From the sequence record NC_073080.1: a stretch of DNA of 44,849 nucleotides; one strand, 5' to 3'. The position numbers and the translations under genes are program-made. This document shows, piece after piece, positions 1-44,849 of the stretch (the first letter of the stretch is position 1; the number at the start of each line of letters is the position of its first letter). The stretch is from Escherichia phage EC115. Below the pieces are notes generated by a model. That model was not told the origin of the DNA, did no database searches, and saw only the letters and a list, made by a program, of their open reading frames with translations.

Positions 1-573
1 ATGTACAAAAGGGCTTATATCATGGCAGAAATCAAAGTTAAGGGCCGACGCGCCAAACTGGACGGACGAGTAGCAGTAACCCCGCGCCGTAAACCAGGCG
101 AGCAAACCGAGCATACCAATCTCGGACCTGAAATCGAGTACGGAAAGCGCCGTAAAGGCGGCAAATGTGGACGCCCTACTGACTACCGATCCGTTTACTG
201 CGACCAGCTTCGTCGCTATTTCGCCGACGCCGACGCCTGGCAGGTCAACTACTCCGATAAAGGCGCTGCGCAGGTAATCCCTCGCAACAAAATGCCAACC
301 TTCGGTCGATTTGCCGCGGAAATCGGCGTTGGCGTTGCTTGCCTGTATCGCTGGGCGCGTGCGCATGAGGAGTTTGCCGAGGCGATGGCGGACGCGATGG
401 AGTTGCAGAAAACTTTCCTGATGGAAGCTGGCGGCGTGACCATCGCGGCGGGCTTCGCGACCTTCCTGCTTAAAGCCAACCACGGAGTCCGCGACGATAT
501 CCCACTGGATGACGACGAAGATGATAACGGCGACGTCGTTGTCGAACCTACCGGAAAAGGCCAGGGCGAATAA
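1..573 (+). CDS. Terminase small subunit (putative)
   Basis: ORF immediately upstream of and overlapping (TAATG) the large terminase; basic N-terminus, HTH-like segment, acidic C-terminal tail. True start may be the second ATG at 22. Confidence 0.6.
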   Translation: MYKRAYIMAEIKVKGRRAKLDGRVAVTPRRKPGEQTEHTNLGPEIEYGKRRKGGKCGRPTDYRSVYCDQLRRYFADADAWQVNYSDKGAAQVIPRNKMPTFGRFAAEIGVGVACLYRWARAHEEFAEAMADAMELQKTFLMEAGGVTIAAGFATFLLKANHGVRDDIPLDDDEDDNGDVVVEPTGKGQGE

Positions 574-1958
574 TGCGTAACTATGCGGCAGAACACCGCG
601 CACTGGAGCGCACGATCGCAAAGCGCAACCGACCACCACGCCCGACACGCGTTGCGCAGGCCGTCCGCCTGTACCAGCCTGATTGCCTACCGCACCAGGT
701 CGAACTACTGCGGGACACGAAGACTAAAATCCTCGGCCTGTGTTCCGGCTTCGGCGGCGGCAAGTCATGGGTCGCCGCCCGTAAGGTAATCCAGCTTTTA
801 ACCCTGAACCCTGGTTATGACGGCATCGTGACCGAACCGACTATTCCACTCCTGGTTAAAATCATGTATCCGGAACTGGAGAAGGCATTCGACGAGGCTG
901 GCTTCCGGTGGAAGTTCAATAAGCAGGACAAGATCTATAACGTGCTGGTGAAAGGGAAATGGACCCGCGTTATCTGTGAATCAATGGAGAACTATACCCG
1001 CCTGATCGGGGTCAACGCCGCATGGATTGTCGCCGACGAGTTCGACACCACGAAACAAGACGTCGCAATGGCGGCATACCACAAATTGCTCGGTCGTCTG
1101 CGTGCGGGCTTCGTCCGCCAGTTTGTCATCGTGTCCACGCCGGAAGGCTACCGGGCGATGTATCAAATTTTCGAGGTGGAGAAGGGTAGCCAGAAGCGCC
1201 TGATCCGGGCGAAGACCACGGACAACCACCATTTACCGGCAGACTTTATCGACACGCTGCGCAGTCAGTACCCGACTAACCTGATTGATGCGTACCTGAA
1301 CGGCCTGTTTGTTAACCTTACGTCGGGCGCGGTGTACAAGATGTTCAACCGCGAGGAGAACGCCAGCACCGAAGAAGTGCAGCCGGACGACACGCTGATT
1401 ATCGGTATGGACTTTAACGTCACGAAAATGGCGGCGGTTGTGTATGTCAGACGGCAGCGCATCACCGAGAACAAGGAGTTCCGCGACGAGATCCACGCAG
1501 TGGATGAATTTGTGGACCTGTTTGACACCCCGGCTATGATTGAGGCGATCGAGGAGCGCTATCCGGAACATTGTGCCGCCGGTAGGGTCGTCGTTTACCC
1601 GGATAGCAGCGGCAAATCCCGCAAGACGGTCAACGCGTCGTCGTCCGATATCGCACAACTGGAAGACGCGGGCTTCGAGGTGGAATATGACAGCGTTAAC
1701 CCGCCAGTGAAAGACAGACTTATCGCGATGAATACGATGATGTGCAACTCGAAGGGCGTGCGCCAGTATTTTGTCAACCTGGATAAATGCCCTACACTAG
1801 CGAAATGTCTGGAGCAGCAGGTGTACGACCTGAAGAAAGGCGAACCGGATAAAACTGCCGGTGTGGACCACATGAATGACGCGGCGGGCTACCCGATTGC
1901 GCACTTGTTCCCTGTGATTCGTCCGATCGCCGTTGTTCCAACCGTAGACTTCTACTAA
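573..1958 (+). CDS. Terminase large subunit
   Basis: 461 aa; Walker A-like GLCSGFGGGKS, Walker B-like WIVADEF, C-terminal nuclease-like region; position between small terminase and portal. Confidence 0.9.
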   Translation: MRNYAAEHRALERTIAKRNRPPRPTRVAQAVRLYQPDCLPHQVELLRDTKTKILGLCSGFGGGKSWVAARKVIQLLTLNPGYDGIVTEPTIPLLVKIMYPELEKAFDEAGFRWKFNKQDKIYNVLVKGKWTRVICESMENYTRLIGVNAAWIVADEFDTTKQDVAMAAYHKLLGRLRAGFVRQFVIVSTPEGYRAMYQIFEVEKGSQKRLIRAKTTDNHHLPADFIDTLRSQYPTNLIDAYLNGLFVNLTSGAVYKMFNREENASTEEVQPDDTLIIGMDFNVTKMAAVVYVRRQRITENKEFRDEIHAVDEFVDLFDTPAMIEAIEERYPEHCAAGRVVVYPDSSGKSRKTVNASSSDIAQLEDAGFEVEYDSVNPPVKDRLIAMNTMMCNSKGVRQYFVNLDKCPTLAKCLEQQVYDLKKGEPDKTAGVDHMNDAAGYPIAHLFPVIRPIAVVPTVDFY

Positions 1959-1969
1959 GGAAACCGACC

Positions 1970-3490
1970 ATGACCGTTAACGTTGACAACCAGCACCCGC
2001 TCTATGCGCGCATCGCGCCAGAGTGGAAAATGATCCGTGACTGCGTAGCGGGGGAGCGCGCCGTGAAGGCGTGCGGCCCCTTGTACCTGCCACACCCAGC
2101 AAGCGGCGACACCTCCGACCCGAAATCGCGTGCGCGCTATAAGGCGTATAAGCAACGTGCTGTCTTCCTGAACGCCACCGCCCGCACACTGAATGCACTG
2201 TTAGGCGTCGCCTTCGCCAAACCGGTGAGTATGGACCTTTCCGGGGCAATGGCTGACCTGATCGAAGACGTAGACGGCAGCGGGATGCCCCTGGCGCAAC
2301 TCCTGCGCGGCGCTATGTCGGAAGTGCTGCAATCAGGCCGTGCCGGGTTTATGGTCGACTACGACCGCCAGGCGCATTTTGACGAACTGGGTAACGTAGT
2401 ACCGCAGACCGCCGCTGAAATGGCAGCACACCGCCCGCTTATCCGCCTGTATACGGCTGAACAGATCATTAACTGGCGGCAGACCCACGGCGTCGACACG
2501 CTGATTGTGCTGAAGGAAACGGACGAAATCAGCACCGAAGACCCGGACGACTTCGCAAACCACGAAGTAACGATCTGGACCGAGCTTCGCATGATTGCAG
2601 GTAAGGCCCACGCCCGCCGCTGGTTTTACAACGCTGACACGTCCGAGGTGCAGATGGACTTGCCGCGAGGCTTCACCCGCACCGACCTTGTACCATTGGT
2701 GGATGCCTCCGGTAATGCGCTAACTCAACTGCCATTTTGCTGGTGTGGCGCGGTGGACAACAACGCGACACCGGACGCCGCACCGCTGGCGGATATTGCG
2801 TCCATCAACATTAAGCACTACAACGCCGAAGCGGACGTCGCCGAGATTGCGCACATCGTGGGGCAACCTACCCTCATTGCGACTGGTCTTACTCAATCAT
2901 GGGCGGACAAAAACCTGAAGGGCGGGATCGCGCTCGGGGCAACCAAGGGCGTTATCCTGGGCCAGAACATGGACGCCAAACTGCTTCAGGCGGAGGAGCG
3001 CAACTTGTCGGTTGCACTGTGTGAGCGCCGTGAATTGCAAATGGCTAAACTGGGCGCGGCCCTGGTCGAGAAGGGGACCGCACCTAAGACGGCAACCGAA
3101 GCGGCCTACGATGCGCAGACTGATAACAGTATCCTGTCACTGATTGCCGGTAACGTCGAGAAGGCTTTCAACCGGGCGCTGCAAATCGTCAAGCTGTTCA
3201 CGGGCGACACCGCAGATCAACGCGTAACGCTGAATAAGTTCTACACCGAAATCACGGTTGACGCACAGCTTATGACCGCAATGATGGCGGGTGTGCAGAC
3301 CGGTACGGTCCGGCTGGCGGACTTTATCAAGTGGATGATGGCCCAGGGCGTCATTGATGACTCGCAAACCGTCGAGCAGGTGGAAGACGAACTGCGAAAT
3401 CAGAATCCATTGCCTCAAATGTCCCCTGATGCGGTAGAATCTACCGAAGAAGACCCGGACAAGGTAGCGGACAATGGCGAAGACAATTAA
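1970..3490 (+). CDS. Portal protein
   Basis: 506 aa ORF directly after the large terminase; acidic C-terminus; assigned by size and position. Confidence 0.7.
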   Translation: MTVNVDNQHPLYARIAPEWKMIRDCVAGERAVKACGPLYLPHPASGDTSDPKSRARYKAYKQRAVFLNATARTLNALLGVAFAKPVSMDLSGAMADLIEDVDGSGMPLAQLLRGAMSEVLQSGRAGFMVDYDRQAHFDELGNVVPQTAAEMAAHRPLIRLYTAEQIINWRQTHGVDTLIVLKETDEISTEDPDDFANHEVTIWTELRMIAGKAHARRWFYNADTSEVQMDLPRGFTRTDLVPLVDASGNALTQLPFCWCGAVDNNATPDAAPLADIASINIKHYNAEADVAEIAHIVGQPTLIATGLTQSWADKNLKGGIALGATKGVILGQNMDAKLLQAEERNLSVALCERRELQMAKLGAALVEKGTAPKTATEAAYDAQTDNSILSLIAGNVEKAFNRALQIVKLFTGDTADQRVTLNKFYTEITVDAQLMTAMMAGVQTGTVRLADFIKWMMAQGVIDDSQTVEQVEDELRNQNPLPQMSPDAVESTEEDPDKVADNGEDN

Positions 3491-4577
3491 TCAATATATG
3501 GCGGATCGAATGATCCGCCGACACATCTTCACCCAGCGCCTGAGTAATGACCAGGCGCGAAGGGTGTTGGCTATGTGGGAGAAGTTCCGGCCCACGTTAC
3601 TGGGTAAGCTAACCGAGTTACTTGATGGTAAAAAGTCCATGAATAACAAGGCACTTACCACTTTGTTAACGCAACTCGACAAGACCGTTAAAACAGAACT
3701 GCGCACCGAGTTTAAGGCGTTGGCTGAAAGCCTTCAGGAGTTTGCCGACACCGAGGCCGATTATCTCGCCGACACATTGACGGCAGCGATCCAGCCGGTG
3801 GTCGCCGTACCGGCGGTCGAGGTGGTCGGCGTAGTGACCGGTGCGCAGATCGCAGCGACGGCAATGAAAAACCCGTTCCTGGGTAATACGATGATGCAGT
3901 GGCCTGACTCCCTTTCTGAGTGGACCAGGACGCAGATCGGGAATCAGGTGCGCGCTGGATTCATCCAGGGCAAGCCAACTATGGAAATTATTGCGGACGT
4001 GAGGCGCGCGCTCGGCGGTCGTAGTGCGCAAGCTATCTCGAGCGTTGTTAAATCCGCAGTAAACCACTATGCGGCGACTGCCCGCGAACTAATGGTAAAA
4101 GCAAATGACGATATTCTCGAAGGTCGCCTATGGTTATCTACATTGGACACACATACTTCTCCCATGTGCCAGCTACGCGATCGCCTGTTTTATCCGGTTG
4201 ATGTTACTCCCGACACCAAAGGAAAGCGCGGCGGGAAAGTGGTGGCGGGGTCACAGTATGGCGATGGCCCAGGAAAGCTGCATTATTGCTGCCGATCGAC
4301 GGAGACGTGGAAAGTCAAAGGCATGGAAGATTGGCCCAGTGGTAAGCGTCCGGCACTGAAGGCCGACGCGGGTCGATTACTGAGTGAGCAGGTAGACGCG
4401 CAGACTGATTTCTTCTCATGGGTGCAGCGCCAGCCGCGCCATATCCTGGAAGAATTATACGGAGTGCAACGCGCCGACCAGATTATGCGCGGCGTGAAAG
4501 TGCCGAAGATGTTTACCGATTCTGGCGAACTGATGACTATCGCACAGCTTAAAAACCGGGGGTTATGGCGTGATTAA
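3474..4577 (+). CDS. Head morphogenesis protein (Mu F / SPP1 gp7-like)
   Basis: 367 aa after portal with overlapping start; Cys/His-containing C-terminal region typical of Mu-F-like minor head proteins. Confidence 0.65.
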   Translation: MAKTINQYMADRMIRRHIFTQRLSNDQARRVLAMWEKFRPTLLGKLTELLDGKKSMNNKALTTLLTQLDKTVKTELRTEFKALAESLQEFADTEADYLADTLTAAIQPVVAVPAVEVVGVVTGAQIAATAMKNPFLGNTMMQWPDSLSEWTRTQIGNQVRAGFIQGKPTMEIIADVRRALGGRSAQAISSVVKSAVNHYAATARELMVKANDDILEGRLWLSTLDTHTSPMCQLRDRLFYPVDVTPDTKGKRGGKVVAGSQYGDGPGKLHYCCRSTETWKVKGMEDWPSGKRPALKADAGRLLSEQVDAQTDFFSWVQRQPRHILEELYGVQRADQIMRGVKVPKMFTDSGELMTIAQLKNRGLWRD

Positions 4578-4899
4578 ATATGCAGCGATTGGACTGGTTA
4601 TCGGTCTGGCGGTAGGATTCTGGCTAGGTGACTCCTATCGCGCTGGCGTAGTGGCGGAGGCGGCGCAAGAAGCGCAAGCCAAAGCCCAACGGCAGCAAAC
4701 TAAAGTTGTGGAGCGCTCCGTGCAGGCCGAACAGGCCCGCGACGTGGAATACCGGACTATCACGAAAGAGGTTGTTAAATATGTTACGCGCCCTAACCGC
4801 CCTGATTGTAGTTTTGATGCTGAGCGCGTGCGGATCAAGCAACGCGCCGTTGATGCCGCTAACGGAGTCGGCACTGCGACCGCCGTGCAAGTTCGATAG
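4570..4899 (+). CDS. i-spanin-like protein (Rz-like)
   Basis: 109 aa; N-terminal transmembrane segment (IGLVIGLAVGFWLG) followed by a charged Ala/Gln-rich helical region. Confidence 0.55.
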   Translation: MIKYAAIGLVIGLAVGFWLGDSYRAGVVAEAAQEAQAKAQRQQTKVVERSVQAEQARDVEYRTITKEVVKYVTRPNRPDCSFDAERVRIKQRAVDAANGVGTATAVQVR

Positions 4900-5011
4900 C
4901 CCGTCCGCAGACCCCGACGAGGATTTGATGATTGACGTGAAAAATATGGAATGCGGGGCGAAGCTAAGGGCGCAGGTGCTGGAGTTGCAGCAAATAATTA
5001 AGGGGCCGTAA
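4781..5011 (+). CDS. o-spanin-like lipoprotein (Rz1-like)
   Basis: Internal ATG with AAAGAGG RBS; MLRALTALIVVLMLSACGSS signal peptide with lipobox LSAC; Pro-rich mature part; out of frame and overlapping the 3' end of the i-spanin ORF. Confidence 0.6.
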   Translation: MLRALTALIVVLMLSACGSSNAPLMPLTESALRPPCKFDSPSADPDEDLMIDVKNMECGAKLRAQVLELQQIIKGP

Positions 5012-5023
5012 TGGCCCCTTTTT
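5001..5023. terminator. Bidirectional intrinsic terminator
   Basis: AGGGGCC-gtaat-GGCCCCT hairpin followed by a T-run, flanked by an A-run; sits between converging genes ending at 5011 (+) and 5026 (-). Confidence 0.6.
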
Positions 5024-5025
5024 CG

Positions 5026-5790
5026 TTAGCGCGGAATACCGCAAATCTCGTTGAGAGTTTTCACATCCAGCGCCACCGCCGTGGATTTTGGCTTATCCGG
5101 GTAAGGGATGAATTGCTCAACTTCAGGCCATGCCTTAATCAGCTTCTTATCGGTATTGTGCATGTCCAGCACACCGGTAACGGTAAACTTGAATGCGTCA
5201 TACTTAGCACGCAACTCACGGCGGGCCTTGTCGTTACGGTCAAGGCGCTTGCAGAAGTCATGATCTGCCGGGAAATCCGCACGGCAGCGTGGCTTATAGA
5301 TCGGCAGCGATTTTCCGTCCTCGTCCACTTCACACACTGAAGCCAACATAACTGTCTCGAACCCCGGAACGATATCTCCGAGATCAGGCGAGAGCGTATT
5401 CATATATTTCTCTTCCCAGTATCCGCGATGTACGCGGTATTGGCGACCGTCACCGCTCAAGGACAAGATGCGAACATTGCCGCCTGCGTTGATTTCAAAG
5501 GTGGCGTCGTAAACGCTGCCGATACCCTTCGGGCGATCTGTGTCATAGCGATATGTTGCCTTGTTGGTGTATACGCTGACGTTGTACATCTGCGACTGGT
5601 CGTCGCGGATTGCCTTGATATGCTCGCGGAGCGCTGCGAACGTGCGAATGCCTTCCGGCATACAGTCCAGCGTGATTGCGTACGCCAGGTCGCGAGAGTC
5701 CATCATGATTGTTTTGGCTTCGGTAGCGATTTCGTGGTCGCGCAGGATGTTAGCCAGGATCTGATTTTTAATGTCTTTCGTCAGTCTCAT
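5026..5790 (-). CDS. Hypothetical protein (reverse-strand moron in head module)
   Basis: 254 aa ORF on the strand opposite to the structural genes, bounded by the terminator at 5001-5023; no recognisable motif. Confidence 0.6.
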   Translation of the reverse strand: MRLTKDIKNQILANILRDHEIATEAKTIMMDSRDLAYAITLDCMPEGIRTFAALREHIKAIRDDQSQMYNVSVYTNKATYRYDTDRPKGIGSVYDATFEINAGGNVRILSLSGDGRQYRVHRGYWEEKYMNTLSPDLGDIVPGFETVMLASVCEVDEDGKSLPIYKPRCRADFPADHDFCKRLDRNDKARRELRAKYDAFKFTVTGVLDMHNTDKKLIKAWPEVEQFIPYPDKPKSTAVALDVKTLNEICGIPR

Positions 5791-5829
5791 TTTTATGTCC
5801 TCATTTTAGGGGCTTTCGCCACGATTGGT

Positions 5830-6144
5830 TTAGTTGAATTTGATGTTGCCACCGGTGGAAGTTAAGCGGGCACATACAGCTTCAACGGCATCGACGCACA
5901 TGAAATCGTTAAAGGCTTCGACCAGGGCGTTTATGAAAGATGCCGGAACCAGGCCGCAAGCCGGATTATCGAATATCGCGGAGTTGATCGCCGCTTTTGC
6001 CGCTTCAGAAGCATTCATGCTCTGGCACAGATTCAGCGCTTCCGCGTTACGCATTGCGTGAAAGGTAAAGGTATTAGCTACGGTAGCTTTATTGAAACGG
6101 GCCATTGCGGCGTCTACTGGAGTTGCTACGGTCATGTTAGTCAT
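5830..6144 (-). CDS. Hypothetical protein
   Basis: Minus-strand ORF upstream of 5026..5790; start chosen at the ATG (MTNMTV) preceded by GAAGGAAG RBS; track ORF extends to 6204. Confidence 0.5.
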   Translation of the reverse strand: MTNMTVATPVDAAMARFNKATVANTFTFHAMRNAEALNLCQSMNASEAAKAAINSAIFDNPACGLVPASFINALVEAFNDFMCVDAVEAVCARLTSTGGNIKFN

Positions 6145-6179
6145 TTTGTCTTCCTTCATATCTCTGTTGGTGTGCAACC

Positions 6180-6209
6180 AATATACTGCAACCAACATTC
6201 GCAATGCAA
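6180..6209 (-). promoter_or_regulatory. Sigma70-like promoter for the reverse-strand cassette
   Basis: On the minus strand TTGCAT-N18-TATATT; contains two TTGGTTGCA 9-mers; the 21-mer TATATTGGTTGCACACCAACA is identical to the one at 40282-40302. Confidence 0.45.
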
Positions 6210-6298
6210 GCGAATTTTGCGATTATTTTTATCGCTGATAATATTAAGGCGTGAAGTCAAGCGGGTGGCCCGCTTTGCCACAATCCCAGGGGGATAGC

Positions 6299-7000
6299 AT
6301 GAAACTTACTAAAGCAGAATATGACGCGTTGCCGGAAGGCATGAAGGCGCTTTTTGTTGCCGATGGTGACGGGTATAAATCCACGTTCATGACCGCCGAA
6401 GAAGTACAGGCGGAGATCAAGGGTCTGAAAGACAACAACGCGAAGCTGGTTAGCGAAAAGAAAGCAGAAGCCGAACGCCGCGCCGAAGCCGAGCGCCTTG
6501 CGAAAGAGAAAGAGGAAGCCGCCGCGCGCAAAAATGGCGACCTCGAAGCGATCGACAAGTCCTGGAAAGATAAGTTTGCGAAACACGAAGCAGACACATC
6601 GGGAAAAATCGAAGCCTACCGCAAGCAGATCCACGATCTAACCATCGGCAGCGCTGCCAAAGACCTAGCGTCGAAGCTATTCGGTAAGAATGCCGGGATC
6701 ATGCAACGCCACGTTATGGACCGCCTGACGCTGGAAGACGGCGAAGACGGCAGCTTGAAAGTGCGTGTCTTGCAGGATGGCAAACCGTCCGCGCTGACTA
6801 TGGAAGAGCTTGAAAAAGAGTTCCGTAATAACGCCGATTTTGCATCCGTCCTGGCTGGCACGCCAGCCGGTGGTGCGCCGAGCAAACCGACGCATGTTGT
6901 CGAAGATGTGAAGTCGAAAATCTCTATGGGCCACAGCTTCGGCATCACCGATCTGACGAAACAGGCTGGTGAAATCATCGCTAAAATGGGCGACGAGTAA
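6299..7000 (+). CDS. Scaffolding protein (putative)
   Basis: About 233 aa, charged and helical (Ala/Glu/Lys-rich), directly upstream of the major capsid gene; ATG at 6299 with GGGGGA RBS (track ORF starts 6251). Confidence 0.6.
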   Translation: MKLTKAEYDALPEGMKALFVADGDGYKSTFMTAEEVQAEIKGLKDNNAKLVSEKKAEAERRAEAERLAKEKEEAAARKNGDLEAIDKSWKDKFAKHEADTSGKIEAYRKQIHDLTIGSAAKDLASKLFGKNAGIMQRHVMDRLTLEDGEDGSLKVRVLQDGKPSALTMEELEKEFRNNADFASVLAGTPAGGAPSKPTHVVEDVKSKISMGHSFGITDLTKQAGEIIAKMGDE

Positions 7001-7097
7001 GCACATTGCCCGCGAAAGCGGGCAATTTTGCGAGCGCGTAAATCTAAGGTAACATTAACGGTACTGGGCGAATGCTCACAACTCAAAGGATTTCGAT

Positions 7098-8192
7098 ATG
7101 TCTTTAACAGTGTTCCAGCGTAAACTCGTCACCGCGGTTACGCAAATGATCCCCGATAACCTGAACGTGTTCAACGCTGCCGCTAACGGTGCTGTTGTTC
7201 TCGGCACGGGTGAAGTGCTGAAGGACGTTGTGGAAAAAATGTCCGTAGGCTTGATCGCTAACCTCGTTACCGATCGTAACGCCTATGCCCCTGTCGGTAC
7301 TCCGGCGACCGCAAAAGTGCTGGCGCGTATGCTGACCAACTCCGTTAACCTGTCCGCGAAAGTGGGTCCGGTAGCAATCACTAAGGCCATGATGGCTAAG
7401 ATCGAAACCAACGTTAACAGCGTTGCGGCTGAGATTGCGGCACAGGCTACTCAAGCGATTATGCTGCATTACCTGAAAGCAGGTATCGGCGCAAGTAAAG
7501 CGGCGATCGAGAGCAACGCAGCGGCAAAATACACCCAACCGGCGCGCGTTGACGGCGTTGGCGGTCGAACCTTCCCGACCCTCGCAGACTTCCCGCTGGC
7601 GGCGTCCAAGTTCGGCGATCAGGCGTCTTTAATTAAATCCTGGTTTATGGACGGCGTTACCTGGGCAAACTTCATTGCATACCAGGCGCTCCCGTCTGCC
7701 GAGCAGGTATTCGCGATCGGCGACCTGCAGGTAATGGGCGATGGCTTGGGCCGTCGTTTCATTATTTCCGATGCCGCTGCCGATGCTATGGGTGCTGGCA
7801 CGATGCTTGGTCTTGTCCCTGGCGCGGTTGCAGTTACGACCAATGGCCTCGATATGCTGGCGCAGGAAAAAGGCGGCAACGAGAACATTGAGCGCTGGTG
7901 GCAGGGCGAGTTCGACTTCAACGTGGCTGTTAAAGGCTATCGACTGAAGGCGTCCGCACGTACTCCGGTCGAAGGTGTTCGCTCGTTCAAACTGTCCGAC
8001 ATCACCACTTCCGATAACTGGGAACTGGACCAGGGCCAGGTAGACAACGCACCGGCAACCGTGCAGGACGTTGGCGGCGATAGCGATACTAAAGGCCGCC
8101 GCCGTACGCAGACCGCGCAGGCAGTGCCGACCCGTCACATCAAGGAAACGGCTGGCGTACTGGTTACGCTGACTGCGACTACCGCGTCTTAA
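7098..8192 (+). CDS. Major capsid protein
   Basis: 364 aa after the scaffold, strong RBS, followed by a strong terminator; assigned by position and size. Confidence 0.8.
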   Translation: MSLTVFQRKLVTAVTQMIPDNLNVFNAAANGAVVLGTGEVLKDVVEKMSVGLIANLVTDRNAYAPVGTPATAKVLARMLTNSVNLSAKVGPVAITKAMMAKIETNVNSVAAEIAAQATQAIMLHYLKAGIGASKAAIESNAAAKYTQPARVDGVGGRTFPTLADFPLAASKFGDQASLIKSWFMDGVTWANFIAYQALPSAEQVFAIGDLQVMGDGLGRRFIISDAAADAMGAGTMLGLVPGAVAVTTNGLDMLAQEKGGNENIERWWQGEFDFNVAVKGYRLKASARTPVEGVRSFKLSDITTSDNWELDQGQVDNAPATVQDVGGDSDTKGRRRTQTAQAVPTRHIKETAGVLVTLTATTAS

Positions 8193-8210
8193 CAGGCGCA
8201 AATCCCAAAG

Positions 8211-8237
8211 GGGCGGGCTTATGCCCGCCTTTTTTTA
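8211..8237 (+). terminator. Intrinsic terminator after capsid gene
   Basis: GGGGCGGGC-ttat-GCCCGCC hairpin followed by seven T. Confidence 0.65.
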
Positions 8238-8242
8238 TAGGA

Positions 8243-8752
8243 GTGAATGAAATGTATGGCGACCCGCAAACATTTGTCGATTATGCCGCGGCGCGAGGCG
8301 TTGAAGTCACGCTGAGCGATGCAACGCGACACCTTACCGTAGTTAATGACTTCCTTAACGGCATCAACTGGATCGGAGAACCCGCAGACCAGACAGGCAT
8401 CGACGCATGGCCCCGCATAAATTACCCATCGGACGGTAAGCCGGTGCGCGACACGCTCACTGAAGTTGTGGCCGTAGTGCCTGCAGGGCAGATCGTAGAT
8501 TTTGCATCAATCCCCATTGCCGTCGAGCAAGCCGTTTACAGGTTAGCGATGTTGGTGGCGGACGAGGTCGATATTTCTCCTGTTGGCAGTGGTAAGGAGA
8601 CTATCCGCGAAACTGTTGGCCCGATCACGATGGAATATGACCCTGCGACGATTGGTAGCGGTGTCTCGTTCCCGTGGTGGGATGGCTTGCTGGGCCACTG
8701 GATTGACTCCGACGGCAACGCAGCGGGTAATTTTGACGTATTCCGGGGGTGA
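8243..8752 (+). CDS. Head-tail connector / neck protein (putative)
   Basis: 169 aa first gene after the capsid terminator; likely true start at the ATG near 8252 with AGGAG RBS. Confidence 0.45.
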   Translation: MNEMYGDPQTFVDYAAARGVEVTLSDATRHLTVVNDFLNGINWIGEPADQTGIDAWPRINYPSDGKPVRDTLTEVVAVVPAGQIVDFASIPIAVEQAVYRLAMLVADEVDISPVGSGKETIRETVGPITMEYDPATIGSGVSFPWWDGLLGHWIDSDGNAAGNFDVFRG

Positions 8753-8850
8753 TATGAATCCTGCATTACTGGCGGCTATTATCGCCGCAAATACTAAACG
8801 CCAACCGGAACAGGAACCAGCGCCAGAACCGGAACCACCGGTACAGGAGG

Positions 8851-9210
8851 ATGAAAATGGCGGGATTTAATTACACGGGCTTAAAGCGGAAAGTCAATCC
8901 GCTGATTAAAAAGTTTGGCATTACGGCTACTGTGACGCGTCCTGGCACCGTAGACCGCATAGACGGCGACGAAGTGATCATCCCTGCGACCTCGTTTGAC
9001 GTCATCGGGCTTCGCGAGGAGTACAAGCCGAGCGAGATCGACGGGACGCGTATCGTTGCCGGGGATGTGAAGTTTTTGTGCCAGGCCGTCAAGCAGGTAA
9101 AGGTCGGTGATTTGGTTAGCCTGAACAATACAGACTACCGGGTTATCAATCCCAACCCCCTGCAACCAGCGGGCCAGACCATGCTGTTTCAACTACAGCT
9201 AAGGGGCTAA
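8851..9210 (+). CDS. Head-tail joining protein (putative)
   Basis: 119 aa ORF in the neck gene block; AGGAGG RBS before the internal ATG at about 8857. Confidence 0.45.
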   Translation: MKMAGFNYTGLKRKVNPLIKKFGITATVTRPGTVDRIDGDEVIIPATSFDVIGLREEYKPSEIDGTRIVAGDVKFLCQAVKQVKVGDLVSLNNTDYRVINPNPLQPAGQTMLFQLQLRG

Positions 9211-9211
9211 C

Positions 9212-9805
9212 GTGGCTGAAGTCTACTCATTCGCCGCCACTATTGCTACGTGGGTGGATAAGACGAAGGAGAACAACGATAAGGCGGTGCGGGCGTACGG
9301 GATGCAAATACTCGGACGCCTTATTGAGATCTCACCGGTGGGCGACCCTCGCCGGTGGAAAATTAACAGGGCTTACGCGCTGGCCCGCCAGCACGCGAAC
9401 AAGGTGAACGCCGCGCAGCGTCGCAAGAATGGCGGCAAACTGAAGCGCGGGCAGAAAAAGCACGCCAGCGTGCTGGTGTCATTCAAGACTAAAAACGGCA
9501 ACGTCACGTTCCGCCAGCGTGGCTGGGCTGCGAAGAATTACACCGGCGGACGCTTCCGGGGAAACTGGCAGGTGACGTTCGACCGCCCGGCTGTTGGCGC
9601 TATTGACCGCGTGGACAAGGCCGGAACGGCAACATTAGCCGCTGGGCGTGAAGTGTTGGCGCACTATGATTCGAGTGAATACGGGTCGATCTGGTTTACT
9701 AACAACGTGCCATACGCGCAGCGACTTGAGTATGGCTGGAGTAAACAAGCGCCAGCGGGGATTGTTCGCGTCGTAGCGGCAGAAATTAATTCGAAGGTGA
9801 AATAA
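9212..9805 (+). CDS. Neck / tail component (HK97 gp10-like, putative)
   Basis: 197 aa; C-terminal WFTNNVPYAQRLEYG-type motif resembling HK97 gp10-family proteins; position between capsid and tail genes. Confidence 0.5.
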   Translation: MAEVYSFAATIATWVDKTKENNDKAVRAYGMQILGRLIEISPVGDPRRWKINRAYALARQHANKVNAAQRRKNGGKLKRGQKKHASVLVSFKTKNGNVTFRQRGWAAKNYTGGRFRGNWQVTFDRPAVGAIDRVDKAGTATLAAGREVLAHYDSSEYGSIWFTNNVPYAQRLEYGWSKQAPAGIVRVVAAEINSKVK

Positions 9806-10227
9806 TGAGCAATACCGCAATCCGCAAAGCGCTTAACAGCGTGGTTGAAGAGTTATCGGCAAGCCTGAGCACAAGCCAGCGTCCGATTAGGGTTAACTGG
9901 GAGAACGTGAGCGGCGACCACGCAAACGGCAGCGGTGTCTACCTGGAGCCGTACCTGCTACCGGCCCCGACCCAGTTTGTGGGCTTACAGCAGAAGGGTC
10001 GGATCTATGCTGGCGTATATCAGGTTGCCGTGGTGTTTCCCGCAGGAACTGGAACACAGTACGCGAGCGAACTGGCGGACGCCATCGCTACGTCTGATAA
10101 GTGGCTGGCGGTGAAGATTTCCGGTGCGTCATTTCAGCTTCAGGACGCGCCATACACCAGTTCAGTGATTGAAGACGTTGATCGCGCCCGCATCGTGGTT
10201 ACAGTACCCTACACCTGTTGCGCCTGA
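9805..10227 (+). CDS. Tail completion / terminator protein (putative)
   Basis: 140 aa ORF immediately upstream of the major tail protein gene; positional assignment only. Confidence 0.45.
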   Translation: MSNTAIRKALNSVVEELSASLSTSQRPIRVNWENVSGDHANGSGVYLEPYLLPAPTQFVGLQQKGRIYAGVYQVAVVFPAGTGTQYASELADAIATSDKWLAVKISGASFQLQDAPYTSSVIEDVDRARIVVTVPYTCCA

Positions 10228-10288
10228 TTTGGCGCTATTCTGCGCGTGCTGTATCATTAAACCGTATATCTAAACAGGAGCGTTCATT

Positions 10289-11014
10289 ATGGGTTATCAA
10301 CTTCCTAACGGGTCTAGCGTCCAGATTGGGTCCGTACTGGGCAACGGTATCGCTGTTACGGCAGCTACCAACGCCGCCGCGTCGATCTCTGATCTTACGA
10401 AAGGTTGCGTTATCACCTGCGCGGCTTCTCATGGCCTGCAAGTTGGTGACGTGGTTATGTTCACTAAAACCCCGTGGGTACGTGCGCTGAACCGCGCGTT
10501 TATCGTGGGTAAAGTGGCGACTAACGACGTTACACTGGCGCGCTTCGACACCTCGGACGTTACCAAATATCCTACCGGTGCTTTCGGCGTAGGCACACCA
10601 GGCGAGGTGGTGAAGGTGTCGAGCTTTATCGACTTCCCGTTTATCACTAACGTCGCCGTGTCTGGTGGCGACCAGCAGACTACTACCTTCCAGCCGTTGC
10701 AGGTGAATACCGCGATCAGTCTGAACACCACGAAAAACCCGTTGGTCCAGACCTACACTTTCACCCACGACGAAGAAGACCCGATCCGCCCGATTCTGGA
10801 AGACCTGGACGACACACAGAAAACCACTGTGATTAAGTTCACCAACCCGGCAGCGGCAAGCGGCAAAGGTGAGATCCGCATTTACCCGGCTAAGGTGTCT
10901 TTCCAGAAGATTCCATCTGCTGAAGTAAACAACGTGGAGACGGTGGAGTCCACCCTCACTATGCAGTCCGATATGGTTATTTACCGTAAGGATTTGGTCG
11001 AGGCGCTGTCGTAA
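10289..11014 (+). CDS. Major tail protein
   Basis: 241 aa Thr/Val-rich beta-type protein with strong RBS, followed by a terminator and then the G/GT chaperone genes. Confidence 0.65.
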   Translation: MGYQLPNGSSVQIGSVLGNGIAVTAATNAAASISDLTKGCVITCAASHGLQVGDVVMFTKTPWVRALNRAFIVGKVATNDVTLARFDTSDVTKYPTGAFGVGTPGEVVKVSSFIDFPFITNVAVSGGDQQTTTFQPLQVNTAISLNTTKNPLVQTYTFTHDEEDPIRPILEDLDDTQKTTVIKFTNPAAASGKGEIRIYPAKVSFQKIPSAEVNNVETVESTLTMQSDMVIYRKDLVEALS

Positions 11015-11043
11015 TTTGGTCGCTTAAATAGCGGGTGTTAATA

Positions 11044-11068
11044 TGGGGCCAGTACGGCCCCTTTTTTA
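11044..11068 (+). terminator. Intrinsic terminator after major tail gene
   Basis: GGGGCC-agta-CGGCCCC hairpin followed by a T-run. Confidence 0.6.
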
Positions 11069-11083
11069 TTGGAGAATTACATA

Positions 11084-11446
11084 ATGGCTAAATCACCACT
11101 CTTCACACTTGACCCTAAACCGACCTTTAAGCTGCCGATTGAGATCCCGCGCCCTGGTGAGAACGAACCGGGCAAAATGACGTTTACCGTGCGCCACCGC
11201 CCTATCGACGAATTTTCGCAGACCATGCAGGACACTGAGCGCAAATTGTCGGAGTATGACGACAATGACCCGGAAGGATTTAACGTTATGGTCGAGGCCA
11301 TCATGCACGTCGCTGAAGGCTGGAATTTGCCGGACGAATTTAATGCTGCCAACGTCCGCCGCCTGGTAGTCAACTACCCGCGCGCGTTCGGCGTGTTCCA
11401 TACGTCGTACTACCTCGAATTGATGGGGTTGCGTGAAAAAAACTAA
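11084..11446 (+). CDS. Tail assembly chaperone G
   Basis: 120 aa from ATG 11084 (GGAGA RBS; track ORF begins at a TTG at 11069); acidic; ends two codons after an A_AAA_AAC slippery heptamer. Confidence 0.7.
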   Translation: MAKSPLFTLDPKPTFKLPIEIPRPGENEPGKMTFTVRHRPIDEFSQTMQDTERKLSEYDDNDPEGFNVMVEAIMHVAEGWNLPDEFNAANVRRLVVNYPRAFGVFHTSYYLELMGLREKN

Positions 11447-11760
11447 TTGAGGCGGCGCGGCGCTTTTATGGCCCGCCGCCACCCTCCGAAGATTTAGCCG
11501 CAAGTTTATGGGGCGCGACACCTGAAGACGTGTGTCCACCCGTTGCGCTGTGGCCCGACAACGCGAAGGTAGTCGCAGTCTTCACAGATTGCTCCACGCA
11601 ATGGCGTACCGGATTTGGTGGCGCATACGGCATCGACTACGGCGTACTGGAATGGTTATTTAAGATGCACGGCATCGAAAACGCGCAACGTGCGTTTAAA
11701 GATATCAAGCTAATGGAACGCGTTGCGCTGGATGAGATGGCGCGGCAGAACCCCGCATAA
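11084..11760 (+). CDS. Tail assembly chaperone GT (-1 frameshift fusion product)
   Basis: The -1 frame is open from 11443 to the stop at 11760 (includes track ORF 11530..11760); slippery site at 11437-11443 and GC-rich stem-loop about 8 nt downstream. Confidence 0.6.
11437..11480 (+). other. Programmed -1 ribosomal frameshift site (slippery heptamer plus stem-loop)
   Basis: A_AAA_AAC in the G frame, followed by GGCGGCG...CGCCGCC hairpin. Confidence 0.6.
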
Positions 11761-11764
11761 CGAA

Positions 11765-12076
11765 GCGGGACAGGCGGGACGTCCCGTTTTGTCCCGCCAC
11801 CATTAAACCGCATATATACTCACTTTCATTGCATAAACTAAAAGCGGGACAGGGGTGCTGTCCCGATCTGTCCCGCCCCTCAAAAGTGAATGGCTATGCG
11901 GTTTTTCTGCATAAAACAAACGGGACAGAAAGCGGGACAGAATGAGGCGGGACAAAGCGGGACAGCACCCCTGTCCCAGTCAGTGCTGCCGCTGGTTTTA
12001 GCCGATCGGGACAGGCGGGACAAAGCCCAGTCTTTCAGACTAGACGGGGGTCAATGGCCCCCCTCGTCTGAGACTG
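11765..12076. repeat. Iteron array: about 13 copies of GCGGGACA(G/A) in both orientations plus a ~48 bp imperfect palindrome
   Basis: Direct and inverted GGGACAG copies, including GGGACAG-N5-CTGTCCC and GGGACGTCCC palindromes; ends with AGTCTTTCAGACTAGACGGGGG-N7-CCCCCCTCGTCTGAGACTG; 33-mer shared exactly with the array at 39942-40099. Confidence 0.75.
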
Positions 12077-12144
12077 AATAAGGTTTGTTTTAAATTCGCT
12101 GATACAATGACCGACGGCAACTGCATAAAAAGGGGGACTGCATA

Positions 12145-14787
12145 ATGGCAGATCAGGCAGCGGGCATCACGCTCAAGGCGGACGTCGCGCAAATTAAAAC
12201 GGCTAATACTGTGCTGGACACATTCGCGCAGAAATCCGAGAACACAGAACAGAAAGTAAAGAAATTAAACGACACACTCGGCAAGTCGAAAAAGGTTACT
12301 GGCGACGCCGCGGGCGGAATGGAAAAGTTAGCGACTGAATCGCAGCGCGCCGCCGACGGCATGACGAAACAGGAGCGACTAGCCAGCCGATTAGGCATGT
12401 CGACCAAAAACCTGGGATTTGCTTCACGGAACGCGGCATTCCAGTTACAGGATATTGCGGTAACGCTTGAGATGGGTATGCCGGTGCACCGCGTCATGCT
12501 TCAGCAGTTACCACAGCTAACCGGCGCATTCGGCGGATTAGGTAACACGCTGCGTTATGTTGCGGGCTTCCTCGGCCCAGTAGGGATCGGACTTGCGGCA
12601 GTAACGGCGACGTTAGGCGTGGGCGTGGCAATCACGTCACGGGCAGAGAACCAGGTAGCCGCGCTTAATAAGACGCTGGCGCTGTCCGGTAATATTTCAG
12701 GCCTCACAGCTAACCAGATCCTTGTGCTGTCCGAGAACGCTGAGCGCATGGGCGGGTCATTTCGCAAGACGCGTGACACAATCCAGGCGCTGGCGGCGGC
12801 GGGTGTGAAAGCGGGTGGTGACTTCGGCGCATTGGCTAAGGTAGTTAATGACTTTGCGAAGGTGTCCAGCCAGCCGATCGAGGATGTGGTGGCGGCGGTG
12901 GCGAAGCTGTCAACCGACCCCGTTGGCGGACTGCGTGCGCTGGCGGATAAGTATCACGTCGTAAACGAAGCGCAGATCCAGCAGGTACAGTCGCTCGTTG
13001 ATGCGGGTCGTGAGACAGACGCAGTTGCGTTGGCTAACAAAACAGCCGCTGCGTCGTTCACCAGTATGACCAATGAGATCAAGGCGAACATGGGTACGCT
13101 TGAGCGATCTATGAACGTCGTCACATCGGCAGCCAAATCAATGTGGGATGCCATCCTGGATGTGGGCCGCGCGCAGTCCTCCAATGAGTCCGAGATGAAA
13201 GCGCGCGAATCACTACAGCGCATGACCACGGCTTACTATGCCGAGATGAAAGCGGTAAACGCTGCCGGTGGGGTAATGACTGAAGCGCAGAAAGCACGTA
13301 TTAACATGCTTTACAGCGAACTGGTCGCCCAGGAAAAAGTGGTGGCGTCGCTCACCCTGCGTAACCGTGCTGAGCGAGACAACGCCCGCGCCGCAGACGA
13401 ATCCGCAAAGGCGAACGAGGAGGCCAACCGCACTGCCCGTGACCGCGCCGCGTTCGAGAAGGAATACGCCACCAACGCTAAGAAGCGCGCCGACGAGATC
13501 GCCCGCCTCAATTTGCTGAATAAGCGCGGCGTTATTGATGAGAAAGAACTAGCCGAGGCGGTGAAGCAGGTAAACGAGCGGTACAAAGACCCAGCCCCGA
13601 AAAAGGCCGCGGCTGTTCGCGTGGATGCCGGTATGAAAATGCTGGAAGTCGCACGGAGCGAACTGGCCCAGCTTCGAGAATCCGGCAAGCAGATCGAAGC
13701 CAACGCGTCTACGCAGACCCGCACGCAACGCGCTCAAGCGGCCTTAAACAAGCTGATCGCCGACAATGAGCAGTTAATCGCTGCGAGCAAAGAAAGAGCG
13801 CTAACGGCAGCAGAAAAGCAGCAATTAGTCGAGTTCGGGCGCGTGAAGGAAGTCCGCGAGCAGATCGTCGAAGAAGCCAAATTGCTGGATGCGAAAGAGC
13901 AGCAGGTTAAGGCGCACGCGCAGATCGATGCCTTCGTTAAGAACCAGAACGCCGAACTAAAAGCCACCGCCGCGGGGTATGCGCTTTCCACTCGCGAAGC
14001 GGCAAACCTGCGCGAAGAATTGCAGCTAATTGACCGCCTGAAGCGGGTTGGCGCTAACGATACCGATATTGACAAGGCGGTGTCTAAGCTGCGAGAAGTG
14101 CAGGAAGCACAGACCGGCGCTAACGCCTCGTTATGGGATGGATTCAGTCGCGGGCTTAAGGATAGCGTGGATGAAATGGGTAACGGATATACGCAGATGG
14201 CGTCGCTCACGAAATTTACATTCAGCGCTATGCAGGACACGATGAACGAGTTTTTCGAGACTGGTAAGCTGAACGCAAAGGATATGGTTAAGTCCATCCT
14301 GAGCGAATTAATCAAGCTGGCTACCTCGCAGGCGTTCAAGTCCATCGTTAGCGCTTTCGGTGGTGACGGCGGCAAAAACGGATTGTTCGGCGCTATCTTC
14401 TCTGGCCTCACTAAGAATGCGGACGGCGGAGCGTACACAGGCGGCAATCTCGCGGCCTATTCGGGGAAAGTGGTAAGCCAGCCTACCTTTTTCAGTTATG
14501 GCGTCCAGGCGTTCGCTAAGGGCGCTGGGTTGATGGGTGAGGCTGGACCCGAGGCCATCATGCCACTGAAGCGCGGGCCGGACGGGAAACTGGGCGTTGC
14601 CGCGTCTGGCGCAGGCGGTGGTATGGTCGTGACGACTAACGTTTACACGGGGACCGGTAAGACGGACACCAGTGTTAGCGGGCCAGACCCACGTACCGCG
14701 CAGGCGTTCGGCAAGCAAATCACCGAGGCGGTGAAGTCCGAGATCGTGAAAGCGACTAAACCAGGTGGTGTACTTTACAAACGATGA
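12145..14787 (+). CDS. Tail tape measure protein
   Basis: 880 aa, Ala/Gln-rich coiled-coil with Gly-rich C-terminal region; follows G/GT and precedes the M-L-K-I-J block. Confidence 0.9.
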   Translation: MADQAAGITLKADVAQIKTANTVLDTFAQKSENTEQKVKKLNDTLGKSKKVTGDAAGGMEKLATESQRAADGMTKQERLASRLGMSTKNLGFASRNAAFQLQDIAVTLEMGMPVHRVMLQQLPQLTGAFGGLGNTLRYVAGFLGPVGIGLAAVTATLGVGVAITSRAENQVAALNKTLALSGNISGLTANQILVLSENAERMGGSFRKTRDTIQALAAAGVKAGGDFGALAKVVNDFAKVSSQPIEDVVAAVAKLSTDPVGGLRALADKYHVVNEAQIQQVQSLVDAGRETDAVALANKTAAASFTSMTNEIKANMGTLERSMNVVTSAAKSMWDAILDVGRAQSSNESEMKARESLQRMTTAYYAEMKAVNAAGGVMTEAQKARINMLYSELVAQEKVVASLTLRNRAERDNARAADESAKANEEANRTARDRAAFEKEYATNAKKRADEIARLNLLNKRGVIDEKELAEAVKQVNERYKDPAPKKAAAVRVDAGMKMLEVARSELAQLRESGKQIEANASTQTRTQRAQAALNKLIADNEQLIAASKERALTAAEKQQLVEFGRVKEVREQIVEEAKLLDAKEQQVKAHAQIDAFVKNQNAELKATAAGYALSTREAANLREELQLIDRLKRVGANDTDIDKAVSKLREVQEAQTGANASLWDGFSRGLKDSVDEMGNGYTQMASLTKFTFSAMQDTMNEFFETGKLNAKDMVKSILSELIKLATSQAFKSIVSAFGGDGGKNGLFGAIFSGLTKNADGGAYTGGNLAAYSGKVVSQPTFFSYGVQAFAKGAGLMGEAGPEAIMPLKRGPDGKLGVAASGAGGGMVVTTNVYTGTGKTDTSVSGPDPRTAQAFGKQITEAVKSEIVKATKPGGVLYKR

Positions 14788-14793
14788 TAAAAT

Positions 14794-14820
14794 GGCCCTC
14801 ACTACAACGTGGGGGCTTTT
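14794..14820 (+). terminator. Hairpin plus T-run directly before the gene M start
   Basis: GCCCTCAC-tacaac-GTGGGGGC followed by five T, then ATG at 14822; terminator or attenuator. Confidence 0.4.
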
Positions 14821-14821
14821 T

Positions 14822-15421
14822 ATGTCACAAGGTACAATCACACTAACGAAAGGAAGTAAGACCGTCACGGGCGCGGGAACGGCGTTCCTTAGCGAGATCG
14901 GGAAGGTACTCGTATTCGCCCGCATCGACGGCAACGACTACACCGGCAAAATTGCGGCATTCAACTCGAACACGGTCATTACGCTGAAAGATAACTGGGC
15001 TGGGCCAACGAAATCCGGTGCGGCATATGAGCTAATCGAAGCACACGACCCGCGATCAAACGAATGGCCCTATTACTGGCACATGCAATTGCAGGGCGGT
15101 GGCGACGTGCAGTTAGCTTTCCGGTCCGAGGAATTGCAATTCGGTAATGGCTACGGGCAGAACATCGCGGACGGCCCGAACGCCGAAACTAAACAGTTCC
15201 CCGTGCAATTCATAGGGCTGACTACTGACAAGTGGTGCAACCCTAAACTGGTTTACAACTTCCTTCGCGGGCACTTCGTCAAGCCGTTTGTCGTCACCGC
15301 GCCGGATGGCGAAACAGGTTTATTCGTGGTCGAGCGTTCGAGCTTGTCGTACACGGACAACGGACACCTCACGGCAACCGTATCCGCCACCCTTAAGACT
15401 GCTATTGGATTCGTAAGATGA
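14822..15421 (+). CDS. Minor tail protein M-like
   Basis: About 200 aa first gene after the tape measure in lambda-like order; start at ATG 14822 (track ORF 14765). Confidence 0.7.
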   Translation: MSQGTITLTKGSKTVTGAGTAFLSEIGKVLVFARIDGNDYTGKIAAFNSNTVITLKDNWAGPTKSGAAYELIEAHDPRSNEWPYYWHMQLQGGGDVQLAFRSEELQFGNGYGQNIADGPNAETKQFPVQFIGLTTDKWCNPKLVYNFLRGHFVKPFVVTAPDGETGLFVVERSSLSYTDNGHLTATVSATLKTAIGFVR

Positions 15422-16206
15422 ATAAACTTTATCGCGAGGCGACGCGCTTTGACCCATCGGGTCGCGTTCGCCTGATTCACATTGACGCGCAGGACGTGGA
15501 ACCAGGCGACGGTGCGATCGGCGCGGGCCATCACTATTTCCACTACTGCTTTATTCCGCACACTGCCGAGGATATTGCTGCCGCCGGTGGTGACGAGGAT
15601 AAGCTAAAACCTAAATCCATCTTCTTCGGCGGGCAGGAGTTCGAATTTTGGCCCTTCGATTTGTCCGGCCTTAACTTCTCCACATCGACGGCGGCAGAAC
15701 CGCAACTAACAATCGTCGATATTGGCGGCATAATAACCCGGCTGTCGCTGAACCACGACCAGCTACTTGGCGCGAAGGTTGAGATCATTGATACGTTCGC
15801 GAAGTTCCTGGACAACGGGGCAGATCCAGACCCGACGCAGAAACGAGTTCAGGAGTATTACATCGACTCGCAGGTCGGGCGCAATCCGGGCAAGCAAATT
15901 ACCTTCGCACTATCCTCGCCTGCGGATATGGAAGGGCAGGTCGTTCCCCGTCGCCAAATCATGAATATGTGCGAGTGGGCGCTCAACGGGAAGTACGCCA
16001 GCGGGGACGGGTGCACCTGGAACCTTGCGAAGCCTGGTATAAAGTATTATGACGAGCGGGGTAATGAAGTCATTGCGATGAATATGGACCGATGTGGCGG
16101 CTGTTTGTCCGACTGTTATCTTCGATTTGGGCAAGGGCTTGCGGACCCGAAAGCGGCGGTGCTGGACTTCGGCGGCTTTCCTGGGTCCAGATTAATTAAG
16201 GGGTAG
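15418..16206 (+). CDS. Minor tail protein L-like
   Basis: 262 aa; overlapping start with the M gene; Cys cluster near the C-terminus; second in the M-L-K-I-J order. Confidence 0.7.
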   Translation: MNKLYREATRFDPSGRVRLIHIDAQDVEPGDGAIGAGHHYFHYCFIPHTAEDIAAAGGDEDKLKPKSIFFGGQEFEFWPFDLSGLNFSTSTAAEPQLTIVDIGGIITRLSLNHDQLLGAKVEIIDTFAKFLDNGADPDPTQKRVQEYYIDSQVGRNPGKQITFALSSPADMEGQVVPRRQIMNMCEWALNGKYASGDGCTWNLAKPGIKYYDERGNEVIAMNMDRCGGCLSDCYLRFGQGLADPKAAVLDFGGFPGSRLIKG

Positions 16207-16208
16207 CC

Positions 16209-16949
16209 ATGTTAACGAAAAAGGTTAAAAGCGATATCGCCGCGCACGTTGCGGCGTGTCTGCCAGAAGAAGCCTGCGGCCTGGTGGTCATGGTGGGTCG
16301 TAAGCAAGTGTTCGTCCCATGTCTGAACGTATTTGAAGACCCGACCGGCGTGCGCTCACGCAAAGACGCGTTTACTATTAGTGATATGGCCTGGATGGAT
16401 GCCGAGGATATGGGCGACGTCGTGCGCGTAGTCCACTCGCATCCGGGCCAGCGCGAGCTTACCCCATCACTGGGAGACGTTAACGGATGCAACGGCAGCG
16501 GCGTAGTCTGGACCATCACTAACGAATATGGCGACTTTATCGAGATCGACCCTGAAGACCCGCCGCTGGTAGGCCGCCGATTTGTTCTCGGAATTACAGA
16601 TTGTTATGGCCTCGTCATGGACTGGCACAAAAAGCAGGGCGTAAACCTGCCAGACTTCCGCGTGCCGTATAACTGGTGGGAGACAGGCGAAAATCTGTAT
16701 ATGGATAACTGGTACGGCGCGGGCTTCAGGGAATGCGAGGAGAATACGCCGGGGGCGATGGTTATCATGCAGATTAGCGCGCCAGTGCCTAACCACGCTG
16801 GGATATTCCTTCCGGGCAACCAACTACTACACCATATCTACGGCAGTCTGTCGAGCGTAGTCCCCTTCCGGGCAGGATTTTTCCGCGACAATGTGGTTAA
16901 ATGGGTCCGTCATAAAGACCTACCGGGGAATATCACAGAATGGCAATGA
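16209..16949 (+). CDS. Tail assembly protein K-like (JAMM/MPN plus NlpC/P60-like)
   Basis: 246 aa; VVHSHPGQ JAMM-type metal-binding motif and a Cys-containing GITDCYGLV segment. Confidence 0.8.
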   Translation: MLTKKVKSDIAAHVAACLPEEACGLVVMVGRKQVFVPCLNVFEDPTGVRSRKDAFTISDMAWMDAEDMGDVVRVVHSHPGQRELTPSLGDVNGCNGSGVVWTITNEYGDFIEIDPEDPPLVGRRFVLGITDCYGLVMDWHKKQGVNLPDFRVPYNWWETGENLYMDNWYGAGFRECEENTPGAMVIMQISAPVPNHAGIFLPGNQLLHHIYGSLSSVVPFRAGFFRDNVVKWVRHKDLPGNITEWQ

Positions 16950-17557
16950 CAACGTTTAAATTGTACGGCGTCTTAGGGCGTCGATTCGGTAAAGTTCATA
17001 AGCTGGACTGCTTCACTCCGGGCGAGGGTATTACCGGCCTGTGCGTGAAGTTACCCGGCTTACAGGACTTTCTAATGTCAGCCCACCTGGACAATATGAT
17101 GTTCAAGGTGCGCAAAGGCGACCACACGATGACCGGCTATGATGAGCTGGGTGAGTTCCACGGCAACCGCGTCGTCACCATCGCGCCGGTTATGACTGGC
17201 GCAAAAAGAGGGTTGGGACAATTGCTGGCGGGTGTCGCGATCGTAGTGGCGTCGTTCTATACGGGCGGACTTGCTACTGCCGCTTTCGGGGCTTCGGCTG
17301 CAACCGCTGCCGCTATCGGGACGGCGACGTTTTCGTTCGGGATGTCGATGGCGCTGGGTGGCGTTATGCAATTGCTGTCGCCACAACCGAAGGGATTGCA
17401 GACAAGGCAGGACGTGGATAACAAGGCGTCGTATGCGTTCGGCGGCCCAGTAAACACTACCGCGCAAGGCACGGCTCTTGGTGTATTATGGGGCGAGCGT
17501 GAGATCGGCGGCGCTATTATTTCAGCCGGAATCGTAACCGAGGACTTGAACGAATGA
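16940..17557 (+). CDS. Tail assembly protein I-like
   Basis: 205 aa with Gly/Ala-rich hydrophobic C-terminal half; overlaps the K and J genes. Confidence 0.7.
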   Translation: MAMTTFKLYGVLGRRFGKVHKLDCFTPGEGITGLCVKLPGLQDFLMSAHLDNMMFKVRKGDHTMTGYDELGEFHGNRVVTIAPVMTGAKRGLGQLLAGVAIVVASFYTGGLATAAFGASAATAAAIGTATFSFGMSMALGGVMQLLSPQPKGLQTRQDVDNKASYAFGGPVNTTAQGTALGVLWGEREIGGAIISAGIVTEDLNE

Positions 17558-20500
17558 CGATTATCTACGACGTCACAGGGCATAAAGGCGGCGGCGGCAA
17601 ACAGCACACCCCACAGGAGACGCCAGATAGCCTGCATTCGCTGGCTAAAATCCGCATCTTGCTTGCACTGGGCGAGGGTGAATTCGAAAGTATTACCAGC
17701 GCCAGCGAATTGCGGCAGCGTGTTTACCTGGACGGAACACCGATCCAGAACGCTGACCTGTCCGAAAACTTCCCTGGCGCGCGTGTGGAGTTCCGCCCCG
17801 GCACACAGCACCAGGATGTGATCCACGGATTTTCAGCGGTGGAAAGTGAGCAATCTGTCGGCGTAAAACTGGAAAACGGCACGCCGTGGGTGCGCCAGAT
17901 TAACGATACCAGTCTGGACGCTGTTCGCATTCGCATCGGCATTCCAGCCCTGTACACTAACGAAGATAATGGCGACCTGGTGGGCGGGCGCATCGACTAT
18001 AAGATAGTTGTGTATACGGATAACGCCGACCCGCGTGAGTTCAGATTCGCCGCCGTTGGTAAAACAATGTCGCTATATGAGCGCGACCACCGCATCGAAT
18101 TACCTCCGAACGTTAACACCGGCTGGCGCGTGGAGGTGCACCGCATAACGGCAGACTCCACATCGGCGAAAGTGGTTAATGATATCCGGGTGCAGTCCAT
18201 CACTGAGATTATTGACGCCCGCCTGCGTTACCCGCTAACCGCGCTGTTGTTTGTGGAGTTCGACGCCAAAGCGTTCCAGAACATCCCGCGCGTGTCCATC
18301 AAGTGCAAAGGCCGTAAAGTTCTAATACCGAACAACTACGACCCGATTAATCATACCTATTCCGGGGACTGGGACGGCACGTTTAAACGCGCATGGACGG
18401 ATAACCCTGCGTGGCACTGGTACGATATTTGTATTACTGAGCGCTTCGGCCTCGGTCGGCGTATCAAACCGCAAATGTTAAACCGGTACGCGCTCTACCA
18501 GATTGCGCAGCGCTGCGATCAGTTGGTCAGCGACGGCAACGGTGGTCGAGAAATCCGCTTTAAGAATGATATGTACATCCAGTCGCAGACAGACGCCTGG
18601 ACCGTGCTTAAGGATTTGGCGGCCATCTTCGCCGGAATGACCTGGTGGGGTAACCAGATGTTGAATATCGTCAGTGACCAACCGGTCGCGGCGGTGTCGC
18701 ACACTATCACCAACGCCTCGGTAATTGATGGGCGATTCGACTACGCATCTGGTAGCCAGAAAACGCGCTATTCCACATTCGCGGTAGCATACGGCAATCC
18801 GAAAAACCACTATGAAGATGCTATCGCAACGGGGCAACGTGTCGAACTGGTACGCCGCCATAAGATTAACCGTCTTGATATTACGGCGATCGGCTGTACG
18901 CGTGAATCTGAAGCGCAACGCCGGGGGCACTGGGCGCTAATCTCAAACCAGCTTGACCAGCAAGTTAGTTTTAAGGTGGGCATGGAGGGGTTATTCTTTA
19001 TCCCCGGTAGCGTAGTTGCGATCGCAGATACTAATATTTCTGGCGGATTCGAGACTCGTGGCGGTCGCCTGTTGTCGGACCCTGGAACGCGTACCGTGCT
19101 GAACACGGACAGCGAAATCACATTCCGCCCTGGCGATAAGTTCCTGGTACGCACCGATAGCGGTAATGTGGAGACTCGCGAGATCGCCAGCGTCAACGGC
19201 AACAAGGTTACGCTAAAAACCGCACTTGATGCCGACCCGATTCCAGACCAGCCGTTTTGCGTTGATGGCGACGATATCCAGTTGCAAAAATTCCGCATCA
19301 CCGACCTGGAATATGACGACTCTACGAGCACTTTCTCGGTGCGCGGGATTGAATACAACGATAGCAAGTATGATGCCGTTGATAATGGCGCTCGCCTTGA
19401 CCCTGGCATCTTTACGCAAGTGCCTGACGGTGTAATGAAGGGGCCGGAATCCGTGACCATCACCCCGTCGCAGATTTCATCGCAAGGCCAGCTAATCACC
19501 AACGTGGATATTGTATTCCCTCCGGTGAAGGATGCCGTGGTGTATGAAATCCAGTGGCGACGTACCAGCTTGCAGAATATGGAAATCCAGTGGGGTAACG
19601 ACTGGGTGAATATCCCACGCACGGCGTCGAACGGCGCGCACATCCCCAACGTGTTCTCCGGTAACTATCAGGCACGCGTCCGCGCGATCGGTATGGGCGA
19701 GATTTCATCTCCGTGGGTGTCGTCCGCCATCACGCCGGTGGAAGGTCGTCTCGGTGGGCTTAACGCACCAATCATCACCAACGCTATTTCGGGCCTTCAC
19801 CAGATCTTGTGGAAGTGGAACCACAACAACGCCGCTACTGATATCTCGTACACCGAGCTTGAAGTGCGCAAGACCGGTGAGACTGAATGGAAATTCCTTA
19901 CCAACGTCCCATATCCGGGGGCGGAGTATGCGCAAACATCGCTGGAGTTCGGAATTTACCAGCAGTTGCGCGCCCGTGTAGCGGATAAAATCGGCAACCT
20001 GTCGGACTGGTCGGCCCCGTTTGAAGGGCAGGTGAGTGACAAAGTTGACGAGTACATGAAGGGGCTTGATGACGAGTTCTTGACTTCCGAGGATGGTAAA
20101 CGCTTCCAGGAAGCAATCAACACGATCCCGCAGGGTATTTACGAGGCGATGCTCACCGACGCGCAGCAATTGTTCAACGCCCGCGCCGAGTACAAGGGTA
20201 TTTATGCGGAAATCTCGGTCGCGTATAACGTGGCGGCGGACGCCCACAAGGCGGTCGCTCAACTGGAGACGTTGATCGGCACGCGACTTGATGACGCGGA
20301 AGCTGCGATCCACACGTTGCAGACCGCGCAGAGCACACAGGAACAAGCGTTCGCCCAGTATCAGCAAACTGTTGCCGCTAAGTTCGGGGAACAAGAAGCC
20401 GCCATCCAGCAGGTACAAACGGCAACCGCAGACGTGGCGGGAGCGCTGGCGGAATATAAGACCCAGGTCGCTGCACAGTTCGGTCAGCAGTCCGCCGCTA

Positions 20501-20973
20501 TCGAGCAGAAGATGACGTCCTCGTTTAACCACTCTGGTGGTAGCGCCACGTATAGCCTTAAGGCTGGCGTGACACATAACGGGACTTATTATGATGCGGG
20601 TATGCAGCTTTCCGTTGTGACGTCTGGCAACGCGGTTAAATCGCGTATTGCGTTCAAGGCGGACCAGTTCTACATCATGCATCCGTCCAATGGGACGCTG
20701 TCGTCTGCGTTTATTGTGGACGGTGGCGCGGTGTATATCGACACGGCACGCATCAAGAACGCGTCCATCAACTTCGCGCAGATAACAGACACGCTGCAAT
20801 CGGATAACTACGACGGCAGCACGCGCGGCTGGCGCTTAGGGAAAGATGGAACGTTTATCAACCTGGGCACCGGTAGCGGCGGCGGGATGAAACAGACGAA
20901 CACAAGAATAAGCGTGAAGGACGGAAACGGCGTTCTCCGCGTGCAGATTGGTGAGCTTACTGGTAGCTGGTAG
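17554..20973 (+). CDS. Tail tip / host specificity protein J-like
   Basis: 1139 aa, size and position as lambda J; Ala/Gln-rich repeats in the C-terminal third. Confidence 0.9.
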   Translation: MTIIYDVTGHKGGGGKQHTPQETPDSLHSLAKIRILLALGEGEFESITSASELRQRVYLDGTPIQNADLSENFPGARVEFRPGTQHQDVIHGFSAVESEQSVGVKLENGTPWVRQINDTSLDAVRIRIGIPALYTNEDNGDLVGGRIDYKIVVYTDNADPREFRFAAVGKTMSLYERDHRIELPPNVNTGWRVEVHRITADSTSAKVVNDIRVQSITEIIDARLRYPLTALLFVEFDAKAFQNIPRVSIKCKGRKVLIPNNYDPINHTYSGDWDGTFKRAWTDNPAWHWYDICITERFGLGRRIKPQMLNRYALYQIAQRCDQLVSDGNGGREIRFKNDMYIQSQTDAWTVLKDLAAIFAGMTWWGNQMLNIVSDQPVAAVSHTITNASVIDGRFDYASGSQKTRYSTFAVAYGNPKNHYEDAIATGQRVELVRRHKINRLDITAIGCTRESEAQRRGHWALISNQLDQQVSFKVGMEGLFFIPGSVVAIADTNISGGFETRGGRLLSDPGTRTVLNTDSEITFRPGDKFLVRTDSGNVETREIASVNGNKVTLKTALDADPIPDQPFCVDGDDIQLQKFRITDLEYDDSTSTFSVRGIEYNDSKYDAVDNGARLDPGIFTQVPDGVMKGPESVTITPSQISSQGQLITNVDIVFPPVKDAVVYEIQWRRTSLQNMEIQWGNDWVNIPRTASNGAHIPNVFSGNYQARVRAIGMGEISSPWVSSAITPVEGRLGGLNAPIITNAISGLHQILWKWNHNNAATDISYTELEVRKTGETEWKFLTNVPYPGAEYAQTSLEFGIYQQLRARVADKIGNLSDWSAPFEGQVSDKVDEYMKGLDDEFLTSEDGKRFQEAINTIPQGIYEAMLTDAQQLFNARAEYKGIYAEISVAYNVAADAHKAVAQLETLIGTRLDDAEAAIHTLQTAQSTQEQAFAQYQQTVAAKFGEQEAAIQQVQTATADVAGALAEYKTQVAAQFGQQSAAIEQKMTSSFNHSGGSATYSLKAGVTHNGTYYDAGMQLSVVTSGNAVKSRIAFKADQFYIMHPSNGTLSSAFIVDGGAVYIDTARIKNASINFAQITDTLQSDNYDGSTRGWRLGKDGTFINLGTGSGGGMKQTNTRISVKDGNGVLRVQIGELTGSW

Positions 20974-20976
20974 TAT

Positions 20977-20996
20977 AGGGGCTTCGGCCCCTTTTT
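20977..20996 (+). terminator. Intrinsic terminator after J
   Basis: AGGGGC-ttcg-GCCCCT hairpin followed by a T-run. Confidence 0.6.
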
Positions 20997-21009
20997 AACG
21001 AGGTTATTT

Positions 21010-21312
21010 ATGGCATTCGGTATCGCAACGTGGGACGCGCAAGGACGCCCAAACAACTACGGCATTAAACCGGTAAGCGTGATCGGAAGGATTCATCTTG
21101 CGGAAGGACAAAAATCAGGCGCATGGTCATTCCCTGTACCGGCGGGGATGAAGGTCGGATACGTGGTCGCACTGGATAAAGGCGCGGTCGGGCCAGGCCG
21201 CAGAATAACCGCCAGCGGGAACACTATCACGGTTTCCGCGGCAAGTGCGGTAGGTGGCGGGGTTTACTCCGCATCTGAATGTGACGTTATTGTTTTTGTG
21301 GAGCGAGCATAA
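21010..21312 (+). CDS. Hypothetical tail-distal protein
   Basis: 100 aa ORF with GAGG RBS after the J terminator; shares a G-(F)A-x-WD-x-x-G-(K/R) motif with the next ORF. Confidence 0.5.
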   Translation: MAFGIATWDAQGRPNNYGIKPVSVIGRIHLAEGQKSGAWSFPVPAGMKVGYVVALDKGAVGPGRRITASGNTITVSAASAVGGGVYSASECDVIVFVERA

Positions 21313-21986
21313 TGGCTAATTACGGCGCGTTGATTGACTTACCAAACGGCAACCCGTTTATCACGCCAGAATCGACGCCGTTTTGTCTATTCCGCCGTGT
21401 GGTTGTTGGGTCTTCGGCAAACGGCACTGCGCAGTCGGCGGCTGCCGATATTAATTTGGGTGGTGACTACCCGGCAATAGCGTTTGTGAAAACTACGCAC
21501 ACCGCCCAGCCGACCGTCGTAGGGTCTTCTCGCGTTGGTAATGTGGTGAAGGTGAGCGCCAGCAATCCATTCGGGCAAGGCTTCACGATGACGGCTTACA
21601 TCTTTGCCATATTCCCACAGACCCTTCCGCGGTGGGGCTTCGCTATTTGGGATAAGACGGGGAAGCTAGTACTTACTAATGAGAGTCGCGTACTAAGCGA
21701 TTTAGTTACCGTCGGATCTCCTGGCGCTAACGGGGGGATTAACATTGACCAGACGCTAAATGGCAGCTACGCCGTCGCTCCGGGCATATTGGGGTCTACG
21801 CTGATCCGGTTTTTTGTGCAGGGCCAGCCGCAAGTAATATCGGTAACGGCGTACACGGGGGCCAGATTTGATGGGTCGCGAACGCGTATATCAGCAGCGT
21901 CGTCGGGGAACGCCACGGGGGATGTGGTGGGGTATACTAACAACGGCAACGCGATTATGGCGATTAACACGGCCAATTATGATTGA
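21312..21986 (+). CDS. Hypothetical tail-distal protein
   Basis: 224 aa, Gly/Thr/Asn-rich, ATGA-type start overlap with the previous ORF. Confidence 0.55.
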   Translation: MANYGALIDLPNGNPFITPESTPFCLFRRVVVGSSANGTAQSAAADINLGGDYPAIAFVKTTHTAQPTVVGSSRVGNVVKVSASNPFGQGFTMTAYIFAIFPQTLPRWGFAIWDKTGKLVLTNESRVLSDLVTVGSPGANGGINIDQTLNGSYAVAPGILGSTLIRFFVQGQPQVISVTAYTGARFDGSRTRISAASSGNATGDVVGYTNNGNAIMAINTANYD

Positions 21987-21988
21987 AG

Positions 21989-22012
21989 AAAGCCCCGAAA
22001 GGGGCTTATTTG
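21989..22012. terminator. Bidirectional terminator
   Basis: AGCCCC-gaaa-GGGGCT hairpin followed by TATTTG, between converging genes. Confidence 0.55.
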
Positions 22013-22224
22013 CAGGTGGTGCTTTTGAAGTGGTCGACCGACACATACTGGAAGTTGAACGGATACCCCGCCTTGAGCATTTTGTGCCCGCTAAAGTCGG
22101 CGACACCGAACACTGGTACAGAATACTCCATACCGCTATTCATATATGTCGCGTCGCAGATTTTAGACGGCATACCGGCACAACCGGACAGAAGAACCGC
22201 ACAAATCATAATTAAAGTTTTCAT
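22006..22224 (-). CDS. Small lipoprotein, Cor-like superinfection-exclusion candidate
   Basis: 72 aa from ATG 22224 (AGGAGA RBS); MKTLIMICAVLLSGC signal peptide with lipobox; reverse-oriented between tail-tip and tail-fibre genes. Confidence 0.6.
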   Translation of the reverse strand: MKTLIMICAVLLSGCAGMPSKICDATYMNSGMEYSVPVFGVADFSGHKMLKAGYPFNFQYVSVDHFKSTTCK

Positions 22225-22303
22225 GTTATCATCTCCTATATTTGGTTGAGTTTTAGTATTACACCTCTCAACCAGGATTGCAACCAATTACGAGGATTTA
22301 GCT

Positions 22304-24262
22304 ATGGCAGCGGGCACACTATCCGTAACGAATAACAGCAAGGCGGTTGTCGGGGTAGGCACGACGTTTACCGCGTTTAAAGCCGGAGACTTCTTAACGC
22401 TGGTGGTGGGCCAAGTACCCTACACCGTAGCGATCGCGTCCGTTGAAAGTGCAACCGCGCTAACGCTGGTGCTGCCGTTCGACGGCCCAACGGCAACCGG
22501 CCTCGCGTGGGATGGCGTTAAGCGCGATACCATGTCGCTGGCAACGATGGGCGTTACCGTACAGGCACAGAAAGCGTTGCGCTTGATGATCGCAGATGAA
22601 AACAACTGGCGTGCAATCTTCGGCGACGCTGAAGAAATCACAGTGACGTTACCTAACGGGCAAGTTATGCAGGGCATGTCGTGGGGCTATTTGTCCTCCT
22701 TGCTGAAGGAAGTAGACCCCGTTGAGATGCGCAACCTTCAACAACAGGCCGAGACGGCGAAAAAGACTGGGGCGGAGACGGCGCGCGACGCAGCTAATAC
22801 TGCGAAGACCGACGCGCAGACCGCAAAAGGCCAGGCCGAATCCGCGCGCGACGCCGCTAATACTGCGAAGACTGGGGCGGAGACGGCACGCGACCAGGCT
22901 AATACTGCGAAGACCGACGCGCAGACCGCAAAAGGCCAGGCCGAATCCGCGCGCGACGCCGCTAATACTGCGAAGACCGGAGCAGAGAACGCTCGCAACC
23001 AGGCGCAAGGCTACCGTGATGAGGCGGAAGGTTTTAAAAACCAGATTAACCCTGCACTATTCGTGCAGAAGTCCCAAAACCTGAATGACGTTGCCGATAA
23101 AGCTGAGGCGCGCGCTAACTTGCAAGTTTTATTTGCGTCAAACTCTAACCTGGGGGCTACCGACCTCAACACGCTCAACAGCACGAAGGAAGGGCGTTAT
23201 TACCAGACCACATCGGTGAACGCTACACCAGAGCGTAACTACCCGTTTCAGGAAGCCGGTTGTCTTACCGTGTTTAAAACCGGCGGGGGTAGTGTGGAGG
23301 CTTGCATCCAGGAGTACACCACGTTTTTAAGCCTGCGTCGGTTCGTCCGTTCGCTCGCTGGGGCGGTGTGGACGGCGTGGAAGGAGATCTACCTGCAAGG
23401 GTCGTCCCCAACATACGAAAATATCGACTCGACAGGACGAGTTAGATCTGAAAAGGCATACCCAGCGTTCGAGTGGGTGTCGACGAGAGTAGCCGACGAT
23501 TTCATCGGTAAGCGAGTCAGCATTGAGAACGACACAGGCGTTAATATGTATATGTTCTTCATGCGGAAAGACACAACCGCAAACAGACGTGTCGTAGCGT
23601 TCGCAAGGCCAAACTCTACTGTTTTCCACTTCGTAGGGTATAACGGCGGGTTACCTACCGACGGCAACAGTGCGCCGTCAAATAACATCAACTTTAACAC
23701 GCAACCGCAAGGCTGGCGTCTGGTGTCCGGCGGCTGGCAAAATGCACCGCTAGCCGGTAACAATTACGGGACACTATTCACGCAATGCATGCAGGGTGTC
23801 GCGGAAGGGGATTCGAAAGACAACGGTACATCAGGCTTGTGGTATTCACAGCGATATTTTAATTCCGAGTCTAGGGTGTTCATCCGACATCAAACAAACA
23901 ACGCCGCTTGGACTGGCTGGTACGAGCTTACTAAAACAGCAGTATCGGATGAACGCCTGAAGAATGTAAAAGGTAATTTGAATGTTGAAGGTGCGCTCGA
24001 TAACATCAACCGCATGGAATTTAAAATATTCTCGTTTAAGGATGAGAAGGCCGGTAAGGGGTGTCGTCGCGGTGTTATCTCGCAGCAGATTCGCCAGATC
24101 GATAAAGAGTACACGAAGGAGATCGGCGGGTACTATCACCTCGACCAGACACCAATGCTACTGGACGCCCTAGCGGCAATTAAGGCGTTGCGTGCGCGTG
24201 ACGAGGCTAATAAAGCAGAGATTGCAGAACTGAAGGCGGCTATTGCCGAATTGAAGAAATAA
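22304..24262 (+). CDS. Tail fibre protein with C-terminal intramolecular chaperone domain
   Basis: 652 aa; conserved N-terminus, tandem Ala/Thr-rich repeats, C-terminal DERLKN-containing segment resembling self-cleaving chaperone domains of tail fibres/spikes, coiled-coil tail. Confidence 0.85.
   Translation: MAAGTLSVTNNSKAVVGVGTTFTAFKAGDFLTLVVGQVPYTVAIASVESATALTLVLPFDGPTATGLAWDGVKRDTMSLATMGVTVQAQKALRLMIADENNWRAIFGDAEEITVTLPNGQVMQGMSWGYLSSLLKEVDPVEMRNLQQQAETAKKTGAETARDAANTAKTDAQTAKGQAESARDAANTAKTGAETARDQANTAKTDAQTAKGQAESARDAANTAKTGAENARNQAQGYRDEAEGFKNQINPALFVQKSQNLNDVADKAEARANLQVLFASNSNLGATDLNTLNSTKEGRYYQTTSVNATPERNYPFQEAGCLTVFKTGGGSVEACIQEYTTFLSLRRFVRSLAGAVWTAWKEIYLQGSSPTYENIDSTGRVRSEKAYPAFEWVSTRVADDFIGKRVSIENDTGVNMYMFFMRKDTTANRRVVAFARPNSTVFHFVGYNGGLPTDGNSAPSNNINFNTQPQGWRLVSGGWQNAPLAGNNYGTLFTQCMQGVAEGDSKDNGTSGLWYSQRYFNSESRVFIRHQTNNAAWTGWYELTKTAVSDERLKNVKGNLNVEGALDNINRMEFKIFSFKDEKAGKGCRRGVISQQIRQIDKEYTKEIGGYYHLDQTPMLLDALAAIKALRARDEANKAEIAELKAAIAELKK
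22766..23010 (+). repeat. Tandem 105 bp repeat (about 2.3 copies) inside tail fibre gene
   Basis: Near-identical 105 nt units encoding a repeating 35 aa block (…ARDAANTAKT…). Confidence 0.8.
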
Positions 24263-24265
24263 ATA

Positions 24266-24291
24266 GAAGGGGCCGTATGGCCCCTTTTTTA
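24266..24291. terminator. Bidirectional terminator between tail fibre and leftward operon
   Basis: GAAGGGGCC-gtat-GGCCCCTT hairpin followed by six T. Confidence 0.65.
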
Positions 24292-24864
24292 GTTTGAGTT
24301 TTCCCAGTCCATTTTGCGCCGCACTAGCGGGCTTTCGTAATACTCCTTCCCATCCACTTCCACTAAGGGCCAGTCATTAACAATGACGTAAGGCTCTGCG
24401 ATATCCTCGATCACGCCGTGCGCGCTATGTTGTCCGAAATCTACGCCCACCAGGATAACCCCGGCAACGCGACGAGTGAGATACTCGCGAGCGCAACGGG
24501 CCTCGACCAGTCCTCGACGTATTCCGCTGGTGGCCTTAACCTCGTAGGTCCAGACGGCATCGATCACATGTTCTCGGAAGTCGGGGCCGGATTTTACCTT
24601 GCGCTTGCCGACCATGATAATATCGCCGCGGTCGATCGTGTTAGCGCTAAACAGGCCGGTACGCATTAGCAAACCTTGCGGGATACAGCTACGCCCGCCC
24701 GCCTGTCCTTCGAGGTACATGCCAGCAAACATCTCGCCCAGCACACCGACAAGACGGCTTTGCTTGCAAGCGTCGGACTTGTATCGCCACTGGTCAAACT
24801 CGATGCTGGCAATCATTGCTGCCAGGTGGAATTGTTTACCGGTTATTTCATATTCGCCGTACAT
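24289..24864 (-). CDS. Hypothetical protein (possible PD-(D/E)xK-like fold)
   Basis: 191 aa, last gene of the leftward operon; D...EVK arrangement (GDIIMVGK ... TYEVKA) loosely suggests a nuclease-like fold. Confidence 0.5.
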   Translation of the reverse strand: MYGEYEITGKQFHLAAMIASIEFDQWRYKSDACKQSRLVGVLGEMFAGMYLEGQAGGRSCIPQGLLMRTGLFSANTIDRGDIIMVGKRKVKSGPDFREHVIDAVWTYEVKATSGIRRGLVEARCAREYLTRRVAGVILVGVDFGQHSAHGVIEDIAEPYVIVNDWPLVEVDGKEYYESPLVRRKMDWENSN

Positions 24865-24905
24865 TGTGTGGTCCTCATTGATGCGGGCCGAAGCCCGCGA
24901 TTAAA

Positions 24906-25457
24906 TTATTTAAGTGCGCCAGTCACAAGTGTTTTTTCCATGTTACGGAAATCTTCCGGCGTCATGAGGATTTTAGACCCGTCCTCGCCAGTGAGCACGA
25001 CCATAGGCTGGACGTCCTGATCTGCGATGCCAAAATTAGCGGCTTTAACCGTTTTACCGGGGGTAAATGCGTCTCCTGTTTTGACGGGCCAACCTTTGAG
25101 GCTATCGAATTGTGCTGCCGTTGTATCGATCTGAATCTCGTCATGCACGGTCATGTAAGACTCGCCCAGCAGGGCGGCATACGCCACCAGGTCCACGATG
25201 TTATCTTCCTGGTGCTTACGGGTCTGGCGCACCAGCTTCAGGCAGATCAGGAAGGTCCAGGCTTCTTGCTCGGTAAGGTCGCGCCCGGTAAGCGCGTTAA
25301 ACACGGCGGCGATCTGTCTAGCGCTGCGTTCCTCTTTCGCGTTGTCATAGCCGTTTTCTTTCCCGCGCTGTTCCATAGTGGTGGCGGCGTTTTTGCAGTA
25401 TTCGTATGCTTTCACAGTATTACCCTTTTTAGTGAGGGGGCGGTATTGCCCCGACAC
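24906..25457 (-). CDS. Hypothetical protein
   Basis: 183 aa ORF with its own promoter/operator at 25462-25491. Confidence 0.55.
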   Translation of the reverse strand: MSGQYRPLTKKGNTVKAYEYCKNAATTMEQRGKENGYDNAKEERSARQIAAVFNALTGRDLTEQEAWTFLICLKLVRQTRKHQEDNIVDLVAYAALLGESYMTVHDEIQIDTTAAQFDSLKGWPVKTGDAFTPGKTVKAANFGIADQDVQPMVVLTGEDGSKILMTPEDFRNMEKTLVTGALK

Positions 25458-25461
25458 GTTT

Positions 25462-25491
25462 ACTATAGTGCAACCAACCTATTGGTTGCAA
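25462..25491 (-). promoter_or_regulatory. Promoter with embedded perfect palindromic operator
   Basis: Minus strand TTGCAA-N18-TATAGT; the spacer is filled by TGCAACCAA-ccta-TTGGTTGCA (25469-25490, 9 bp arms). Confidence 0.5.
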
Positions 25492-25949
25492 GTGAATTTT
25501 GCAACGTTTATTGCGTAAATTTTCGGGACCAAATCACCACACGCCCGACGAATTGCCGCGATGTTCTTCGGGCAGTCCTCAATGATGACCAGTTCCGACA
25601 CGTCCGCATAGCAGACCATTTTGAACACGGCGCACGCCTTAAACTCTGGCGGCGGGGTGTCGTCCAGCATGTGGCGCATAAACAACCGGCCTACGGGGAA
25701 GACTTCCAGTTGTTTGGCGGTGGTGTCCCAACATTCTCGCTGCCGGTTGGTCAGATACGCGATCTCGAAGCCTTGCTCTTTATACATGCGCAGTAGCGGC
25801 AGCATATCCATGTTCAGGTCTTCGCGGACGTGCGCTTTGTGCCACTTCGCCCAAAAGGTGGATTTAGTTTTTATGCCCGGCACCAAGTCGGCGCGCGCAT
25901 CGCTTGATCCATTAATAACGCCATCCAGATCACAAATCAGTAATTTCAT
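25479..25949 (-). CDS. HAD-superfamily phosphatase-like protein
   Basis: 156 aa; N-terminal LICDLDGVI (DxDGx) HAD motif I; later Thr and acidic residues consistent with HAD motifs. Confidence 0.5.
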   Translation of the reverse strand: MKLLICDLDGVINGSSDARADLVPGIKTKSTFWAKWHKAHVREDLNMDMLPLLRMYKEQGFEIAYLTNRQRECWDTTAKQLEVFPVGRLFMRHMLDDTPPPEFKACAVFKMVCYADVSELVIIEDCPKNIAAIRRACGDLVPKIYAINVAKFTCNQ

Positions 25950-26179
25950 TTTAAGCTCTCAATAAGGGTCTGTCGGGCGCTTCGCGCAGTAACGGAGTTG
26001 CATACGAAATGACAACGCTGAGTCATGACAAGCCAACCGGTGAGGTCAAGGCCCATGATGTATTCGGGGCGAGACGCGCGCACCACACGATCGCGGCGTG
26101 GGTCGATGTTATAGTCTTTTTGCATTTGGTCTACGACCGCGTGGTCGCGGTCAACGATTAAGATATTCATGTAGCTCAC
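25946..26179 (-). CDS. Hypothetical protein
   Basis: 77 aa ORF overlapping both neighbours in operon context. Confidence 0.4.
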   Translation of the reverse strand: MSYMNILIVDRDHAVVDQMQKDYNIDPRRDRVVRASRPEYIMGLDLTGWLVMTQRCHFVCNSVTARSARQTLIESLK

Positions 26180-26636
26180 TCTCGCTCATTATTTCAATTT
26201 GTGCGCTGCCGAGGGGCGGCGCTTCGTCAAATATTATCAATTGCTGGCACTTGTTATTGCTCGGACCGACTTCGCCGGTGACGGCGTGAATGAATCTAAT
26301 CCGCCAGTCCAGAAGAATTATCATATTGGCGGTCTTCCGGGCCAGCTTCGCCCACTTAGTCGACGTGTCCTGATTCAGTAGCATGACGGTCCGGCGTCCG
26401 TGCGCTGCACACTCGACCCACGGCAGCGGATCGGAATATGGCGGGTTGCACCACTTCCACCCTTTCAACTCTGCCCAGTCCGCATCAAGCGCGCTGTGTT
26501 CCTCCGTGAAGTATCGCGGTAGCAGGTGATTGGCATCGCTTGCCGCCATATCGTAACGGAATCGGTACTTCCGACGCAGTGGTTTAAATAAAGCTGGCGG
26601 CGTGCGCCAGCTATCTTTTTGCTCATTCTTCGTCAT
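26151..26636 (-). CDS. dam: DNA N6-adenine methyltransferase (phage Dam-type)
   Basis: 161 aa; WRTPP...DMAASDANHL...WCNPPYS motifs (NPPY catalytic motif) typical of small phage Dam methyltransferases. Confidence 0.8.
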   Translation of the reverse strand: MTKNEQKDSWRTPPALFKPLRRKYRFRYDMAASDANHLLPRYFTEEHSALDADWAELKGWKWCNPPYSDPLPWVECAAHGRRTVMLLNQDTSTKWAKLARKTANMIILLDWRIRFIHAVTGEVGPSNNKCQQLIIFDEAPPLGSAQIEIMSESELHEYLNR

Positions 26637-27081
26637 AGTCTGGATCTATCGCATACAGGGCGGTTTTCTTGCCGCGAGACAGCACACGTTGGACTCGGGA
26701 TATCTCCTCCCTACTGAGCGGTCTGCTATCGGAATAGTAGCTGCCGTTTGCACGCCACGCTATATGCACCAGTCCTTTCCGCGGGATCGAAGACTGGCGG
26801 CCTTTGGGGCGCACGTACTCCTCGGCACGTTTGCAATGCTCGCGCAGACCTTCGGCAGTGATGCGGTTTAGCGCGACGGTGGTGGTGTATCCGGTGCGCT
26901 GCATAATACCCATCAACTCATACAGCAGATCGAAGCGTTCCTCTAACTCCTTGCGCACTTTCTTCTCGCCTTCATATAGCGCCTGGTTGGTGTCCGCCAG
27001 CGCGTTAGCCCGCTCGGCCTGTTCACGGGCTTCGAGGCATTGCGCGGCCCAGTATGCTTTTTCTTCTTGTAAAATTTTCAT
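26623..27081 (-). CDS. Hypothetical coiled-coil protein
   Basis: 152 aa, charged helical N-terminal half; GGAGA RBS. Confidence 0.5.
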   Translation of the reverse strand: MKILQEEKAYWAAQCLEAREQAERANALADTNQALYEGEKKVRKELEERFDLLYELMGIMQRTGYTTTVALNRITAEGLREHCKRAEEYVRPKGRQSSIPRKGLVHIAWRANGSYYSDSRPLSREEISRVQRVLSRGKKTALYAIDPDYDEE

Positions 27082-27324
27082 TTATTTAGTCTCCGTAGTG
27101 CGGATTTCATCGCGTGGAATAAATTTGCCGTCCATCTCGACCCAGCAGACACCGTAGCGCCATTGAGTGTTACGACCTGTTTGCTCTGCGTACACAGTCC
27201 GGCATTCGTAGCGTTCCGAGTAGTAGACCACCGCGGCAGGTGCGAAAACACAAACTGCGATCATGAGGGTGAGTATCACCCAAAATCGAAGGTCGCCGTC
27301 GTAGTCGAAAAATAATGATTTCAT
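27082..27324 (-). CDS. Small membrane protein
   Basis: 80 aa from ATG 27324 (GGAGA RBS); single hydrophobic helix (FWVILTLMIAVCVFAPAAVVYY); track ORF extends to 27543. Confidence 0.5.
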   Translation of the reverse strand: MKSLFFDYDGDLRFWVILTLMIAVCVFAPAAVVYYSERYECRTVYAEQTGRNTQWRYGVCWVEMDGKFIPRDEIRTTETK

Positions 27325-27370
27325 CGTGTTGTCTCCGGGTATTAAAAAGGGCTTCCAACCGGACACCCTT

Positions 27371-27399
27371 AAGATAATGCAACCAATATGATTATGCAA
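27371..27399 (-). promoter_or_regulatory. Candidate promoter with two direct TTGGTTGCA copies
   Basis: Minus strand TTGCAT-N17-TATCTT; 9-mers at 27378-27386 and 27395-27403. Confidence 0.35.
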
Positions 27400-27404
27400 C
27401 CAAT

Positions 27405-27728
27405 TTACGAATAAAAATTTGGGTCGCGCGCTACGTCTACCAGATACAGATTGCTCATGCGGTTGCCGTAGTGCCCTGGTGTGCGCTGGCGGCACACAAC
27501 GGCGAAGCCTGGGGGAATTGTATTGCCCGTCTCGATAATCCACGCCACGCGTGCGCCAGACAGCGTCTTGCCGTTGTATTCGATGCGCGTGCCACCATCG
27601 GCAGTGTTAAGGTTGCCAATCTTACAGCCTGTGGACTTCAGGCGAATGACACCGGTCTTGCTGTCGTAGGAAAAAAGCTGATTGGTCATTGCCACTGAAA
27701 AGTCGATTGCGTCGAATGCAGTATTCAT
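27405..27728 (-). CDS. Hypothetical protein
   Basis: 107 aa ORF, start overlapping the stop of the methyltransferase-like gene. Confidence 0.45.
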   Translation of the reverse strand: MNTAFDAIDFSVAMTNQLFSYDSKTGVIRLKSTGCKIGNLNTADGGTRIEYNGKTLSGARVAWIIETGNTIPPGFAVVCRQRTPGHYGNRMSNLYLVDVARDPNFYS

Positions 27729-28435
27729 TTTAAATTTTCCTCGTTAACCGCTATCGCGAAGCCGCGCGGGGTGAGTGAGCGGATTAATTTTGTACGAGCG
27801 GATTTACCACCGAGGCGACTATACTGCTTCGAGTACCCATTTTCAACGAAAACAGGTTTCTTCTCTGGCATACGGAAGCCGTTGCCGGTCCATAAGCAGG
27901 TCAGCTTCGGATATGAATCGCGGGCGTTGATGTATTCCGGGAATAACGGGTGCACGTCATCCTCCGGCAGATATCCACCATACTCCCACGGGTTAAACGA
28001 GTGGTCCGGCTTGCGCAATTGGGTCGATAGCACGCTGCGCGGATTCTCAATCATATATGGCACTTCGAAGAAGTCCCCCAGGTAAGCGGCGATCTTCGCG
28101 GTGCGCACCGCCTTAAGCTGAAAGGCCGGGTCTTTGGCCCGCTTGCGCGGGAAAGCTGGCGCACCGCTAACTGCCAGATCCGTACACGGCGGGAACGCAT
28201 ATATGATATCCGGCGTACCGAAATCGCCATTCATCGCGCGGTCTACAAAGTCCAGATCGATAAACTCATTGCGATATCGGATCCCGCGACCATAAATCCG
28301 GTAGTCTAGGTACGACCCGTGGTCGGCTTCGGAGTAGTTGAAGCAATAACACTTATGCCCCATCTCGGCAGCACGCTCAATCATCAAGCCGCTGCCGTCA
28401 AGCAATGACCAGATTGTCATTTTAGCAATAGTCAT
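27725..28435 (-). CDS. DNA cytosine-5 methyltransferase-like protein (compact)
   Basis: 236 aa; motif I-like LLDGSG, motif IV-like FPPCTDLAVSG with Cys, ENP (motif VI-like); ATGA overlap with the helicase gene. Confidence 0.5.
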   Translation of the reverse strand: MTIAKMTIWSLLDGSGLMIERAAEMGHKCYCFNYSEADHGSYLDYRIYGRGIRYRNEFIDLDFVDRAMNGDFGTPDIIYAFPPCTDLAVSGAPAFPRKRAKDPAFQLKAVRTAKIAAYLGDFFEVPYMIENPRSVLSTQLRKPDHSFNPWEYGGYLPEDDVHPLFPEYINARDSYPKLTCLWTGNGFRMPEKKPVFVENGYSKQYSRLGGKSARTKLIRSLTPRGFAIAVNEENLK

Positions 28436-29892
28436 TTGCGCGCCTTTTTAGCTTTCATGTATTCCATCAAGTCGTCCTGAATATCTCGCTTACTGTCGCG
28501 ACGTTCGGCGACCAGTTCATCCAGTGTCCCGCGCGCCTGGATAATGTAGACGAATACCGGACGAGGGTGTCCGGCTTGCATCTGGCGAACCGGCCCTATA
28601 CGCTCCACAATCTGCGAAAAGTGCTCATAGTTCCAGGTGTCTGAGAAGATAGCAAGGTGGTGCCCCCCATCCTGCAGGTTAAGTCCGTGACCCGCTGACG
28701 CTGGGTGTGCAAACATGATGGGGATCTCGCCCCTGTTCCACGCTTCCATATCCTTATTTCCTTGCTTACCCTTACCCATCGCTACGCCGTGCGGGAATTT
28801 CTTCTTGAGACGCGCCAGATCATGCTTGTACTGGTATGCGACGAGCAACGGTGCGCCGTTCAACTCCTCCACGATACTTTCCAGCGCGTCCAGCTTAGCG
28901 TCGTGAATTTTCACCCACTCGTCGGTCCGTTCACCGTCTTCGTCGACTTTATACACTGCCCCCGAAGCAAGCTGAAGGCACTTAATGGTCTTCGACGCGG
29001 CGTTCGCCGCCTCCACCGTTCCGCTTTCCAGTTCGGCAAATAGCTCCGCTTCGAACTGGTCATAAATCTTGCGGGCTTTCTTCGGCAGGTCCACAACAAC
29101 CGGCGTATAGATTGGCTTGTCACATCCGAAGTATTCAGCCGCATCAACGGTGAGCGACACGTCGGACAGGCGTTGTTGTATTTCTTTCTCGGAGTTTTTT
29201 AGCGGGGCGTGCTGCATAGTGAAGCTGCTAGGCTTAACCGGCTTGCTAATAAACCAGCGGTCTGTGAATGCCTTATAACTACTGCCGAGGCGTTCGCCAC
29301 CGTCGACAAACCACGTCTGACCCCATAAGTCCTTCAGCCCGTTTGGTGCGGGTGTGCCGGTAAGGTTAATCCAGCGTTTGACGTGCTTATGCGCAATAGC
29401 CGCCAGCGCGCGGGCGCGCTTACTCCCCTGCTTGCTTCTATAGCCTTTCAGCTTAGTGGATTCATCGGCAACAACGACCGTAAAGGGCCACTCGTCGCCG
29501 CAATACTCGACAAGCCACTCAACCACATCATAGTTAACACAAACTACGTTAGCGTCGCTCTCAAGCGCAGCGATGCGGTCCTTCTCTGGTCCGGTGCCGT
29601 CTACTACCAGCAGGGCAGGGAAGCGCCATTTTTCTTGCTCCGGGGGCCATGTACCGGACGCAACGCGCAGCGGGGCCAGCACCAGTACGCGGTCCTCCTG
29701 GTTGGATAGGATGCCGGTCTGGAACATTTTATTCAGCGCCCACATAGTCGCGCCGGTTTTACCAGACCCCATTGTCGCCCATATATTGCATCGCTTATGC
29801 TTGAGGATGAACGCGGTTATCAACTTCTGATATTCGCGACGTCGGAAACGTGCCATATCTTTATTCCGCCTTTTTCCAGACTTCTGTTTCAC
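28432..29892 (-). CDS. SF2 (SNF2/DEAD-like) helicase
   Basis: Walker A MGSGKTG, DEST (DExx) box, C-terminal helicase region; first ATG (MARF...) is at 29856, the track ORF starts at a GTG at 29892. Confidence 0.85.
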   Translation of the reverse strand: MKQKSGKRRNKDMARFRRREYQKLITAFILKHKRCNIWATMGSGKTGATMWALNKMFQTGILSNQEDRVLVLAPLRVASGTWPPEQEKWRFPALLVVDGTGPEKDRIAALESDANVVCVNYDVVEWLVEYCGDEWPFTVVVADESTKLKGYRSKQGSKRARALAAIAHKHVKRWINLTGTPAPNGLKDLWGQTWFVDGGERLGSSYKAFTDRWFISKPVKPSSFTMQHAPLKNSEKEIQQRLSDVSLTVDAAEYFGCDKPIYTPVVVDLPKKARKIYDQFEAELFAELESGTVEAANAASKTIKCLQLASGAVYKVDEDGERTDEWVKIHDAKLDALESIVEELNGAPLLVAYQYKHDLARLKKKFPHGVAMGKGKQGNKDMEAWNRGEIPIMFAHPASAGHGLNLQDGGHHLAIFSDTWNYEHFSQIVERIGPVRQMQAGHPRPVFVYIIQARGTLDELVAERRDSKRDIQDDLMEYMKAKKARK

Positions 29893-30094
29893 TGTTCCAG
29901 TTCCTTTTTGTGGCGTCGTAATTGGTGGCGTGTCCGATGTGCACGCCGGTCGCCCGGAAGCTCTTAAATTTTTGCCAGCACACCGTTAACGGCAGCGGGT
30001 AATTCATGCCCGCGATAAACCATACGCGATCGCCTGGTTTGCATTCGCCCAGTGTGGTGAGTCGGTAGTGTTCTTTCATCTTCATGTCTCCCAA
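29861..30094 (-). CDS. Hypothetical protein
   Basis: 77 aa ORF between the zinc-finger gene and the helicase. Confidence 0.4.
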   Translation of the reverse strand: MGDMKMKEHYRLTTLGECKPGDRVWFIAGMNYPLPLTVCWQKFKSFRATGVHIGHATNYDATKRNWNSETEVWKKAE

Positions 30095-30122
30095 AAATGG
30101 CGGGACAAGCCCGCCGTATTAA

Positions 30123-30296
30123 TTATTTTTGCTCTGCGCGGTAGCGGCGCTGCCGTTCGCGCTCTTTTTTATTGCGGCACGATTTGCACTCCGCCCGATA
30201 CCCGTCCGGGCTACGCGCAGTCTTGCCGGTGTATTTGTGGAACTGGGATAGCGGTTTAACGCAGCCGCAATTACTGCAGCGTTTTTCTTCAATCAT
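30123..30296 (-). CDS. Small zinc-ribbon protein
   Basis: 57 aa from ATG 30296 (GAGGA RBS); CxxC...CxxC motif and basic C-terminus. Confidence 0.5.
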   Translation of the reverse strand: MIEEKRCSNCGCVKPLSQFHKYTGKTARSPDGYRAECKSCRNKKERERQRRYRAEQK

Positions 30297-30327
30297 TTCT
30301 AAAATCCTCGATATGGCTAACCGGCAC

Positions 30328-30356
30328 ACTATACCGCTATGCGACCAATTCAGCAA
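30328..30356 (-). promoter_or_regulatory. Candidate sigma70 promoter
   Basis: Minus strand TTGCTG-N17-TATAGT upstream of the zinc-ribbon gene. Confidence 0.35.
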
Positions 30357-30615
30357 CCAATAAATCACAGTCGGCGATGTTGTCTATAACGCGAACGTCA
30401 GCGCCGCGGCGGGCCATCCGCTCATGTTCACGTACCTGGTGCGGCTTCGGTTTTCCTCCTGGGCGCTTCACTTCGACGAACACTATTTTGCCGTTGATGA
30501 TGATAATCAGGTCGGGCGCACCTGCGCGCCCCTCCCAGGCCATTTTGCGGCAGAATCCGCCTACCTCTTTCACCCGTCGCATCAGGTGACTTTGAATCTT
30601 GCCTTCTGGTGTCAT
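30337..30615 (-). CDS. VRR-NUC domain nuclease
   Basis: 92 aa from ATG 30615; PDLIIIINGKIVFVEVKRPGGKPKPHQ matches the VRR-NUC D...E.K core; start overlaps the polymerase stop. Confidence 0.7.
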   Translation of the reverse strand: MTPEGKIQSHLMRRVKEVGGFCRKMAWEGRAGAPDLIIIINGKIVFVEVKRPGGKPKPHQVREHERMARRGADVRVIDNIADCDLLVAELVA

Positions 30616-32906
30616 TACTTCCTGTACCTGTACATGATGTCGCCTTCGGCGGCAAGCGGGAAGCCTTTCGCCCAAATCGGCAGGTCGCACATCAGCGCGC
30701 ATAGCTCCTCGGTCGTGTAGTCGTCAGTATCCGGAACCTCGGTGATCAGTTCATCGTGTACGGACAGTACGATCTCATATCCCGCAGCTTCAACGCCAGG
30801 CATGGACCATGCGAGGATATCGCGACACAGCGCCTGTACGATGTTTTCCGTGAGTTTGCCGCCGTAGGTGTACTGGAAGCCCCACTGGCGGGTCGTCTGA
30901 TTCTCGCCCTGATATTTAATGCGGGTGCTGGTGCGTTTCTTGCCAGTATCTTCGTCGATCTCGGTAGTGACAGACAGCGCAATGCCTGGATAACTCATAA
31001 TACGCCCCGACGGCAACTCAATTTTCAACCACCACCCCGCGGCGTTCGGGTCGTCGCGTTCCTCGTCGAAGGTTGGGTCATGCTTCGCCTTCGTGCGGAC
31101 TATCTTGAGCGCTTTCTTACCATCCGGGCGAACGTTCGCGCCAGCCCAGTACGCTTTGCCAGGATTGCGGATTGCACACAACACCGCGTCCTCAAGCTCG
31201 GCCCAAAAGGCTACCGTCTTCGGGTGCGCCTCTCGCCACATGCGTTTAATCGCATCACACGTAAGCCATACGTTTTTCGGCAGTATGTAAGTCGGGCGCT
31301 CGTCCTTCTTGCCAGGCTTCGGCGGTCGCTTCGCTTCGTTAATGCGGGCGTACGCATAACCCCGTTTAGCCGCTGCCCAAATGTGATCGGGGAATGTGCC
31401 CTTCATGACGTCCGCCATCGCGTAAAGGTCGAGGCCCAGGTTTTTAGCGAACTGCAAGAACGCAGCCACGCCGCCGCCATAGCCAAGTCCCAACTCACAC
31501 GCCTTACCAATCTGGCGTAGGTCTTTGCGGTTGGCTTTAATGTATTCCGGGTCAAGGCCGAACATCTTACCGGCAGTTTCACAATAAATATCGCGACCGG
31601 CCCTAAACACCATTAGCGCGGTTTTCTCACCAGCGATCCAGGCGAGGCCACGCCCTTCCACGTTAGAATAGTCCGCTACGACAAACTTCTTACCCTTCGC
31701 TGGAATAATGCACCCGCGAACGGTCGAGGCCGTTAGCTTCGATATGTCATACGCCCAGTGCGCTGTCCCGCGTAACAGGGAGTTTATGCCGTTGGTGAGC
31801 ATGTGCGACCGCACCCAAAACGCGACGTCGCTCTCGCCTTCACGGCGTTTAATCTTCCCTTCGTGGTCGTCGCTATACTCGCCGCGTGCCAGGTTTTGCG
31901 GCTGGAAGCCTTTACCGGCCCAGCGTAGCGTGCGTTTCGCCCCACCATACTGGAGACACCCACGACGGCGACCATCTGCAGATAAGCCATTAACGAGCGG
32001 ATTGTACTTAGTCGATGCCGTTGATGATGCACCGAGGCGCATCTCGATAAGCACTTTGCCCTCGTCGGGGAAGTCCGGGTCTTCCAGCAGGTCGTTAAGC
32101 GTGGATTTCTGCGCGTTGTGTATTGTGAACGCAGGCGCGAGGTCGCGCAGCGCTGGCAGGAAGTCATTGCCTGTCAGCTTACCGCCGAAGCGCTCCCATG
32201 CTTCTTCCTTCAATTCTTCCTTATGCGCCTGCACCGCTTTGATCGCGGCGTTCGCCAGGTCAACGTCCACATAGAAGCCGCGGTCGTTGATCAACTGGTC
32301 AATAAGCAGGATTTCATCTTCCTTCGGCGTGTTACCCCAGTCCGGTATGCGCCAGTAGACTTCCCTCATCGCTATAATGTCAAGCGCGGCATAGCGCAGG
32401 AATTTAGCCCACTCCTCGGGGTGCGTCTCGCGCGTGTAGCGGCGGATTTTGTAGGTCTTAGGGGTTGGCTTACAGAATCGTTTGATCAGCGCCTTGCCCG
32501 CCTTATCCTTCGCGTGCTCTGCGTCAACGCCCAGCACCTGGCATTGCATATCGAGGCTACCCGGCAGCGCGTGGCGAAAGGCCATAATCATGGTATCTTC
32601 GATCTGGCCTACCGGCAGGTCAATGCCCCACTTCTCGCGAATAACCAGGCGGTCAAACAGGAGGCCGTTAGCCATCACGATTTTTGCTTTCTTGCGGGAT
32701 ACCTGGCGGAGCGCCTTGCGCAGTTCACGCGGCATTGTGGGGGATTCGGTGCAATCCCAGGTCTGCACGCGGCCCTCGTCGATGGCGTATGTGCAAATCA
32801 TAATCTCAGTAGTTGGGTGTTCCGCGTAGGCGTATGCGCCCACTTTCTTCAGATCCACCCCGCTAAATGTCTCGGTATCGAGAAACAGGCGTTCAAAGTC
32901 TTTCAT
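30615..32906 (-). CDS. DNA polymerase, family A (3'-5' exonuclease plus polymerase)
   Basis: 763 aa; Exo I-like LDTETFS, motif A-like VADYSNVEGR, motif B-like RQIGKACELGLGYG, motif C LSVHDELI. Confidence 0.9.
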   Translation of the reverse strand: MKDFERLFLDTETFSGVDLKKVGAYAYAEHPTTEIMICTYAIDEGRVQTWDCTESPTMPRELRKALRQVSRKKAKIVMANGLLFDRLVIREKWGIDLPVGQIEDTMIMAFRHALPGSLDMQCQVLGVDAEHAKDKAGKALIKRFCKPTPKTYKIRRYTRETHPEEWAKFLRYAALDIIAMREVYWRIPDWGNTPKEDEILLIDQLINDRGFYVDVDLANAAIKAVQAHKEELKEEAWERFGGKLTGNDFLPALRDLAPAFTIHNAQKSTLNDLLEDPDFPDEGKVLIEMRLGASSTASTKYNPLVNGLSADGRRRGCLQYGGAKRTLRWAGKGFQPQNLARGEYSDDHEGKIKRREGESDVAFWVRSHMLTNGINSLLRGTAHWAYDISKLTASTVRGCIIPAKGKKFVVADYSNVEGRGLAWIAGEKTALMVFRAGRDIYCETAGKMFGLDPEYIKANRKDLRQIGKACELGLGYGGGVAAFLQFAKNLGLDLYAMADVMKGTFPDHIWAAAKRGYAYARINEAKRPPKPGKKDERPTYILPKNVWLTCDAIKRMWREAHPKTVAFWAELEDAVLCAIRNPGKAYWAGANVRPDGKKALKIVRTKAKHDPTFDEERDDPNAAGWWLKIELPSGRIMSYPGIALSVTTEIDEDTGKKRTSTRIKYQGENQTTRQWGFQYTYGGKLTENIVQALCRDILAWSMPGVEAAGYEIVLSVHDELITEVPDTDDYTTEELCALMCDLPIWAKGFPLAAEGDIMYRYRK

Positions 32907-33073
32907 TGCTTAATCCTCACTACGGCGTCGGCGCTGCCGATCATGGAGAAGATACCGTCGGAAAGGGTTATCTCCTCGCCGTTGTTACGAACCTCGGCAA
33001 CGGTGAAATACTCGCCCAGCAGTTTAGACCATACCTGCATTCCGACTTTTACTTCGCTGGCTTTAATGCGCAT
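32903..33073 (-). CDS. Small ORF translationally coupled to polymerase (hypothetical)
   Basis: 56 aa (MRIKASEVKVGMQVWSKLLGEY...), AGGA RBS, ATGA overlap with the polymerase start; below the ORF-track size cutoff. Confidence 0.3.
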   Translation of the reverse strand: MRIKASEVKVGMQVWSKLLGEYFTVAEVRNNGEEITLSDGIFSMIGSADAVVRIKQ

Positions 33074-33084
33074 TTTTCATTGTC

Positions 33085-33113
33085 CTATTAAAAAGCCCGC
33101 ATTAAGCGGGCTT
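33085..33113 (-). terminator. Intrinsic terminator after SSB gene
   Basis: On the minus strand AAGCCCGC-uuaau-GCGGGCUU followed by UUUAAU. Confidence 0.45.
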
Positions 33114-33131
33114 GAATAGTGGGCTTTGCCC

Positions 33132-33914
33132 TTAACGGCGGCGACGTTTACGTGGCGCTTCGTCTTCGTCGTCGTCCTCATCTTCGTCATCGCGTGGCTT
33201 ACGACGTTTACGAGGTTTCTCGTCTTCGTCATCATCATCGTCATCGCGGCGCTTGGACTTTTTGGACTTGCGCGGCTTGTCGTCTTCGTCATCGTCATCA
33301 CGACGTTTTGACTTTTTGGACTTGCGCGGGCTTTCATCTTCGTCATCGTTGTCCAGGTCTTCGTCTGAGCAAGAAGAACCGCCACCGCCGAAGGCTTCGC
33401 CGTCATCGCGGAAGCGCAGACCCAAAAGACCCGCACCGAGTCCCTTGCCGTTGGTATTGTTCCACGCCCAAATGTCGAGGGACACGTTGCAATAACAACC
33501 GGAGTAGATCTCCTGGCCTTCGATCTCGTCACCTTCTACGGTCAGACCTTGTTCAGTCTGTTTCTCGCCGAGTGACGTTTGAATGTTTGGCTGCTTGAAC
33601 GATTTGGCGTTGATGTACAACATGCCTTCAAATTCTTCGGTTACTTCGTCACGCTCGTCACCGTCGCGGACTGCGCATTCCTTAGAATCCTGGGCGTAGT
33701 GCCGGTCCATCCACTTATCGGCATTCTTCTCGGATTTCAGCTTGTCGGTGAGCACTGCGCGCGCTGCCGCTTCCACTTTGTCCACCAGCGGATCTTCTTT
33801 ATCCAGAAGAATCACTGCACGGTATGCCGGTTTTTGTCCATCCTGTTTAGGGGTATCACGTTCCCAAATTTTCAGGAAACATACGCGCACATTTTTCAGG
33901 TTGACTTTAGCCAT
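33132..33914 (-). CDS. Single-stranded DNA-binding protein (T7 gp2.5 / DUF2815-like) with repetitive charged C-terminal tail
   Basis: N-terminus MAKVNLKNVRVCF... (start at ATG 33914 with GAGGA RBS; track ORF 33935); C-terminal third is three DDDDEDDKPRKSKKSKRR-type repeats. Confidence 0.55.
   Translation of the reverse strand: MAKVNLKNVRVCFLKIWERDTPKQDGQKPAYRAVILLDKEDPLVDKVEAAARAVLTDKLKSEKNADKWMDRHYAQDSKECAVRDGDERDEVTEEFEGMLYINAKSFKQPNIQTSLGEKQTEQGLTVEGDEIEGQEIYSGCYCNVSLDIWAWNNTNGKGLGAGLLGLRFRDDGEAFGGGGSSCSDEDLDNDDEDESPRKSKKSKRRDDDDEDDKPRKSKKSKRRDDDDDDEDEKPRKRRKPRDDEDEDDDEDEAPRKRRRR
33160..33340 (-). repeat. Tandem ~57-60 bp repeats (3 copies) inside SSB gene
   Basis: Repeated cgtcttcgtcatcgtcatc...gactttttggacttgcgcgg units on the plus strand. 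Confidence 0.7.
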
Positions 33915-34004
33915 TTTCCAATTCCTCATTTTCACATGTATCGGGGTTATTATGAGCCACCCCGTTCGGCTTGGTTGCTAATCTACTTGGTTGCGCCTAA
34001 GCGA

Positions 34005-34247
34005 TCAAGCACTTTTATTAAAAAGATTTCTGGTCACGTAGTTGGTAGCGTTCTCGACCCAGCTTAACGGCGGTCGGTCGATGTTCTTCTCCACCCAGTC
34101 GACGGCAGCGTCACTATATCCGTCGTCAAGCCAGCGGGTCGGATGGCGAATCATCCAGGCTACCATTAACACGCCTTGCACGCAATGCAGGATAAATCCC
34201 AGCGCGCCGAGCAAAAACATCAATAAGATCGCAAATACTTTATTCAT
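34005..34247 (-). CDS. Small membrane protein
   Basis: 80 aa with two hydrophobic helices (AILLMFLLGALGFIL; VLMVAWMI). Confidence 0.45.
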   Translation of the reverse strand: MNKVFAILLMFLLGALGFILHCVQGVLMVAWMIRHPTRWLDDGYSDAAVDWVEKNIDRPPLSWVENATNYVTRNLFNKSA

Positions 34248-35670
34248 TGCTTAAGTCCTCGTCAGTAGCTTCCGACCACGCAGGGCGCGGGTCGTCGATC
34301 GGTGCTAACACCGGTTTGGCGGGTGCGCGCGTGATTTTAGCACACAGCTTCGCCCACACTTTCGGTTTTTCGTCCTTCAGTACCTTCTCGGCATCGGTCG
34401 GGCTGAGCAATGTTTCTTTGTACATCACATCGCGCTTGATCCGGGCCTTCGTGAAGATTTCAATCACTTCGCTCTCGTCCGCCCACTTACGGATCCCTTC
34501 CTTACCGGCAACCATCTTGAGGCCTAGCGATTCGCCATCGCCCGCCATGACCGCCTTGAATACCGCTGACTCGATAGCCTTGATGTGCTGGCGCATCGCA
34601 TCAAGGCCTTCATAAGCCTTGCGCAGTTCCGCCGCGCTCATAGCGCCGGGGGCCGCTTCCTTCTTGCCGCGCTTCGCACGTCGGGCCGCCTTCCGGGCTT
34701 CGCGGGCCATATTGCGGTCGTGATTGGCGCATTCTTCCTCGGTCGCCACGCTCACGTCGTCGCCCAGGTCTTCGTCGGTTGCCGTTGGTGGTGTCATCGT
34801 GTCGATTGCGGCCTTCGCCCGGACGCTGCACTGGTCCGCAAATCTGCACCACTGGCACGCATCAACGCTCGGTCTGAAGTCGGCGCGGGTGAGTCCCTTT
34901 TTGCCTCTGGCGTACGCTTCCAGCGCGGCGATAGCGCGCTTGGATGCAAACTTCGCGAATATCTCCAGGGCTTCTACCGAAATATCCCATTCCGACGCCC
35001 CACCGCAATACGGCTGGAAGATAACCAAGCGCACAGACGTAATGTCGTACATGGTTTGCAGCTTGCGCAGCAGGCCGAGCGCGTACAACATAAGCTGTTT
35101 GTTTTCTTTCGCCTCGACCTTATGCCGCCCAGTCTTCAGGTCGCCAACAATCAGCATGTACGTCCCGTCGGTCTTTTTCATGACCATGACCATATCGGCA
35201 GTACCGAACGTTTTAATCCTGTTGCCGTCGATCTCGTAGCCTGAGTGAAGGACGCGGGTCAGGTCGGCGCGCATCTCAAGCTGGACAAACTCCGCCACTT
35301 CGAGGAGCGGTCGCCAGTGGTCGATGTACGCGTCGCACTGTTTCACCATGTCGTCGTTGACCAGTACGCCGCCTTTCGGTGCTTTAGGGTGTGCCTTCAC
35401 TGGCCCCTTGCCTTCGTTCTCGACGTAGCACCCTTTATACGTCTTTGCGGTTATCTGCTTCTCACCGGCGATAATACGGTTTAGCACCACTTCAGATACG
35501 GTGTGCATACTCGTACCGTTAATCGCGGCTTGCCCGGATTCGTTAGGGATATCTTTTTCCACCACCAGGGCGGCCGGACACCCCATCCATTTTTTAGCTC
35601 CGGATGGCCCGAGTAATGAGTGTTCCGTATTACTACCGGATTGCGTTTTACGTTTTGGTTTAATCGCCAT
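34240..35670 (-). CDS. PD-(D/E)xK exonuclease, DUF2800 / Cas4-like (putative)
   Basis: 476 aa; N-terminal HSLLGPSGAKKWMGCPA-type motif with a C-terminal Cys cluster (CQWCRFADQC); gene partner of the gp2.5-like SSB. Confidence 0.6.
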   Translation of the reverse strand: MAIKPKRKTQSGSNTEHSLLGPSGAKKWMGCPAALVVEKDIPNESGQAAINGTSMHTVSEVVLNRIIAGEKQITAKTYKGCYVENEGKGPVKAHPKAPKGGVLVNDDMVKQCDAYIDHWRPLLEVAEFVQLEMRADLTRVLHSGYEIDGNRIKTFGTADMVMVMKKTDGTYMLIVGDLKTGRHKVEAKENKQLMLYALGLLRKLQTMYDITSVRLVIFQPYCGGASEWDISVEALEIFAKFASKRAIAALEAYARGKKGLTRADFRPSVDACQWCRFADQCSVRAKAAIDTMTPPTATDEDLGDDVSVATEEECANHDRNMAREARKAARRAKRGKKEAAPGAMSAAELRKAYEGLDAMRQHIKAIESAVFKAVMAGDGESLGLKMVAGKEGIRKWADESEVIEIFTKARIKRDVMYKETLLSPTDAEKVLKDEKPKVWAKLCAKITRAPAKPVLAPIDDPRPAWSEATDEDLSNE

Positions 35671-35858
35671 TATTCCACCCTTGAAAACTGAGCAATGTAA
35701 TATTCATGTTTAACCCCAGCACGCTTCGCGGCTTCGTTCATGGTAGCCGCCAAACCTCTGGCTTGAGTCCAGCAGCAATTCCAGTTCTGATTCATAACGA
35801 TTTCCGGTTGCTCATCGCCGGTAATACGGCAACGAAATAAAACAAAGAATATAGCCAT
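35670..35858 (-). CDS. Hypothetical protein
   Basis: 62 aa ORF with abutting neighbours. Confidence 0.4.
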   Translation of the reverse strand: MAIFFVLFRCRITGDEQPEIVMNQNWNCCWTQARGLAATMNEAAKRAGVKHEYYIAQFSRVE

Positions 35859-36110
35859 TTATTTTGTCTCCCAGCGGTCAATCGTTCTTGCTTCGGATGC
35901 AACTGCAAAGCGAACATATTCCAGATTGGAATCCGCCCAAATATAAAAGTCGGGGTTAGTAAAGGTGGTGCGCTTAATTTGCGCGGGGGTGTTACGGCGT
36001 TTATCTATTACAGCAACGCGCGATTGAAAGCTGCCGATGCGTTCGAATAGCCAATAGTACGGGCGCTGGTCGCGGGAATCCACCGCCTCGATTAGCGTGA
36101 ATCGTGCCAT
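35859..36110 (-). CDS. Hypothetical protein
   Basis: 83 aa ORF with GAGGA RBS. Confidence 0.5.
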   Translation of the reverse strand: MARFTLIEAVDSRDQRPYYWLFERIGSFQSRVAVIDKRRNTPAQIKRTTFTNPDFYIWADSNLEYVRFAVASEARTIDRWETK

Positions 36111-36120
36111 TGTCTCGTCC

Positions 36121-36151
36121 TCTAAAAAGAGGCCCGCTAATATGCGGGCCT
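36121..36151 (-). terminator. Intrinsic terminator (leftward)
   Basis: On the minus strand AGGCCCGC-auauua-GCGGGCCU followed by CUUUUUA. Confidence 0.45.
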
Positions 36152-36288
36152 GATAATATTAATCTTCACCGCCGAGTTGTTTATAAACCTCGTCCGGGTC
36201 GTCGCCTCTTTCTTCGCAGAAGGCGGTGAATTCCGCCCAATTTTCTGCTATGAAATCGAGCATGATTCTCATTTCATAGTCCATGATA

Positions 36289-36828
36289 TTAGTCTTCCAG
36301 TTCGAAATAAGTTTCGACGATTTCTTTTAGCTCTGTGTGGAAGTCTTCGACGTCGTCATCTTCCAGCTTGGCGATTGATTTGATCTCGAACGATTCCAGA
36401 AGGTCGTCGAATTCGTCGTTGGCATCGTCGTCGTCACCACCCGCGATAATAGCGGCGTACTGTTTGATCTCGTCGCGCATCTCCGCCAGCGGATCGGCAT
36501 CTTTCTTACCTTTGCCTTTAGCCGGTGCTTTTTTGGTTTTCGCCGGTTTTACGTCATCGGCATCGTCGTCGTCGTCATCTTCTACGACTTCTTTTTTGGC
36601 TTTACCTTTAGACTTGGTTTCTTTTGCCGCGCCTTTTTTCGCTTTTGGCGCATCTTCGACTTCGTCCTGGTCGTCGTCTTCGACTTCAGTCTCCGGCTTG
36701 GCCTTGCCTTTCTTAGCTGTGCCGTTTGCTTTTGGGTCTACGGCAGCGCCAACGGTTTCATAATGCTTAGCGATGGTTTCCAGTGCTACTACGCCGCGAG
36801 TAATCAGGTTTACGATTTGTTCAAACAT
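36289..36828 (-). CDS. Highly charged low-complexity protein (alternating Lys-rich and Asp/Glu-rich blocks)
   Basis: 179 aa; first gene of the leftward operon with GGAG RBS; long poly-acidic runs interleaved with KKGKAK-type basic stretches. Confidence 0.6.
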   Translation of the reverse strand: MFEQIVNLITRGVVALETIAKHYETVGAAVDPKANGTAKKGKAKPETEVEDDDQDEVEDAPKAKKGAAKETKSKGKAKKEVVEDDDDDDADDVKPAKTKKAPAKGKGKKDADPLAEMRDEIKQYAAIIAGGDDDDANDEFDDLLESFEIKSIAKLEDDDVEDFHTELKEIVETYFELED

Positions 36829-37026
36829 GTTTTATATCTCCGATTGGTTAAGTTTAGGTGTCGACCATTAACTTCGTCGGTGGCCTTAACATATTGCCAG
36901 GTTACGCGTTCTCCCGTTCGGGTAGTGGACCTGGTTATATAATCACGGTTGGGAATCCTGACACTTCGATCCGGCCCCTGCGTTGCCCCTCTCCAGTTTG
37001 CGTCCTGCATCCTGTCGACGAGGTGA

Positions 37027-37055
37027 ATATTAGATTGGTTGCATGAGGGAGTCAA
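37027..37055 (-). promoter_or_regulatory. Leftward sigma70-like promoter for the early/replication operon
   Basis: Minus strand TTGACT-N17-TAATAT; overlaps a TTGGTTGCA 9-mer. Confidence 0.5.
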
Positions 37056-37063
37056 CAACTAAT

Positions 37064-37101
37064 TTCAAAAAAAAAGCGCCGAAGCAAAATGCGACGGCGC
37101 T
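37064..37101 (-). terminator. Strong leftward intrinsic terminator (orphan, upstream of the leftward promoter)
   Basis: On the minus strand AGCGCCG-14 nt loop-CGGCGCU followed by nine U (the A9 run on the plus strand). Confidence 0.6.
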
Positions 37102-37125
37102 AACCAATAAGAGACAATGAGACGG
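37067..37125 (-). ncRNA. Candidate small RNA (about 55 nt) ending at the orphan terminator
   Basis: Candidate leftward promoter at about 37131-37158 (TTGAAA-N17-AATAAT on the minus strand) lies about 30 nt upstream of the hairpin; no ORF. Hypothetical. Confidence 0.25.
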
Positions 37126-37170
37126 GAGTATTATTACACGCGTGCGCGCCCGTTTCAATATCCAAAGGAT

Positions 37171-37199
37171 TTGACACCTTGTGGTTTTAGGTGTAGTTT
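37171..37199 (+). promoter_or_regulatory. Rightward promoter for the HTH/primase operon
   Basis: TTGACA-N17-TAGTTT, then GAGGG RBS before the ATG at 37231; divergent from the leftward promoters. Confidence 0.45.
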
Positions 37200-37230
37200 C
37201 GTTGGTCATTAACCAACTGAGGGCAGAGCA

Positions 37231-37560
37231 ATGAATGTAAACGACGCAATCGAAATGTTAACGACGACTGTTAGCAGTGAAACAAGCCGGTCATGGGCTT
37301 ATACCGATGCCGTTGGGGCGGTGCTATTTGAGGTCGAGCGCCTGCGCAGTGTAGAAAAAGAATTACGCGCCAGGCTGGAATTGCTCAACGGTACGGCGGC
37401 GAGCAAGCTACAAAAACACAATGAAGAAATGGAAGAATACAAAAAGCAGGTTATCCGTTTGCGCGCCGAGGGCAAATCCTGGGCGATGATTGCCGAGTTG
37501 ACCGGAATTAATCAGAGCACAGTGCGCTCTTGGGTACGCAATAACAAAACTTCTAAGTAA
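37231..37560 (+). CDS. HTH DNA-binding protein (putative regulator)
   Basis: 109 aa; helical N-terminus and C-terminal HTH-like segment (SWAMIAELTGINQSTVRSW). Confidence 0.6.
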   Translation: MNVNDAIEMLTTTVSSETSRSWAYTDAVGAVLFEVERLRSVEKELRARLELLNGTAASKLQKHNEEMEEYKKQVIRLRAEGKSWAMIAELTGINQSTVRSWVRNNKTSK

Positions 37561-37570
37561 GGCCACGGCA

Positions 37571-39835
37571 ATGAGCTTAATTAAATTCGCTGTAACAAGA
37601 CCCGCTAAAAAAGGCGAAAAAGCCAGGGCGGAAAACTTCCAGATGACGACCGATGAGTTTTTCGAATTTATCAAAGATGCGAAAGAAATCTCCTCGGTGC
37701 ATATCAACAAGACGGAAGATAAAGCCGAGTATGCGCGCCGCAAGCGTAAGGCCGACGGCATCGTGGCGTATACCAGTGACGGATTGCGTCGTAAGACCAG
37801 TGCGGTGGACCGCTCGATCCTGTTCTTTGATATCGACCGCACCGACACTCGCACCTTGCGCCGCTGCCGTAAGGCTTTCATCGATGCGGGTCTGGAACAC
37901 GTATTCCACACCACTACGGGCGACCGCCACCCGCTGAAGGGCGGAACGCGTTGCGCCCGATTCCTGGTGCTCACTGACAAGCCTGTCCCGGCGGAAGACC
38001 TGGGCCGTGTCCAGTATGCGCTATTACACCAACTTGGTCTGTCAGATGTGGACTTCGACGATTGCACGAAAGACACAAACCGCCTGATGTACCTGCCACA
38101 CCAGCAGTCTGTTATTAAGTGCCACTACGGAAAACGTGCCCGAGTCCGTCGTCTGCTTCGCCTGGCGGATAAGTTGGGCGTGGAGAAGGAGGAAGTACGC
38201 CGCGAACTAACCCAGGGCGATGACGCAGTGGCAGACGGCATTCTGGACTGGTGCTTCCAGGCAGGATTCGAGGAGTTATCTTCCGGTCGCGGTTATGAAG
38301 TGCCGTGCCCGAACGAACATCTGCACAGCGGCGAAGGGTCGACGGCTATCATGGTCAAGGATGGCGAGATCCGTTTCAAGTGTATGCACACCGGCAACGA
38401 GTGTTGCTCGGAACTGAATAGACACCAGCACCTGGCGCTGCGTCTTATCGGGATCCCTGACCACCTGAACGTCGAGCCACACAACATGTCCCGTAAGCAA
38501 ATCGCCGCCATCCTTCCGGGGCTGGACGACGAGGAAGTCGAATCCTTATATGAACATATTGTTGATGCGGTTGGCGACGGCGAAGAATACGGCGTGTGCA
38601 CCGATGCGGATCTGGATAACGAGCCGGTTGCGCTGTTCAGCAAGCACGACCCGATCATCGAGGGGTTGATTAACTTCAAATCGACCTGGTACATGGCGGG
38701 TGAGTCGAATATTGGTAAGTCTTTCTACGTGCTGGGTCAAATGGGCGCTGTTGCCGCCGGTATTCCGTTCGGCGGTGCGAAGGTCGTCCAGTCTCATTGC
38801 TTCTATTTCGATGCGGAAGGTGGTGAAGCCTCCAACCAGCGTAAAGAAGCATTGCAGATTAAATACGAGCACGACCTGGACAAGCTGCACATTATCGATC
38901 TGCAGTCACGCGGCTGGGATATCACCAGCAAATCCGGCTTGCGCGAAGTTATCAGCTTTATCAACCGCACCGCTAACGGCGAACCGGTTGGCCTGGTGGC
39001 GTTCGACTCACTCAACCAGACTGTTGCGCTGCGGTCCGCCGATGCTAAACCGTTCGACGAGAACAACGCCAGCGATATGGGTGAAGTGGTCAAAGCGCTG
39101 AAAGCCATTGCGGAAAATACAGGTGGCAGTGCGGGCGTCATCCACCACCCGGCGAAGGGTGCCAACGGCAGCAGAACCCCACGCGGATCCGGCGCGCTGC
39201 ATGGTGCTGTCGATTCTGCGTTCTTCCTGGAACAGCCGGACGACAACCAGCCCGGACAATTGAACCTGTATCACGAAAAGTCACGTAACGGCATCAAGCA
39301 AGCGCCGCGCGGCTTCGTCCTGCTCAAGTGCAAGGTGAAGGTGGATCTCCGCAAGTCAGAAGCGTTCGAGGTGCACCAGTCCACCAGCACCGGGCCAGAC
39401 TTCGGCGACGTGGTTGCCGGATGGGACGTCAAGCCGATTGCCTCCACGCCACGCGACGAGACTCTCTACCTCGTACCGGTTGCCCTGGCACCGTTCGCTA
39501 TTGAACAGGCGAAGGCCGCGGGCAAAGCAGCAGTTAAAGAAGAGAACACCGCCGGACCGCGCAACGAAAAAGAGAAAGTGCTTTATGCGGCACTGGAAAA
39601 ACTGATGGAAGATAACCCGGACCATACTGGATTCAGTAAATCGGCAATTGTCCGCCAGGCTGGGCTGGCAAAAGGTGGCACTTCGACGAAGGCAATCGAC
39701 GATATGGTAGAGCGCGGAGTGATAGGTTTTTACACCGATCCGCACACTGGGGCCATCTATGGGTCGTCTAATTTGGTCATCAAATCGGATATCCCCATCA
39801 CGCTTTCAGCGACCGATGACGATTTAAAAGATTAA
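37571..39835 (+). CDS. DNA primase / RecA-like P-loop helicase with C-terminal winged-helix-like domain
   Basis: 754 aa; N-terminal acidic FFDIDRTD motif, Cys/His zinc-binding segment, Walker A GESNIGKS and Walker B-like FYFDAEGG, C-terminal ~120 aa resembling a winged helix. Confidence 0.75.
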   Translation: MSLIKFAVTRPAKKGEKARAENFQMTTDEFFEFIKDAKEISSVHINKTEDKAEYARRKRKADGIVAYTSDGLRRKTSAVDRSILFFDIDRTDTRTLRRCRKAFIDAGLEHVFHTTTGDRHPLKGGTRCARFLVLTDKPVPAEDLGRVQYALLHQLGLSDVDFDDCTKDTNRLMYLPHQQSVIKCHYGKRARVRRLLRLADKLGVEKEEVRRELTQGDDAVADGILDWCFQAGFEELSSGRGYEVPCPNEHLHSGEGSTAIMVKDGEIRFKCMHTGNECCSELNRHQHLALRLIGIPDHLNVEPHNMSRKQIAAILPGLDDEEVESLYEHIVDAVGDGEEYGVCTDADLDNEPVALFSKHDPIIEGLINFKSTWYMAGESNIGKSFYVLGQMGAVAAGIPFGGAKVVQSHCFYFDAEGGEASNQRKEALQIKYEHDLDKLHIIDLQSRGWDITSKSGLREVISFINRTANGEPVGLVAFDSLNQTVALRSADAKPFDENNASDMGEVVKALKAIAENTGGSAGVIHHPAKGANGSRTPRGSGALHGAVDSAFFLEQPDDNQPGQLNLYHEKSRNGIKQAPRGFVLLKCKVKVDLRKSEAFEVHQSTSTGPDFGDVVAGWDVKPIASTPRDETLYLVPVALAPFAIEQAKAAGKAAVKEENTAGPRNEKEKVLYAALEKLMEDNPDHTGFSKSAIVRQAGLAKGGTSTKAIDDMVERGVIGFYTDPHTGAIYGSSNLVIKSDIPITLSATDDDLKD

Positions 39836-39941
39836 ATTTTGCGCGCATTGGTTGCCATTTTGAGTGTTTTTAGCTGGTAGCATTGGTTGCCGTGTAGTGT
39901 GAATATAATGCATAGTTATGCAATAAAACTGCATAAAGTAA

Positions 39942-40099
39942 GCGGGACAAAAAGCGGGACAAACAGGAGGCGGGACAAAGCGGGACAGCACCCCTGTCCC
40001 GCCCCGGATGACGCGGCCTGACGAGGAGCGGGACAGCGGGACAGCACCCCAGTCTTTCAGACTAGACGGGGGGTCTGTCACCCCCCTCGTCTGAGACTG
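39942..40099. repeat. Second iteron array: GCGGGACA(A/G) repeats plus the same ~48 bp imperfect palindrome
   Basis: Six or more GCGGGACA copies; shares GCGGGACAAAGCGGGACAGCACCCCTGTCCC and AGTCTTTCAGACTAGACGGGGG...CCCCCCTCGTCTGAGACTG with the array at 11765-12076. Confidence 0.75.
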
Positions 40100-40258
40100 C
40101 ATAAAATCCAGGATTGCATAACGCACGGCAGCATGTTGCGGATTGCGGTCGTCGATGAACTAGGCAACCAATGCGAGGTGCAGAATGGCGGGCGGGAAAT
40201 GCAGTTTGCAGTCACAGCAGATAGCGATCAACTTTTTCATGCGCGTGATTAATATTGG

Positions 40259-40287
40259 TTGCATTCGGCCTGGCACCTTGCTATATT
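40259..40287 (+). promoter_or_regulatory. Sigma70-like promoter flanked by TTGGTTGCA copies
   Basis: TTGCAT-N17-TATATT; 9-mers at 40255-40263 and 40286-40294; GAGGA RBS before the ATG at 40316. Confidence 0.5.
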
Positions 40288-40315
40288 GGTTGCACACCAA
40301 CATGAGGACTGAACA

Positions 40316-40642
40316 ATGAAAGCGATTATCTGGAATTACGCAATGGCTATGGCGAAGGCACAAGAAGCGGCGGAGTTCGCCGGTGAAGGAGCGGAAGCGG
40401 TCGAAAGACTATCGGCAGCGTGGTCCGTTGTTCGCGTCACGCAGCAGGCCATCGCCTGTATGCTGGAGCGCCGCTTCGACACGATGGCAGAGATCCAGCC
40501 ACTAGCGAACGCAATCCAGGACTACGCGCTTGCATTTGCCCGTGAGCGCCTGGCGTATCGCTTCGGGATCGGTGAGACGGCAGTGACAAACGTCGCCCGG
40601 ATTAAAGCCCAGCGCGAGCTATTCGCCCAGCTTGCGAAATAA
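40316..40642 (+). CDS. Hypothetical protein
   Basis: 108 aa Ala-rich helical protein, first gene downstream of the promoter. Confidence 0.55.
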   Translation: MKAIIWNYAMAMAKAQEAAEFAGEGAEAVERLSAAWSVVRVTQQAIACMLERRFDTMAEIQPLANAIQDYALAFARERLAYRFGIGETAVTNVARIKAQRELFAQLAK

Positions 40643-40651
40643 GGTGCCAAA

Positions 40652-40924
40652 ATGGACCGCAGACGCGCGAAACAGCTTTCGTGGCATATCCCACTGCATT
40701 GCATACGAATATGGGCTAAGAATGCGAATGAGGGCGATTCTGTGTTCTGGAGCTATCGCGACGATGTGAAGCCCCTAACGCAGACCCGCTATCTGCACCA
40801 GTTCGCCAGGGAGCATGGATTCGCTATAAAAACGTCCTTGCAACCAATTGGCATCCGTATTACATTACGCCGGAAGCCCGCCGTTGAGCGGGTAGGCAAA
40901 CACTGGAGACTGAGCAAATGTTGA
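40652..40924 (+). CDS. Hypothetical protein
   Basis: 90 aa basic ORF in operon context. Confidence 0.5.
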   Translation: MDRRRAKQLSWHIPLHCIRIWAKNANEGDSVFWSYRDDVKPLTQTRYLHQFAREHGFAIKTSLQPIGIRITLRRKPAVERVGKHWRLSKC

Positions 40925-41048
40925 TAGGCGGATTCGCGCAGGAGTTTATCTACCTGCATATGTGCGAACTTGACTACAAACAAAACGGCATCGCTACGGT
41001 ATGCGATGGCGACACGAAGACTATCGAAGAGATCGAGGAGACAGAGCA

Positions 41049-41606
41049 ATGAAATTACTATTCCGCCGTAAGCACGATGGTCGCATCCTGAAGCCGATCC
41101 AGACCCTGGATTCCTACGTCCGCTTACAAAACGCGGCAGGCAATCGGGTGTGGCGGGCACCGAAACACACGCTGCCGCAGTTCTTCGACGTACTCACTCA
41201 CGATATCGAGCGCGGCGATGTGCTGCGGGATATTCGCGACGGGCAATTGTGGGTCGTTGAGCACACCAGCCAGCACGGCTTGCGTATGCAGACCCGCAAG
41301 GGCGGCGTAGCGGGTAACGTTCAGAGGGGTATGACCTACTTCGGGCTGGTCAACTACGTGCGCGTAGGCCGGAACTACACACCTAAGCGCCCTGGTGTAG
41401 TGGCGAAAGAGATCACCCGTACGGAACACCCATATACCAAATACGACGAGAGCAAGGTGCGCCAGCGTATCGACAATGCCAGGGCGCTAGCTGCCGCCAT
41501 GATTCAGGCTGGCAACGATGCCAAACGATTTGGGATTGGTGTTATTCTGGTCTACCCCGACGGCAGCATGAAGTCTACCGATCCGCGCGGGGTCATTCAG
41601 AAATGA
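41049..41606 (+). CDS. Hypothetical protein
   Basis: 185 aa from ATG 41049 (GAGGAG RBS; track ORF 41001); no recognised motif. Confidence 0.55.
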   Translation: MKLLFRRKHDGRILKPIQTLDSYVRLQNAAGNRVWRAPKHTLPQFFDVLTHDIERGDVLRDIRDGQLWVVEHTSQHGLRMQTRKGGVAGNVQRGMTYFGLVNYVRVGRNYTPKRPGVVAKEITRTEHPYTKYDESKVRQRIDNARALAAAMIQAGNDAKRFGIGVILVYPDGSMKSTDPRGVIQK

Positions 41607-41813
41607 GTGCGACGATCCGGGATATGCTTCAGCATAACCGCTTTGAGATAGGCGGTCGGGTATTTCGCAATTACTTCGTGGCGCGTGCATGGGCGCGCCA
41701 TATTGGCAAACCGGAAGGGGCAATTCGATGCTATACGTCTTCGCGGTAGTATGTGGCGGTAGTCTGGCGGCCCTGGTGCTGTTGGCGTCGGTTATTAATC
41801 TGGTTAAATACCT

Positions 41814-42113
41814 ATGGGGCAGATTATGATTCATGATGTGATTTATTGGTTTGGTATGGCAAGCATATTATGCCTGGTTACGGGAGCGCTGGGCGCGATA
41901 TGGGTATTCCTGGTATGGCCCGCCGTGGAAGCCGCCAGCATTACCCGCATGACGTTCGAGGTATACAAGCGCCGTGGAATCACGGAGCACCCGACCAGGT
42001 TGCGCATGTGGTGGCTGTGGTATCGGGATATGATTGGGGGCCGGATGTTCGAGGCCGTCAGATCGGAAGGATGGGAGTGGAAAGGCGTCGGCAAGTGGTC
42101 CGTTTTCGATTAA
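41814..42113 (+). CDS. Membrane protein (lysis-associated?)
   Basis: 99 aa with an N-terminal hydrophobic helix and Trp/Arg-rich C-terminus; upstream of the holin. Confidence 0.45.
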   Translation: MGQIMIHDVIYWFGMASILCLVTGALGAIWVFLVWPAVEAASITRMTFEVYKRRGITEHPTRLRMWWLWYRDMIGGRMFEAVRSEGWEWKGVGKWSVFD

Positions 42114-42130
42114 TTATGCAAGCGTGATAT

Positions 42131-42165
42131 AGTCCCAGTGAGATAAAACTTACTGGGACTTTTTT
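42131..42165 (+). terminator. Hairpin plus T-run immediately before the holin start codon
   Basis: AGTCCCAGT-12 nt loop-ACTGGGACT followed by five T, then ATG at 42166. Confidence 0.45.
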
Positions 42166-42456
42166 ATGGATAAGCTAAACGAGTGGTTATTCGCCCTTGC
42201 GTGTCTTGCTGGTGGCTTCGTAGGCGCACGCATTCATGGCGAGGCAACGAAAGGGCCGTTGAACTTCGTTTTATATGTCGTAGTTGGCTTCCTGTGTGCC
42301 ATATTTGGTGCGCCAGCTATTGCCGAGTGGTCTGGTTTGTCCGGTGAGCGCACTGTTGCCGGTTTGGGCTTCGTAACTGCCATCTTCTGGATGCCAATAG
42401 CTGACCGGATCCGGGAGACAATTGCGTCGCTACACCTTCCGGGGGGCGCAAAATGA
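42166..42456 (+). CDS. Holin (putative, three transmembrane segments)
   Basis: 96 aa with three hydrophobic segments and a charged C-terminus; upstream of the endolysin. Confidence 0.55.
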   Translation: MDKLNEWLFALACLAGGFVGARIHGEATKGPLNFVLYVVVGFLCAIFGAPAIAEWSGLSGERTVAGLGFVTAIFWMPIADRIRETIASLHLPGGAK

Positions 42457-42698
42457 TTATCACCGTCCTGTTGTTTGTTATCATAGGGGCTTCGTCCCTG
42501 TTTAACGTGTATGCGCCGTCCGTTCAGGATGGCTTCTTCGGTCGGGTGTTATATCTGCTAACAGCAATGACCTGTATTGTCGGGCTGTTGCAAACGGGAG
42601 ACGTCTCTGATGCCACCTGGACCGCGTTAATCTGGCTGTTTGCATTGCGCACCCTGCGTAATGCTGTTTTGAATGGGGTAAAACATGCGATTCAGTGA
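42453..42698 (+). CDS. Second holin-like membrane protein
   Basis: 81 aa with three hydrophobic segments; ATGA overlap with the holin, overlaps the endolysin start. Confidence 0.5.
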   Translation: MIITVLLFVIIGASSLFNVYAPSVQDGFFGRVLYLLTAMTCIVGLLQTGDVSDATWTALIWLFALRTLRNAVLNGVKHAIQ

Positions 42699-43176
42699 TA
42701 ACGGTCTACGATTTACGGCAGCATGGGAGGCTTTCAGCCCGGTGCCGTATTTCGCGACCAAGAAAGAGCAGGCCCGCGGCCTGTACACCTGGGGTTATGG
42801 GCACACTGGCACTAATCCGCCACGAAGCATTACCCGTGCGGAAGCGCTGGAACTGCTCAAGCGCGATGTGGCGTATGCTGAGGACTGGGTGAACAAATAC
42901 GCACATCCGAGCATTAACCAGGCGCAATTCGACGCGCTGGTGGATCTGGTAATCAACGCCGGTCCAGGTCCGATCGTACCGGATGACGTCGCGAACGACT
43001 TTGATGATGCGGTGCGACTGGGCGACTGGGCGAAGGTACGAGCTACTCTGCCGCAGTTCCGCAAGCAAGGTGGCGAAGTGCTTAAGGGTCTGGTGCGCCG
43101 TGCAATCGGCAGGCAAGCGCTATTCGATGGTAAGCAGTGGGACGTTGCCGAGCGAATCGGTCGTAACGCTGCATAA
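42685..43176 (+). CDS. Endolysin (phage lysozyme-like)
   Basis: 163 aa; E...YTWGYGHTG segment resembling the catalytic region of phage lysozymes; follows the holins. Confidence 0.75.
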   Translation: MRFSDNGLRFTAAWEAFSPVPYFATKKEQARGLYTWGYGHTGTNPPRSITRAEALELLKRDVAYAEDWVNKYAHPSINQAQFDALVDLVINAGPGPIVPDDVANDFDDAVRLGDWAKVRATLPQFRKQGGEVLKGLVRRAIGRQALFDGKQWDVAERIGRNAA

Positions 43177-43192
43177 TACGAGGTGACACGAT

Positions 43193-43360
43193 ATGTTAAA
43201 AAGTATTCTTGATCATAATGCGGACGCGCTTGCTGCACTGGCTAAAACCGAAGACCCTGGCGCACGCGCTATCATCGCGGACACTATCAGCCATGCAGGC
43301 GTCTTCGATGCGAAGCTGCCAAGCCCACCACCGCAGGAGGAATCTGGTCCTGCAGCGTAA
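43193..43360 (+). CDS. Small hypothetical protein
   Basis: 55 aa with GAGG RBS, Pro-rich C-terminus; followed by a terminator. Confidence 0.4.
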   Translation: MLKSILDHNADALAALAKTEDPGARAIIADTISHAGVFDAKLPSPPPQEESGPAA

Positions 43361-43366
43361 ACAATC

Positions 43367-43394
43367 AAGCCCGGATAATTCCGGGCTTTTTATT
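43367..43394 (+). terminator. Intrinsic terminator after lysis cassette
   Basis: AAGCCCGG-ataatt-CCGGGCTT hairpin followed by TTTATT. Confidence 0.65.
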
Positions 43395-43455
43395 GCTTGA
43401 CTCGCAACCAACACAGGGGCCATACTGCAACCAATCAACTGGAGGAGTAATCAAG

Positions 43456-43536
43456 ATGGCACGTAAAGATATTTGGGTATTAGCGATCTGGACCACCGCG
43501 GCTTTTATCGGCATGGTTATTTGCGAATTGATATAG
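43456..43536 (+). CDS. Hydrophobic micro-protein (26 aa)
   Basis: MARKDIWVLAIWTTAAFIGMVICELI with strong GGAGGAG RBS; two GCAACCAA 9-mers upstream. Confidence 0.35.
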   Translation: MARKDIWVLAIWTTAAFIGMVICELI

Positions 43537-43597
43537 CCAGCCGCCATACGGACCGTGGTATATTGTCCACGGTCCACTAATCAGGAATTAATTAAAT

Positions 43598-44740
43598 ATG
43601 CACCCGCAAACTAAAATTACCGATGAGCAATTGATCGCAGAAATTCAGGCAGGGACTACGGTTAAAGATATTGCGAAGAAATACGGGATTGCCCTACGCA
43701 ATGTTTATATGCGGAAAGCCCGCCTATCGAAAAAATGCATTGGACACGGCAACGATGCCGTAATCCGCAAGCGCGTTGCCGATGGCTTTGGGGTTAAGCG
43801 CGTATCGGCCCTGGTGCGCGGCAATGGCGAAGAGGTCATGTCGTGGGTCATCACTGAGCAGGACAAAGAGCGCCAACTCGAAGCCATGCGCGCTGTTGTC
43901 GAGGGTATGAACAGCGAAATCACACCGGCAGCGCCAGTAAAAGCCCCGCCAGTTCCGATCCAGGCGCTCGACTTGCTCAACCTGTACACCGTGTCAGACT
44001 TCCACCTGGGCATGTTGGCATGGGGCGAGGAGACTGGCGAAGACTGGGATATGGCGATCGCCGAAGACCTGTTCTACCGCTGGTTTGTCGAAGCCTTCGC
44101 ACGCGCCCCGGACGCAGGCACTGCCGTAATTAATATCCTCGGTGATATGGCCCACTTTGATAGCCTCGATGCTGTCACTCCGGCAAGTGGTCACATACTG
44201 GACGCGGACACCCGCTACCAGAGACTGGTACGATACATGATTCGCATGGTGCGCAACGTCGTCGAACTGGCGCTGCAAAAACACCACAAAGTCAAACTGC
44301 TAATCGTCCAGGGGAATCATGATGAGTCGGGCATGATTTGGCTTGCTGAGATGTTCAACACGCTGTACGAGAACGAGCCGCGCGTCGATGTGGACACGTC
44401 CCCGGACGTCTACAAAATGGTGCAGCACGGTAAGACCACGCTATTTTTCCACCACGGGCACAAAGCGCGATTCGATGCTATCGAGCAGGTTATGATCGCT
44501 AAATTCAGACAGGCGTTCGGGGCGAGCGAATACAGCTACGCGCACGTAGGTCATTTGCACCACCAGAAGATTGTTGAGTCCCGCAACATGATTGTTGAAC
44601 AGCACCGGACGCTCGCAGCGAAAGACGCCTACGCCAGCCGTGGTGGTTGGATGTCCGGTCGCAGCGCCAACGTCATTACCTACAGCGCCAACTACGGCGA
44701 AGTAGCGCGCTTAACCATTAGCCCGGAAATGTTGAAGTAA
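43598..44740 (+). CDS. Metallophosphatase with N-terminal HTH-like region
   Basis: 380 aa; calcineurin-like motifs ILGDMAH, GNHDE, GHLHH; N-terminal 40 aa resemble an HTH. Confidence 0.75.
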   Translation: MHPQTKITDEQLIAEIQAGTTVKDIAKKYGIALRNVYMRKARLSKKCIGHGNDAVIRKRVADGFGVKRVSALVRGNGEEVMSWVITEQDKERQLEAMRAVVEGMNSEITPAAPVKAPPVPIQALDLLNLYTVSDFHLGMLAWGEETGEDWDMAIAEDLFYRWFVEAFARAPDAGTAVINILGDMAHFDSLDAVTPASGHILDADTRYQRLVRYMIRMVRNVVELALQKHHKVKLLIVQGNHDESGMIWLAEMFNTLYENEPRVDVDTSPDVYKMVQHGKTTLFFHHGHKARFDAIEQVMIAKFRQAFGASEYSYAHVGHLHHQKIVESRNMIVEQHRTLAAKDAYASRGGWMSGRSANVITYSANYGEVARLTISPEMLK

Positions 44741-44751
44741 CGGCAACCCAT

Positions 44752-44787
44752 AAGCCTCCCAGCCTGCCGATTTGGTGGGCTTTTTTG
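44752..44787 (+). terminator. Intrinsic terminator after phosphatase gene
   Basis: Imperfect ~10 bp stem (AAGCCTCCCA / TGGTGGGCTT) followed by a T-run. Confidence 0.45.
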
Positions 44788-44791
44788 TGCC

Positions 44792-44800
44792 TGTTATAAT
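44792..44800 (+). promoter_or_regulatory. Extended -10 element (TGTTATAAT) pointing off the window end
   Basis: TGnTATAAT match 50 nt before the window end; would read into the terminase gene if the genome is circular or permuted. Confidence 0.3.
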
Positions 44801-44849
44801 CCCCCTTAGATGGCAGGGCCGTCTCCTATGTTGCCGATGGTCGGCGCAT

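What the first reader, a model, noticed from the sequence alone, without database searches (positions are those of the whole stretch)
22766..24262. Tail fibre with tandem 105 bp repeats and a C-terminal self-cleaving-chaperone-like domain
The fibre gene carries about 2.3 near-identical 105 bp tandem repeats encoding an Ala/Thr-rich helical shaft, followed by a distal domain and a C-terminal segment (DERLKN...) resembling intramolecular chaperone domains that are cleaved off after trimerisation. Repeat copy-number variation and swapping of the region between repeats and chaperone are likely host-range determinants.
Basis: partly seen in the sequence, partly recalled or inferred. Interest (0 to 1): 0.4.

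Follow-up and report, generated by a model that had tools for sequence, protein, structure and literature searches.

The report
Ordinary phage side fibre, self-cleaving chaperone
This is the lateral tail fibre gene of a published E. coli phage (EC115, genus Dhillonvirus): a coiled-coil stalk built from repeated heptads, a sugar-binding-type tip and a standard self-cleaving C-terminal chaperone domain, an architecture already described for this phage group.

Summary
ORF 22304-24262 (+, 652 aa) carries a 105-bp tandem repeat (22763-23004, 2.3 copies; the two full copies differ at 4 of 105 bases). Each unit encodes five heptads of an 'xAxTAKx' alanine-zipper. AlphaFold2 models this region as one helix, aa 139-247.

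The C-terminus (aa 548-652, SDERLKN...) matches Pfam Peptidase_S74 above its curated cut-off. It keeps the Ser-x4-Lys dyad in 119 of 120 homologues. Its predicted fold matches solved intramolecular chaperones (MyRF ICA, K1F endosialidase, phi29 gp12, T5 pb1).

The tip (aa ~279-545) resembles R-type pyocin fibre knobs. No enzymatic domain or fold was found.

Close relatives (574-652 aa) differ in length only in the heptad region or at the extreme C-terminus. Other Dhillonvirus fibres keep aa 1-273 but carry unrelated tips, and a T1-like phage carries the same tip plus chaperone. So copy-number variation and module swapping are real.

Whether repeat number affects host range is untested, and cleavage itself is inferred.

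The window is the deposited genome of Escherichia phage EC115. UniRef already labels the protein an S74-domain protein, and the BASEL 2025 paper describes this architecture for a Dhillonvirus fibre. Verdict: correct but ordinary.

The parts
22304..24262 (+). Lateral tail fibre gene, 652 aa plus stop. It is 100% identical to the 'hypothetical protein' of Escherichia phage EC115. An AGGA ribosome-binding site lies about 9 nt upstream.
22304..22708 (+). N-terminal anchor domain (aa 1-~135), beta-rich. About 150 Dhillonvirus-type phage records keep nt 1-448 at ~90% identity. Presumed attachment to the tail tip.
   Evidence: weak match of aa 1-73 to PDB 23gd_B 'Distal tail protein gp20' (E 4e-4)
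22718..23044 (+). Alpha-helical shaft (aa 139-247). Fourteen heptads 'xAxTAKx' span aa 149-246, with Ala at position 2 in 13/14, Ala at position 5 in 11/14 and K/R at position 6 in 14/14. Presumed trimeric alanine-zipper coiled coil of about 16 nm.
   Evidence: single helix; ten-residue block mean pLDDT 76 at aa 141-150, 88-98 at aa 151-240, 81 at aa 241-250
22763..23004 (+). 105-bp tandem repeat, 2.3 copies (35 aa = 5 heptads per unit). This is the copy-number-variable part of the shaft.
23057..23122 (+). Collar motif 'KSQNLNDVADKAEARANLQV' (aa ~252-273). It is the module junction: StarDew identity ends here and IME18 identity starts here (nt 813-816 of the gene).
   Evidence: the same N-L-x-D-x-x-x-A-R-x-N-L motif is repeated in PDB 9zd7 short tail fibre gp92
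23138..23942 (+). Distal receptor-binding tip (aa ~279-546), consisting of two beta-rich sub-domains. Best fold matches are R2 pyocin fibre knobs. No Pfam enzymatic domain was found and none of the top fold matches is enzymatic.
23945..24259 (+). Intramolecular chaperone / Peptidase_S74 domain (aa 548-652). Predicted scissile bond is Val547|Ser548 and the catalytic partner is Lys553. It ends in a long helix, aa 615-651.
24265..24288 (.). GC-rich hairpin AAGGGGCC-GTAT-GGCCCCTT followed by a T-run. It looks like a bidirectional terminator between the fibre gene and the convergent downstream gene.

Best explanation
The gene encodes the homotrimeric lateral (side) tail fibre of the Dhillonvirus siphophage EC115. 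It has four parts.
- The N-terminal ~135 residues dock the fibre on the tail tip.
- Residues ~139-247 form a trimeric alanine-zipper coiled coil. Its length is set by the number of heptads, and the 105-bp repeat is a recently duplicated block of five heptads.
- A short conserved 'ARxNL' collar joins the shaft to a two-lobed beta-rich tip (aa ~279-546) of the pyocin-knob type. The tip reversibly binds a surface glycan (O-antigen or LPS) as the primary, facultative receptor.
- The last 105 residues are an intramolecular chaperone of the Peptidase_S74 type. It nucleates trimerisation and folding of the tip from the C-terminal end. Once the trimer is correct, Ser548 activated by Lys553 cuts the Val547-Ser548 bond, so the chaperone is released and is absent from virions.

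Shown here: the repeat, the heptad pattern, the domain matches, residue conservation, predicted folds, length polymorphism and mosaicism. Inferred: trimeric state, cleavage, glycan binding and attachment site.
For: Identity and context:
- PHROG 1980 tail fibre, E 2.5e-119.
- The gene is 93.5-96% identical at DNA level to the lateral tail fibre genes of Over9000, BEK2-2, TheodorHerzl and Zumzum.
- It lies after gpJ and the RBP/Cor locus.

Shaft:
- 14 regular heptads with an Ala core.
- AF2 gives one helix over aa 139-247, block mean pLDDT 88-98 across aa 151-240.

Chaperone:
- PF13884 scores 32.7 bits against a cut-off of 22, E 9.1e-8, at aa 548-602.
- S548, D549 and K553 are invariant in 88 aligned homologues. 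The S-D-x3-K motif is present in 119 of 120 homologues.
- The Ser-to-Lys spacing equals that of Ser1264/Lys1269 in T5 pb1, where S1264A blocks autoproteolysis (PMC4690869).
- Foldseek: 7dc3 E 5e-5, TM(target) 0.61-0.65.
- An alignment profile hits the chaperone region of the DT57C-type L-shaped fibre 8hqz_d at E 0.0017.

Tip:
- NCBI names several homologues 'pyocin knob domain-containing S74 family peptidase'.

Literature:
- The BASEL 2025 paper describes a Dhillonvirus fibre (RuthEpting Gp29) as an N-terminal coiled coil plus a receptor-binding tip with a C-terminal IMC. It shows that Dhillonvirus lateral fibres mediate O-antigen crossing (PMC11990801).
- PMC8594841 makes the same point.
Against: - There are no experimental data for this protein. 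Cleavage, trimerisation and the ligand are inferred by homology.
- Direct sequence search of the C-terminal 120 aa against PDB gave only a marginal hit (8hqz_d, E 0.12).
- NCBIfam gave no relevant match.
- The AF2 models are monomers, so the inter-subunit 'folding sensor' could not be examined. The nearly invariant Arg528 is only a candidate for it.
- The N-terminal anchor is poorly modelled (pLDDT 34-74).
Confidence: 0.88

Rival explanations
1. The protein is an enzymatic tailspike or depolymerase, like the K1F endosialidase in which the S74 chaperone was first found. It would degrade a capsule or O-antigen rather than merely bind it.
Against: Pfam finds no glycosidase, lyase or esterase domain. 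The AF2 tip consists of short beta-sandwich lobes of about 270 aa, not a beta-helix or propeller. The best tip matches are non-enzymatic pyocin fibre knobs. The tailspike matches cover only ~85-110 residues, a size consistent with the chaperone alone, though the aligned residues were not inspected.
Confidence: 0.05
2. The C-terminal domain folds the fibre but is not released. It would stay on the virion as the distal cap, or cleavage would be partial, and it would modulate receptor access.
For: One 96%-identical metagenomic relative (P0012) has SDERLN, i.e. it lacks the catalytic Lys. In T5 the uncleaved form masks receptor binding (PMC4690869), so retention would have a phenotype.
Against: The window's own protein keeps Ser548, Asp549 and Lys553 intact, as do 119 of 120 homologues. 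Every S74 fibre examined experimentally and cited in PMC4690869 (K1F, T5, phi29) is cleaved. P0012 is a single metagenomic read-out and may be a sequencing error or a defective phage.
Confidence: 0.05
3. The 105-bp repeat polymorphism is neutral slippage or unequal recombination in a low-complexity coiled coil, or partly an assembly artefact. It would have no effect on host range.
For: Relatives with fewer or none of the near-identical units carry the same tip (94-98% identity) and were all isolated on E. coli. No phenotype is linked to length in the papers read.
Against: Apart from one shared 15-aa difference that separates the window from its relatives, the further length differences in the shaft are multiples of 7 aa (14, 35, 49, 63). 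Coiled-coil register is therefore kept under selection. Independent assemblies share the same length classes, so an artefact is unlikely. This rival concerns only the host-range claim and is compatible with the main explanation.
Confidence: 0.55

Closest known systems
Lateral tail fibres of Dhillonvirus phages: TheodorHerzl Bas14 gp27 (QXV85034.1), Over9000 gp28, BEK2-2, Zumzum; architecture described for RuthEpting Bas85 Gp29 in PMC11990801
   Same: Same gene position, same N-terminal anchor, same collar, and tip plus chaperone 94-98% identical. Same overall plan of coiled coil, tip and C-terminal IMC.
   Different: EC115 has the longest shaft of the 22 close relatives: 652 aa against 574-645. 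It has two full near-identical 35-aa units. Its first unit replaces the 'TAKNQAV' variant seen in all the others, a 15-aa difference that shifts the heptad register by one residue.
Bacteriophage T5 L-shaped tail fibre pb1 (PDB 4UW7/4UW8; Garcia-Doval et al. 2015, PMC4690869)
K1F endosialidase C-terminal intramolecular chaperone (PDB 3GW6); phi29 gp12 chaperone (3GUD); Pfam PF13884 Peptidase_S74
   Different: Those chaperones serve triple-beta-helix or beta-helical enzymatic spikes. Here the client is a non-enzymatic knob-type tip.
R-type pyocin tail fibres PA0620 / PALES_06171 (PDB 6CL5, 6CL6, 6CT8, 6CU2)
   Different: Pyocin fibres have no S74 domain. From my own knowledge, not tested here, they rely on a separately encoded chaperone. 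Sequence identity is only 13-14%.
Tunavirus IME18 tail fibre (AWD90911.1; Drexlerviridae)
   Same: Collar, tip and chaperone are 80.6% identical at DNA level (gene nt 813-1901). S74 domain present.
   Different: Unrelated N-terminal anchor and a longer, non-repetitive coiled coil. The gene lies in a different genomic neighbourhood, among replication genes. The pairing shows inter-family cassette exchange.
Myelin regulatory factor ICA domain (PDB 7DC3)
   Different: It is a eukaryotic transcription factor, so the relationship concerns the domain only.

Membership tests
Peptidase_S74 / intramolecular chaperone auto-processing domain (PF13884) | Sequence match to the family model above its curated threshold | tested here: met
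   PF13884 scores 32.7 bits against a gathering score of 22, E 9.1e-8, at aa 548-602, covering profile positions 1-55 of 58.
Peptidase_S74 / intramolecular chaperone auto-processing domain (PF13884) | Scissile/nucleophilic Ser at the domain start with the catalytic Lys five residues downstream (Ser1264/Lys1269 in T5 pb1) | tested here: met
   Ser548 and Lys553 sit in 'SDERLK'. S, D and K are invariant in 88 aligned homologues and present in 119 of 120. The T5 residues are taken from PMC4690869.
Peptidase_S74 / intramolecular chaperone auto-processing domain (PF13884) | Fold: a mixed alpha/beta part, a beta-hairpin and a long C-terminal helix that forms the trimeric coiled coil | tested here: met
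Peptidase_S74 / intramolecular chaperone auto-processing domain (PF13884) | Placement at the extreme C-terminus of a trimeric phage fibre or spike | tested here: met
   The domain occupies the last 105 of 652 residues of a protein matching PHROG 1980 tail fibre.
Peptidase_S74 / intramolecular chaperone auto-processing domain (PF13884) | Upstream Arg from a neighbouring subunit acting as folding sensor/oxyanion hole (Arg1250 in T5) | tested here: inconclusive
   Arg528, 20 residues before Ser548, is conserved in at least 90% of homologues. Only monomer models were available, so its position relative to the scissile bond could not be checked.
Peptidase_S74 / intramolecular chaperone auto-processing domain (PF13884) | Actual autoproteolytic release after trimerisation | not testable with these tools
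   This needs virion mass spectrometry or expression of wild type against S548A.
Dhillonvirus lateral tail fibre | Conserved N-terminal anchor and a conserved locus (after the gpJ/RBP locus, before the convergent early genes) | tested here: met
   Nucleotides 1-448 are ~90% identical in most of the 154 matching phage records, which are mostly Dhillonvirus. Synteny with Over9000, TheodorHerzl and StarDew was confirmed.
Alanine-zipper trimeric coiled coil | Uninterrupted heptad repeat with small (Ala) residues at the two core positions, and a helical conformation | tested here: met
   14 heptads, with Ala in 13/14 and 11/14 at positions 2 and 5. AF2 gives a single helix over aa 139-247. The StarDew homologue scores just below threshold on Pfam Alanine_zipper (20.7 against 23.1 bits). 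The oligomeric state was not tested.
R-type pyocin fibre knob domain | Knob beta-sandwich fold in the receptor-binding tip | tested here: inconclusive

The most novel reading that the evidence does not exclude
The heptad block may be a deliberately unstable 'length dial'. Unequal recombination between near-identical 105-bp units would let a Dhillonvirus population sample fibres from ~3 to 14 heptads, roughly 11 nm of extra reach. That would match the fibre to the thickness of the host's O-antigen or capsule layer. EC115 was isolated on the wild strain ECOR20 and carries the longest allele seen, with a one-residue register shift relative to all relatives. Length, not only the tip, would then contribute to host range.
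Probability: 0.12. Interest if true: 0.35.

Novelty: already known. Interest (0 to 1): 0.12.

Why it matters
It matters little beyond correct annotation. GenBank calls the EC115 protein 'hypothetical'. It can safely be renamed 'lateral tail fibre with a C-terminal S74 intramolecular chaperone, predicted cleavage Val547|Ser548'.

There are two practical points for phage engineering.
- The 'ARxNL' collar at aa ~268-273 is a natural, already-used splice point for exchanging tips.
- Tips of this type should be moved together with their own chaperone domain.

The heptad-number polymorphism gives a ready natural series (574-652 aa) for testing whether side-fibre length affects adsorption.

Tried and rejected
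- Direct phmmer of the full protein and of the C-terminal 120 aa against PDB sequences gave only marginal chaperone hits (E 0.12 to 8hqz_d). The profile of 88 homologues improved this to E 0.0017. That profile was dominated by the Drexlerviridae-type N-terminus carried by many aligned homologues, which hit the depolymerases 7vz3, 7vyv and 7lzj and is not this protein's N-terminus.
- NCBIfam returned only spurious coiled-coil matches (MutS2, Rad50). The Pfam WEMBL match is the same kind of coiled-coil noise.
- The many 60-125-aa ORFs on other frames and the opposite strand across 22420-24173 were rejected as genes. They lie inside a strongly supported coding region, and the three over the repeat (22649-23008, 22722-23084, 22738-22998) merely echo its periodicity.
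- An enzymatic depolymerase reading was considered and rejected (see rival explanations).
- I did not use the metagenome or genome collection scans or the large representative-protein search. The phage database and one homologue search already answered the question.

Full report
**Provenance**

The 652-aa product of ORF 22304-24262 is 100% identical to a protein of Escherichia phage EC115 found on a contig of 44,849 bp, exactly the window length. The window is therefore that phage's genome. EC115 was isolated from cow manure on E. coli ECOR20, assigned to Dhillonvirus, and reported as closest to phage Over9000 (PMC9583813). GenBank calls the protein 'hypothetical'. UniRef calls it 'Peptidase S74 domain-containing protein'.

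**Observation check**

- Tandem Repeats Finder reports a 105-bp period, 2.3 copies, at 22763-23004, with 92% matches and score 412.
- Copies 1 and 2 (22763-22867 and 22868-22972) differ at 4 of 105 bases. The third, partial copy degrades quickly.
- A 63+42-bp substructure shows that the unit is built from shorter units.
- In protein terms there are 14 consecutive heptads 'xAxTAKx' over aa 149-246. Ala occupies position 2 in 13/14 and position 5 in 11/14; Lys/Arg occupies position 6 in 14/14; Thr/Ser occupies position 4 in 10/14. Composition is 30% Ala and 14% Thr.
The gene itself begins at 22304.

**What the protein is**

PHROGs places the whole protein in phrog_1980 'tail fiber protein' (E 2.5e-119). 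Megablast finds 154 phage records, almost all coliphages of the Dhillonvirus type. Only five of them cover at least 80% of the gene: Over9000 and TheodorHerzl, each present under two accessions, and BEK2-2, at 93.5-95.6% identity. Zumzum matches gene nt 517-1959 (74% of the gene) at 96.1% identity. In these records the gene is annotated 'tail fibers protein' or 'lateral tail fiber protein'.

The gene follows the tape-measure, tail-tip and gpJ genes. gpJ is at 17554-20973 and matches Pfam FNIII-A_GpJ and Phage_Tail_Tip. It also follows a small receptor-binding locus. A strong hairpin with a T-run (24265-24288) comes next, just before the convergent early genes.

**Shaft**

An AlphaFold2 model of aa 1-300 gives a single uninterrupted helix over aa 139-247. 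Ten-residue block mean pLDDT is 88-98 across aa 151-240. Together with the Ala-core heptads, this supports an alanine-zipper coiled coil about 16 nm long (109 residues at 0.15 nm each). The trimeric state is inferred from fibre biology, not tested here.

**Chaperone**

- Pfam Peptidase_S74 matches aa 548-602 at 32.7 bits, above the curated cut-off of 22 (E 9.1e-8).
- In an 88-sequence alignment whose members have widely differing tips, Ser548, Asp549 and Lys553 are invariant. All 21 invariant columns of the alignment fall in aa 548-629.
- 119 of 120 retrieved homologues keep S-D-x3-K.
- The Ser-to-Lys spacing equals that of Ser1264/Lys1269 in T5 pb1. There, S1264A abolishes autoproteolysis and the chaperone is released after cleavage of Thr1263-Ser1264 (PMC4690869).
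- Foldseek agrees: 7dc3 E 5e-5, TM 0.61-0.65 on the target.
- Against predicted viral structures the top matches are S74-domain tail fibres.

Cleavage at Val547|Ser548 is therefore a well-founded inference, but it remains an inference.

**Tip**

The BASEL papers argue that Dhillonvirus lateral fibres bind O-antigen glycans as a facultative first receptor, while the central fibre binds a porin (PMC8594841; PMC11990801). The ligand of this particular tip is unknown.

**Copy-number variation**

Among 22 relatives that are 91.5-98% identical, lengths are 574, 588, 602, 623, 631, 637, 645 and 652 aa. Every length difference falls within aa 148-226 or is an extra 8 aa at the extreme C-terminal coiled coil.

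Relative to the commonest 637-aa form, the shorter alleles lack 14, 35, 49 or 63 aa. All of these are multiples of seven, so the coiled-coil register is preserved. EC115 is the only 652-aa allele. Where the others have 'TAKNQAV', its first unit is a near-perfect copy of the second. The resulting 15-aa difference equals two heptads plus one residue. TheodorHerzl has none of the near-identical units (only ~3 diverged heptads), yet its tip is 95% identical. This argues that repeat number does not set specificity.

**Modularity**

- Most Dhillonvirus records share only gene nt 1-448, the anchor.
- StarDew and Sponge share nt 1-816. StarDew then continues with an unrelated tip (Pfam PF25670) and has no S74 domain.
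- The T1-like Tunavirus IME18 has an unrelated anchor but shares nt 813-1901, i.e. collar, tip and chaperone, at 80.6% identity.
- The junction is therefore the conserved 'ARANL' collar at aa ~268-273.
- In the exchanges seen here, the S74-type tip moves together with its chaperone (IME18), while StarDew carries a complete tip that has no S74 domain.
- Many other homologues share only the chaperone (24-36% query coverage at 44-69% identity). The chaperone is thus also the most conserved element across different tips.

**Comparison with what is known, and novelty**

Every element is standard. The S74 intramolecular chaperone was established structurally for K1F, phi29 and T5. The plan 'N-terminal coiled coil plus receptor-binding tip plus C-terminal IMC' is explicitly described for a Dhillonvirus fibre, RuthEpting Gp29 (PMC11990801). 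The sequence is public and auto-annotated with the S74 domain.

The only additions here are minor:
- the explicit heptad-unit length series among near-identical fibres;
- the sharp collar junction;
- the finding that the tip resembles pyocin knobs more than the T5 bullet.

**Verdict**

The finding is ordinary and I score its interest low.

Noticed in passing
window 11765-12022 and 39942-40043: The octamer GCGGGACA occurs 19 times in the window against 2.2 expected (0 of 100 shuffles reach 19). It is concentrated in two non-coding stretches: 8 copies before the tape-measure gene at 12145, and 7 copies near 40 kb. Both stretches also share 'CAGTCTTTCAGACTAGACGGGG'. Some copies form inverted pairs (hairpins). 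These may be regulator-binding sites or terminator clusters.
   Followed up: partly
window 21010-21312 (+), 21312-21986 (+), 22006-22224 (-): Two small ORFs lie downstream of gpJ: phrog_557 'outer membrane protein' and phrog_425 'membrane associated protein'. A divergent Cor-type superinfection-exclusion lipoprotein (phrog_1119, E 1e-27) sits next to them. The two small ORFs have the same annotation and position as the JLBYU60 proteins (annotated 'outer membrane protein' and 'membrane associated protein', next to gpJ) that PMC12309495 proposes as hidden FhuA-binding proteins. Together with Cor, this suggests FhuA as the terminal receptor.
   Followed up: partly
window 33132-33935 (-), repeat 33225-33349: This is an Enc34-type ssDNA-binding protein (PF10991, E 4.7e-31). 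Its C-terminal tail is encoded by a 54-bp x 2.3 tandem repeat. The tail alternates acidic and basic blocks (…DDDDEDDKPRKSKKSKRR…), an unusual tail for an SSB.
   Followed up: partly
window 24265-24288: A perfect 8-bp GC-rich hairpin (AAGGGGCC GTAT GGCCCCTT) flanked by T-runs on both strands lies between the fibre stop codon and the convergent 191-aa gene. It is probably a bidirectional terminator separating late and early transcription.
   Followed up: no
protein P0012 (metagenomic relative, 96% identical), position equivalent to window aa 553: It has SDERLN instead of SDERLK. It is the only one of 120 homologues lacking the catalytic Lys of the chaperone. This could be a sequencing error or a naturally non-cleaving fibre.
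   Followed up: no
window 22304-22522 (aa 1-73): The first 73 residues of the fibre align with the N-terminus of PDB 23gd_B 'Distal tail protein gp20' (E 4e-4). This suggests that the anchor domain is a module shared with a baseplate protein of another phage.
   Followed up: no
window 24289-24864 (-): The 191-aa gene convergent with the fibre gene belongs to phrog_10558 (unknown function, E 8e-120). It is conserved next to the fibre gene in Over9000, BEK2-2, TheodorHerzl, Zumzum and StarDew, whatever the fibre tip type. It has no Pfam match.
   Followed up: no

What the first reader, a model, noticed from the sequence alone, without database searches (positions are those of the whole stretch)
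24289..25457. Terminal two-gene cassette with its own operator-controlled promoter
Two unknown proteins (183 and 191 aa) end the leftward transcription unit, are driven by the palindrome-containing promoter at 25462-25491 and end at a bidirectional terminator. The distal protein has a D...E-x-K arrangement suggesting a nuclease-like fold. Separate regulation from the upstream genes suggests a distinct accessory function.
Basis: inference. Interest (0 to 1): 0.45.

Follow-up and report, generated by a model that had tools for sequence, protein, structure and literature searches.

The report
Conserved phage nuclease gene pair
The last two genes of this E. coli phage's DNA-replication block encode a small restriction-enzyme-like nuclease and a helical partner protein of unknown function; both are core genes of the phage genus rather than an optional, separately controlled add-on.

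Summary
The window is a complete Dhillonvirus genome (HK578/EP23/TheodorHerzl type). The upstream gene most likely starts at GTG 25415 (169 aa), not 25457.

The proximal protein carries a DUF6378 domain whose function is unknown.

The "separate regulation, accessory function" reading is not supported:
- The pair is present in about 155 of 156 sequenced genus members and is under purifying selection.
- No terminator precedes it.
- Its "operator" is two copies of a 9-mer (TTGGTTGCA) that marks about ten promoter-like sites across the genome.

One new observation: every nuclease-bearing phage examined outside the genus also has a DUF6378 gene within about 2.5 kb. N4-like phages pair DUF6378 with an unrelated nuclease of the same fold. 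The biological role is still inferred.

The parts
24289..24864 (-). 191-aa protein predicted to be a small PD-(D/E)xK endonuclease (PHROG 10558; bas14_0028 in TheodorHerzl). Predicted catalytic residues are E44, D81, E108 and K110.
24906..25415 (-). 169-aa protein. The N-terminal ~88 residues form a DUF6378 domain with four predicted helices. The rest is an indel-rich linker and a genus-specific C-terminal tail. The gene is bas14_0029 in TheodorHerzl.
   Evidence: Pfam PF19905 E 1.3e-9, 38.6 bits against a 27.1-bit cut-off. PHROG 9871, 474 and 1167 match. Domain invariants are R17, D24, E29, S31, K60, R63, D71, D75, Y79, L82 and E85. The C-terminal half is not conserved in sister lineages.
25462..25491 (-). 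Sigma-70-type promoter-like site: -35 TTGCAA (25491-25486), 18-nt spacer, -10 TATAGT (25467-25462). The predicted transcription start is near 25455-25457.
   Evidence: The site is nearly invariant in 7 genus members. The same layout (9-mer, N4-8, 9-mer, N1-5, TATA(G/T)T) occurs at the same position in three sister-lineage contigs whose proteins are about 55% identical.
25469..25490 (.). Perfect 9+4+9 palindrome, TGCAACCAA-TAGG-TTGGTTGCA. It consists of two inverted copies of the genome-wide 9-mer. Its loop holds the stop codon of the upstream HAD phosphatase gene.
25437..25452 (-). GC-rich stem-loop (GGGGC-N6-GCCCC) at the predicted 5' end of the transcript, followed by an AAGGG Shine-Dalgarno sequence.
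   Evidence: dG -11.6 kcal/mol. This is not exceptional against shuffles (z -1.0). However, a GC-rich hairpin of different sequence sits at the same place in L004, L005 and L007.
24883..24898 (-). Intergenic stem-loop GCGGGC-UUCG-GCCCGC between the two genes, with no U-tract. It is followed by a GAGG Shine-Dalgarno sequence for the nuclease gene.
   Evidence: dG -13.6 kcal/mol, z -2.6. It is conserved in 7 genus members.
24265..24288 (.). Bidirectional intrinsic terminator shared with the convergent tail-fibre gene, which ends at 24262.
   Evidence: The stem is conserved while the loop varies among relatives.

Best explanation
The region holds the last two genes of the leftward DNA-metabolism module of a Dhillonvirus. 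They are a core, co-inherited pair.

Shown:
- The distal gene encodes a compact protein predicted to have a PD-(D/E)xK fold. An invariant E44 lies on helix 1, an invariant D81 at the start of strand 2, and an invariant E108-x-K110 on strand 3.
- The proximal gene encodes a DUF6378 domain protein with an invariant set of charged residues.
- Both genes are conserved in essentially every sequenced member of the genus.
- A 9-mer-bearing sigma-70-like promoter element precedes the pair and a bidirectional terminator ends it.
- The two gene families stay within about 2.5 kb of each other in every nuclease-bearing phage examined.

Inferred:
- The 191-aa protein is a Mg2+-dependent DNA endonuclease, probably a dimer like Hjc and small restriction enzymes.
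- It is made with the replication and modification genes, from read-through transcription plus an internal booster promoter. That promoter belongs to the phage's own promoter family.
- The DUF6378 protein works with the nuclease as an enzymatic or ligand-binding partner.
- The most likely role is cutting DNA during the replication phase. This could mean breaking down host or otherwise unprotected DNA and feeding nucleotide turnover, together with the adjacent HAD phosphatase and the Dam/Dcm methylases in the same module. It is probably not the phage's junction resolvase.

The nuclease assignment is fairly firm (about 0.8). The biological role is a low-confidence guess (about 0.25-0.3). The confidence given below is for the statement as a whole, excluding the specific role.
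For: Identity of the genome: 93% identity to TheodorHerzl and 155 matching Dhillonvirus records.

Catalytic signature: G40, E44, G64, R68, D81, E108, K110, Y128, I161 and W165 are invariant in 16 sequences down to 22% identity.

Core status: cassette DNA in 155 records, nuclease at 60% identity or more in 156, DNA polymerase in 156. Synonymous changes far outnumber non-synonymous ones.

Synteny: the order Dam, Ksap1, phosphatase, [0-2 small genes], DUF6378, nuclease, then the convergent tail-fibre gene is kept in contigs with about 55% protein identity. In one of them the two genes overlap as ATGA.

Linkage outside the genus: phiKp_7-1, KW1E_UTAR, ATCEA23, Sabo and four IMG/VR contigs all show nuclease, lysis genes, then a convergent DUF6378 gene, with the two genes 1.6-2.5 kb apart.

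DUF6378 next to another nuclease: in three N4-like genera (L011-L013) the DUF6378 gene overlaps a downstream Cas4-like exonuclease gene by 20 nt.

Promoter family. Terminator.

Other nucleases in the genome: VRR-NUC at 30337-30702 and a DUF2800/PDDEXK_1 protein at 34240-35670. The 191-aa protein is therefore not the only candidate resolvase.
Against: - No curated sequence family or solved structure matches either protein by sequence.
- I could not inspect model coordinates, so the clustering of E44, D81, E108 and K110 in space is inferred from their secondary-structure positions.
- The AF2 model of the DUF6378 protein is unusable (pLDDT 49).
- Linkage of the two families could reflect shared ancestry of Dhillonvirus and T1-like phages rather than functional coupling. 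In T1-like phages the two genes lie in different operons.
- Nothing tested here bears on substrate or on host-DNA degradation.
- No transcript data exist for the promoter.
Confidence: 0.6

Rival explanations
1. The 191-aa protein is the phage's Holliday-junction resolvase or debranching enzyme. It would clear branched replication and recombination intermediates before packaging, as Hjc-type and T7 endonuclease I-type enzymes do.
Against: The same genome already encodes a VRR-NUC protein that also matches a PHROG named Holliday junction resolvase. KW1E_UTAR also has both a VRR-NUC protein and the nuclease homologue. No Hjc Pfam or PDB sequence match was found. Restriction enzymes and a homing endonuclease score as well as or better than Hjc.
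Confidence: 0.2
2. One reading: the pair is an accessory, separately regulated cassette, for example anti-defence or inter-phage competition. The nuclease would attack host defence nucleic acids or competitor genomes.
For: The pair has its own promoter-like element and lies at a module boundary next to the variable tail-fibre locus. Small genes are inserted just upstream in sister lineages. The C-terminal half of the DUF6378 protein is indel-rich within the genus and replaced in sister lineages. Neighbouring gene products in this module are known to interact with host immunity: Ksap1 activates KpAvs2 (PMC11564622).
Against: The pair is present in about 155 of 156 genus genomes at a fixed position. 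The nuclease is 95-99% identical in most members and under purifying selection. The promoter is one of a genome-wide family and has no terminator before it. PADLOC gave no match. The papers consulted report no phenotype for either gene.
Confidence: 0.12
3. The 191-aa protein keeps the PD-(D/E)xK fold but is not a DNA-cutting enzyme. It could be a DNA- or RNA-binding or structural subunit, or an RNA nuclease like the tRNA-splicing endonuclease, PA-N or DXO relatives.
Against: The full E...D...ExK signature is invariant, which argues for catalysis. The best matches are DNA endonucleases.
Confidence: 0.1
4. The pair is a toxin-antitoxin-like module, in which the DUF6378 protein neutralises a toxic nuclease. 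Alternatively, the nuclease is a free-standing homing endonuclease.
Against: In T1-like phages the two genes lie in different, convergent operons. The DUF6378 domain has an invariant set of charged residues more typical of an enzyme or ligand-binding site than of an inhibitor. The distribution is universal and syntenic, not sporadic as for homing genes. PADLOC gave no match.
Confidence: 0.05

Closest known systems
Hjc archaeal Holliday-junction resolvases (PDB 2wcw, 1gef, 1ob8)
   Different: There is no detectable sequence similarity. The phage protein has about 30 extra N-terminal and about 45 extra C-terminal residues, and a long loop between Asp and ExK. Junction specificity is untested, and the genome has a separate VRR-NUC protein.
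I-Ssp6803I, a PD-(D/E)xK homing endonuclease (PDB 2ost)
   Different: I-Ssp6803I is a mobile gene encoded within an intron (from my own knowledge). The phage gene is a fixed core gene in constant synteny. Sequence identity is 10%.
Small type II restriction endonucleases (NhoI, MspI, HinP1I, ThaI, DpnI catalytic domain)
   Different: No cognate specificity or methylation dependence is known. The gene is not adjacent to a methyltransferase gene in the way a restriction-modification pair is.
DUF6378 plus Cas4-like exonuclease gene pair of N4-like phages (Schitoviridae; PHROG 474/1167 'phosphofructokinase' plus PHROG 2139 'exonuclease')
   Same: A DUF6378 gene lies immediately upstream of a PD-(D/E)xK-fold nuclease gene and is co-oriented with it, inside a replication module. 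The two genes overlap by 20 nt there and as ATGA in contig L007.
   Different: The N4-like nuclease is about 320 aa, Cas4/RecB-like, and shows no profile similarity to the 191-aa family. The DUF6378 domain is C-terminal there and N-terminal here.
Sigma-70 phage promoters overlapped by repeated regulator-binding sites
   Same: -35/-10 hexamers are overlapped by two copies of a conserved short repeat.
   Different: No binding protein has been identified. Copy orientation and spacing vary between sites and between lineages: inverted here, direct in relatives. One copy itself supplies the -35 hexamer TTGCA(A/T), so the repeat may be a promoter element rather than an operator.

Membership tests
PD-(D/E)xK (restriction-endonuclease-like) nuclease superfamily | alpha-beta-beta-beta-alpha-beta core fold | tested here: met
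PD-(D/E)xK (restriction-endonuclease-like) nuclease superfamily | Conserved catalytic signature: Glu on helix 1, Asp on strand 2, (D/E)xK on strand 3 | tested here: met
   E44, D81, E108 and K110 are invariant in 16 homologues down to 22% identity and lie on the expected elements.
PD-(D/E)xK (restriction-endonuclease-like) nuclease superfamily | Metal-dependent phosphodiester cleavage | not testable with these tools
   This needs a biochemical assay.
PD-(D/E)xK (restriction-endonuclease-like) nuclease superfamily | Match to a curated sequence family (Pfam, NCBIfam or a PDB sequence) | tested here: not met
   No Pfam, NCBIfam or PADLOC match. No PDB match with the single sequence or with a profile. 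Only PHROG 10558, of unknown function, matches. The family is small: 15 representatives at E of 1e-3 or better among 1.8 billion proteins.
Hjc Holliday-junction resolvase family | Sequence membership and junction-specific cleavage by a dimer | tested here: not met
   Sequence membership is not met; only fold-level similarity was found. Junction cleavage and dimerisation cannot be tested here.
Homing endonuclease (I-Ssp6803I-like) | Sporadic, mobile distribution, or location inside an intron, intein or host gene | tested here: not met
   The gene is present at the same locus in 155-156 of 156 genus records and in diverged sister lineages.
DUF6378 (Pfam PF19905) | Profile match above Pfam's gathering score | tested here: met
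   38.6 bits against a 27.1-bit cut-off, residues 30-99 of the 183-aa reading. The domain's invariant residues are retained.
MazG-like all-alpha NTP pyrophosphohydrolases (my own recalled lead for DUF6378) | Profile or structural similarity to MazG/HisE-type four-helix domains with acidic metal-binding motifs | tested here: inconclusive
   No Pfam MazG match at E of 1 or better. No PDB match with two profiles. No hhalign similarity to one phage protein annotated as MazG-like, although that protein itself did not match Pfam MazG. AF2 predicts four helices but at pLDDT 49. The resemblance remains unverified.
Sigma-70 promoter | -35 and -10 hexamers with a 16-18 nt spacer | tested here: met
   TTGCAA, 18 nt, TATAGT; 9 of 12 matches. 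The site is conserved in the genus and its architecture in sister lineages. Whether transcription starts there cannot be tested here.
Palindromic operator controlling one private promoter | An inverted repeat specific to this promoter and conserved as an inverted repeat | tested here: not met
   The arms are copies of a 9-mer found 12 times exactly in the window at about ten promoter-like sites. In sister lineages the two copies at this position are direct repeats. Protein binding was not tested.
Intrinsic (rho-independent) terminator, bidirectional | GC-rich stem-loop followed by a U-run on both strands | tested here: met
   (dG -15.7 and -17.4 kcal/mol; 0 of 200 shuffles fold as well).
Toxin-antitoxin or known defence/anti-defence module | Match to known models; obligate co-operonic pair | tested here: not met
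   No PADLOC match. The two families lie in convergent operons in T1-like phages.

The most novel reading that the evidence does not exclude
DUF6378 proteins may be dedicated partners of PD-(D/E)xK nucleases across unrelated phage groups: Dhillonvirus and T1-like siphophages with the 191-aa family, and N4-like podophages with a Cas4-like exonuclease. The pair would form a previously unrecognised two-component nuclease system. The DUF6378 domain would bind or hydrolyse a nucleotide-like ligand and so control or direct DNA cleavage during infection.
Probability: 0.15. Interest if true: 0.55.

Novelty: new member of a known kind. Interest (0 to 1): 0.33.

Why it matters
Dhillonviruses are common E. 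coli phages. They are used in phage-therapy engineering and as probes of bacterial immunity (BASEL phage Bas14 and others, SECphi4/18). These two genes are annotated as 'hypothetical' or wrongly as 'phosphofructokinase' in 150+ genomes.

Assigning the distal gene to the PD-(D/E)xK nucleases gives a directly testable function. It also gives a candidate for the nuclease activities that immune sensors may detect. The repeated linkage of DUF6378 genes with nuclease genes offers a first functional handle on a widespread phage domain of unknown function.

The genome-wide 9-mer gives a concrete starting point for mapping how this phage genus organises its transcription. I found no published work on that in the papers I searched.

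None of this is very surprising to a specialist. The value lies in annotation and hypotheses rather than in a new principle.

Tried and rejected
- Sequence searches of both proteins against Pfam, NCBIfam, PADLOC and PDB sequences gave only DUF6378 and PHROGs of unknown or misnamed function.
- Foldseek of the nuclease model against the PDB gave nothing significant. The afdb50 library was unavailable.
- AF2 of the DUF6378 protein failed (pLDDT 49), so no fold search was run on it.
- A profile search with a diverse DUF6378 alignment returned 837 proteins. The 120 listed were mostly genus orthologues and showed no informative domain fusions or names.
- The MazG-like idea for DUF6378 was tested by hhalign against one annotated phage MazG-like protein, with no similarity.
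- Similarity between the 191-aa family and the N4-like exonuclease, or the membrane protein next to DUF6378 in mEp044, was tested and rejected.
- D102 as the catalytic aspartate was rejected because it is not conserved.
- An RNA-hairpin or attenuator role for the palindrome was rejected as the main reading. It has no U-tract on the transcribed strand, and sister lineages have direct repeats there.
- Literature searches found no study of either gene. I searched for DUF6378, Nmad, Dhillonvirus with promoter, SECphi18/SECphi4/HK578, and the 9-mer itself. The known Dhillonvirus immune triggers and inhibitors that were identifiable are other genes: Ksap1, portal, SSB, DNA polymerase, Nmad5 and anti-Tmn ORF35. 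The gene of phage98 that triggers Retron-Eco7 could not be identified because no supplement is held.
- Rfam and tRNA scans of the window were empty.
Full report
What the window is. Region 24100-25700 is 89-93% identical to about 155 phage records. Nearly all are Escherichia or Shigella phages of the genus Dhillonvirus (HK578, EP23, SSL-2009a, SO-1 and the BASEL phage TheodorHerzl/Bas14). At 44.8 kb, and with a gene order collinear with the complete TheodorHerzl annotation, the window is a whole genome of this type. The finding covers the last two genes of the leftward DNA-metabolism module. That module runs: DNA polymerase I, helicase, Dcm-like methylase, HNH endonuclease, two small genes, Dam-like methylase, a 74-aa protein, HAD phosphatase, then the two genes. 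They are convergent with the lateral tail-fibre gene.

Checking the observation. Both ORFs exist at the stated coordinates. Both code for protein:
- They match phage protein families end to end (PHROG 10558, E 8e-120; PHROG 9871, E 5e-105).
- Changed codons are mostly synonymous. For the distal gene the ratio is 49 synonymous to 6 non-synonymous against BEK2-2, and 62 to 10 against EP23.

One correction concerns the proximal ORF. As read, it runs from GTG 25457 (183 aa). The PHROG profile and more than 100 homologues align only from residue 15. Three diverged sister-lineage contigs have ATG AAA GCA exactly where the window has GTG AAA GCA at 25415. An AAGGG ribosome-binding site precedes that codon. 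The gene is therefore 24906-25415, 169 aa.

The promoter-like site is exactly where stated: TTGCAA, 18 nt, TATAGT, 25491-25462. As a bare pattern it is unremarkable, with 8 such sites in 5 kb against 4.3 +/- 2.1 in shuffles. The 22-nt perfect palindrome at 25469-25490 is unique in the window and absent from 100 shuffles. The whole stretch is nearly invariant in seven genus members. The bidirectional terminator at 24265-24288 is confirmed on both strands (dG -15.7 and -17.4 kcal/mol, no shuffle as stable).

The distal protein. A seven-sequence alignment gave an AlphaFold2 model with mean pLDDT 82.7 and pTM 0.81. Its core reads helix 34-54, strand 59-62, strand 81-88, strand 100-112, helix 122-130, strand 135-143. 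This is the alpha-beta-beta-beta-alpha-beta order of restriction-endonuclease-like nucleases.

- restriction enzymes NhoI, DpnI, MspI and PaqCI
- the fusellovirus nuclease D212
- tRNA-splicing endonuclease subunits, influenza PA-N and DXO/Rai1

Foldseek against the PDB found nothing significant. Foldseek against predicted viral structures found a series of uncharacterised 150-200-aa phage proteins, two of them labelled restriction endonuclease.

An exhaustive profile search of 1.8 billion representative proteins found only 15 relatives. Across 16 of these and closer homologues, down to 22% identity, the invariant residues are G40, E44, G64, R68, D81, E108, K110, Y128, I161 and W165. E44 lies on the first core helix, D81 at the start of the second strand in a G-D-(I/V) motif, and E108-x-K110 on the third strand. 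This is the canonical arrangement. D102, which a reader might have picked as the 'D', is not conserved.

The proximal protein. Its first ~88 residues are a DUF6378 domain (Pfam PF19905, 38.6 bits against a 27.1-bit cut-off). PHROGs 474 and 1167, which also match, carry the label 'phosphofructokinase', which looks like a misannotation. SECphi18 annotators called it 'nucleotide modification associated protein'.

Across 13 diverse phage DUF6378 proteins the invariant residues are R17, D24, E29, S31, K60, R63, D71, D75, Y79, L82 and E85. Such a set of charged residues suggests an enzyme or ligand-binding site. The AF2 model was poor (pLDDT 49), showing only four predicted helices. My recollection that the domain resembles MazG-like NTP pyrophosphatases could not be verified by any test available.

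The rest of the protein is an indel-rich segment, with genus members ranging from 130 to 199 aa, plus a short genus-specific tail. In sister lineages the C-terminal half is entirely different. Only the DUF6378 domain is the conserved unit.

Is it an accessory cassette? No.
- The cassette DNA matches 155 records, the nuclease at 60% identity or more matches 156, and the DNA polymerase gene matches 156. The pair is part of the genus core.
- In three metagenomic contigs whose proteins are only about 55% identical, the order Dam, 76-aa protein, phosphatase, [0-2 inserted small genes], DUF6378, nuclease, then the convergent tail-fibre gene is retained. In one of them the two genes overlap as ATGA.

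Is it separately regulated? Only in a weak sense. No intrinsic-terminator-like site lies between the phosphatase gene and the promoter. The phosphatase stop codon (TAG, 25479-25481) sits in the loop of the palindrome. Transcripts from upstream promoters should therefore read through.

The palindrome is not a private operator. Its arms are two inverted copies of TTGGTTGCA. This 9-mer occurs 12 times exactly in the window; about 0.3 would be expected for a random 9-mer on both strands (my arithmetic). With one mismatch allowed it occurs 27 times, against 11 +/- 3 in shuffles. ATTGGTTGC is the most frequent 9-mer in the window.

The copies come mostly in pairs 12-35 bp apart, starting at 6173/6187, 25469/25482, 27378/27395, 30340/30352, 33971/33987, 39848/39883, 40255/40286 and 43403/43426, with single copies at 22279, 37035, 40163 and 40839. 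Read in context, nearly all overlap sigma-70-like hexamers in front of genes on either strand. One copy commonly supplies a TTGCA(A/T) -35 hexamer, and the other lies just before or just after a TATAnT -10 hexamer (my reading).

TheodorHerzl has 11 copies at syntenic positions, and three T1-like relatives have none. In the sister-lineage contigs the site downstream of the phosphatase gene has two direct copies, a TATA(G/T)T hexamer, a GC-rich hairpin of different sequence, and a ribosome-binding site. The conserved feature is thus a pair of 9-mers embedded in a promoter, not an inverted repeat.

The cassette's promoter is one member of a series spaced every 2-3 kb along the leftward module (33.98, 30.35, 27.39, 25.48 and 22.28 kb). 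This suggests coordinate control. A 109-aa protein with a sigma-70-region-4-like helix-turn-helix, encoded at 37231-37560 as the first gene of the rightward unit, is a candidate binder. That idea is untested, and a role for the 9-mer as an RNA polymerase recognition element is equally open.

A conserved GCGGGC-UUCG-GCCCGC hairpin without a U-tract lies between the two genes (24883-24898; dG -13.6 kcal/mol, z -2.6). It may stabilise or process the mRNA.

Linkage of the two families. Outside the genus, tblastn found the nuclease family at under 60% identity in 43 records, mainly ~48-kb Klebsiella siphophages, plus KW1E_UTAR, ATCEA23 and others. I scanned three complete genomes (phiKp_7-1, KW1E_UTAR, ATCEA23) with profiles built here. 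Each also has a DUF6378 gene, 1.6-2 kb away and convergent, with the lysis genes in between.

I then predicted the same layout for Pectobacterium phage Sabo, which had been found only through its DUF6378 gene. The 173-aa gene on the far side of its lysis cassette is indeed a nuclease homologue. Four IMG/VR contigs show the same layout.

DUF6378 itself is wider (324 records). In three N4-like genera its gene overlaps, by 20 nt, a downstream ~320-aa Cas4-like PD-(D/E)xK exonuclease gene. That exonuclease is unrelated in sequence to the 191-aa family. Other DUF6378 contexts (mEp044, Bas82, two Xanthomonas phages) show no 191-aa-family homologue within the 5-6 kb examined.

The association is suggestive of a functional partnership. 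It could also reflect inherited synteny, since Dhillonviruses are described as relatives of T1-like Drexlerviridae (PMC8594841).

What it most likely does. The firm part is that the distal gene encodes a metal-dependent endonuclease of the minimal PD-(D/E)xK type. It is produced with the replication and modification genes, together with a DUF6378 partner.

The role is inferred. The genome already has a VRR-NUC protein (30337-30702) that matches a resolvase PHROG, and a DUF2800/Cas4-like nuclease (34240-35670) next to an Enc34-type SSB. The 191-aa protein is therefore a third nuclease and probably not the junction resolvase.

Its constant company is DNA methyltransferases, both here and in T1-like phages, and here also an active-looking HAD phosphatase (DLDGV motif). 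On that basis I favour a role in cutting unprotected or host DNA and in nucleotide turnover, with low confidence.

The rivals, scored in the report sections, are a resolvase, an accessory anti-defence nuclease, a non-DNA or non-catalytic role, and a toxin-antitoxin or homing element.

Literature. No paper in the searchable library treats either gene. The neighbouring 74-aa gene (25946-26179) is Ksap1, the trigger of KpAvs2 (PMC11564622). Other mapped Dhillonvirus determinants are the portal protein (RAZR, PMC13017515), SSB and DNA polymerase (Retron-Eco8 and Borvo, bioRxiv 10.1101/2022.08.27.505566), and Nmad5 with the anti-Tmn ORF35 (PMC11846954). One Retron-Eco7 trigger 'of unknown function' in a Dhillonvirus could not be identified from the held text (PMC12640716).

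Verdict. The nuclease-fold inference is supported. The 'separately regulated accessory cassette' reading is not. This is a new, small, uncharacterised family within a very well-known enzyme superfamily, paired with a domain of unknown function. It is of modest interest, with two leads worth following: the DUF6378-nuclease linkage and the genome-wide promoter 9-mer.

Noticed in passing
window 6173-6195, 22279-22287, 25469-25490, 27378-27403, 30340-30360, 33971-33995, 37035-37043, 39848-39891, 40163-40171, 40255-40294, 40839-40847, 43403-43434: The 9-mer TTGGTTGCA/TGCAACCAA occurs 12 times exactly, against about 0.3 expected. It is mostly in pairs overlapping sigma-70-like -35/-10 hexamers on both strands, and its orientation relative to transcription varies. 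Copies sit at syntenic positions in TheodorHerzl and are conserved in sister lineages with about 55% protein identity. Three T1-like relatives have none. It may be a genus-specific promoter element or a regulator-binding site. I found no description of it in the papers searched.
   Followed up: partly
window 37231-37560 (+): A 109-aa protein with a helix-turn-helix resembling sigma-70 region 4 / HTH_23 (Pfam E 2e-7 to 2e-6; PHROG 9366). It is the first gene of the rightward unit and lies about 190 bp from a 9-mer copy. It is a candidate binder of the 9-mer; this is untested.
   Followed up: no
window 25946-26179 (-): Homologue of Ksap1 (PHROG 10685), the 74-aa Dhillonvirus protein shown to bind and activate the Klebsiella Avs2 immune sensor (PMC11564622). 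It lies between the Dam-like methylase and HAD phosphatase genes, two genes upstream of the cassette.
   Followed up: partly
window 30337-30702 (-) and 34240-35670 (-), 33132-33935 (-): The genome has two further PD-(D/E)xK nucleases: a VRR-NUC protein that also matches a Holliday-junction-resolvase PHROG, and a 476-aa DUF2800/PDDEXK_1 (Cas4-like) protein. An Enc34-type ssDNA-binding protein is encoded nearby. The SSB of related phages is the reported Retron-Eco8 trigger.
   Followed up: partly
L011 2737-4219, L012 2731-4135, L013 2875-4234 (N4-like Vibrio and Stenotrophomonas phages): In all three loci the DUF6378 gene overlaps the following Cas4-like exonuclease gene (PHROG 2139) by 20 nt, between the DNA polymerase and primase genes. 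It is annotated 'phosphofructokinase' in two loci and 'HNH endonuclease' in the third. Both labels look like misannotations.
   Followed up: partly
L023 14317-17182, L024 2901-5940, L025 19005-21850, L016 1940-4562, L026-L029 about 5000-8050: T1-like Klebsiella, E. coli, Enterobacter and Pectobacterium phages keep the nuclease homologue and a DUF6378 gene as the terminal genes of two convergent operons flanking the lysis cassette. In ATCEA23 the DUF6378 ORF is not annotated.
   Followed up: yes
window 24906-25150 (-), the middle and C-terminal part of the DUF6378 protein: This segment is indel-rich within the genus, where orthologues range from 130 to 199 aa. It is replaced by unrelated sequence in sister lineages, while the DUF6378 domain and the neighbouring nuclease are strongly conserved. 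It could be a relaxed linker or a fast-evolving interaction surface.
   Followed up: partly
L004 4846-5287, L005 5160-5465, L007 4960-5166: In sister lineages one or two small genes (44-101 aa) are inserted between the 9-mer promoter downstream of the phosphatase gene and the DUF6378 gene. The promoter boundary thus looks like an insertion hot spot.
   Followed up: no
window 22763-23004 (+), inside the tail-fibre gene 22304-24262: A 105-bp tandem repeat, 2.3 copies at 92% identity, encodes an Ala/Thr/Lys-rich repeat (...DAANTAKTGAETARDQANTAKTDAQTAKGQAESAR...) in the lateral tail fibre.
   Followed up: no
window 43598-44740 (+): A 380-aa protein with weak N-terminal helix-turn-helix matches and a calcineurin-like metallophosphoesterase domain. 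It is preceded by a 9-mer-bearing promoter-like site (43403-43434).
   Followed up: no
hit H60, Enterobacteria phage mEp021 54408-54518; L014 2460-3973 (mEp044): mEp021 carries, at the very end of its record, a fragment 84% identical to the last 37 residues of the nuclease. The related phage mEp044 has a DUF6378 gene directly after a Dam gene, followed by a polytopic membrane protein. The origin of the fragment is unexplained.
   Followed up: no
window 6196-6215 and 25491-25506 (-): The leftward promoters at 6.2 kb and 25.5 kb share an upstream element, GCAAAATTC(G/A)CTTGCA, in addition to the 9-mers. The 6.2-kb and 40.3-kb sites share TATATTGGTTGCACACCAAC after the -10 hexamer.
   Followed up: no

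What the first reader, a model, noticed from the sequence alone, without database searches (positions are those of the whole stretch)
25479..28435. Early-operon block with Dam-type and Dcm-like methyltransferases plus a HAD-like phosphatase
Within 3 kb the phage encodes an N6-adenine methyltransferase (NPPY motif), a compact cytosine-5 methyltransferase-like protein (LLDGSG, FPPC, ENP motifs), a HAD-like phosphatase (DxDG motif) and several small unknowns. This points to self-protective DNA methylation and possibly nucleotide-pool manipulation; the short methyltransferase-like protein lacks an obvious target-recognition domain and could have another activity.
Basis: partly seen in the sequence, partly recalled or inferred. 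Interest (0 to 1): 0.5.

Follow-up and report, generated by a model that had tools for sequence, protein, structure and literature searches.

The report
Known Dhillonvirus methyltransferase and phosphatase genes
This is the conserved, already annotated DNA-metabolism block of a Dhillonvirus coliphage: two orphan DNA methyltransferases, a small phosphatase and several small proteins, three of which already have published roles in phage-host immunity.

Summary

The window is a Dhillonvirus genome. The block is syntenic at 90-93% nucleotide identity in about 150 GenBank phages, where it carries the same annotations.

- **236-aa protein:** a real but very compact C5-cytosine methyltransferase. It has a high-confidence model whose best structural neighbours are all C5-methyltransferases. 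Motifs I, IV and VI are invariant, and only about 30 residues stand in place of a target-recognition domain. It is 53% identical to the 'Dcm' of phage KarlJaspers; the near-identical strain K42 enzyme was shown to put 5mC on retron Ec86 msDNA and trigger that defence. An unrelated activity is therefore unlikely. CCWGG specificity remains only indirectly supported.
- **161-aa protein:** a Pfam PF05869 Dam-type enzyme, related to the T1 and Stx-phage Dam proteins.
- **156-aa protein:** a capless HAD phosphatase. It is closest to the 3'-phosphatase domains of T4 Pnkp and Pnkp1, which favours end-healing over nucleotide-pool manipulation.
- **Small 'unknowns':** two are published proteins, Ksap1 (activator of KpAvs2) and anti-Tmn.

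Verdict: already known, low interest.

The parts
27725..28435 (-). Compact (236 aa) orphan C5-cytosine DNA methyltransferase, annotated 'Dcm-like'. Motif I is LLDGSG (residues 11-16), motif IV is FPPC with catalytic Cys84, motif VI is E130-N-P, and a DNMT3-like motif X is TPRGFA (222-227). Only about 30 residues separate the motif VIII-equivalent (YPK177) from LGGKS (208-212).
27405..27728 (-). 107-aa HNH-like protein, annotated as an HNH or homing endonuclease in relatives. It may be catalytically degenerate.
   Evidence: phrog_99 E 1.9e-15 over part of the profile. No Pfam or NCBIfam hit. Conserved in relatives.
27082..27324 (-). 80-aa protein of unknown function with one hydrophobic, probably membrane-spanning, segment. 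The mechanical ORF extends to a GTG at 27543, but homologues support the 80-aa form.
   Evidence: phrog_18961 E 5.3e-50 matching residues 74-153 of the long ORF. An 80-aa gene is annotated in Oekolampad. The gene is absent from SM_S22.
26623..27081 (-). 152-aa homologue of the Dhillonvirus anti-Tmn protein, an inhibitor of the Tmn defence system. It is mislabelled 'DNA ligase' in PHROGs-derived annotations.
   Evidence: 79% identical to SM_S22 CDS0035 (ORF35, anti-Tmn). No ligase support from Pfam, NCBIfam or PDB.
26151..26636 (-). 161-aa Dam-type N6-adenine DNA methyltransferase with NPPY at residues 64-67. GATC is the inferred target.
   Evidence: PF05869 E 5.7e-37, 127 bits. TIGR01712 scores 87.8 bits, below its 97.05 cut-off. 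PADLOC orphan methyltransferase. 31% identical to the T1 Dam gene product. 38% identical to Stx-phage Dam. M.EcoVT2Dam is reported to target GATC.
25946..26170 (-). 74-aa Ksap1 homologue, the Dhillonvirus protein that binds and activates the Klebsiella Avs2 immune receptor. The ORF can also be read from a GTG at 26179.
   Evidence: phrog_10685 E 5.5e-44. 88% identical to Bas18 gene 0031. Its position between the methyltransferase and phosphatase genes, and its length, match the description in PMC11564622.
25479..25949 (-). 156-aa capless HAD-superfamily phosphatase. Motif I is D7-L-D9-G, motif II is T67, motif III is K104 and motif IV is D125. It is closest to polynucleotide 3'-phosphatase domains.
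   Evidence: phrog_415 E 5.1e-37. All four motifs are invariant across 12 homologues. A profile search hits Pnkp1 (E 0.0019) and a class C acid phosphatase. AF2 model with pLDDT 84. Foldseek best hits are Pnkp1 4xru and the T4 Pnkp 3'-phosphatase 5uj0, with TM-score 0.69 normalised to the query and 0.75 to the target.
28432..29892 (-). Context: SNF2-type helicase. Its stop codon overlaps the start of the C5-methyltransferase gene (ATGA).
   Evidence: PF00176 E 7.7e-11. phrog_62 E 3e-157. Junction sequence shown.
24265..24288 (.). Context: a bidirectional terminator-like hairpin that closes the leftward gene cluster against the convergent tail-fibre gene.
   Evidence: 10-pair and 8-pair G+C-rich stems followed by T runs on both strands.

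Best explanation
The block is the conserved distal part of the leftward DNA-metabolism gene cluster of a Dhillonvirus (HK578-like coliphage). It encodes two orphan, post-replicative DNA methyltransferases that have no partner endonuclease.

**C5-methyltransferase (236 aa).** It is expected to use Cys84 (motif IV) as the nucleophile and Glu130 (motif VI) to protonate N3, transferring a methyl group from SAM to cytosine C5. It has almost no target-recognition domain and is most like the DNMT3 catalytic domain. Its best-studied homologue methylates a CCTGG-containing hairpin. The likely target is therefore CCWGG or a shorter CC-containing site.

**Dam-type enzyme (161 aa).** It is expected to methylate adenine N6 through its NPPY pocket, most likely at GATC.

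**Joint role (inferred).** Together they would keep rapidly replicating phage DNA fully methylated at two sites that are abundant in this genome. That would protect against restriction enzymes aimed at those sites. The cost is that the cytosine methylation is itself sensed by retron Eco1 (Ec86).

**HAD protein.** It is a capless aspartyl-phosphatase of the T4 Pnkp 3'-phosphatase type. It most likely removes 3'-phosphates from nucleic-acid ends or from 3'-nucleotides.

**Interspersed small genes.** These include Ksap1 (sensed by Avs2) and anti-Tmn (which blocks Tmn).

**Shown here:** gene structure, family membership, folds, motif conservation and homology to characterised proteins.

**Inferred:** the target sequences, the protective role, the phosphatase substrate and the timing of expression.
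For: - **Identity and conservation of the block:**
- **C5-methyltransferase fold and motifs:**
- **Homology to the K42/KarlJaspers Dcm:** 53% identity, with the catalytic Cys, Glu and first Lys at equivalent positions.
- **Published experiments on that homologue:** escape mutants map to dcm, 5mC was found on msDNA by LC-MS, mutating the two C's of CCTGG abolishes defence, and 34 of 35 Ec86-sensitive phages encode Dcm.
- **Dam:** PF05869 at 127 bits. The protein is related to the T1 Dam gene and to Stx-phage Dam, for which GATC is reported.
- **Site statistics:** GATC (173 sites) and CCWGG (150 sites) are not avoided. In contrast, 10 of 50 well-expected palindromic hexamers are absent, against 2 of 1898 non-palindromic ones.
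- **HAD:**
- **Ksap1 and anti-Tmn:**
- **Operon-like packing and terminator:**
Against: - The window protein itself gives no Pfam PF00145 hit.
- A profile comparison with E. coli K-12 Dcm aligns only motif IV, at E 0.19. The 'Dcm-like' name and CCWGG specificity therefore do not follow from homology to Dcm.
- The K42 experiments were done in dcm+ MG1655, where host Dcm did not trigger the retron. This leaves room for a different site or substrate preference.
- The canonical motif VIII (QxRxR) is not recognisable; YPK(K/L)T stands in its place.
- The Dam protein scores below the NCBIfam equivalog cut-off. It is only 31-38% identical to characterised GATC enzymes.
- Dhillonvirus phages are reported as comparatively sensitive to the restriction systems tested in BASEL.
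- The methyltransferase gene is dispensable: K42 escape mutants lack it, and phage Teewinot carries only a 61-aa remnant.
- No enzyme assay or methylome exists for this phage.
Confidence: 0.8

Rival explanations
1. The compact C5-methyltransferase does not copy host Dcm. Lacking a conventional target-recognition domain, it may recognise a shorter or different site, for example one containing CC. It may also prefer hairpin, single-stranded or replicating DNA. Either would give broader methylation than CCWGG.
For: Only about 30 residues lie between the motif VIII-equivalent and the C-terminal motifs. The nearest structures are DNMT3A/3B, which read 2 bp. There is no detectable homology to the Dcm recognition domain. 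Host Dcm in MG1655 did not activate Ec86 whereas the phage enzyme did, and only the two C's of CCTGG were tested by mutation.
Against: The published interpretation is CCWGG. The family is concentrated in phages of Enterobacteriaceae. CCWGG is abundant and not avoided in this genome. Overexpression alone could explain the difference from host Dcm.
Confidence: 0.27
2. The 236-aa protein performs chemistry other than methyl transfer, for example carboxymethyl transfer from Cx-SAM as CmoX does. Alternatively, it is a non-catalytic DNA binder.
Against: The K42 homologue produced 5mC by LC-MS. The catalytic Cys, Glu and SAM-binding motif I are invariant. A hand alignment of PRGFAIAV to the DNMT3A motif X GRSWSVPV (DNMT3A sequence verified) places Arg224 opposite DNMT3A Arg891. 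By this alignment it does not occupy the Asn304/Arg350 position that selects Cx-SAM in CmoX (inference). No CmoA or CmoY genes turned up among the ORFs scanned.
Confidence: 0.04
3. The HAD protein acts on free nucleotides. It would be a 5'- or 3'-nucleotidase that reshapes or detoxifies the dNMP pool, or destroys nucleotide-derived immune signals, rather than healing polynucleotide ends.
For: There are weak hits to class B/C acid phosphatases and to the e(P4) 5'-nucleotidase family. Some GenBank records call it a nucleotidase. No kinase or ligase partner is evident in the block. Nucleotide monophosphates are known immune triggers.
Against: The best structural and profile matches are the Pnkp1 and T4 Pnkp 3'-phosphatase domains. 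The protein has no cap domain, which in HAD enzymes generally goes with large substrates (established knowledge of the HAD superfamily).
Confidence: 0.3
4. The two methyltransferases serve phage DNA transactions rather than defence against restriction. Possible roles include avoiding MutH or Vsr processing of hemimethylated replicating DNA, timing of packaging, and gene regulation.
For: Dhillonvirus phages remain restriction-sensitive in BASEL assays. The genome relies heavily on palindrome avoidance for other sites. The genes sit among replication and recombination genes, and the C5-methyltransferase is translationally coupled to a helicase.
Against: The C5-methyltransferase is dispensable in the laboratory and has been lost naturally. 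The restriction systems tested in BASEL do not target GATC or CCWGG, so that sensitivity says little.
Confidence: 0.2

Closest known systems
Phage K42 / KarlJaspers (Bas06, Drexlerviridae) 'Dcm', the trigger of retron Ec86/Eco1 (bioRxiv 10.1101/2023.08.16.553469)
   Same: Both are 236 aa and 53% identical over the full length. The catalytic Cys, the motif VI Glu and the first Lys sit at equivalent positions (C84/E130/K177 here, C82/E128/K175 there). Both belong to the same compact family.
   Different: The second Lys (K176) is Leu178 here. The phage family and gene neighbourhood differ. No experiment has been done on the Dhillonvirus enzyme. Whether it triggers retron Eco1 is inferred.
Canonical C5-cytosine DNA methyltransferases (Pfam PF00145; M.HhaI, DNMT3A/3B catalytic domains)
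   Different: The window protein gives no Pfam hit. Family members match only the first ~90 profile positions. Motif VIII QxRxR is not recognisable. The recognition region is about 30 residues, which by recollection compares with ~80-100 in M.HhaI (not measured here).
E. coli Dcm / M.EcoRII (CCWGG)
   Same: The annotation label is shared, and the homologue's reported target lies within CCTGG.
   Different: The host enzyme is 472 aa. Only motif IV aligns, at E 0.19. There is no shared recognition domain, and no Vsr-type domain turned up among the block ORFs scanned.
Phage Dam family PF05869 / TIGR01712 (T1 Dam; Stx-phage M.EcoVT2Dam; HP1/HP2 Dam)
   Same: The Pfam hit is strong, with an NPPY motif. 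The protein is 31% identical to T1 Dam and 38% identical to Stx-phage Dam. Like them it is an orphan enzyme in a phage.
   Different: At 161 aa it is much shorter than T1 Dam (237 aa) and lacks its N-terminal ~50 residues and an internal insertion. It scores below the TIGR01712 cut-off. Its specificity is untested.
T4 polynucleotide kinase-phosphatase 3'-phosphatase domain, and the Pnkp1 phosphatase domain
   Same: It has a capless HAD fold with DxDG(T/V) chemistry. TM-scores to 5uj0 are 0.69 (normalised to the query) and 0.75 (to the target). A profile search hits Pnkp1.
   Different: The protein stands alone, with no kinase domain and no identified ligase partner. Sequence identity is only 17-21%.
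Ksap1 (SECphi18) and anti-Tmn (SM_S22 ORF35), both Dhillonvirus proteins
   Same: Both occupy the same positions in the same block. The 74-aa protein is 88% identical to the Bas18 gene at the Ksap1 position, and the 152-aa protein is 79% identical to SM_S22 anti-Tmn.
   Different: Ksap1 here carries V30/M39/V60, the combination reported not to activate KpAvs2. Anti-Tmn activity is reported to vary with small sequence changes, so activity here is unknown.

Membership tests
C5-cytosine DNA methyltransferase superfamily | Class I SAM-methyltransferase fold whose closest structural neighbours are C5-methyltransferases | tested here: met
C5-cytosine DNA methyltransferase superfamily | Motif I (F-x-G-x-G) for SAM binding | tested here: met
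   L-L-D-G-S-G at residues 11-16. G14, S15 and G16 are invariant and F12 is nearly invariant across the family.
C5-cytosine DNA methyltransferase superfamily | Motif IV Pro-Cys with the catalytic cysteine | tested here: met
   P82-P83-C84-T85 are invariant in 32 sequences. This motif aligns with the PCQ of E. coli Dcm and is equivalent to C82 of K42 Dcm.
C5-cytosine DNA methyltransferase superfamily | Motif VI Glu-Asn-Val | tested here: met
   E130-N131-P132 are invariant.
C5-cytosine DNA methyltransferase superfamily | Motif VIII Q-x-R-x-R | tested here: inconclusive
   No QxRxR is present. The strand at the corresponding place reads Y-P-K177-(K/L)-T179-C-L-W, with K177, T179 and W182 invariant. 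No residue-level structural alignment was available.
C5-cytosine DNA methyltransferase superfamily | Passing the Pfam PF00145 gathering score | tested here: not met
   The window protein gives no hit at E<=0.1. 19 of 32 relatives hit at E<=10. Three of them exceed 22 bits, but only over profile positions 4-94.
C5-cytosine DNA methyltransferase superfamily | A sizeable target-recognition domain between motifs VIII and IX | tested here: not met
   About 30 residues (178-207), mostly loop, separate the K177 strand from L208-G-G-K-S.
C5-cytosine DNA methyltransferase superfamily | Formation of 5-methylcytosine in DNA | not testable with these tools
   Shown by LC-MS only for the K42 homologue; the window protein is 53% identical to the KarlJaspers (Bas06) version of it.
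Dcm / M.EcoRII family (CCWGG-specific) | Sequence homology to Dcm, including its recognition domain | tested here: not met
   hhalign of the family profile against K-12 Dcm aligns 27 columns around motif IV only, E 0.19.
Dcm / M.EcoRII family (CCWGG-specific) | Methylation of the inner cytosine of CCWGG | not testable with these tools
   Support is indirect. Mutating either C of CCTGG in the msDNA abolishes K42-triggered defence. CCWGG is not avoided in the window.
Phage Dam family (Pfam PF05869 / TIGR01712) | Passing the family model thresholds | tested here: met
   PF05869 scores 127.4 bits against a cut-off of 28.1. The stricter TIGR01712 equivalog is not reached (87.8 against 97.05).
Phage Dam family (Pfam PF05869 / TIGR01712) | (D/N)PPY catalytic motif | tested here: met
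   N64-P-P-Y67 aligns with the NPPY of T1 Dam.
Phage Dam family (Pfam PF05869 / TIGR01712) | N6-adenine methylation at GATC | not testable with these tools
   Inferred from T1 Dam (own knowledge of the literature) and from M.EcoVT2Dam, at 31-38% identity.
HAD superfamily phosphatase | Four catalytic motifs: DxD, S/T, K and an acidic pair | tested here: met
   D7, D9, R69, K104 and D125 are invariant. Residue 67 is T or S in all 12 homologues.
HAD superfamily phosphatase | Rossmannoid HAD fold | tested here: met
   AF2 model with pLDDT 84. 38 PDB matches at E<=1e-3; the matches listed are HAD-fold proteins.
T4 Pnkp-type polynucleotide 3'-phosphatase | Closest relatives are Pnkp phosphatase domains, with no cap domain | tested here: met
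   The top Foldseek hits are 4xru/4xrp (Pnkp1) and 5uj0 (T4 Pnkp phosphatase). The profile search hits Pnkp1 at E 0.0019. phrog_415 is labelled 'polynucleotide kinase'.
T4 Pnkp-type polynucleotide 3'-phosphatase | Fused or adjacent 5'-kinase, and activity on 3'-phosphate ends | tested here: not met
   The protein is a 156-aa single domain, and no kinase domain turned up in the block. Activity is not testable here.

The most novel reading that the evidence does not exclude
The near-TRD-less 'Dcm-like' family has about 1900 clusters at 50% identity and occurs in about 3% of sequenced phages. It may not be a Dcm mimic at all. It could be a short-site or structure-preferring cytosine methyltransferase, for example one that recognises CC, or that favours hairpin or replicating DNA. 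That would explain why it, and not host Dcm, fires retron Eco1. More broadly, this block already holds a retron trigger, an Avs2 trigger and an anti-Tmn inhibitor. It could be a concentrated immunity-interface island whose remaining genes (the HAD 3'-phosphatase, the 80-aa membrane protein, the HNH-like protein) also act in defence or counter-defence.
Probability: 0.25. Interest if true: 0.4.

Novelty: already known. Interest (0 to 1): 0.15.

Why it matters
The result mainly guards against over-reading. The block is a standard, well-sampled Dhillonvirus module, already annotated this way in GenBank.

Three of its genes have published roles in phage-host immunity:
- the Dcm-like enzyme family, as the trigger of retron Eco1;
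- Ksap1, as the activator of Avs2;
- anti-Tmn, as an inhibitor of Tmn.

The residual value is modest. The sequence specificity of this very compact C5-methyltransferase family has never been measured directly. The substrate of the stand-alone Pnkp-like phosphatase is also unknown. Both are cheap to test.

Tried and rejected
1. **Direct sequence links to solved structures.** The 236-aa protein and its family profile gave only a spurious hit to a kinase. The link had to come from fold comparison instead.
2. **Homology to host Dcm.** The profile comparison aligned only motif IV, so I rejected inferring CCWGG specificity from the name.
4. **'DNA ligase' label for the 152-aa protein.** No Pfam, NCBIfam or PDB support. 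It is the anti-Tmn homologue.
5. **PADLOC scan of the block.** Only generic methyltransferase models hit the Dam protein.
6. **Rfam scan of the window.** No RNA family found.
7. **Lar-like restriction-alleviation gene.** One is annotated upstream of the helicase in SM_S22, but the corresponding 57-aa ORF here gave no PHROG hit.
8. **Literature searches for a measured methylome or specificity.** Searches for this methyltransferase family, for Dhillonvirus and for PF05869 specificity found nothing direct.
9. **Druantia and OI-172 defence-island papers.** Both were read and had no bearing on the block.

Full report
**Observation.** The coordinates 25479-28435 run exactly from the stop codon of a 156-aa ORF to the start codon of a 236-aa ORF, both on the minus strand. 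Between them lie ORFs of 107, 80, 152, 161 and 77 (or 74) aa. LLDGSG (residues 11-16), FPPC (81-84) and ENP (130-132) are in the 236-aa protein. NPPY (64-67) is in the 161-aa protein. DLDG (7-10) is in the 156-aa protein. The genes are packed like an operon, with 4-bp ATGA-type overlaps at three junctions, including helicase to methyltransferase.

**What the window is.** The 5.7 kb around the block matches 160 phage records at 90-93% identity. Of these, 149 cover at least 80% of it, and nearly all are Escherichia or Shigella phages of the genus Dhillonvirus, such as HH3, SSL-2009a, EK99P-1 and the BASEL phages Oekolampad and TheodorHerzl. In those records the genes are already annotated as 'Dcm-like C5 cytosine methyltransferase', 'Dam-like N6-adenine methyltransferase' and 'putative phosphatase'. 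The block sits at the distal end of a long leftward cluster that also holds DNA polymerase I, exonuclease, a single-strand annealing protein and an SNF2 helicase. The cluster ends at a bidirectional terminator-like hairpin at 24265-24288, facing the convergent tail-fibre gene. Sigma-70-like promoters lie near 37030-37260. Whether the block is transcribed 'early' was not tested.

**The 236-aa protein: recognition region and published homologue.** Only about 30 residues separate the K177 strand from the C-terminal motifs. The C-terminal motif PRGFAIAV resembles the DNMT3A GRSWSVPV. I verified the DNMT3A sequence, but the alignment is by hand. Decisive context comes from the literature. The 711-bp dcm gene of phage K42, a KarlJaspers strain in the Drexlerviridae, was identified as the trigger of retron Ec86/Eco1. 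All four escape mutants hit the gene or its upstream region. Expression of Dcm, but not of a C82A/E128A/K175A/K176A mutant, was toxic with the retron and raised 5mC on msDNA by LC-MS. Changing either C of the CCTGG in the msDNA stem abolished defence. Thirty-four of 35 Ec86-sensitive phages encoded Dcm. I located the KarlJaspers gene. The window protein is 53% identical to it over the full length, with C84, E130 and K177 at the equivalent positions; the second Lys is Leu here. The speculation that the protein 'could have another activity' is therefore weak.

**What remains open for the 236-aa protein is specificity.** A profile comparison with E. coli K-12 Dcm aligns only motif IV (E 0.19), so 'Dcm-like' is a label, not a homology statement. 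The K42 experiments were also run in dcm+ MG1655, where host Dcm did not fire the retron. The gene is dispensable: K42 mutants lack it, and phage Teewinot carries only a 61-aa remnant.

**The 161-aa protein.** It hits PF05869 (Dam) at E 5.7e-37 and 127 bits. It scores below the stricter TIGR01712 cut-off and has no solved relative by sequence. tblastn finds relatives in 1765 phage records. The annotated methyltransferase gene of phage T1 is 31% identical, with NPPY aligned. Stx-phage Dam is 38% identical, and its VT2-Sa representative is reported to target GATC. That T1 Dam is GATC-specific is my own recollection of the literature, not a result obtained here. The window enzyme lacks T1's N-terminal ~50 residues and an internal insertion. 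GATC is therefore the best inference, not a demonstrated fact.

**The 156-aa protein.** Pfam gives only a sub-threshold HAD-IIIB hit, while phrog_415 ('polynucleotide kinase') matches at E 5.1e-37. Twelve homologues conserve all four HAD motifs: D7, D9, T/S67, K104 and D125. The family profile hits Pnkp1 (E 0.0019) and a class C acid phosphatase. The model (pLDDT 84) matches Pnkp1 and the isolated T4 Pnkp 3'-phosphatase domain best, with TM-scores to 5uj0 of 0.69 (query-normalised) and 0.75 (target-normalised). It is a capless, stand-alone HAD phosphatase of the polynucleotide 3'-phosphatase type. With no kinase or ligase partner in the block, the substrate remains open.

**The 'small unknowns'.** Two are published proteins.
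- The 74-aa ORF between the Dam and phosphatase genes is Ksap1, the Dhillonvirus protein that binds and activates the Klebsiella Avs2 receptor. It is 88% identical to the Bas18 gene at the same position. It carries V30, M39 and V60, the triple combination reported not to activate KpAvs2; that reading rests on the paper's residue numbering.
- The 152-aa ORF is labelled 'DNA ligase' through PHROG 10530, with no supporting evidence. It is 79% identical to ORF35 of phage SM_S22, the anti-Tmn protein.
- The 107-aa ORF is HNH-like.
- The 80-aa ORF has a hydrophobic segment and no known function.

**Site statistics.** GATC (173 sites) and CCWGG (150 sites) are not avoided. Their observed-to-expected ratios are 0.86 and 0.92 under a maximal-order Markov model. 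CCWGG is 2.2-fold above the dinucleotide-shuffle expectation. In contrast, 10 of 50 palindromic hexamers with an expected count of at least 6 are completely absent, for example GGCGCC (0 observed, 21 expected), GCCGGC (0, 17) and AAGCTT (0, 14). Only 2 of 1898 non-palindromic hexamers are absent. This fits a phage that evades most type II enzymes by purging sites and tolerates the two sites its methyltransferases (and the host's) would cover. It is only circumstantial evidence for specificity.

**Mechanism and rivals.** The best-supported account is this. Two orphan post-replicative methyltransferases, C5-cytosine via Cys84/Glu130 and N6-adenine via NPPY, keep phage DNA methylated. A Pnkp-like 3'-phosphatase and small immunity-interface proteins lie among them.
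- The main live rival is that the compact C5 enzyme has a site or substrate preference different from Dcm (about 0.27).
- A nucleotidase role for the HAD protein (about 0.3) and a role for methylation other than anti-restriction (about 0.2) are also open.
- Different chemistry, such as carboxymethylation, is unlikely (about 0.04).

BASEL phenotyping notes that Dhillonvirus phages are comparatively sensitive to the restriction systems tested and found no simple link between methyltransferase genes and resistance. Those systems do not target GATC or CCWGG.

**Verdict.** The finding is real but ordinary. Everything in the block is either annotated in many GenBank genomes or described in recent papers. 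Novelty: already known. Interest: low (0.15). The only open points of some value are the never-measured specificity of the near-TRD-less C5-methyltransferase family and the substrate of the stand-alone phosphatase.

Noticed in passing
whole window 1-44849: Palindromic hexamers are strongly avoided. Ten of 50 with a Markov-expected count of at least 6 are absent (GGCGCC 0 observed/21 expected, GCCGGC 0/17, AAGCTT 0/14, GGGCCC 0/13, CAGCTG 0/12, CACGTG, TGGCCA, GGTACC, CCCGGG, CCATGG). Only 2 of 1898 non-palindromic hexamers are absent. CTAG (0.35), GGWCC (0.60) and GGCC (0.70) are also depleted, whereas GATC and CCWGG are not.
   Followed up: partly
window 5026-5790 (-): A 254-aa Nmad5-domain protein (PF18757, E 1.6e-60) is encoded on the opposite strand inside the head-gene region. 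It is 87% identical to SM_S22 CDS0006. Missense mutation of that gene (K216E/K296E) lets Dhillonviruses escape Tmn, and K216 is wild type here. It is a third candidate DNA-modification gene, of unknown chemistry.
   Followed up: partly
window 25946-26170 (-): The Ksap1 homologue carries V30, M39 and V60, with L47 and T50 intact. This is the same triple combination as phage SECphi6, which the Ksap1 paper reports does not activate KpAvs2. This phage may therefore evade that receptor (residue numbering is inferred).
   Followed up: partly
window 26623-27081 (-); L008:25924-26388: PHROG 10530 and the records derived from it call this protein 'DNA ligase'. It has no ligase features and is the anti-Tmn protein, so an annotation error is propagating through RefSeq and GenBank.
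   Followed up: yes
window 27405-27728 (-): The 107-aa 'HNH endonuclease' matches only part of phrog_99 and no Pfam model. By hand alignment to the HNH_3 pattern, the first catalytic His appears to be replaced (…FAVVCRQRTPGHYGNRMSNLYLV). It may be a degenerate, non-cutting remnant.
   Followed up: no
L007:3486-3671 (Escherichia phage Teewinot, OK499993): This is a natural Dhillonvirus in which the C5-methyltransferase gene is reduced to a 61-aa remnant between the helicase and the HNH-like gene. The rest of the block is intact.
   Followed up: partly
window 25462-25491: A 9-bp-stem inverted repeat (TGCAACCAACCTATTGGTTGCA) lies in the 21-bp gap after the phosphatase gene. It overlaps a sigma-70-like promoter match on the minus strand, and could be an internal regulatory site ahead of the DUF6378 gene.
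   Followed up: no
window 24906-25457 (-) and 24289-24864 (-): The two genes downstream of the block are a DUF6378 protein (PF19905 E 1.3e-9; its related PHROGs carry an implausible 'phosphofructokinase' label) and a conserved 191-aa protein with no family assignment beyond phrog_10558.
   Followed up: no
search results: Several near-identical Dhillonvirus-type records are labelled as Acinetobacter, Campylobacter, Klebsiella or Sodalis phages, for example OQ221563 'Acinetobacter phage NJ01' at 91.7% identity. These host labels look doubtful.
   Followed up: no

What the first reader, a model, noticed from the sequence alone, without database searches (positions are those of the whole stretch)
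33132..33914. gp2.5-type SSB whose C-terminal tail is built from tandem mixed-charge repeats
The SSB N-terminus resembles T7 gp2.5-family proteins, but the last ~90 residues are three ~19 aa repeats alternating poly-Asp/Glu with PRKSKKSKRR, encoded by near-identical ~57 bp DNA repeats at 33160-33340. gp2.5 family tails are normally purely acidic; a mixed-charge repetitive tail may change partner recruitment or phase behaviour and is prone to copy-number change.
Basis: seen in the sequence. Interest (0 to 1): 0.5.

Follow-up and report, generated by a model that had tools for sequence, protein, structure and literature searches.

The report
Phage SSB with charge-balanced acid/basic tail
This coliphage's single-stranded-DNA-binding protein has the usual T7-type DNA-binding fold, but instead of the short acidic tail expected of such proteins it carries a long disordered tail of alternating acidic and arginine/lysine blocks ending in oligo-arginine; this tail is conserved in a large group of phages and does not appear in the literature I could search.

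Summary
Window 33132-33914 (-) encodes a 260-aa Enc34/T7 gp2.5-type SSB of a Dhillonvirus (E. coli siphophage). Residues 1-176 form a confident OB-type fold. Residues 180-260 are predicted to be disordered.

The tail has four units, not three. Each is an acidic block, then Pro, then a basic block, and the protein ends ...APRKRRRR. The DNA units are only 57-77% identical, so "near-identical" overstates it.

In an unbiased sample of the family, 125 of 148 tails are short and purely acidic and 18 are mixed-charge. The mixed type marks the whole clade that holds Dhillonvirus and the four Guernseyvirinae phages examined. Unit number runs from 1 to 4 within Dhillonvirus, through in-frame whole-unit changes. 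The tail is under purifying selection (pN/pS 0.12). Its net charge (median -8) equals that of canonical acidic tails.

The tail begins with a motif, [ST]D[DE]DL. The same motif closes the helicase-primase and occurs twice in the neighbouring DUF2800 exonuclease, and it co-varies with the SSB tail across lineages.

Best reading: a T7-like acidic docking peptide extended by charge-balanced modules that tune self-, partner- or DNA-contacts. The identity is secure; the mechanism is inferred. It is a new variant of a known kind, of moderate interest.

The parts
33132..33914 (-). SSB gene (260 codons plus TAA stop); ATG at 33914 with a GAGG Shine-Dalgarno at 33924-33927
   Evidence: Pfam PF10991; PHROG 112. 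Relatives are annotated from the same MAKVNLK start.
33387..33914 (-). OB-type ssDNA-binding domain, residues 1-176, followed by a GGGG hinge (residues 176-179)
   Evidence: AF2 pLDDT above 90 for residues 1-172. Foldseek matches 5odl, 4klk and 1je5. The Enc34 DNA-stacking Trp150 and Asn154 align to W149 and N153.
33135..33377 (-). Disordered mixed-charge tail, residues 180-260: 36 D/E, 28 K/R, net -8
   Evidence: AF2 pLDDT below 50 for most of residues 197-259; composition and charge blockiness against shuffles
33354..33368 (-). Proximal acidic motif S-D-E-D-L (residues 183-187). The same motif lies at the C-termini of the helicase-primase and the exonuclease
   Evidence: D186 is nearly invariant (at least 90%) in alignment A1.
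33300..33368 (-). Unit 1: SDEDLDNDDEDES-PRKSKKSKRR (residues 183-205)
33246..33299 (-). Unit 2: DDDDEDDK-PRKSKKSKRR (residues 206-223). Absent in HK578, AV129 and Envy
33192..33245 (-). Unit 3: DDDDDDEDEK-PRKRRKPR (residues 224-241). Absent in JL1
33135..33191 (-). Unit 4: DDEDEDDDEDEA-PRKRRRR (residues 242-260). This terminal unit is kept in every Dhillonvirus examined
33093..33113 (-). GC-rich hairpin followed by a U-run just after the stop codon; likely an intrinsic terminator
   Evidence: RNA fold -24.6 kcal/mol, z -4.2. Some related records annotate a terminator under the matched stretch. The simple pattern scan missed it.
34240..35670 (-). DUF2800 / PD-(D/E)XK exonuclease. It carries the same motif internally (TATDEDLGDD, DEDL at 34765-34776, followed by a basic insert) and at its C-terminus (SEATDEDLSNE*, DEDL at 34252-34263)
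   Evidence: Pfam PF10926 and PF12705; PHROG 69; motif scan; conservation
37571..39835 (+). Replicative helicase-primase ending ...LSATDDDLKD* (DDDL at 39815-39826)
   Evidence: PHROG 3228, Pfam AAA_25; motif; conserved C-terminal [DE]DL in relatives
36289..36828 (-). 179-aa protein of unknown function (PHROG 3127). It has its own copy-number-variable mixed-charge repeats and a DEFDDLL motif

Best explanation
**What it is (secure)**
The feature is the intrinsically disordered C-terminal tail of the phage's replication and recombination SSB. The SSB is an Enc34/T7 gp2.5-type OB-fold protein of a Dhillonvirus.

**Anatomy (shown)**
- After the OB domain and a GGGG hinge comes a conserved acidic motif, [ST]-D-[DE]-D-L followed by D/E residues.
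- Then come one to four near-neutral modules. Each is about 8-12 D/E, then x-Pro, then about 6-9 R/K/S. The protein ends in oligo-Arg.

**How it most likely works (inferred)**
1. The proximal acidic motif is the family's docking peptide. It corresponds to the acidic tail of T7 gp2.5, which binds the protein's own DNA cleft and the replisome partners.
2. The helicase-primase and the DUF2800 exonuclease carry the same peptide, so they would compete for, or share, the same site. That site is either the SSB groove or the polymerase.
3. The appended modules keep the tail's net charge at the canonical value of about -8 while tripling its length.
4. The basic blocks pair electrostatically with acidic blocks of the same or a neighbouring SSB, with the acidic tails of partners, or with the DNA backbone. 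This would tune three properties:
   - auto-inhibition of the DNA cleft;
   - cooperativity and annealing on ssDNA;
   - the local concentration of replisome proteins.

**How the copy number changes (partly shown)**
In-frame gains and losses of whole units are shown. That recombination between units causes them is inferred. Unit number would set the valency.
For: **Identity**
- Pfam, PHROG, the AF2 model and Foldseek agree.
- The DNA-stacking Trp is conserved.
- The SECphi4 and SECphi18 orthologues, whose tails are built of the same units, are the genetically defined trigger of Retron-Eco8 as a 'Gp2.5 family SSB'.

**Selection on the protein, not the DNA**
- Among 12 Dhillonviruses the tail has pN/pS 0.12 with pS 0.40. 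The domain has pN/pS 0.07 with pS 0.28.
- All unit-number changes are in frame, and the terminal ...DEDEAPRKRRRR is always kept.

**Charge balance**
- Across 132 mixed tails, acidic count = 1.15 x basic count + 5.7 (r = 0.93).
- Median net charge is -8, the same as in 128 canonical acidic tails, although the mixed tails are 60 aa long against 22.

**Clade-wide conservation with lineage-specific repeat units**

**Shared motif**
- D[DE]DL occurs five times in all six-frame ORFs of at least 50 aa.
- Four of the five are at the SSB tail start, the helicase-primase C-terminus, the exonuclease C-terminus and the exonuclease linker.
- The motif is conserved in Jerseyvirus, in the Serratia phage and in more than 30 IMG/VR loci.

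**Co-variation of exonuclease and SSB tails**
- In lineages with other SSB tails, the exonuclease copies that tail. In L060, VSADDFADL appears in the SSB tail and inside the exonuclease. In L067-L069, the SSB ends ...AEAE[AS]FV and the exonuclease ends ...DAEAFV.

**An acidic motif followed by a basic block recurs**
- The same arrangement is seen in the Dhillonvirus exonuclease linker. Mixed-charge repeats also occur in the 179-aa neighbour.

**Precedent**
- The acidic tails of T7 gp2.5 and Enc34 ORF6 regulate DNA binding and partner contacts (PMC10359462, PMC5686142).
Against: - No biochemical or structural datum exists for this tail.
- The binding site of the shared motif is unknown. It could be the SSB groove, the polymerase or something else.
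- Viable phages carry 1 to 4 units, so extra units cannot be essential.
- Retron-Eco8 escape mutations in the orthologues map to the OB domain (T56P), not the tail.
- The co-variation and charge statistics are not corrected for phylogeny. Most mixed tails belong to one clade.
- The more acidic OB domain seen with mixed tails (median -5 against +2) is heterogeneous among the small independent lineages.
Confidence: 0.5

Rival explanations
1. The repeats are functionally neutral low-complexity expansions of an acidic tail. They would be made by replication slippage or unequal recombination and merely tolerated, with only the first acidic motif mattering.
For: - Unit number varies from 1 to 4 among near-identical, viable Dhillonviruses.
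- Jerseyvirus and Kagunavirus manage with a single unit.
- Repeat units are lineage-specific, which implies frequent turnover.
Against: - pN/pS is 0.12 in the tail despite a high pS.
- Every lineage of the clade keeps at least one acidic-plus-Arg-rich unit, down to about 37% domain identity.
- Acidic and basic residues are added in a strict ratio (r = 0.93), which keeps net charge near -8.
- Pro-Arg at the acidic-to-basic junction is conserved.
Confidence: 0.2
2. The tail is a scaffold for a phage replication condensate. Blocky polyampholyte tails of many SSB molecules would coacervate with each other, with the mixed-charge 179-aa protein and with the exonuclease insert, and so concentrate the replisome on phage DNA.
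For: - The fraction of charged residues is 0.79 and kappa is about 0.6. The blocks of 8-12 residues are of a kind known (from my own knowledge) to drive phase separation of proteins such as Ddx4.
- Two more proteins of the same module have mixed-charge segments.
Against: - There is no experimental evidence.
- One-unit tails of about 20 aa in Jerseyvirus are short for a scaffold.
- SSB and 179-aa protein repeat lengths do not co-vary (r = 0.30, n = 12).
Confidence: 0.15
3. The repeats act at the DNA level, for example as iterons of a replication origin embedded in a replication gene (as lambda ori lies within gene O). The amino-acid pattern would then be a by-product.
For: - There are tandem direct repeats of 54-bp period inside a replication gene.
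- The coding strand is purine-rich, 64%.
Against: - Units are only 57-77% identical at the DNA level.
- Synonymous divergence is higher in the tail (0.40) than in the domain (0.28), while amino acids are conserved.
- Unit number ranges from 1 to 4.
- Distant relatives keep the charge pattern with unrelated DNA.
- There is no adjacent AT-rich stretch; the tail is 54% GC.
Confidence: 0.03
4. The repeat region is an assembly or sequencing artefact.
For: Three public sequences have frameshifted tails that read into the alternative frame: L012 MZ234014.1, P0005 vB_EcoS-22664B1 and P0009. The region is therefore error-prone.
Against: - The same in-frame architecture is found in more than 150 independently sequenced phage genomes and in IMG/VR contigs.
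- The variants differ by clean whole-unit changes.
Confidence: 0.02

Closest known systems
Enterobacter phage Enc34 ORF6 SSB (PDB 5odj/5odl; Pfam PF10991, formerly DUF2815)
   Same: - Same Pfam family and same fold (TM 0.77 to 5odl).
- The DNA-stacking Trp and the Asn are conserved (W149, N153).
- A disordered tail follows the OB domain.
- A DUF2800 exonuclease and a family-A polymerase sit beside the SSB gene here, as they do in the relatives examined.
   Different: The Enc34 tail is about 29 residues with 16 D/E (PMC5686142). Here the tail is 81 residues with 28 K/R in four blocks and ends in RRRR.
Bacteriophage T7 gp2.5 and the acidic C-terminal tails of the T7 replisome
   Same: - The OB fold is related (1je5, E 3e-6).
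- The net tail charge is similar.
- The logic is similar. In T7, the SSB and the helicase-primase (gp4) both end in acidic tails that contact the polymerase; this comes from my own knowledge of the Richardson laboratory's work. PMC10359462 reviews the gp2.5 tail.
- Here the SSB, the helicase-primase and the exonuclease share [ST]D[DE]DL.
   Different: - The T7 tail is purely acidic and needs its C-terminal Phe.
- Here the motif is internal to the SSB tail and the hydrophobic residue is Leu.
- Here the C-terminus is oligo-Arg.
- Sequence identity to gp2.5 is only 10-14%.
E. coli-type SSB: OB tetramer, intrinsically disordered linker and DDDIPF tip
   Same: Both have an OB domain, then a disordered region of variable length and low complexity, then a short acidic docking peptide. 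Some distant relatives of this protein even end in ...DDEIPF or ...DDDLPF (P0105, P0250).
   Different: - It is a different OB family (no PF00436 match).
- Its linker is rich in Gly, Pro and Gln rather than charged.
- Its docking peptide is at the very end, not at the start of the tail.
T4 gp32 basic LAST motif, (Lys/Arg)3(Ser/Thr)2, together with its acidic C-terminal domain
   Same: A phage SSB that combines a short K/R/S-rich peptide (KRKST; compare RKSKKSKRR here) with an acidic region. In gp32 the basic peptide mediates cooperative binding. This is recalled from memory and is a lead only.
   Different: - The fold is unrelated.
- In gp32 the basic motif is N-terminal and single.
Charge-block polyampholyte disordered regions of eukaryotic condensate proteins (Ddx4 N-terminus, arginine-rich mixed-charge domains)
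   Same: Alternating blocks of about 8-12 like charges, a very high fraction of charged residues and predicted disorder.
   Different: There is no homology. Phase behaviour is untested. The context is a bacteriophage replisome.

Membership tests
Enc34 / T7 gp2.5-type SSB (Pfam PF10991, PHROG 112) | Significant match to the family profile over the whole domain | tested here: met
   PF10991 at 108.4 bits (cut-off 26), residues 3-193. phrog_112 at E 8e-54. PDB sequence hits 4klk, 4jg2 and 5odj.
Enc34 / T7 gp2.5-type SSB (Pfam PF10991, PHROG 112) | OB-fold variant of the T7 type | tested here: met
   AF2 pLDDT above 90 for residues 1-172. Foldseek: 5odl E 3.9e-12 with TM 0.77; 1je5 E 3e-6.
Enc34 / T7 gp2.5-type SSB (Pfam PF10991, PHROG 112) | Conserved aromatic residue that stacks on ssDNA (Enc34 Trp150, T7 Tyr158) and the polar residue Asn154 | tested here: met
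   W149 and N153 align to Enc34 Trp150 and Asn154. Enc34 Tyr156 aligns to N155, so that one is not conserved.
Enc34 / T7 gp2.5-type SSB (Pfam PF10991, PHROG 112) | Short, purely acidic C-terminal tail, in many members ending in a hydrophobic or aromatic residue | tested here: not met
   The tail is 81 aa with 28 K/R and ends in RRRR. 125 of 148 unbiased family representatives have the canonical acidic tail. Net charge (-8) and the proximal acidic motif are retained.
Enc34 / T7 gp2.5-type SSB (Pfam PF10991, PHROG 112) | Preferential ssDNA binding and strand annealing | not testable with these tools
   Only indirect evidence. The SECphi4 orthologue activates Retron-Eco8, which T7 gp2.5 also activates.
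E. coli-type SSB (PF00436, DDDIPF tip) | SSB-family OB domain and a C-terminal D-D-D-I-P-F tip | tested here: not met
   PF10991 is the only Pfam match. The C-terminus is PRKRRRR.
Charge-block polyampholyte disordered region | Predicted disorder, a high fraction of charged residues, and charges segregated into blocks beyond chance | tested here: met
   pLDDT below 50. Fraction of charged residues 0.79, kappa about 0.61, and 0 of 5000 shuffles as blocky.
Charge-block polyampholyte disordered region | Self-association or phase separation that depends on the charge pattern | not testable with these tools
   Needs purified protein.
Iteron-type origin inside a replication gene (lambda ori type) | Several well-conserved DNA repeats constrained at the nucleotide level, with a fixed array next to an AT-rich region | tested here: not met
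   Units are 57-77% identical and the region is 54% GC. pS in the tail (0.40) exceeds pS in the domain, and unit number ranges from 1 to 4.

The most novel reading that the evidence does not exclude
In Dhillonvirus, Guernseyvirinae and their relatives the replisome would be wired by an electrostatic code that runs in both directions. The SSB, helicase-primase and exonuclease all display the same acidic [ST]D[DE]DL peptide. The SSB tail also offers a variable number of Arg/Lys pads that capture those acidic peptides, its own acidic blocks and DNA. SSB-coated ssDNA would then nucleate a multivalent, condensate-like replication and recombination hub whose valency evolves by repeat gain and loss. 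The net charge of about -8 would be the conserved 'DNA-mimic' quantity of all gp2.5-type tails.
Probability: 0.15. Interest if true: 0.8.

Novelty: new variant of a known kind. Interest (0 to 1): 0.55.

Why it matters
Reviews and structural papers state that all bacterial and phage SSBs carry an acidic C-terminal tail that recruits partners; the Enc34 structure paper (PMC5686142) says so explicitly. Here a large and experimentally tractable group of phages departs from that rule. The group includes:
- Dhillonviruses of the BASEL collection;
- SECphi4 and SECphi18, used in defence-system work;
- the Jersey-like Salmonella phage examined.

The departure is orderly. The net charge and the proximal docking peptide are kept, but the tail is three times longer, contains arginine/lysine blocks and ends in oligo-Arg.

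Nature has already made an allelic series of 1-4 units. The series makes the role of SSB tail length, valency and charge pattern directly testable in replication, annealing and possibly compartment formation.

The finding that the helicase-primase and the exonuclease copy the SSB's tail motif extends the T7 'acidic tail' logic to a recombination nuclease.

SSBs of this group also trigger defence systems such as Retron-Eco8.

Tried and rejected
1. **Word-index bias.** The word-index protein search with the full protein returned only mixed-charge tails, because the low-complexity tail biases which candidates are chosen. I repeated the search with the OB domain alone against the unindexed representative library. 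That search gave the true ratio of 125 acidic to 18 mixed tails.
2. **Retron-Eco8 escape mutants.** I looked for escape mutations in the tail of the SECphi4 and SECphi18 orthologues. The escapes listed in the part of the table I read (SECphi4 and the first SECphi18 mutant) are T56P in the OB domain or an upstream intergenic change. They give no functional information on the tail.
3. **Iteron or origin reading.** Rejected on the synonymous and nonsynonymous pattern and the low DNA identity.
4. **Assembly artefact.** Rejected on recurrence in more than 150 genomes. The three frameshifted public versions are probably errors.
5. **Co-variation of repeat length.** SSB length and the length of the 179-aa mixed-charge protein do not co-vary: r = 0.30, n = 12.
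6. **Terminator scan.** The consensus scan did not report the hairpin after the stop codon. Folding shows it clearly.
7. **Literature.** Searches for mixed-charge or phase-separating gp2.5-type SSBs, and for DUF2815, found nothing on such tails.
8. **Domain charge.** The link between mixed tails and more acidic OB domains holds for the two larger clades but not for the small independent lineages. I treat it as suggestive only.
Full report
**1. The observation**

The minus-strand ORF 33132-33914 encodes 260 residues. It starts at the ATG at 33914 (MAKVNLK...), preceded by GAGG at 33924-33927, and ends at TAA 33132-33134. A GC-rich hairpin with a U-run follows at about 33093-33113 (-24.6 kcal/mol, z -4.2).

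The C-terminal part reads GGGG-SSC-SDEDLDNDDEDES-PRKSKKSKRR-DDDDEDDK-PRKSKKSKRR-DDDDDDEDEK-PRKRRKPR-DDEDEDDDEDEA-PRKRRRR. That makes four units of acidic block, x-Pro and basic block, not three. Their window coordinates are:

| Unit | Residues | Window |
|---|---|---|
| 1 | 183-205 | 33300-33368 |
| 2 | 206-223 | 33246-33299 |
| 3 | 224-241 | 33192-33245 |
| 4 | 242-260 | 33135-33191 |

- Tandem Repeats Finder reports period 54, 2.3 copies and 86% matches at 33225-33349.
- Pairwise DNA identity of the units is only 57-77%, so "near-identical" is too strong.
- The tail (residues 180-260) has 36 D/E and 28 K/R. Net charge is -8 and the fraction of charged residues is 0.79.
- The blockiness of charge is 0.453, against 0.093 +/- 0.036 in 5000 shuffles. 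None reaches it, and kappa is about 0.61.

**2. What the protein is**

- Residues 3-193 match Pfam PF10991 (Enc34 ssDNA-binding protein, formerly DUF2815) at 108 bits. The protein also matches PHROG 112, 'Gp2.5-like ssDNA binding protein and ssDNA annealing protein'.
- An AlphaFold2 model built on a 68-sequence alignment has pLDDT above 90 for residues 1-172 and below 50 for most of the tail.
- Foldseek places the model on Enc34 SSB bound to ssDNA (5odl, E 3.9e-12, TM 0.77), on two DUF2815 structures, and on T7 gp2.5 (1je5, E 3e-6).
- The Enc34 residue that stacks on the 5' bases, Trp150, corresponds to Tyr158 of T7. It aligns to W149 here, and Asn154 aligns to N153. Tyr156 is not conserved.

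The window is a Dhillonvirus, an HK578-like E. coli siphophage. It is 96.7% identical to SSL-2009a over this region, and 153 phage records match.

The neighbouring genes are:
- a family-A DNA polymerase (30615-32906);
- a 56-aa ORF;
- an 80-aa ORF;
- a DUF2800 / PD-(D/E)XK exonuclease (34240-35670);
- a 179-aa protein of unknown function;
- a helicase-primase (37571-39835).

The orthologues in SECphi4 and SECphi18 have been handled experimentally as 'predicted SSB (Gp2.5 family)' and are the trigger of Retron-Eco8. The escape mutations listed in the part of the table I read are T56P in the OB domain or an upstream intergenic change. The tail was left out of the published model as 'flexible C-terminal residues'.

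**3. Is the tail unusual for the family?**

The first homologue search used a word index and was biased by the low-complexity tail. All 120 listed hits had mixed tails.

I therefore searched 1.84 billion cluster representatives with the OB domain alone. I delimited the tails with a local profile. The result for 148 representatives:

| Tail type | Count | Notes |
|---|---|---|
| Short, purely acidic | 125 | median 22 aa; many end in a hydrophobic residue (...DDLI, ...DDIPF, ...DFLS) |
| Mixed-charge | 18 | |
| Other | 5 | |

The mixed tail is nevertheless not a quirk of this phage.
- In a neighbour-joining tree of the domain, 102 mixed-tail proteins including this one form one clade. Sixteen more form a second clade and about ten are scattered. 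This needs at least nine state changes. The tree is crude, so I read it only as more than one origin.
- I examined one phage from each of Jerseyvirus, Kagunavirus and Cornellvirus, and a Serratia phage of the Guernseyvirinae. Their tails have one, one, two and three units respectively (...DDLEDDEDETPRRERRRNR...EEDEAPRRERRRRG, and so on).
- Phocaeicola and Burkholderia phages have plain acidic tails.
- Repeat units are homogenised within lineages. P0108 has DEDDEDERPAKRRSR four times, and P0120 has DDDDDDDAPRSRGRRR four times. Expansion has therefore recurred.

**4. Copy number and selection**

Among Dhillonviruses the tail has the following unit numbers:

| Units | Phages | Protein length |
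|---|---|---|
| 1 | welsh | 202 aa |
| 2 | EP23 | 224 aa |
| 3 | HK578, JL1, Envy, AV129, SECphi4 | 236-242 aa (SECphi4 not measured) |
| 4 | this window, SSL-2009a, SECphi18, Haito, PS2, LM40P1 | 257-264 aa |

- All differences are in-frame losses or gains of whole units. Different units are missing in different phages, and the last unit (...DEDEAPRKRRRR) is always retained.
- Three public sequences have frameshifts that run into the stop-free alternative frame. These are most likely errors.
- Over aligned codons the tail has pN/pS 0.12 with pS 0.40. The domain has pN/pS 0.07 with pS 0.28. The amino-acid sequence is therefore under purifying selection and the DNA sequence is not. This rules out an iteron-like DNA role and neutral junk.

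**5. A conserved quantity**

- Across 132 mixed tails, the number of acidic residues tracks the number of basic residues: acidic = 1.15 x basic + 5.7, r = 0.93.
- Median net charge is -8 (interquartile range -10 to -6). The 128 canonical acidic tails have the same median and range, although the mixed tails are about three times longer.
- The added modules are thus near-neutral, and the canonical negative charge is preserved.
- The junction is stereotyped: about eight D/E, then R/A/K, then Pro, then Arg (93%), then more R/K/S.
- In this window Pro sits at all four acidic-to-basic junctions and at none of the basic-to-acidic junctions.
- OB domains attached to mixed tails are more acidic. The median is -5 in the large clade and about -2 in the second, against +2 for acidic-tail proteins. 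The small independent lineages are heterogeneous and the comparison is confounded by phylogeny.

**6. A motif shared with partners**

The tail begins with S-D-E-D-L; in relatives this is A-T-D-D-D-L, with D186 nearly invariant.

Scanning all six-frame ORFs of at least 50 aa for D[DE]DL gives five hits:
- the SSB tail start;
- the C-terminus of the helicase-primase (...LSATDDDLKD*);
- the C-terminus of the DUF2800 exonuclease (...WSEATDEDLSNE*);
- the exonuclease inter-domain linker (...PPTATDEDLGDD...);
- one hit in an unannotated ORF.

From rough amino-acid frequencies that I assumed, not measured here, about 0.02 hits would be expected within the last 12 residues of about 60 proteins. Two are observed.

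The motif is conserved at the same places in relatives.
- In Jerseyvirus S102 the exonuclease ends ...NVTEEDL* and the helicase-primase ends ...TTEGDLE*.
- In Serratia phage Otaku the ends are ...AASDEDLA* and ...KATYDDLE*.
- It is also conserved in more than 30 IMG/VR loci.

Where the SSB tail differs, the exonuclease follows it.
- In L060, VSADDFADL occurs in the SSB tail and in the exonuclease linker, and the exonuclease C-terminus has VDDFADR.
- In L067-L069 the SSB ends ...AEAE[AS]FV and the exonuclease ends ...DAEAFV.
- In L070 the ends are ...DDDMI and ...FDDLI.

The exonuclease C-terminus scores higher against its own SSB tail than against the tails of other loci: 22.5 against 18.4, with 0 of 5000 permutations reaching it. 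This is not corrected for phylogeny.

In Dhillonviruses the exonuclease's internal motif is itself followed by a basic insert, AREARKAARRAKRGKK. In L053 the insert is ARKARRE three times.

The 179-aa neighbour (PHROG 3127) has copy-number-variable EDDD...KPAKGKKA repeats and a DEFDDLL motif.

**7. Mechanism**

Shown:
- The tail is a disordered, blocky polyampholyte.
- It is selected at the protein level.
- It keeps the family's net charge and proximal acidic motif.
- Unit number changes easily.
- The same acidic motif is displayed by two partner enzymes.

From established knowledge:
- In T7 the acidic tail of gp2.5 occupies its own DNA cleft, stabilises dimers and contacts the polymerase and the helicase (PMC10359462).
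- The Enc34 tail lies in the groove of a neighbouring molecule in the crystal. Removing it abolishes discrimination between ssDNA and dsDNA (PMC5686142).

Inferred:
- The proximal motif is the docking peptide.
- The helicase-primase and the exonuclease use the same site.
- The basic blocks pair with acidic blocks or with DNA. This would tune auto-inhibition, cooperativity and annealing, and local concentration. Unit number would set the valency.

I put the identity at 0.9 or higher and this mechanism at about 0.35-0.4.

Rivals:
- Tolerated neutral expansion: 0.2.
- A condensate scaffold: 0.15. This overlaps with the best reading.
- A DNA-level element: 0.03.
- An artefact: 0.02.

**8. Comparison and novelty**

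By profile, fold and key residue it is a member of the Enc34/gp2.5 SSB family. It fails the family's textbook feature of a short, purely acidic tail.

Searches of the held literature for DUF2815, for Enc34, for mixed-charge SSBs and for gp2.5 with phase separation found no description of such tails. The preprint that used the SECphi4 and SECphi18 orthologues leaves the tail out of its structural figure.

I class it as a new variant of a known kind. Interest is moderate (0.55). It contradicts a common generalisation, it comes with a natural allelic series in laboratory phages, and the shared-motif result makes concrete binding experiments possible. No function has been demonstrated.

Noticed in passing
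window 36289-36828 (-): A 179-aa protein of unknown function (PHROG 3127, no Pfam hit). It has an N-terminal helix and a central region of mixed-charge repeats (EDDD..KPAKGKKAPAKGKGKK, histone-H1-like). The repeats vary in copy number among Dhillonviruses (142-180 aa). An acidic C-terminal part contains DEFDDLL, which resembles the canonical SSB tail motif. The protein is conserved beside the exonuclease across the clade.
   Followed up: partly
window 34240-35670 (-) and 37571-39835 (+): The DUF2800 exonuclease (twice) and the helicase-primase (at its C-terminus) carry the same [ST]D[DE]DL motif that opens the SSB tail. In other lineages the exonuclease copies whatever motif the local SSB tail has. 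This suggests a general 'SSB-tail mimicry' by DUF2800 nucleases.
   Followed up: partly
window 32903-33073 (-): A 56-aa ORF directly downstream of the SSB (PHROG 10102, unknown function). A near-identical protein appears in Table S2 of the Stokar-Avihail preprint with a frameshift (E21fs) in a defence-escape mutant. I did not identify the defence system.
   Followed up: no
L012 (MZ234014.1), P0005 (vB_EcoS-22664B1), P0009; window alternative frame 33077-33532 (-): Three public versions of this gene have a frameshift inside the repeats. They read a stop-free alternative frame (MTKMK...) past the normal stop. The alternative frame is open for 151 codons in the window. These are probably sequencing errors, but this was not verified.
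   Followed up: no
one search hit list (MG065648.1, OQ221563.1, OQ291023.1): Records labelled Campylobacter phage A144, Acinetobacter phage NJ01 and Salmonella phage Kenya-K19 are about 94-96% identical to this E. coli Dhillonvirus region. The host labels look doubtful. PQ843332.1 (88.6 kb) has three matching places and may be a concatenated assembly.
   Followed up: no
window 22763-23004 (+): A tandem repeat of period 105 bp, 2.3 copies, 92% matches, inside the 652-aa ORF 22304-24262.
   Followed up: no
L053 and Dhillonvirus loci, exonuclease linker: The Dhillonvirus-type exonuclease has a basic, probably helical, insert right after its internal acidic motif (AREARKAARRAKRGKK). In L053 it is a triple ARKARRE repeat. 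The insert is absent from the Guernseyvirinae-like loci.
   Followed up: no

What the first reader, a model, noticed from the sequence alone, without database searches (positions are those of the whole stretch)
36289..36828. First early gene encodes a mixed-charge low-complexity protein (DNA-mimic or histone-like?)
The first gene transcribed from the leftward early promoter encodes a 179 aa protein with long poly-Asp/Glu runs interleaved with Lys-rich blocks and short ordered termini. First-expressed, highly acidic phage proteins are often DNA mimics that inhibit restriction enzymes or nucleoid proteins; the basic blocks could alternatively bind DNA directly.
Basis: inference. Interest (0 to 1): 0.5.

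Follow-up and report, generated by a model that had tools for sequence, protein, structure and literature searches.

The report
Tethered acidic-domain protein heading phage replication genes
The gene is real and encodes a conserved phage protein (short helix, floppy variable-length charged tether, very acidic three-helix head) that always sits at the head of the DNA replication/recombination genes of a large group of E. coli and Salmonella phages; its function is untested, and the eye-catching Asp/Glu and Lys runs are the least conserved part.

Summary
Window 36289..36828 (-) is a 179-aa ORF with 52 D/E and 29 K/R, pI 4.4, and blocky charge (z=6.4 against shuffles). The window is a complete Dhillonvirus genome.

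The protein has three parts:
- an invariant amphipathic N-terminal helix (aa 1-26);
- a disordered polyampholyte linker of about 86 aa;
- an acidic three-helix bundle (aa 113-175, net -20).

The termini are under strong purifying selection (pN/pS 0.05). The linker that carries the poly-D/E and Lys blocks ranges from 13 to 77 aa among Dhillonvirus homologs by repeat gain and loss, and it loses all acidic blocks in some variants found on contigs of full genome length.

Relatives with 29-37% identity occur in Jerseyvirus, Kagunavirus and other ~40-kb siphoviruses. The gene order is always primase-helicase, this gene, PD-(D/E)XK exonuclease, gp2.5-like SSB, DNA polymerase. The SSB carries its own alternating acidic/basic tail.

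No Pfam, NCBIfam, PDB or fold relative exists beyond generic helical bundles. Dhillonviruses are reported as comparatively RM-sensitive, so an Ocr-like role is unlikely.

My best reading (about 0.4) is a non-enzymatic tethered adaptor of the replication-recombination module. The main rival is a Gam/gp5.9-like host inhibitor.

In passing I found a covarying ~160-nt leader RNA upstream of the gene that is not in Rfam.

The parts
36289..36828 (-). CDS of the 179-aa protein ('X'), including the stop codon at 36289-36291
   Evidence: ORF listing; phrog_3127 at E=8e-50; 106 homologs; pN/pS 0.05 on the termini
36751..36828 (-). N-terminal amphipathic helix, aa 1-26 (MFEQIVNLITRGVVALETIAKHYETV), with a heptad-like hydrophobic pattern. 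R11, A15, E17 and A20 are invariant in the 29-sequence wide-family alignment (only A20 in the 34-sequence one).
   Evidence: Alignments A2, A5 and A6. AF2 predicts a helix at aa 2-23. With a short linker and a diverse alignment its pLDDT falls to about 50, so it is not confidently packed on the C-terminal domain.
36493..36750 (-). Disordered polyampholyte linker, aa 27-112. It alternates Lys/Ala/Pro-rich and Asp/Glu-rich blocks in a degenerate repeat of about 105 nt whose copy number varies between phages.
   Evidence: pLDDT below 50; direct repeat D2 of 67 nt at a spacing of 105 nt; linker 13-77 aa in homologs, made of modular KAKKEVVEDDD..EDEKPAKxKKAPAKGKG units; linker net charge median 0
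36292..36492 (-). C-terminal acidic three-helix bundle, aa 113-179 (net -20 over its 66 residues). This is the most conserved part of the protein. Some relatives carry it in tandem.
36838..36851 (-). Shine-Dalgarno GGAG (36841-36838) preceded by a TTAACCAA box (36851-36844)
   Evidence: Sequence. TTAACCAA occurs only twice in the 44.8-kb window; the other copy is just 5' of the SD of the divergent HTH gene.
36847..37022 (-). Structured leader RNA element of about 160-175 nt between the promoter and the CDS. It is optional among Dhillonviruses.
   Evidence: Indel in alignment A8; copies in unrelated siphoviruses; covariance model hit at 174 bits; 89% of cells paired against 71% in shuffles, and 16 of 31 pairs with compensatory changes; no Rfam match
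37027..37055 (-). Sigma-70-like promoter candidate TTGACT-17-TAATAT for the leftward operon
   Evidence: Consensus scan; nearly invariant, with a few substitutions, in 10 Dhillonvirus intergenic regions. Activity was not tested.
37067..37158 (-). Upstream promoter-like site (37158-37130), then about 55 nt, then a hairpin plus T9 intrinsic-terminator-like site (37101-37067). This is a candidate short transcript. It contains AUUGGUUA, the complement of the UAACCAAU box 5' of the SD of X.
   Evidence: highly conserved in A8, with substitutions in the divergent L014; for the complementarity. Not tested.
36130..36151 (-). Terminator-like hairpin downstream of X and the 41-aa ORF. It may bound a short, strongly expressed unit.
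   Evidence: The Jerseyvirus Ent1 annotation also places a putative terminator right after its homolog gp41.
33135..33365 (-). Related feature in the same operon: the C-terminal tail of the gp2.5-like SSB, with alternating acidic and Arg/Lys blocks (..DDEDES PRKSKKSKRR DDDDEDDK PRKSKKSKRR .. PRKRRRR)
   Evidence: The pattern is conserved, with variable block number, in every complete SSB tail recovered from the related loci.

Best explanation
X is a non-enzymatic, tethered adaptor that belongs to the phage's own replication-recombination module. The proposed mechanism has three parts.

1. The invariant N-terminal amphipathic helix docks on a partner or self-associates.
2. The disordered polyampholyte segment is a flexible tether of adjustable length. 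It carries 0-3 copies of a short acidic-hydrophobic plus basic unit (..KKEVVEDDD..KPAKxKK..), which sets reach and valency.
3. The strongly acidic three-helix head binds a basic, nucleic-acid-binding surface of a module partner. The most plausible partner is the gp2.5-like SSB, through its DNA cleft or the Arg/Lys blocks of its tail. The exonuclease, polymerase or primase-helicase are alternatives.

On this reading X supplies in trans the kind of acidic hub that the C-terminal tail of T7 gp2.5 supplies in cis.

Shown here: the ORF, its composition, the three-part architecture, the conservation pattern, the synteny, and the parallel charge patterning of the SSB tail.

Inferred: the early and abundant expression, the protein-protein mode of action, and the identity of the partner.
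For: 1. Fixed position. The order primase-helicase, X, (small ORFs), DUF2800 exonuclease, Enc34-type gp2.5-like SSB, Pol A holds in every fetched locus that spans it. It holds down to 26-48% identity for the primase-helicase, 45-55% for the exonuclease, 36-50% for the SSB, and 29-37% for X itself. The primase-helicase gene can be in either orientation. The neighbours were identified.

2. Selection. The termini have pN/pS 0.05. The same helix-linker-bundle architecture recurs in about 30 divergent representatives found by an exhaustive profile search, and nowhere else.

3. Linker. It is predicted disordered and varies by repeat copy number, yet its net charge stays near 0. This is tether-like behaviour.

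4. Parallel with the SSB. The only other blocky mixed-charge segment in the genome is the SSB tail in the same operon. This tail style accompanies X in every lineage examined. Acid and basic block counts in the X linker and the SSB tail rise together (Spearman 0.42 and 0.57, n=39).

5. Contrast case. In Enc34 (Casjensviridae) the same module has a positional analog, ORF3 (N-helix, Lys/Thr-rich linker, helical acidic C-terminus), and an SSB tail that is purely acidic. The structural study describes that tail as an interaction element.

6. No catalytic or DNA-binding domain was detected.
Against: - No interaction has been shown or modelled, so the partner is a guess.
- The block-count correlation is confounded by lineage (about five independent groups). 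Total lengths of the X protein and the SSB tail do not correlate (rho -0.14).
- Synteny with replication genes is also what lambda gam and T7 5.9 show, and both are host inhibitors.
- Natural variants with almost no linker (13-22 aa) show that the tether and its repeats are dispensable for at least some genomes.
- Homology to Enc34 ORF3 is not established. hhalign aligns only the 28 N-terminal columns (P=5e-4, probability 30%), and the C-terminal domains do not align.
- A UniProt name for a distant relative, '13.88 kDa late protein' of phage MB78, hints at late rather than early expression. I could not trace its source.
Confidence: 0.4

Rival explanations
1. X is a host-directed inhibitor that acts by DNA mimicry. 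The acidic three-helix head, made early, occupies the DNA-binding site of a host enzyme that threatens linear replicating phage DNA. RecBCD is the most plausible target, as for lambda Gam and T7 gp5.9. A nucleoid or SMC protein is an alternative. The N-helix would dimerise the protein or add a second contact.
For: - The C-terminal domain has net charge -20 over 66 aa here and is acidic in all 34 family members examined (-4 to -21).
- X is the first ORF behind a host-type promoter.
- X lies immediately upstream of the exonuclease and annealase genes. Known RecBCD inhibitors lie next to their phage's exonuclease gene in lambda and T7 (general knowledge; gp5.9 and Gam described).
- Named relatives found in the phage collection infect mainly Enterobacterales, which share RecBCD.
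Against: - No sequence or fold similarity to Gam, gp5.9, Abc2, Ocr or ArdA. The best PDB matches are designed or generic bundles.
- The acidity of the domain falls to -4 in some members.
- The gene is universally present at a fixed position, like a core gene, not patchy like most counter-defence genes.
- Other small acidic ORFs nearby could fill this role. One is the 41-aa ORF at 36159-36284, which has 12 D/E against 3 K/R (my count from the translation).
- Broad anti-restriction is disfavoured, because Dhillonviruses are reported as comparatively sensitive to type I and II RM.
Confidence: 0.27
2. X is a condensate or nucleoid-organising scaffold. The oligomerising N-helix plus the blocky polyampholyte linker drives multivalent electrostatic assembly with the similarly patterned SSB tail and with DNA, concentrating replication proteins in a compartment. 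A weaker version is that the Lys blocks bind DNA directly in a histone H1-like way.
For: - Charge blockiness is 6.4 sd above shuffles.
- Repeat copy number varies, which tunes valency.
- The same patterning occurs in the SSB tail of the same operon and in all related phages, and block counts correlate.
- Some relatives have tandem C-terminal domains.
Against: - Natural variants lack the acidic blocks altogether.
- Net charge of -23 and pI 4.4 argue against direct DNA coating.
- There is no experimental or structural support.
- The correlation is confounded by lineage and lengths do not correlate.
Confidence: 0.12
3. X is a regulator of transcription or of the early-to-late switch. An acidic domain would bind RNA polymerase or a sigma factor (like sigma-70 region 1.1, T4 AsiA or T7 Gp2), or it would act with the structured leader and the terminators of the operon.
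For: - X is the first gene of the operon and is flanked by terminator-like hairpins.
- X sits next to a divergent HTH gene.
- A structured leader RNA precedes it.
- A distant relative is named a 'late protein' in MB78.
Against: - No similarity to any RNA polymerase-binding protein.
- The leader RNA is absent from some Dhillonviruses that keep X, and it occurs in other phages in front of unrelated genes, so the two are not coupled.
- X lacks the arginine-rich motif of lambda N (sequence).
Confidence: 0.08
4. X is a virion-associated or ejected internal protein rather than an intracellular early protein.
For: Only the 'late protein' name of the MB78 relative. Acidic disordered proteins are sometimes packaged.
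Against: X lies in the replication module, far from the structural genes at about 1-24 kb of the window, behind a host-type promoter. None of the papers read lists it as a virion protein.
Confidence: 0.04

Closest known systems
Acidic C-terminal tail of T7 gp2.5 (and of bacterial and phage SSBs generally) as a protein-interaction hub
   Same: Both are strongly acidic, flexibly attached elements encoded in a replication module that contains a gp2.5-type SSB, a Pol A polymerase and a primase-helicase. Both are presumed to bind basic DNA-binding surfaces (gp2.5 and Enc34 tails discussed).
   Different: In X the acidic element is a folded three-helix bundle on a separate polypeptide that has its own N-terminal docking helix. 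The cognate SSB tail in these phages alternates acidic and basic blocks and ends basic (PRKRRRR), not acidic-aromatic. No binding has been shown.
Lambda Gam and T7 gp5.9 (RecBCD-inhibiting DNA mimics)
   Same: Small, helical, acidic proteins made early and encoded beside the phage exonuclease and annealase genes.
   Different: No sequence or fold similarity. X has a long disordered linker. X is a fixed core gene across several phage genera.
Ocr / ArdA anti-restriction DNA mimics
   Same: High density of Asp and Glu, and first-expressed position.
   Different: No homology or fold match. Phages of this genus are reported as comparatively sensitive to type I and II RM.
Nucleophosmin / nucleoplasmin-type acidic-tract scaffolds (architecture only)
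   Same: An oligomerisation element, a disordered region alternating acidic and basic tracts, and a small C-terminal three-helix bundle. Their partners carry Arg-rich motifs, and the SSB tail here carries PRKRRKPR and PRKRRRR.
   Different: These are eukaryotic and unrelated in sequence. The nucleophosmin C-terminal bundle is basic whereas that of X is acidic. This is an analogy from general knowledge and was not tested.
Enc34 ORF3 family (Casjensviridae), the positional analog at the head of the same DUF2800 / Enc34-type SSB / Pol A module
   Same: It holds the same slot, divergent from the regulator and primase genes. It has the same layout of an N-terminal helix with an ..LE.IAAN-like motif, a Lys-rich linker, and a helical acidic C-terminus.
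   Different: Homology is not demonstrated (hhalign probability 30% over the N-helix only; C-terminal domains do not align). The Enc34 linker lacks acidic blocks, and the SSB tail there is purely acidic.
phrog_3127, and the UniProt entry '13.88 kDa late protein' of Salmonella phage MB78
   Same: Same protein family: phrog_3127 matches at E=8e-50 over the full length. The MB78 entry is a distant structural and sequence relative (Foldseek E=1.8e-3, 28% identity).
   Different: Neither carries a function. The 'late' label could not be traced to data.

Membership tests
phrog_3127 / 'X' family (uncharacterised) | Full-length profile match, with the N-terminal helix motif and the C-terminal domain present | tested here: met
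   E=7.9e-50 over residues 1-179 against profile positions 1-178 of 178. R11, A15, E17 and A20 are invariant and the C-terminal domain is conserved in alignment A5.
DNA-mimic proteins (Ocr, ArdA, Gam, gp5.9, Arn and others) | Sequence or fold relationship to a known mimic | tested here: not met
DNA-mimic proteins | Folded surface with a high density of negative charge | tested here: met
   The C-terminal bundle has 25 D/E against 5 K/R in 66 aa, with pLDDT about 90. This is composition only. The geometry of the charges relative to DNA phosphates was not analysed.
DNA-mimic proteins | Binds and inhibits a DNA-binding host protein | not testable with these tools
   This needs pull-downs or inhibition assays.
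Anti-restriction (Ocr-like) function | Carrier phages resist type I RM | tested here: not met
   From the literature only. BASEL reports Dhillonvirus as comparatively sensitive to type I and II RM. The BASEL phage TheodorHerzl carries a homolog.
Histone-like / H1-like (AKP-repeat) DNA-binding proteins | Net basic protein or a recognised DNA-binding fold | tested here: not met
   Net charge -23 and pI 4.4. Only a weak, sub-threshold HC2 hit in one of 34 family members. The Lys/Ala/Pro blocks are variable.
SSB / gp2.5 family | OB-fold core | tested here: not met
   The model is all-helical. The true SSB of the operon is the 267-aa Enc34-type protein.
Red-beta / RecT C-terminal exonuclease-binding domain | Significant similarity to the three-helix C-terminal domain that binds the cognate exonuclease | tested here: inconclusive
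   6m9k_E appears only at Foldseek E=8.7 and probability 0.09. UniRef labels the Enc34 ORF3 analog 'RecT protein' without support. No sequence match was found.
Lambda N-type antiterminators | Arginine-rich RNA-binding motif in a small basic disordered protein that is the first gene behind the early promoter | tested here: not met
   X is acidic and has only 2 Arg. Only the position is shared.

The most novel reading that the evidence does not exclude
X and the SSB of the same operon form a matched pair of blocky polyampholytes. Their multivalent electrostatic co-assembly, with valency set by repeat copy number in each, would build a phase-separated replication-recombination compartment in infected enterobacteria. 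This would be a membrane-less 'viral factory' in small siphoviruses, organised by a dedicated scaffold protein.
Probability: 0.1. Interest if true: 0.8.

Novelty: new variant of a known kind. Interest (0 to 1): 0.42.

Why it matters
Dhillonvirus, Jerseyvirus and Kagunavirus phages are among the E. coli and Salmonella phages most often isolated. They are widely used in phage therapy work and in defence-system research (SECphi18, SECphi4, the BASEL phages).

Their replication module is treated as understood: primase-helicase, exonuclease, gp2.5-like SSB and Pol A. Yet it contains a strictly conserved fifth protein of unknown function at its head.

If X is a trans-acting acidic hub, it changes how the T7-type replisome model transfers to these phages. 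It would also explain the odd SSB tails that end in a basic block. If instead X is a host inhibitor, it would be a new fold of DNA mimic.

In both cases the natural series of linker lengths (13-77 aa) is a ready-made experiment on tether length and valency.

Tried and rejected
- **Known Dhillonvirus proteins from the defence literature.** Ksap1, the KpAvs2 trigger, is a different 74-aa gene. The RAZR trigger is the portal protein. Escape from Retron-Eco8, Borvo and Hachiman maps to the SSB, polymerase and other replication genes, and X is not mentioned.
- **Domain libraries.** Pfam, NCBIfam and PDB sequence searches gave only low-complexity noise such as BUD22, bS20 and designed proteins.
- **N-helix packing on the C-terminal bundle.** This is not supported, because the helix pLDDT falls to about 50 in the short-linker model.
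- **EF-hand reading of the GGDDDDANDEF loop.** Rejected by eye, because the spacing does not fit the 1-3-5-12 ligand pattern.
- **Homology of X to Enc34 ORF3.** Inconclusive.
- **Co-variation of X length with SSB tail length.** None (rho -0.14). Block counts correlate, but the correlation is confounded by lineage.
- **Annotation 'DNA recombination nuclease inhibitor (gamma)' in some records.** It belongs to the neighbouring 109-aa HTH gene, not to X, and looks spurious.
- **The 142-aa ORF on the opposite strand (36335..36763 +).** It is the mirror image of the GAC/GAA/AAG-rich frame, and I did not consider it further.
- **'13.88 kDa late protein'.** The name traces to a UniProt entry of phage MB78. 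I could not find the primary data.
- **Whether retron Ec48 senses Dhillonviruses.** The text I could retrieve does not say.

Full report
**Identity of the window.** The 4-kb region around the finding is 91-95% identical to many Dhillonvirus genomes, including JL1, SSL-2009a, welsh and PTXU06. The window is the size of a complete genome, with structural genes on the + strand at about 1-24 kb and a long minus-strand block at about 24-37 kb.

**The observation.**
- The ORF at 36289..36828 (-) exists as described and encodes 179 aa.
- It has 29 D, 23 E, 27 K and 2 R, net charge -23 and pI 4.4. Its charges are far more segregated than in shuffles of the same composition (z=6.4; 0 of 2000 shuffles reach it).
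- It matches phrog_3127 (unknown function) end to end at E=8e-50. It matches nothing in Pfam or NCBIfam.
- The N- and C-terminal 100 codons show pN/pS of 0.05 against 15 other Dhillonviruses. It is a real, constrained gene.

**Anatomy.** AlphaFold2 with a 100-sequence alignment gives three parts:
- a helix at aa 2-23, with pLDDT about 79;
- no structure across aa 24-112, with pLDDT mostly below 50;
- a three-helix bundle at aa 113-175, with pLDDT about 90.

A natural short-linker homolog modelled with a more diverse alignment gives the same elements. There the N-helix confidence falls to about 50, so the helix is probably not packed on the bundle and needs a partner or self-association. The helix has hydrophobic residues at heptad-like spacing (F2, I5/V6, I9, V13, L16, I19/A20, Y23; read from the sequence).

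Among 100 Dhillonvirus-type homologs the termini are 93-100% identical. The central region ranges from 13 to 77 aa through gain and loss of units of the form KAKKEVVEDDD..EDEKPAKxKKAPAKGKG. At DNA level this is a degenerate repeat of about 105 nt. Variants such as P0080 and P0097, from contigs of about 44 kb, and P0089 have no acidic block at all. The poly-Asp/Glu and Lys runs are therefore the dispensable part. Across 34 diverse family members the linker net charge has a median of 0, and the C-terminal domain is always acidic (-4 to -21, median -14).

**Wider family.** A profile of the C-terminal domain was searched against 1.84 billion representative proteins. It found 37 proteins, almost all of 90-210 aa with the domain at the C-terminus. 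They share:
- the N-terminal helix (consensus MLEKFLALLERFVVAHELIAAN; R11, A15, E17 and A20 invariant in the 29-sequence alignment);
- a charged linker;
- the bundle.

Three of them carry two tandem bundles (P0108, P0112, P0113).

In annotated phages these relatives belong to Jerseyvirus, Kagunavirus, phiEap-2, Edwardsiella phage eiAU and others. Some annotators call them '13.88 kDa late protein'. That name comes from a UniProt entry of Salmonella phage MB78, and I could not find the underlying data.

**Context.**
- In the window the operon downstream of X encodes, in order: ORFs of 41, 83 and 62 aa; a DUF2800 PD-(D/E)XK exonuclease; a gp2.5-like (Enc34-type) SSB/annealase; Pol A; an endonuclease VII-like protein; an SNF2-type helicase; methyltransferases; and an HNH protein.
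- A 109-aa HTH protein and the primase-helicase are transcribed divergently.
- In every fetched locus that spans the region the order is primase-helicase, X, (small ORFs), exonuclease, SSB, polymerase. This holds even where the neighbours share only 26-66% identity. It holds whether the primase-helicase is divergent (Dhillonvirus-like) or co-directional (Jerseyvirus, Kagunavirus).
- X is thus a core, position-fixed member of the replication-recombination module. It is not a variable accessory gene.

**A parallel in the same operon.**
- The SSB ends in its own blocky mixed-charge tail..DDEDES PRKSKKSKRR DDDDEDDK PRKSKKSKRR DDDDDDEDEK PRKRRKPR DDEDEDDDEDEA PRKRRRR.
- A genome-wide scan finds only three charge-dense mixed segments: a coiled-coil scaffold-like stretch, this SSB tail, and the X linker.
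- Every complete SSB tail recovered from the related loci alternates acidic and Arg/Lys blocks. Jerseyvirus has one unit and Dhillonvirus has three or four.
- Block counts in the X linker and the SSB tail correlate (rho 0.42 and 0.57, n=39). This largely reflects a handful of lineages, and total lengths do not correlate.
- Enc34 (Casjensviridae) has the same module with a positional analog, ORF3 (N-helix, Lys/Thr linker, helical acidic C-terminus), and a purely acidic SSB tail. Homology of ORF3 to X is unproven.

**What it is not.**
- With pI 4.4 it is not histone-like.
- BASEL reports Dhillonviruses as comparatively sensitive to type I and II restriction systems. This argues against an Ocr-like role.
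- The Dhillonvirus proteins known from defence studies (Ksap1, the portal, the SSB, the polymerase) are other genes.

**Interpretation.**
- I favour, at about 0.4, a tethered adaptor of the module. It would have a docking or oligomerising N-helix, an adjustable polyampholyte tether, and an acidic head that engages a basic surface of a partner. The SSB is the best candidate. This would be a trans version of the acidic-tail hub of T7 gp2.5 (tail roles summarised).
- The main rival, at about 0.27, is a Gam/gp5.9-like host inhibitor. Acidity, promoter-proximal position and adjacency to the exonuclease gene all fit it.
- A condensate-scaffold reading (about 0.12), a transcription role (about 0.08) and a virion protein (about 0.04) follow.
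- None can be decided without interaction data.

**Regulatory surroundings.**
- The 400-nt divergent region is more conserved (96%) than the flanking genes.
- On the minus strand it holds, in order:
  - a promoter-like site at 37158-37130;
  - about 55 nt ending in a hairpin plus T9 at 37101-37067, a candidate short RNA;
  - a second promoter-like site, TTGACT-17-TAATAT, at 37055-37027;
  - a leader of about 190 nt.
- Most of that leader is a discrete element of about 160 nt. It is absent from some Dhillonviruses.
- The element is present, in the sense orientation and in intergenic gaps right after a -10-like box, in unrelated siphoviruses. These are Changchunvirus PHB17, Warwickvirus JK16, Murrayvirus Lumpael, Serratia phage MQ-4 and nine IMG/VR contigs.
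- Anchored duplex folding and a covariance-model alignment of 26 distinct copies show 89% of cells paired, against 71% in shuffles. Sixteen of 31 pairs have compensatory double changes. The covariation score is 0.417, against at most 0.10 for slid controls.
- The element has no Rfam 15 match. It has no copy in 5,426 complete E. coli genomes.
- It is not coupled to X, because the gene downstream of it differs between lineages.

**Verdict.** The finding is a conserved hypothetical protein whose context makes it more interesting than a generic 'acidic early protein', but its function remains inferential.

Noticed in passing
window 36847-37022 (-); also L049 1475-1648, L050 1488-1661, L051 1473-1646, L052 1488-1660, L053-L061: A structured RNA element of about 160-175 nt forms most of the 5' leader of X. 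It starts 6-10 nt after a -10-like box and ends 15-40 nt before an SD and ATG. It has four covarying helices and long invariant unpaired blocks (GGAGAGGRGCRACGC; GATCGWAGTRTCWGGATTCCYAACCGTGA; AGAACGC; GGCYACCGACGARG). It occurs in Dhillonvirus, Drexlerviridae, Murrayvirus and other siphoviruses in front of different genes, and some Dhillonviruses lack it. It has no Rfam 15 match and no copy in complete E. coli genomes. It is a candidate new promoter-proximal cis-acting RNA (antitermination, stability or ligand sensing are untested possibilities)..
   Followed up: partly
window 33135-33365 (-), C-terminal tail of the gp2.5-like SSB (CDS 33132-33935): The SSB tail alternates acidic runs with PRKSKKSKRR or PRKRRKPR blocks and ends in PRKRRRR, not in the acidic-aromatic end typical of T7-type SSBs. 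The number of units varies between phages (1 to 4). The pattern holds in every complete tail from related loci. Enc34, whose SSB structure is solved, has a purely acidic tail.
   Followed up: partly
window 37067-37158 (-): A promoter-like site (TTGAAA-17-AATAAT with a TG) is followed after about 55 nt by a strong hairpin plus T9. The stretch is highly conserved among Dhillonviruses, with a few substitutions in the divergent L014. It is a candidate small RNA just upstream of the main leftward promoter. Rfam gave only sub-threshold noise.
   Followed up: partly
window 36844-36851 (-) and 37209-37216 (+); complement at about 37100-37107: TTAACCAA occurs only twice in the whole genome. Each copy lies a few nt 5' of the Shine-Dalgarno of one of the two divergent first genes (X and the 109-aa HTH gene). 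The candidate short transcript carries AUUGGUUA, which could pair with 8-9 nt of the box in the X leader. This could be an sRNA target or a protein operator.
   Followed up: no
window 36159-36284 (-): A 41-aa, strongly acidic ORF (MDYEMRIMLDFIAENWAEFTAFCEERGDDPDEVYKQLGGED; phrog_15754) lies directly after X and before a terminator-like hairpin (36151-36130). It is present in only some Dhillonviruses. It is an alternative candidate for a small gp5.9-like inhibitor.
   Followed up: no
linkers of distant homologs in L024-L029 and L037-L046 (for example L046 6001-6531): Many non-Dhillonvirus relatives share a short linear motif in the otherwise variable linker: (P)VEGE[DS][VI][IV]DTKPA, followed by an acidic run and then EEKPKRKPR. 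The Dhillonvirus repeat KKEVVEDDD..KPAKxKK may be a degenerate, multiplied copy of it.
   Followed up: no
window 37231-37560 (+): The 109-aa HTH protein (HTH_23 / sigma-70 region 4-like) divergent from X is annotated in public records as transposase, resolvase or 'DNA recombination nuclease inhibitor gamma'. It is more likely the regulator of the divergent promoter region.
   Followed up: no
public records of homologs (for example P0003, P0005, P0019, P0082, P0087): Several database entries for this gene are 207-239 aa long, against the usual 140-180 aa. I suspect the start codon was called upstream inside the leader RNA region, where a 2-nt indel before the ATG changes the upstream frame between phages. 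I did not verify this.
   Followed up: no
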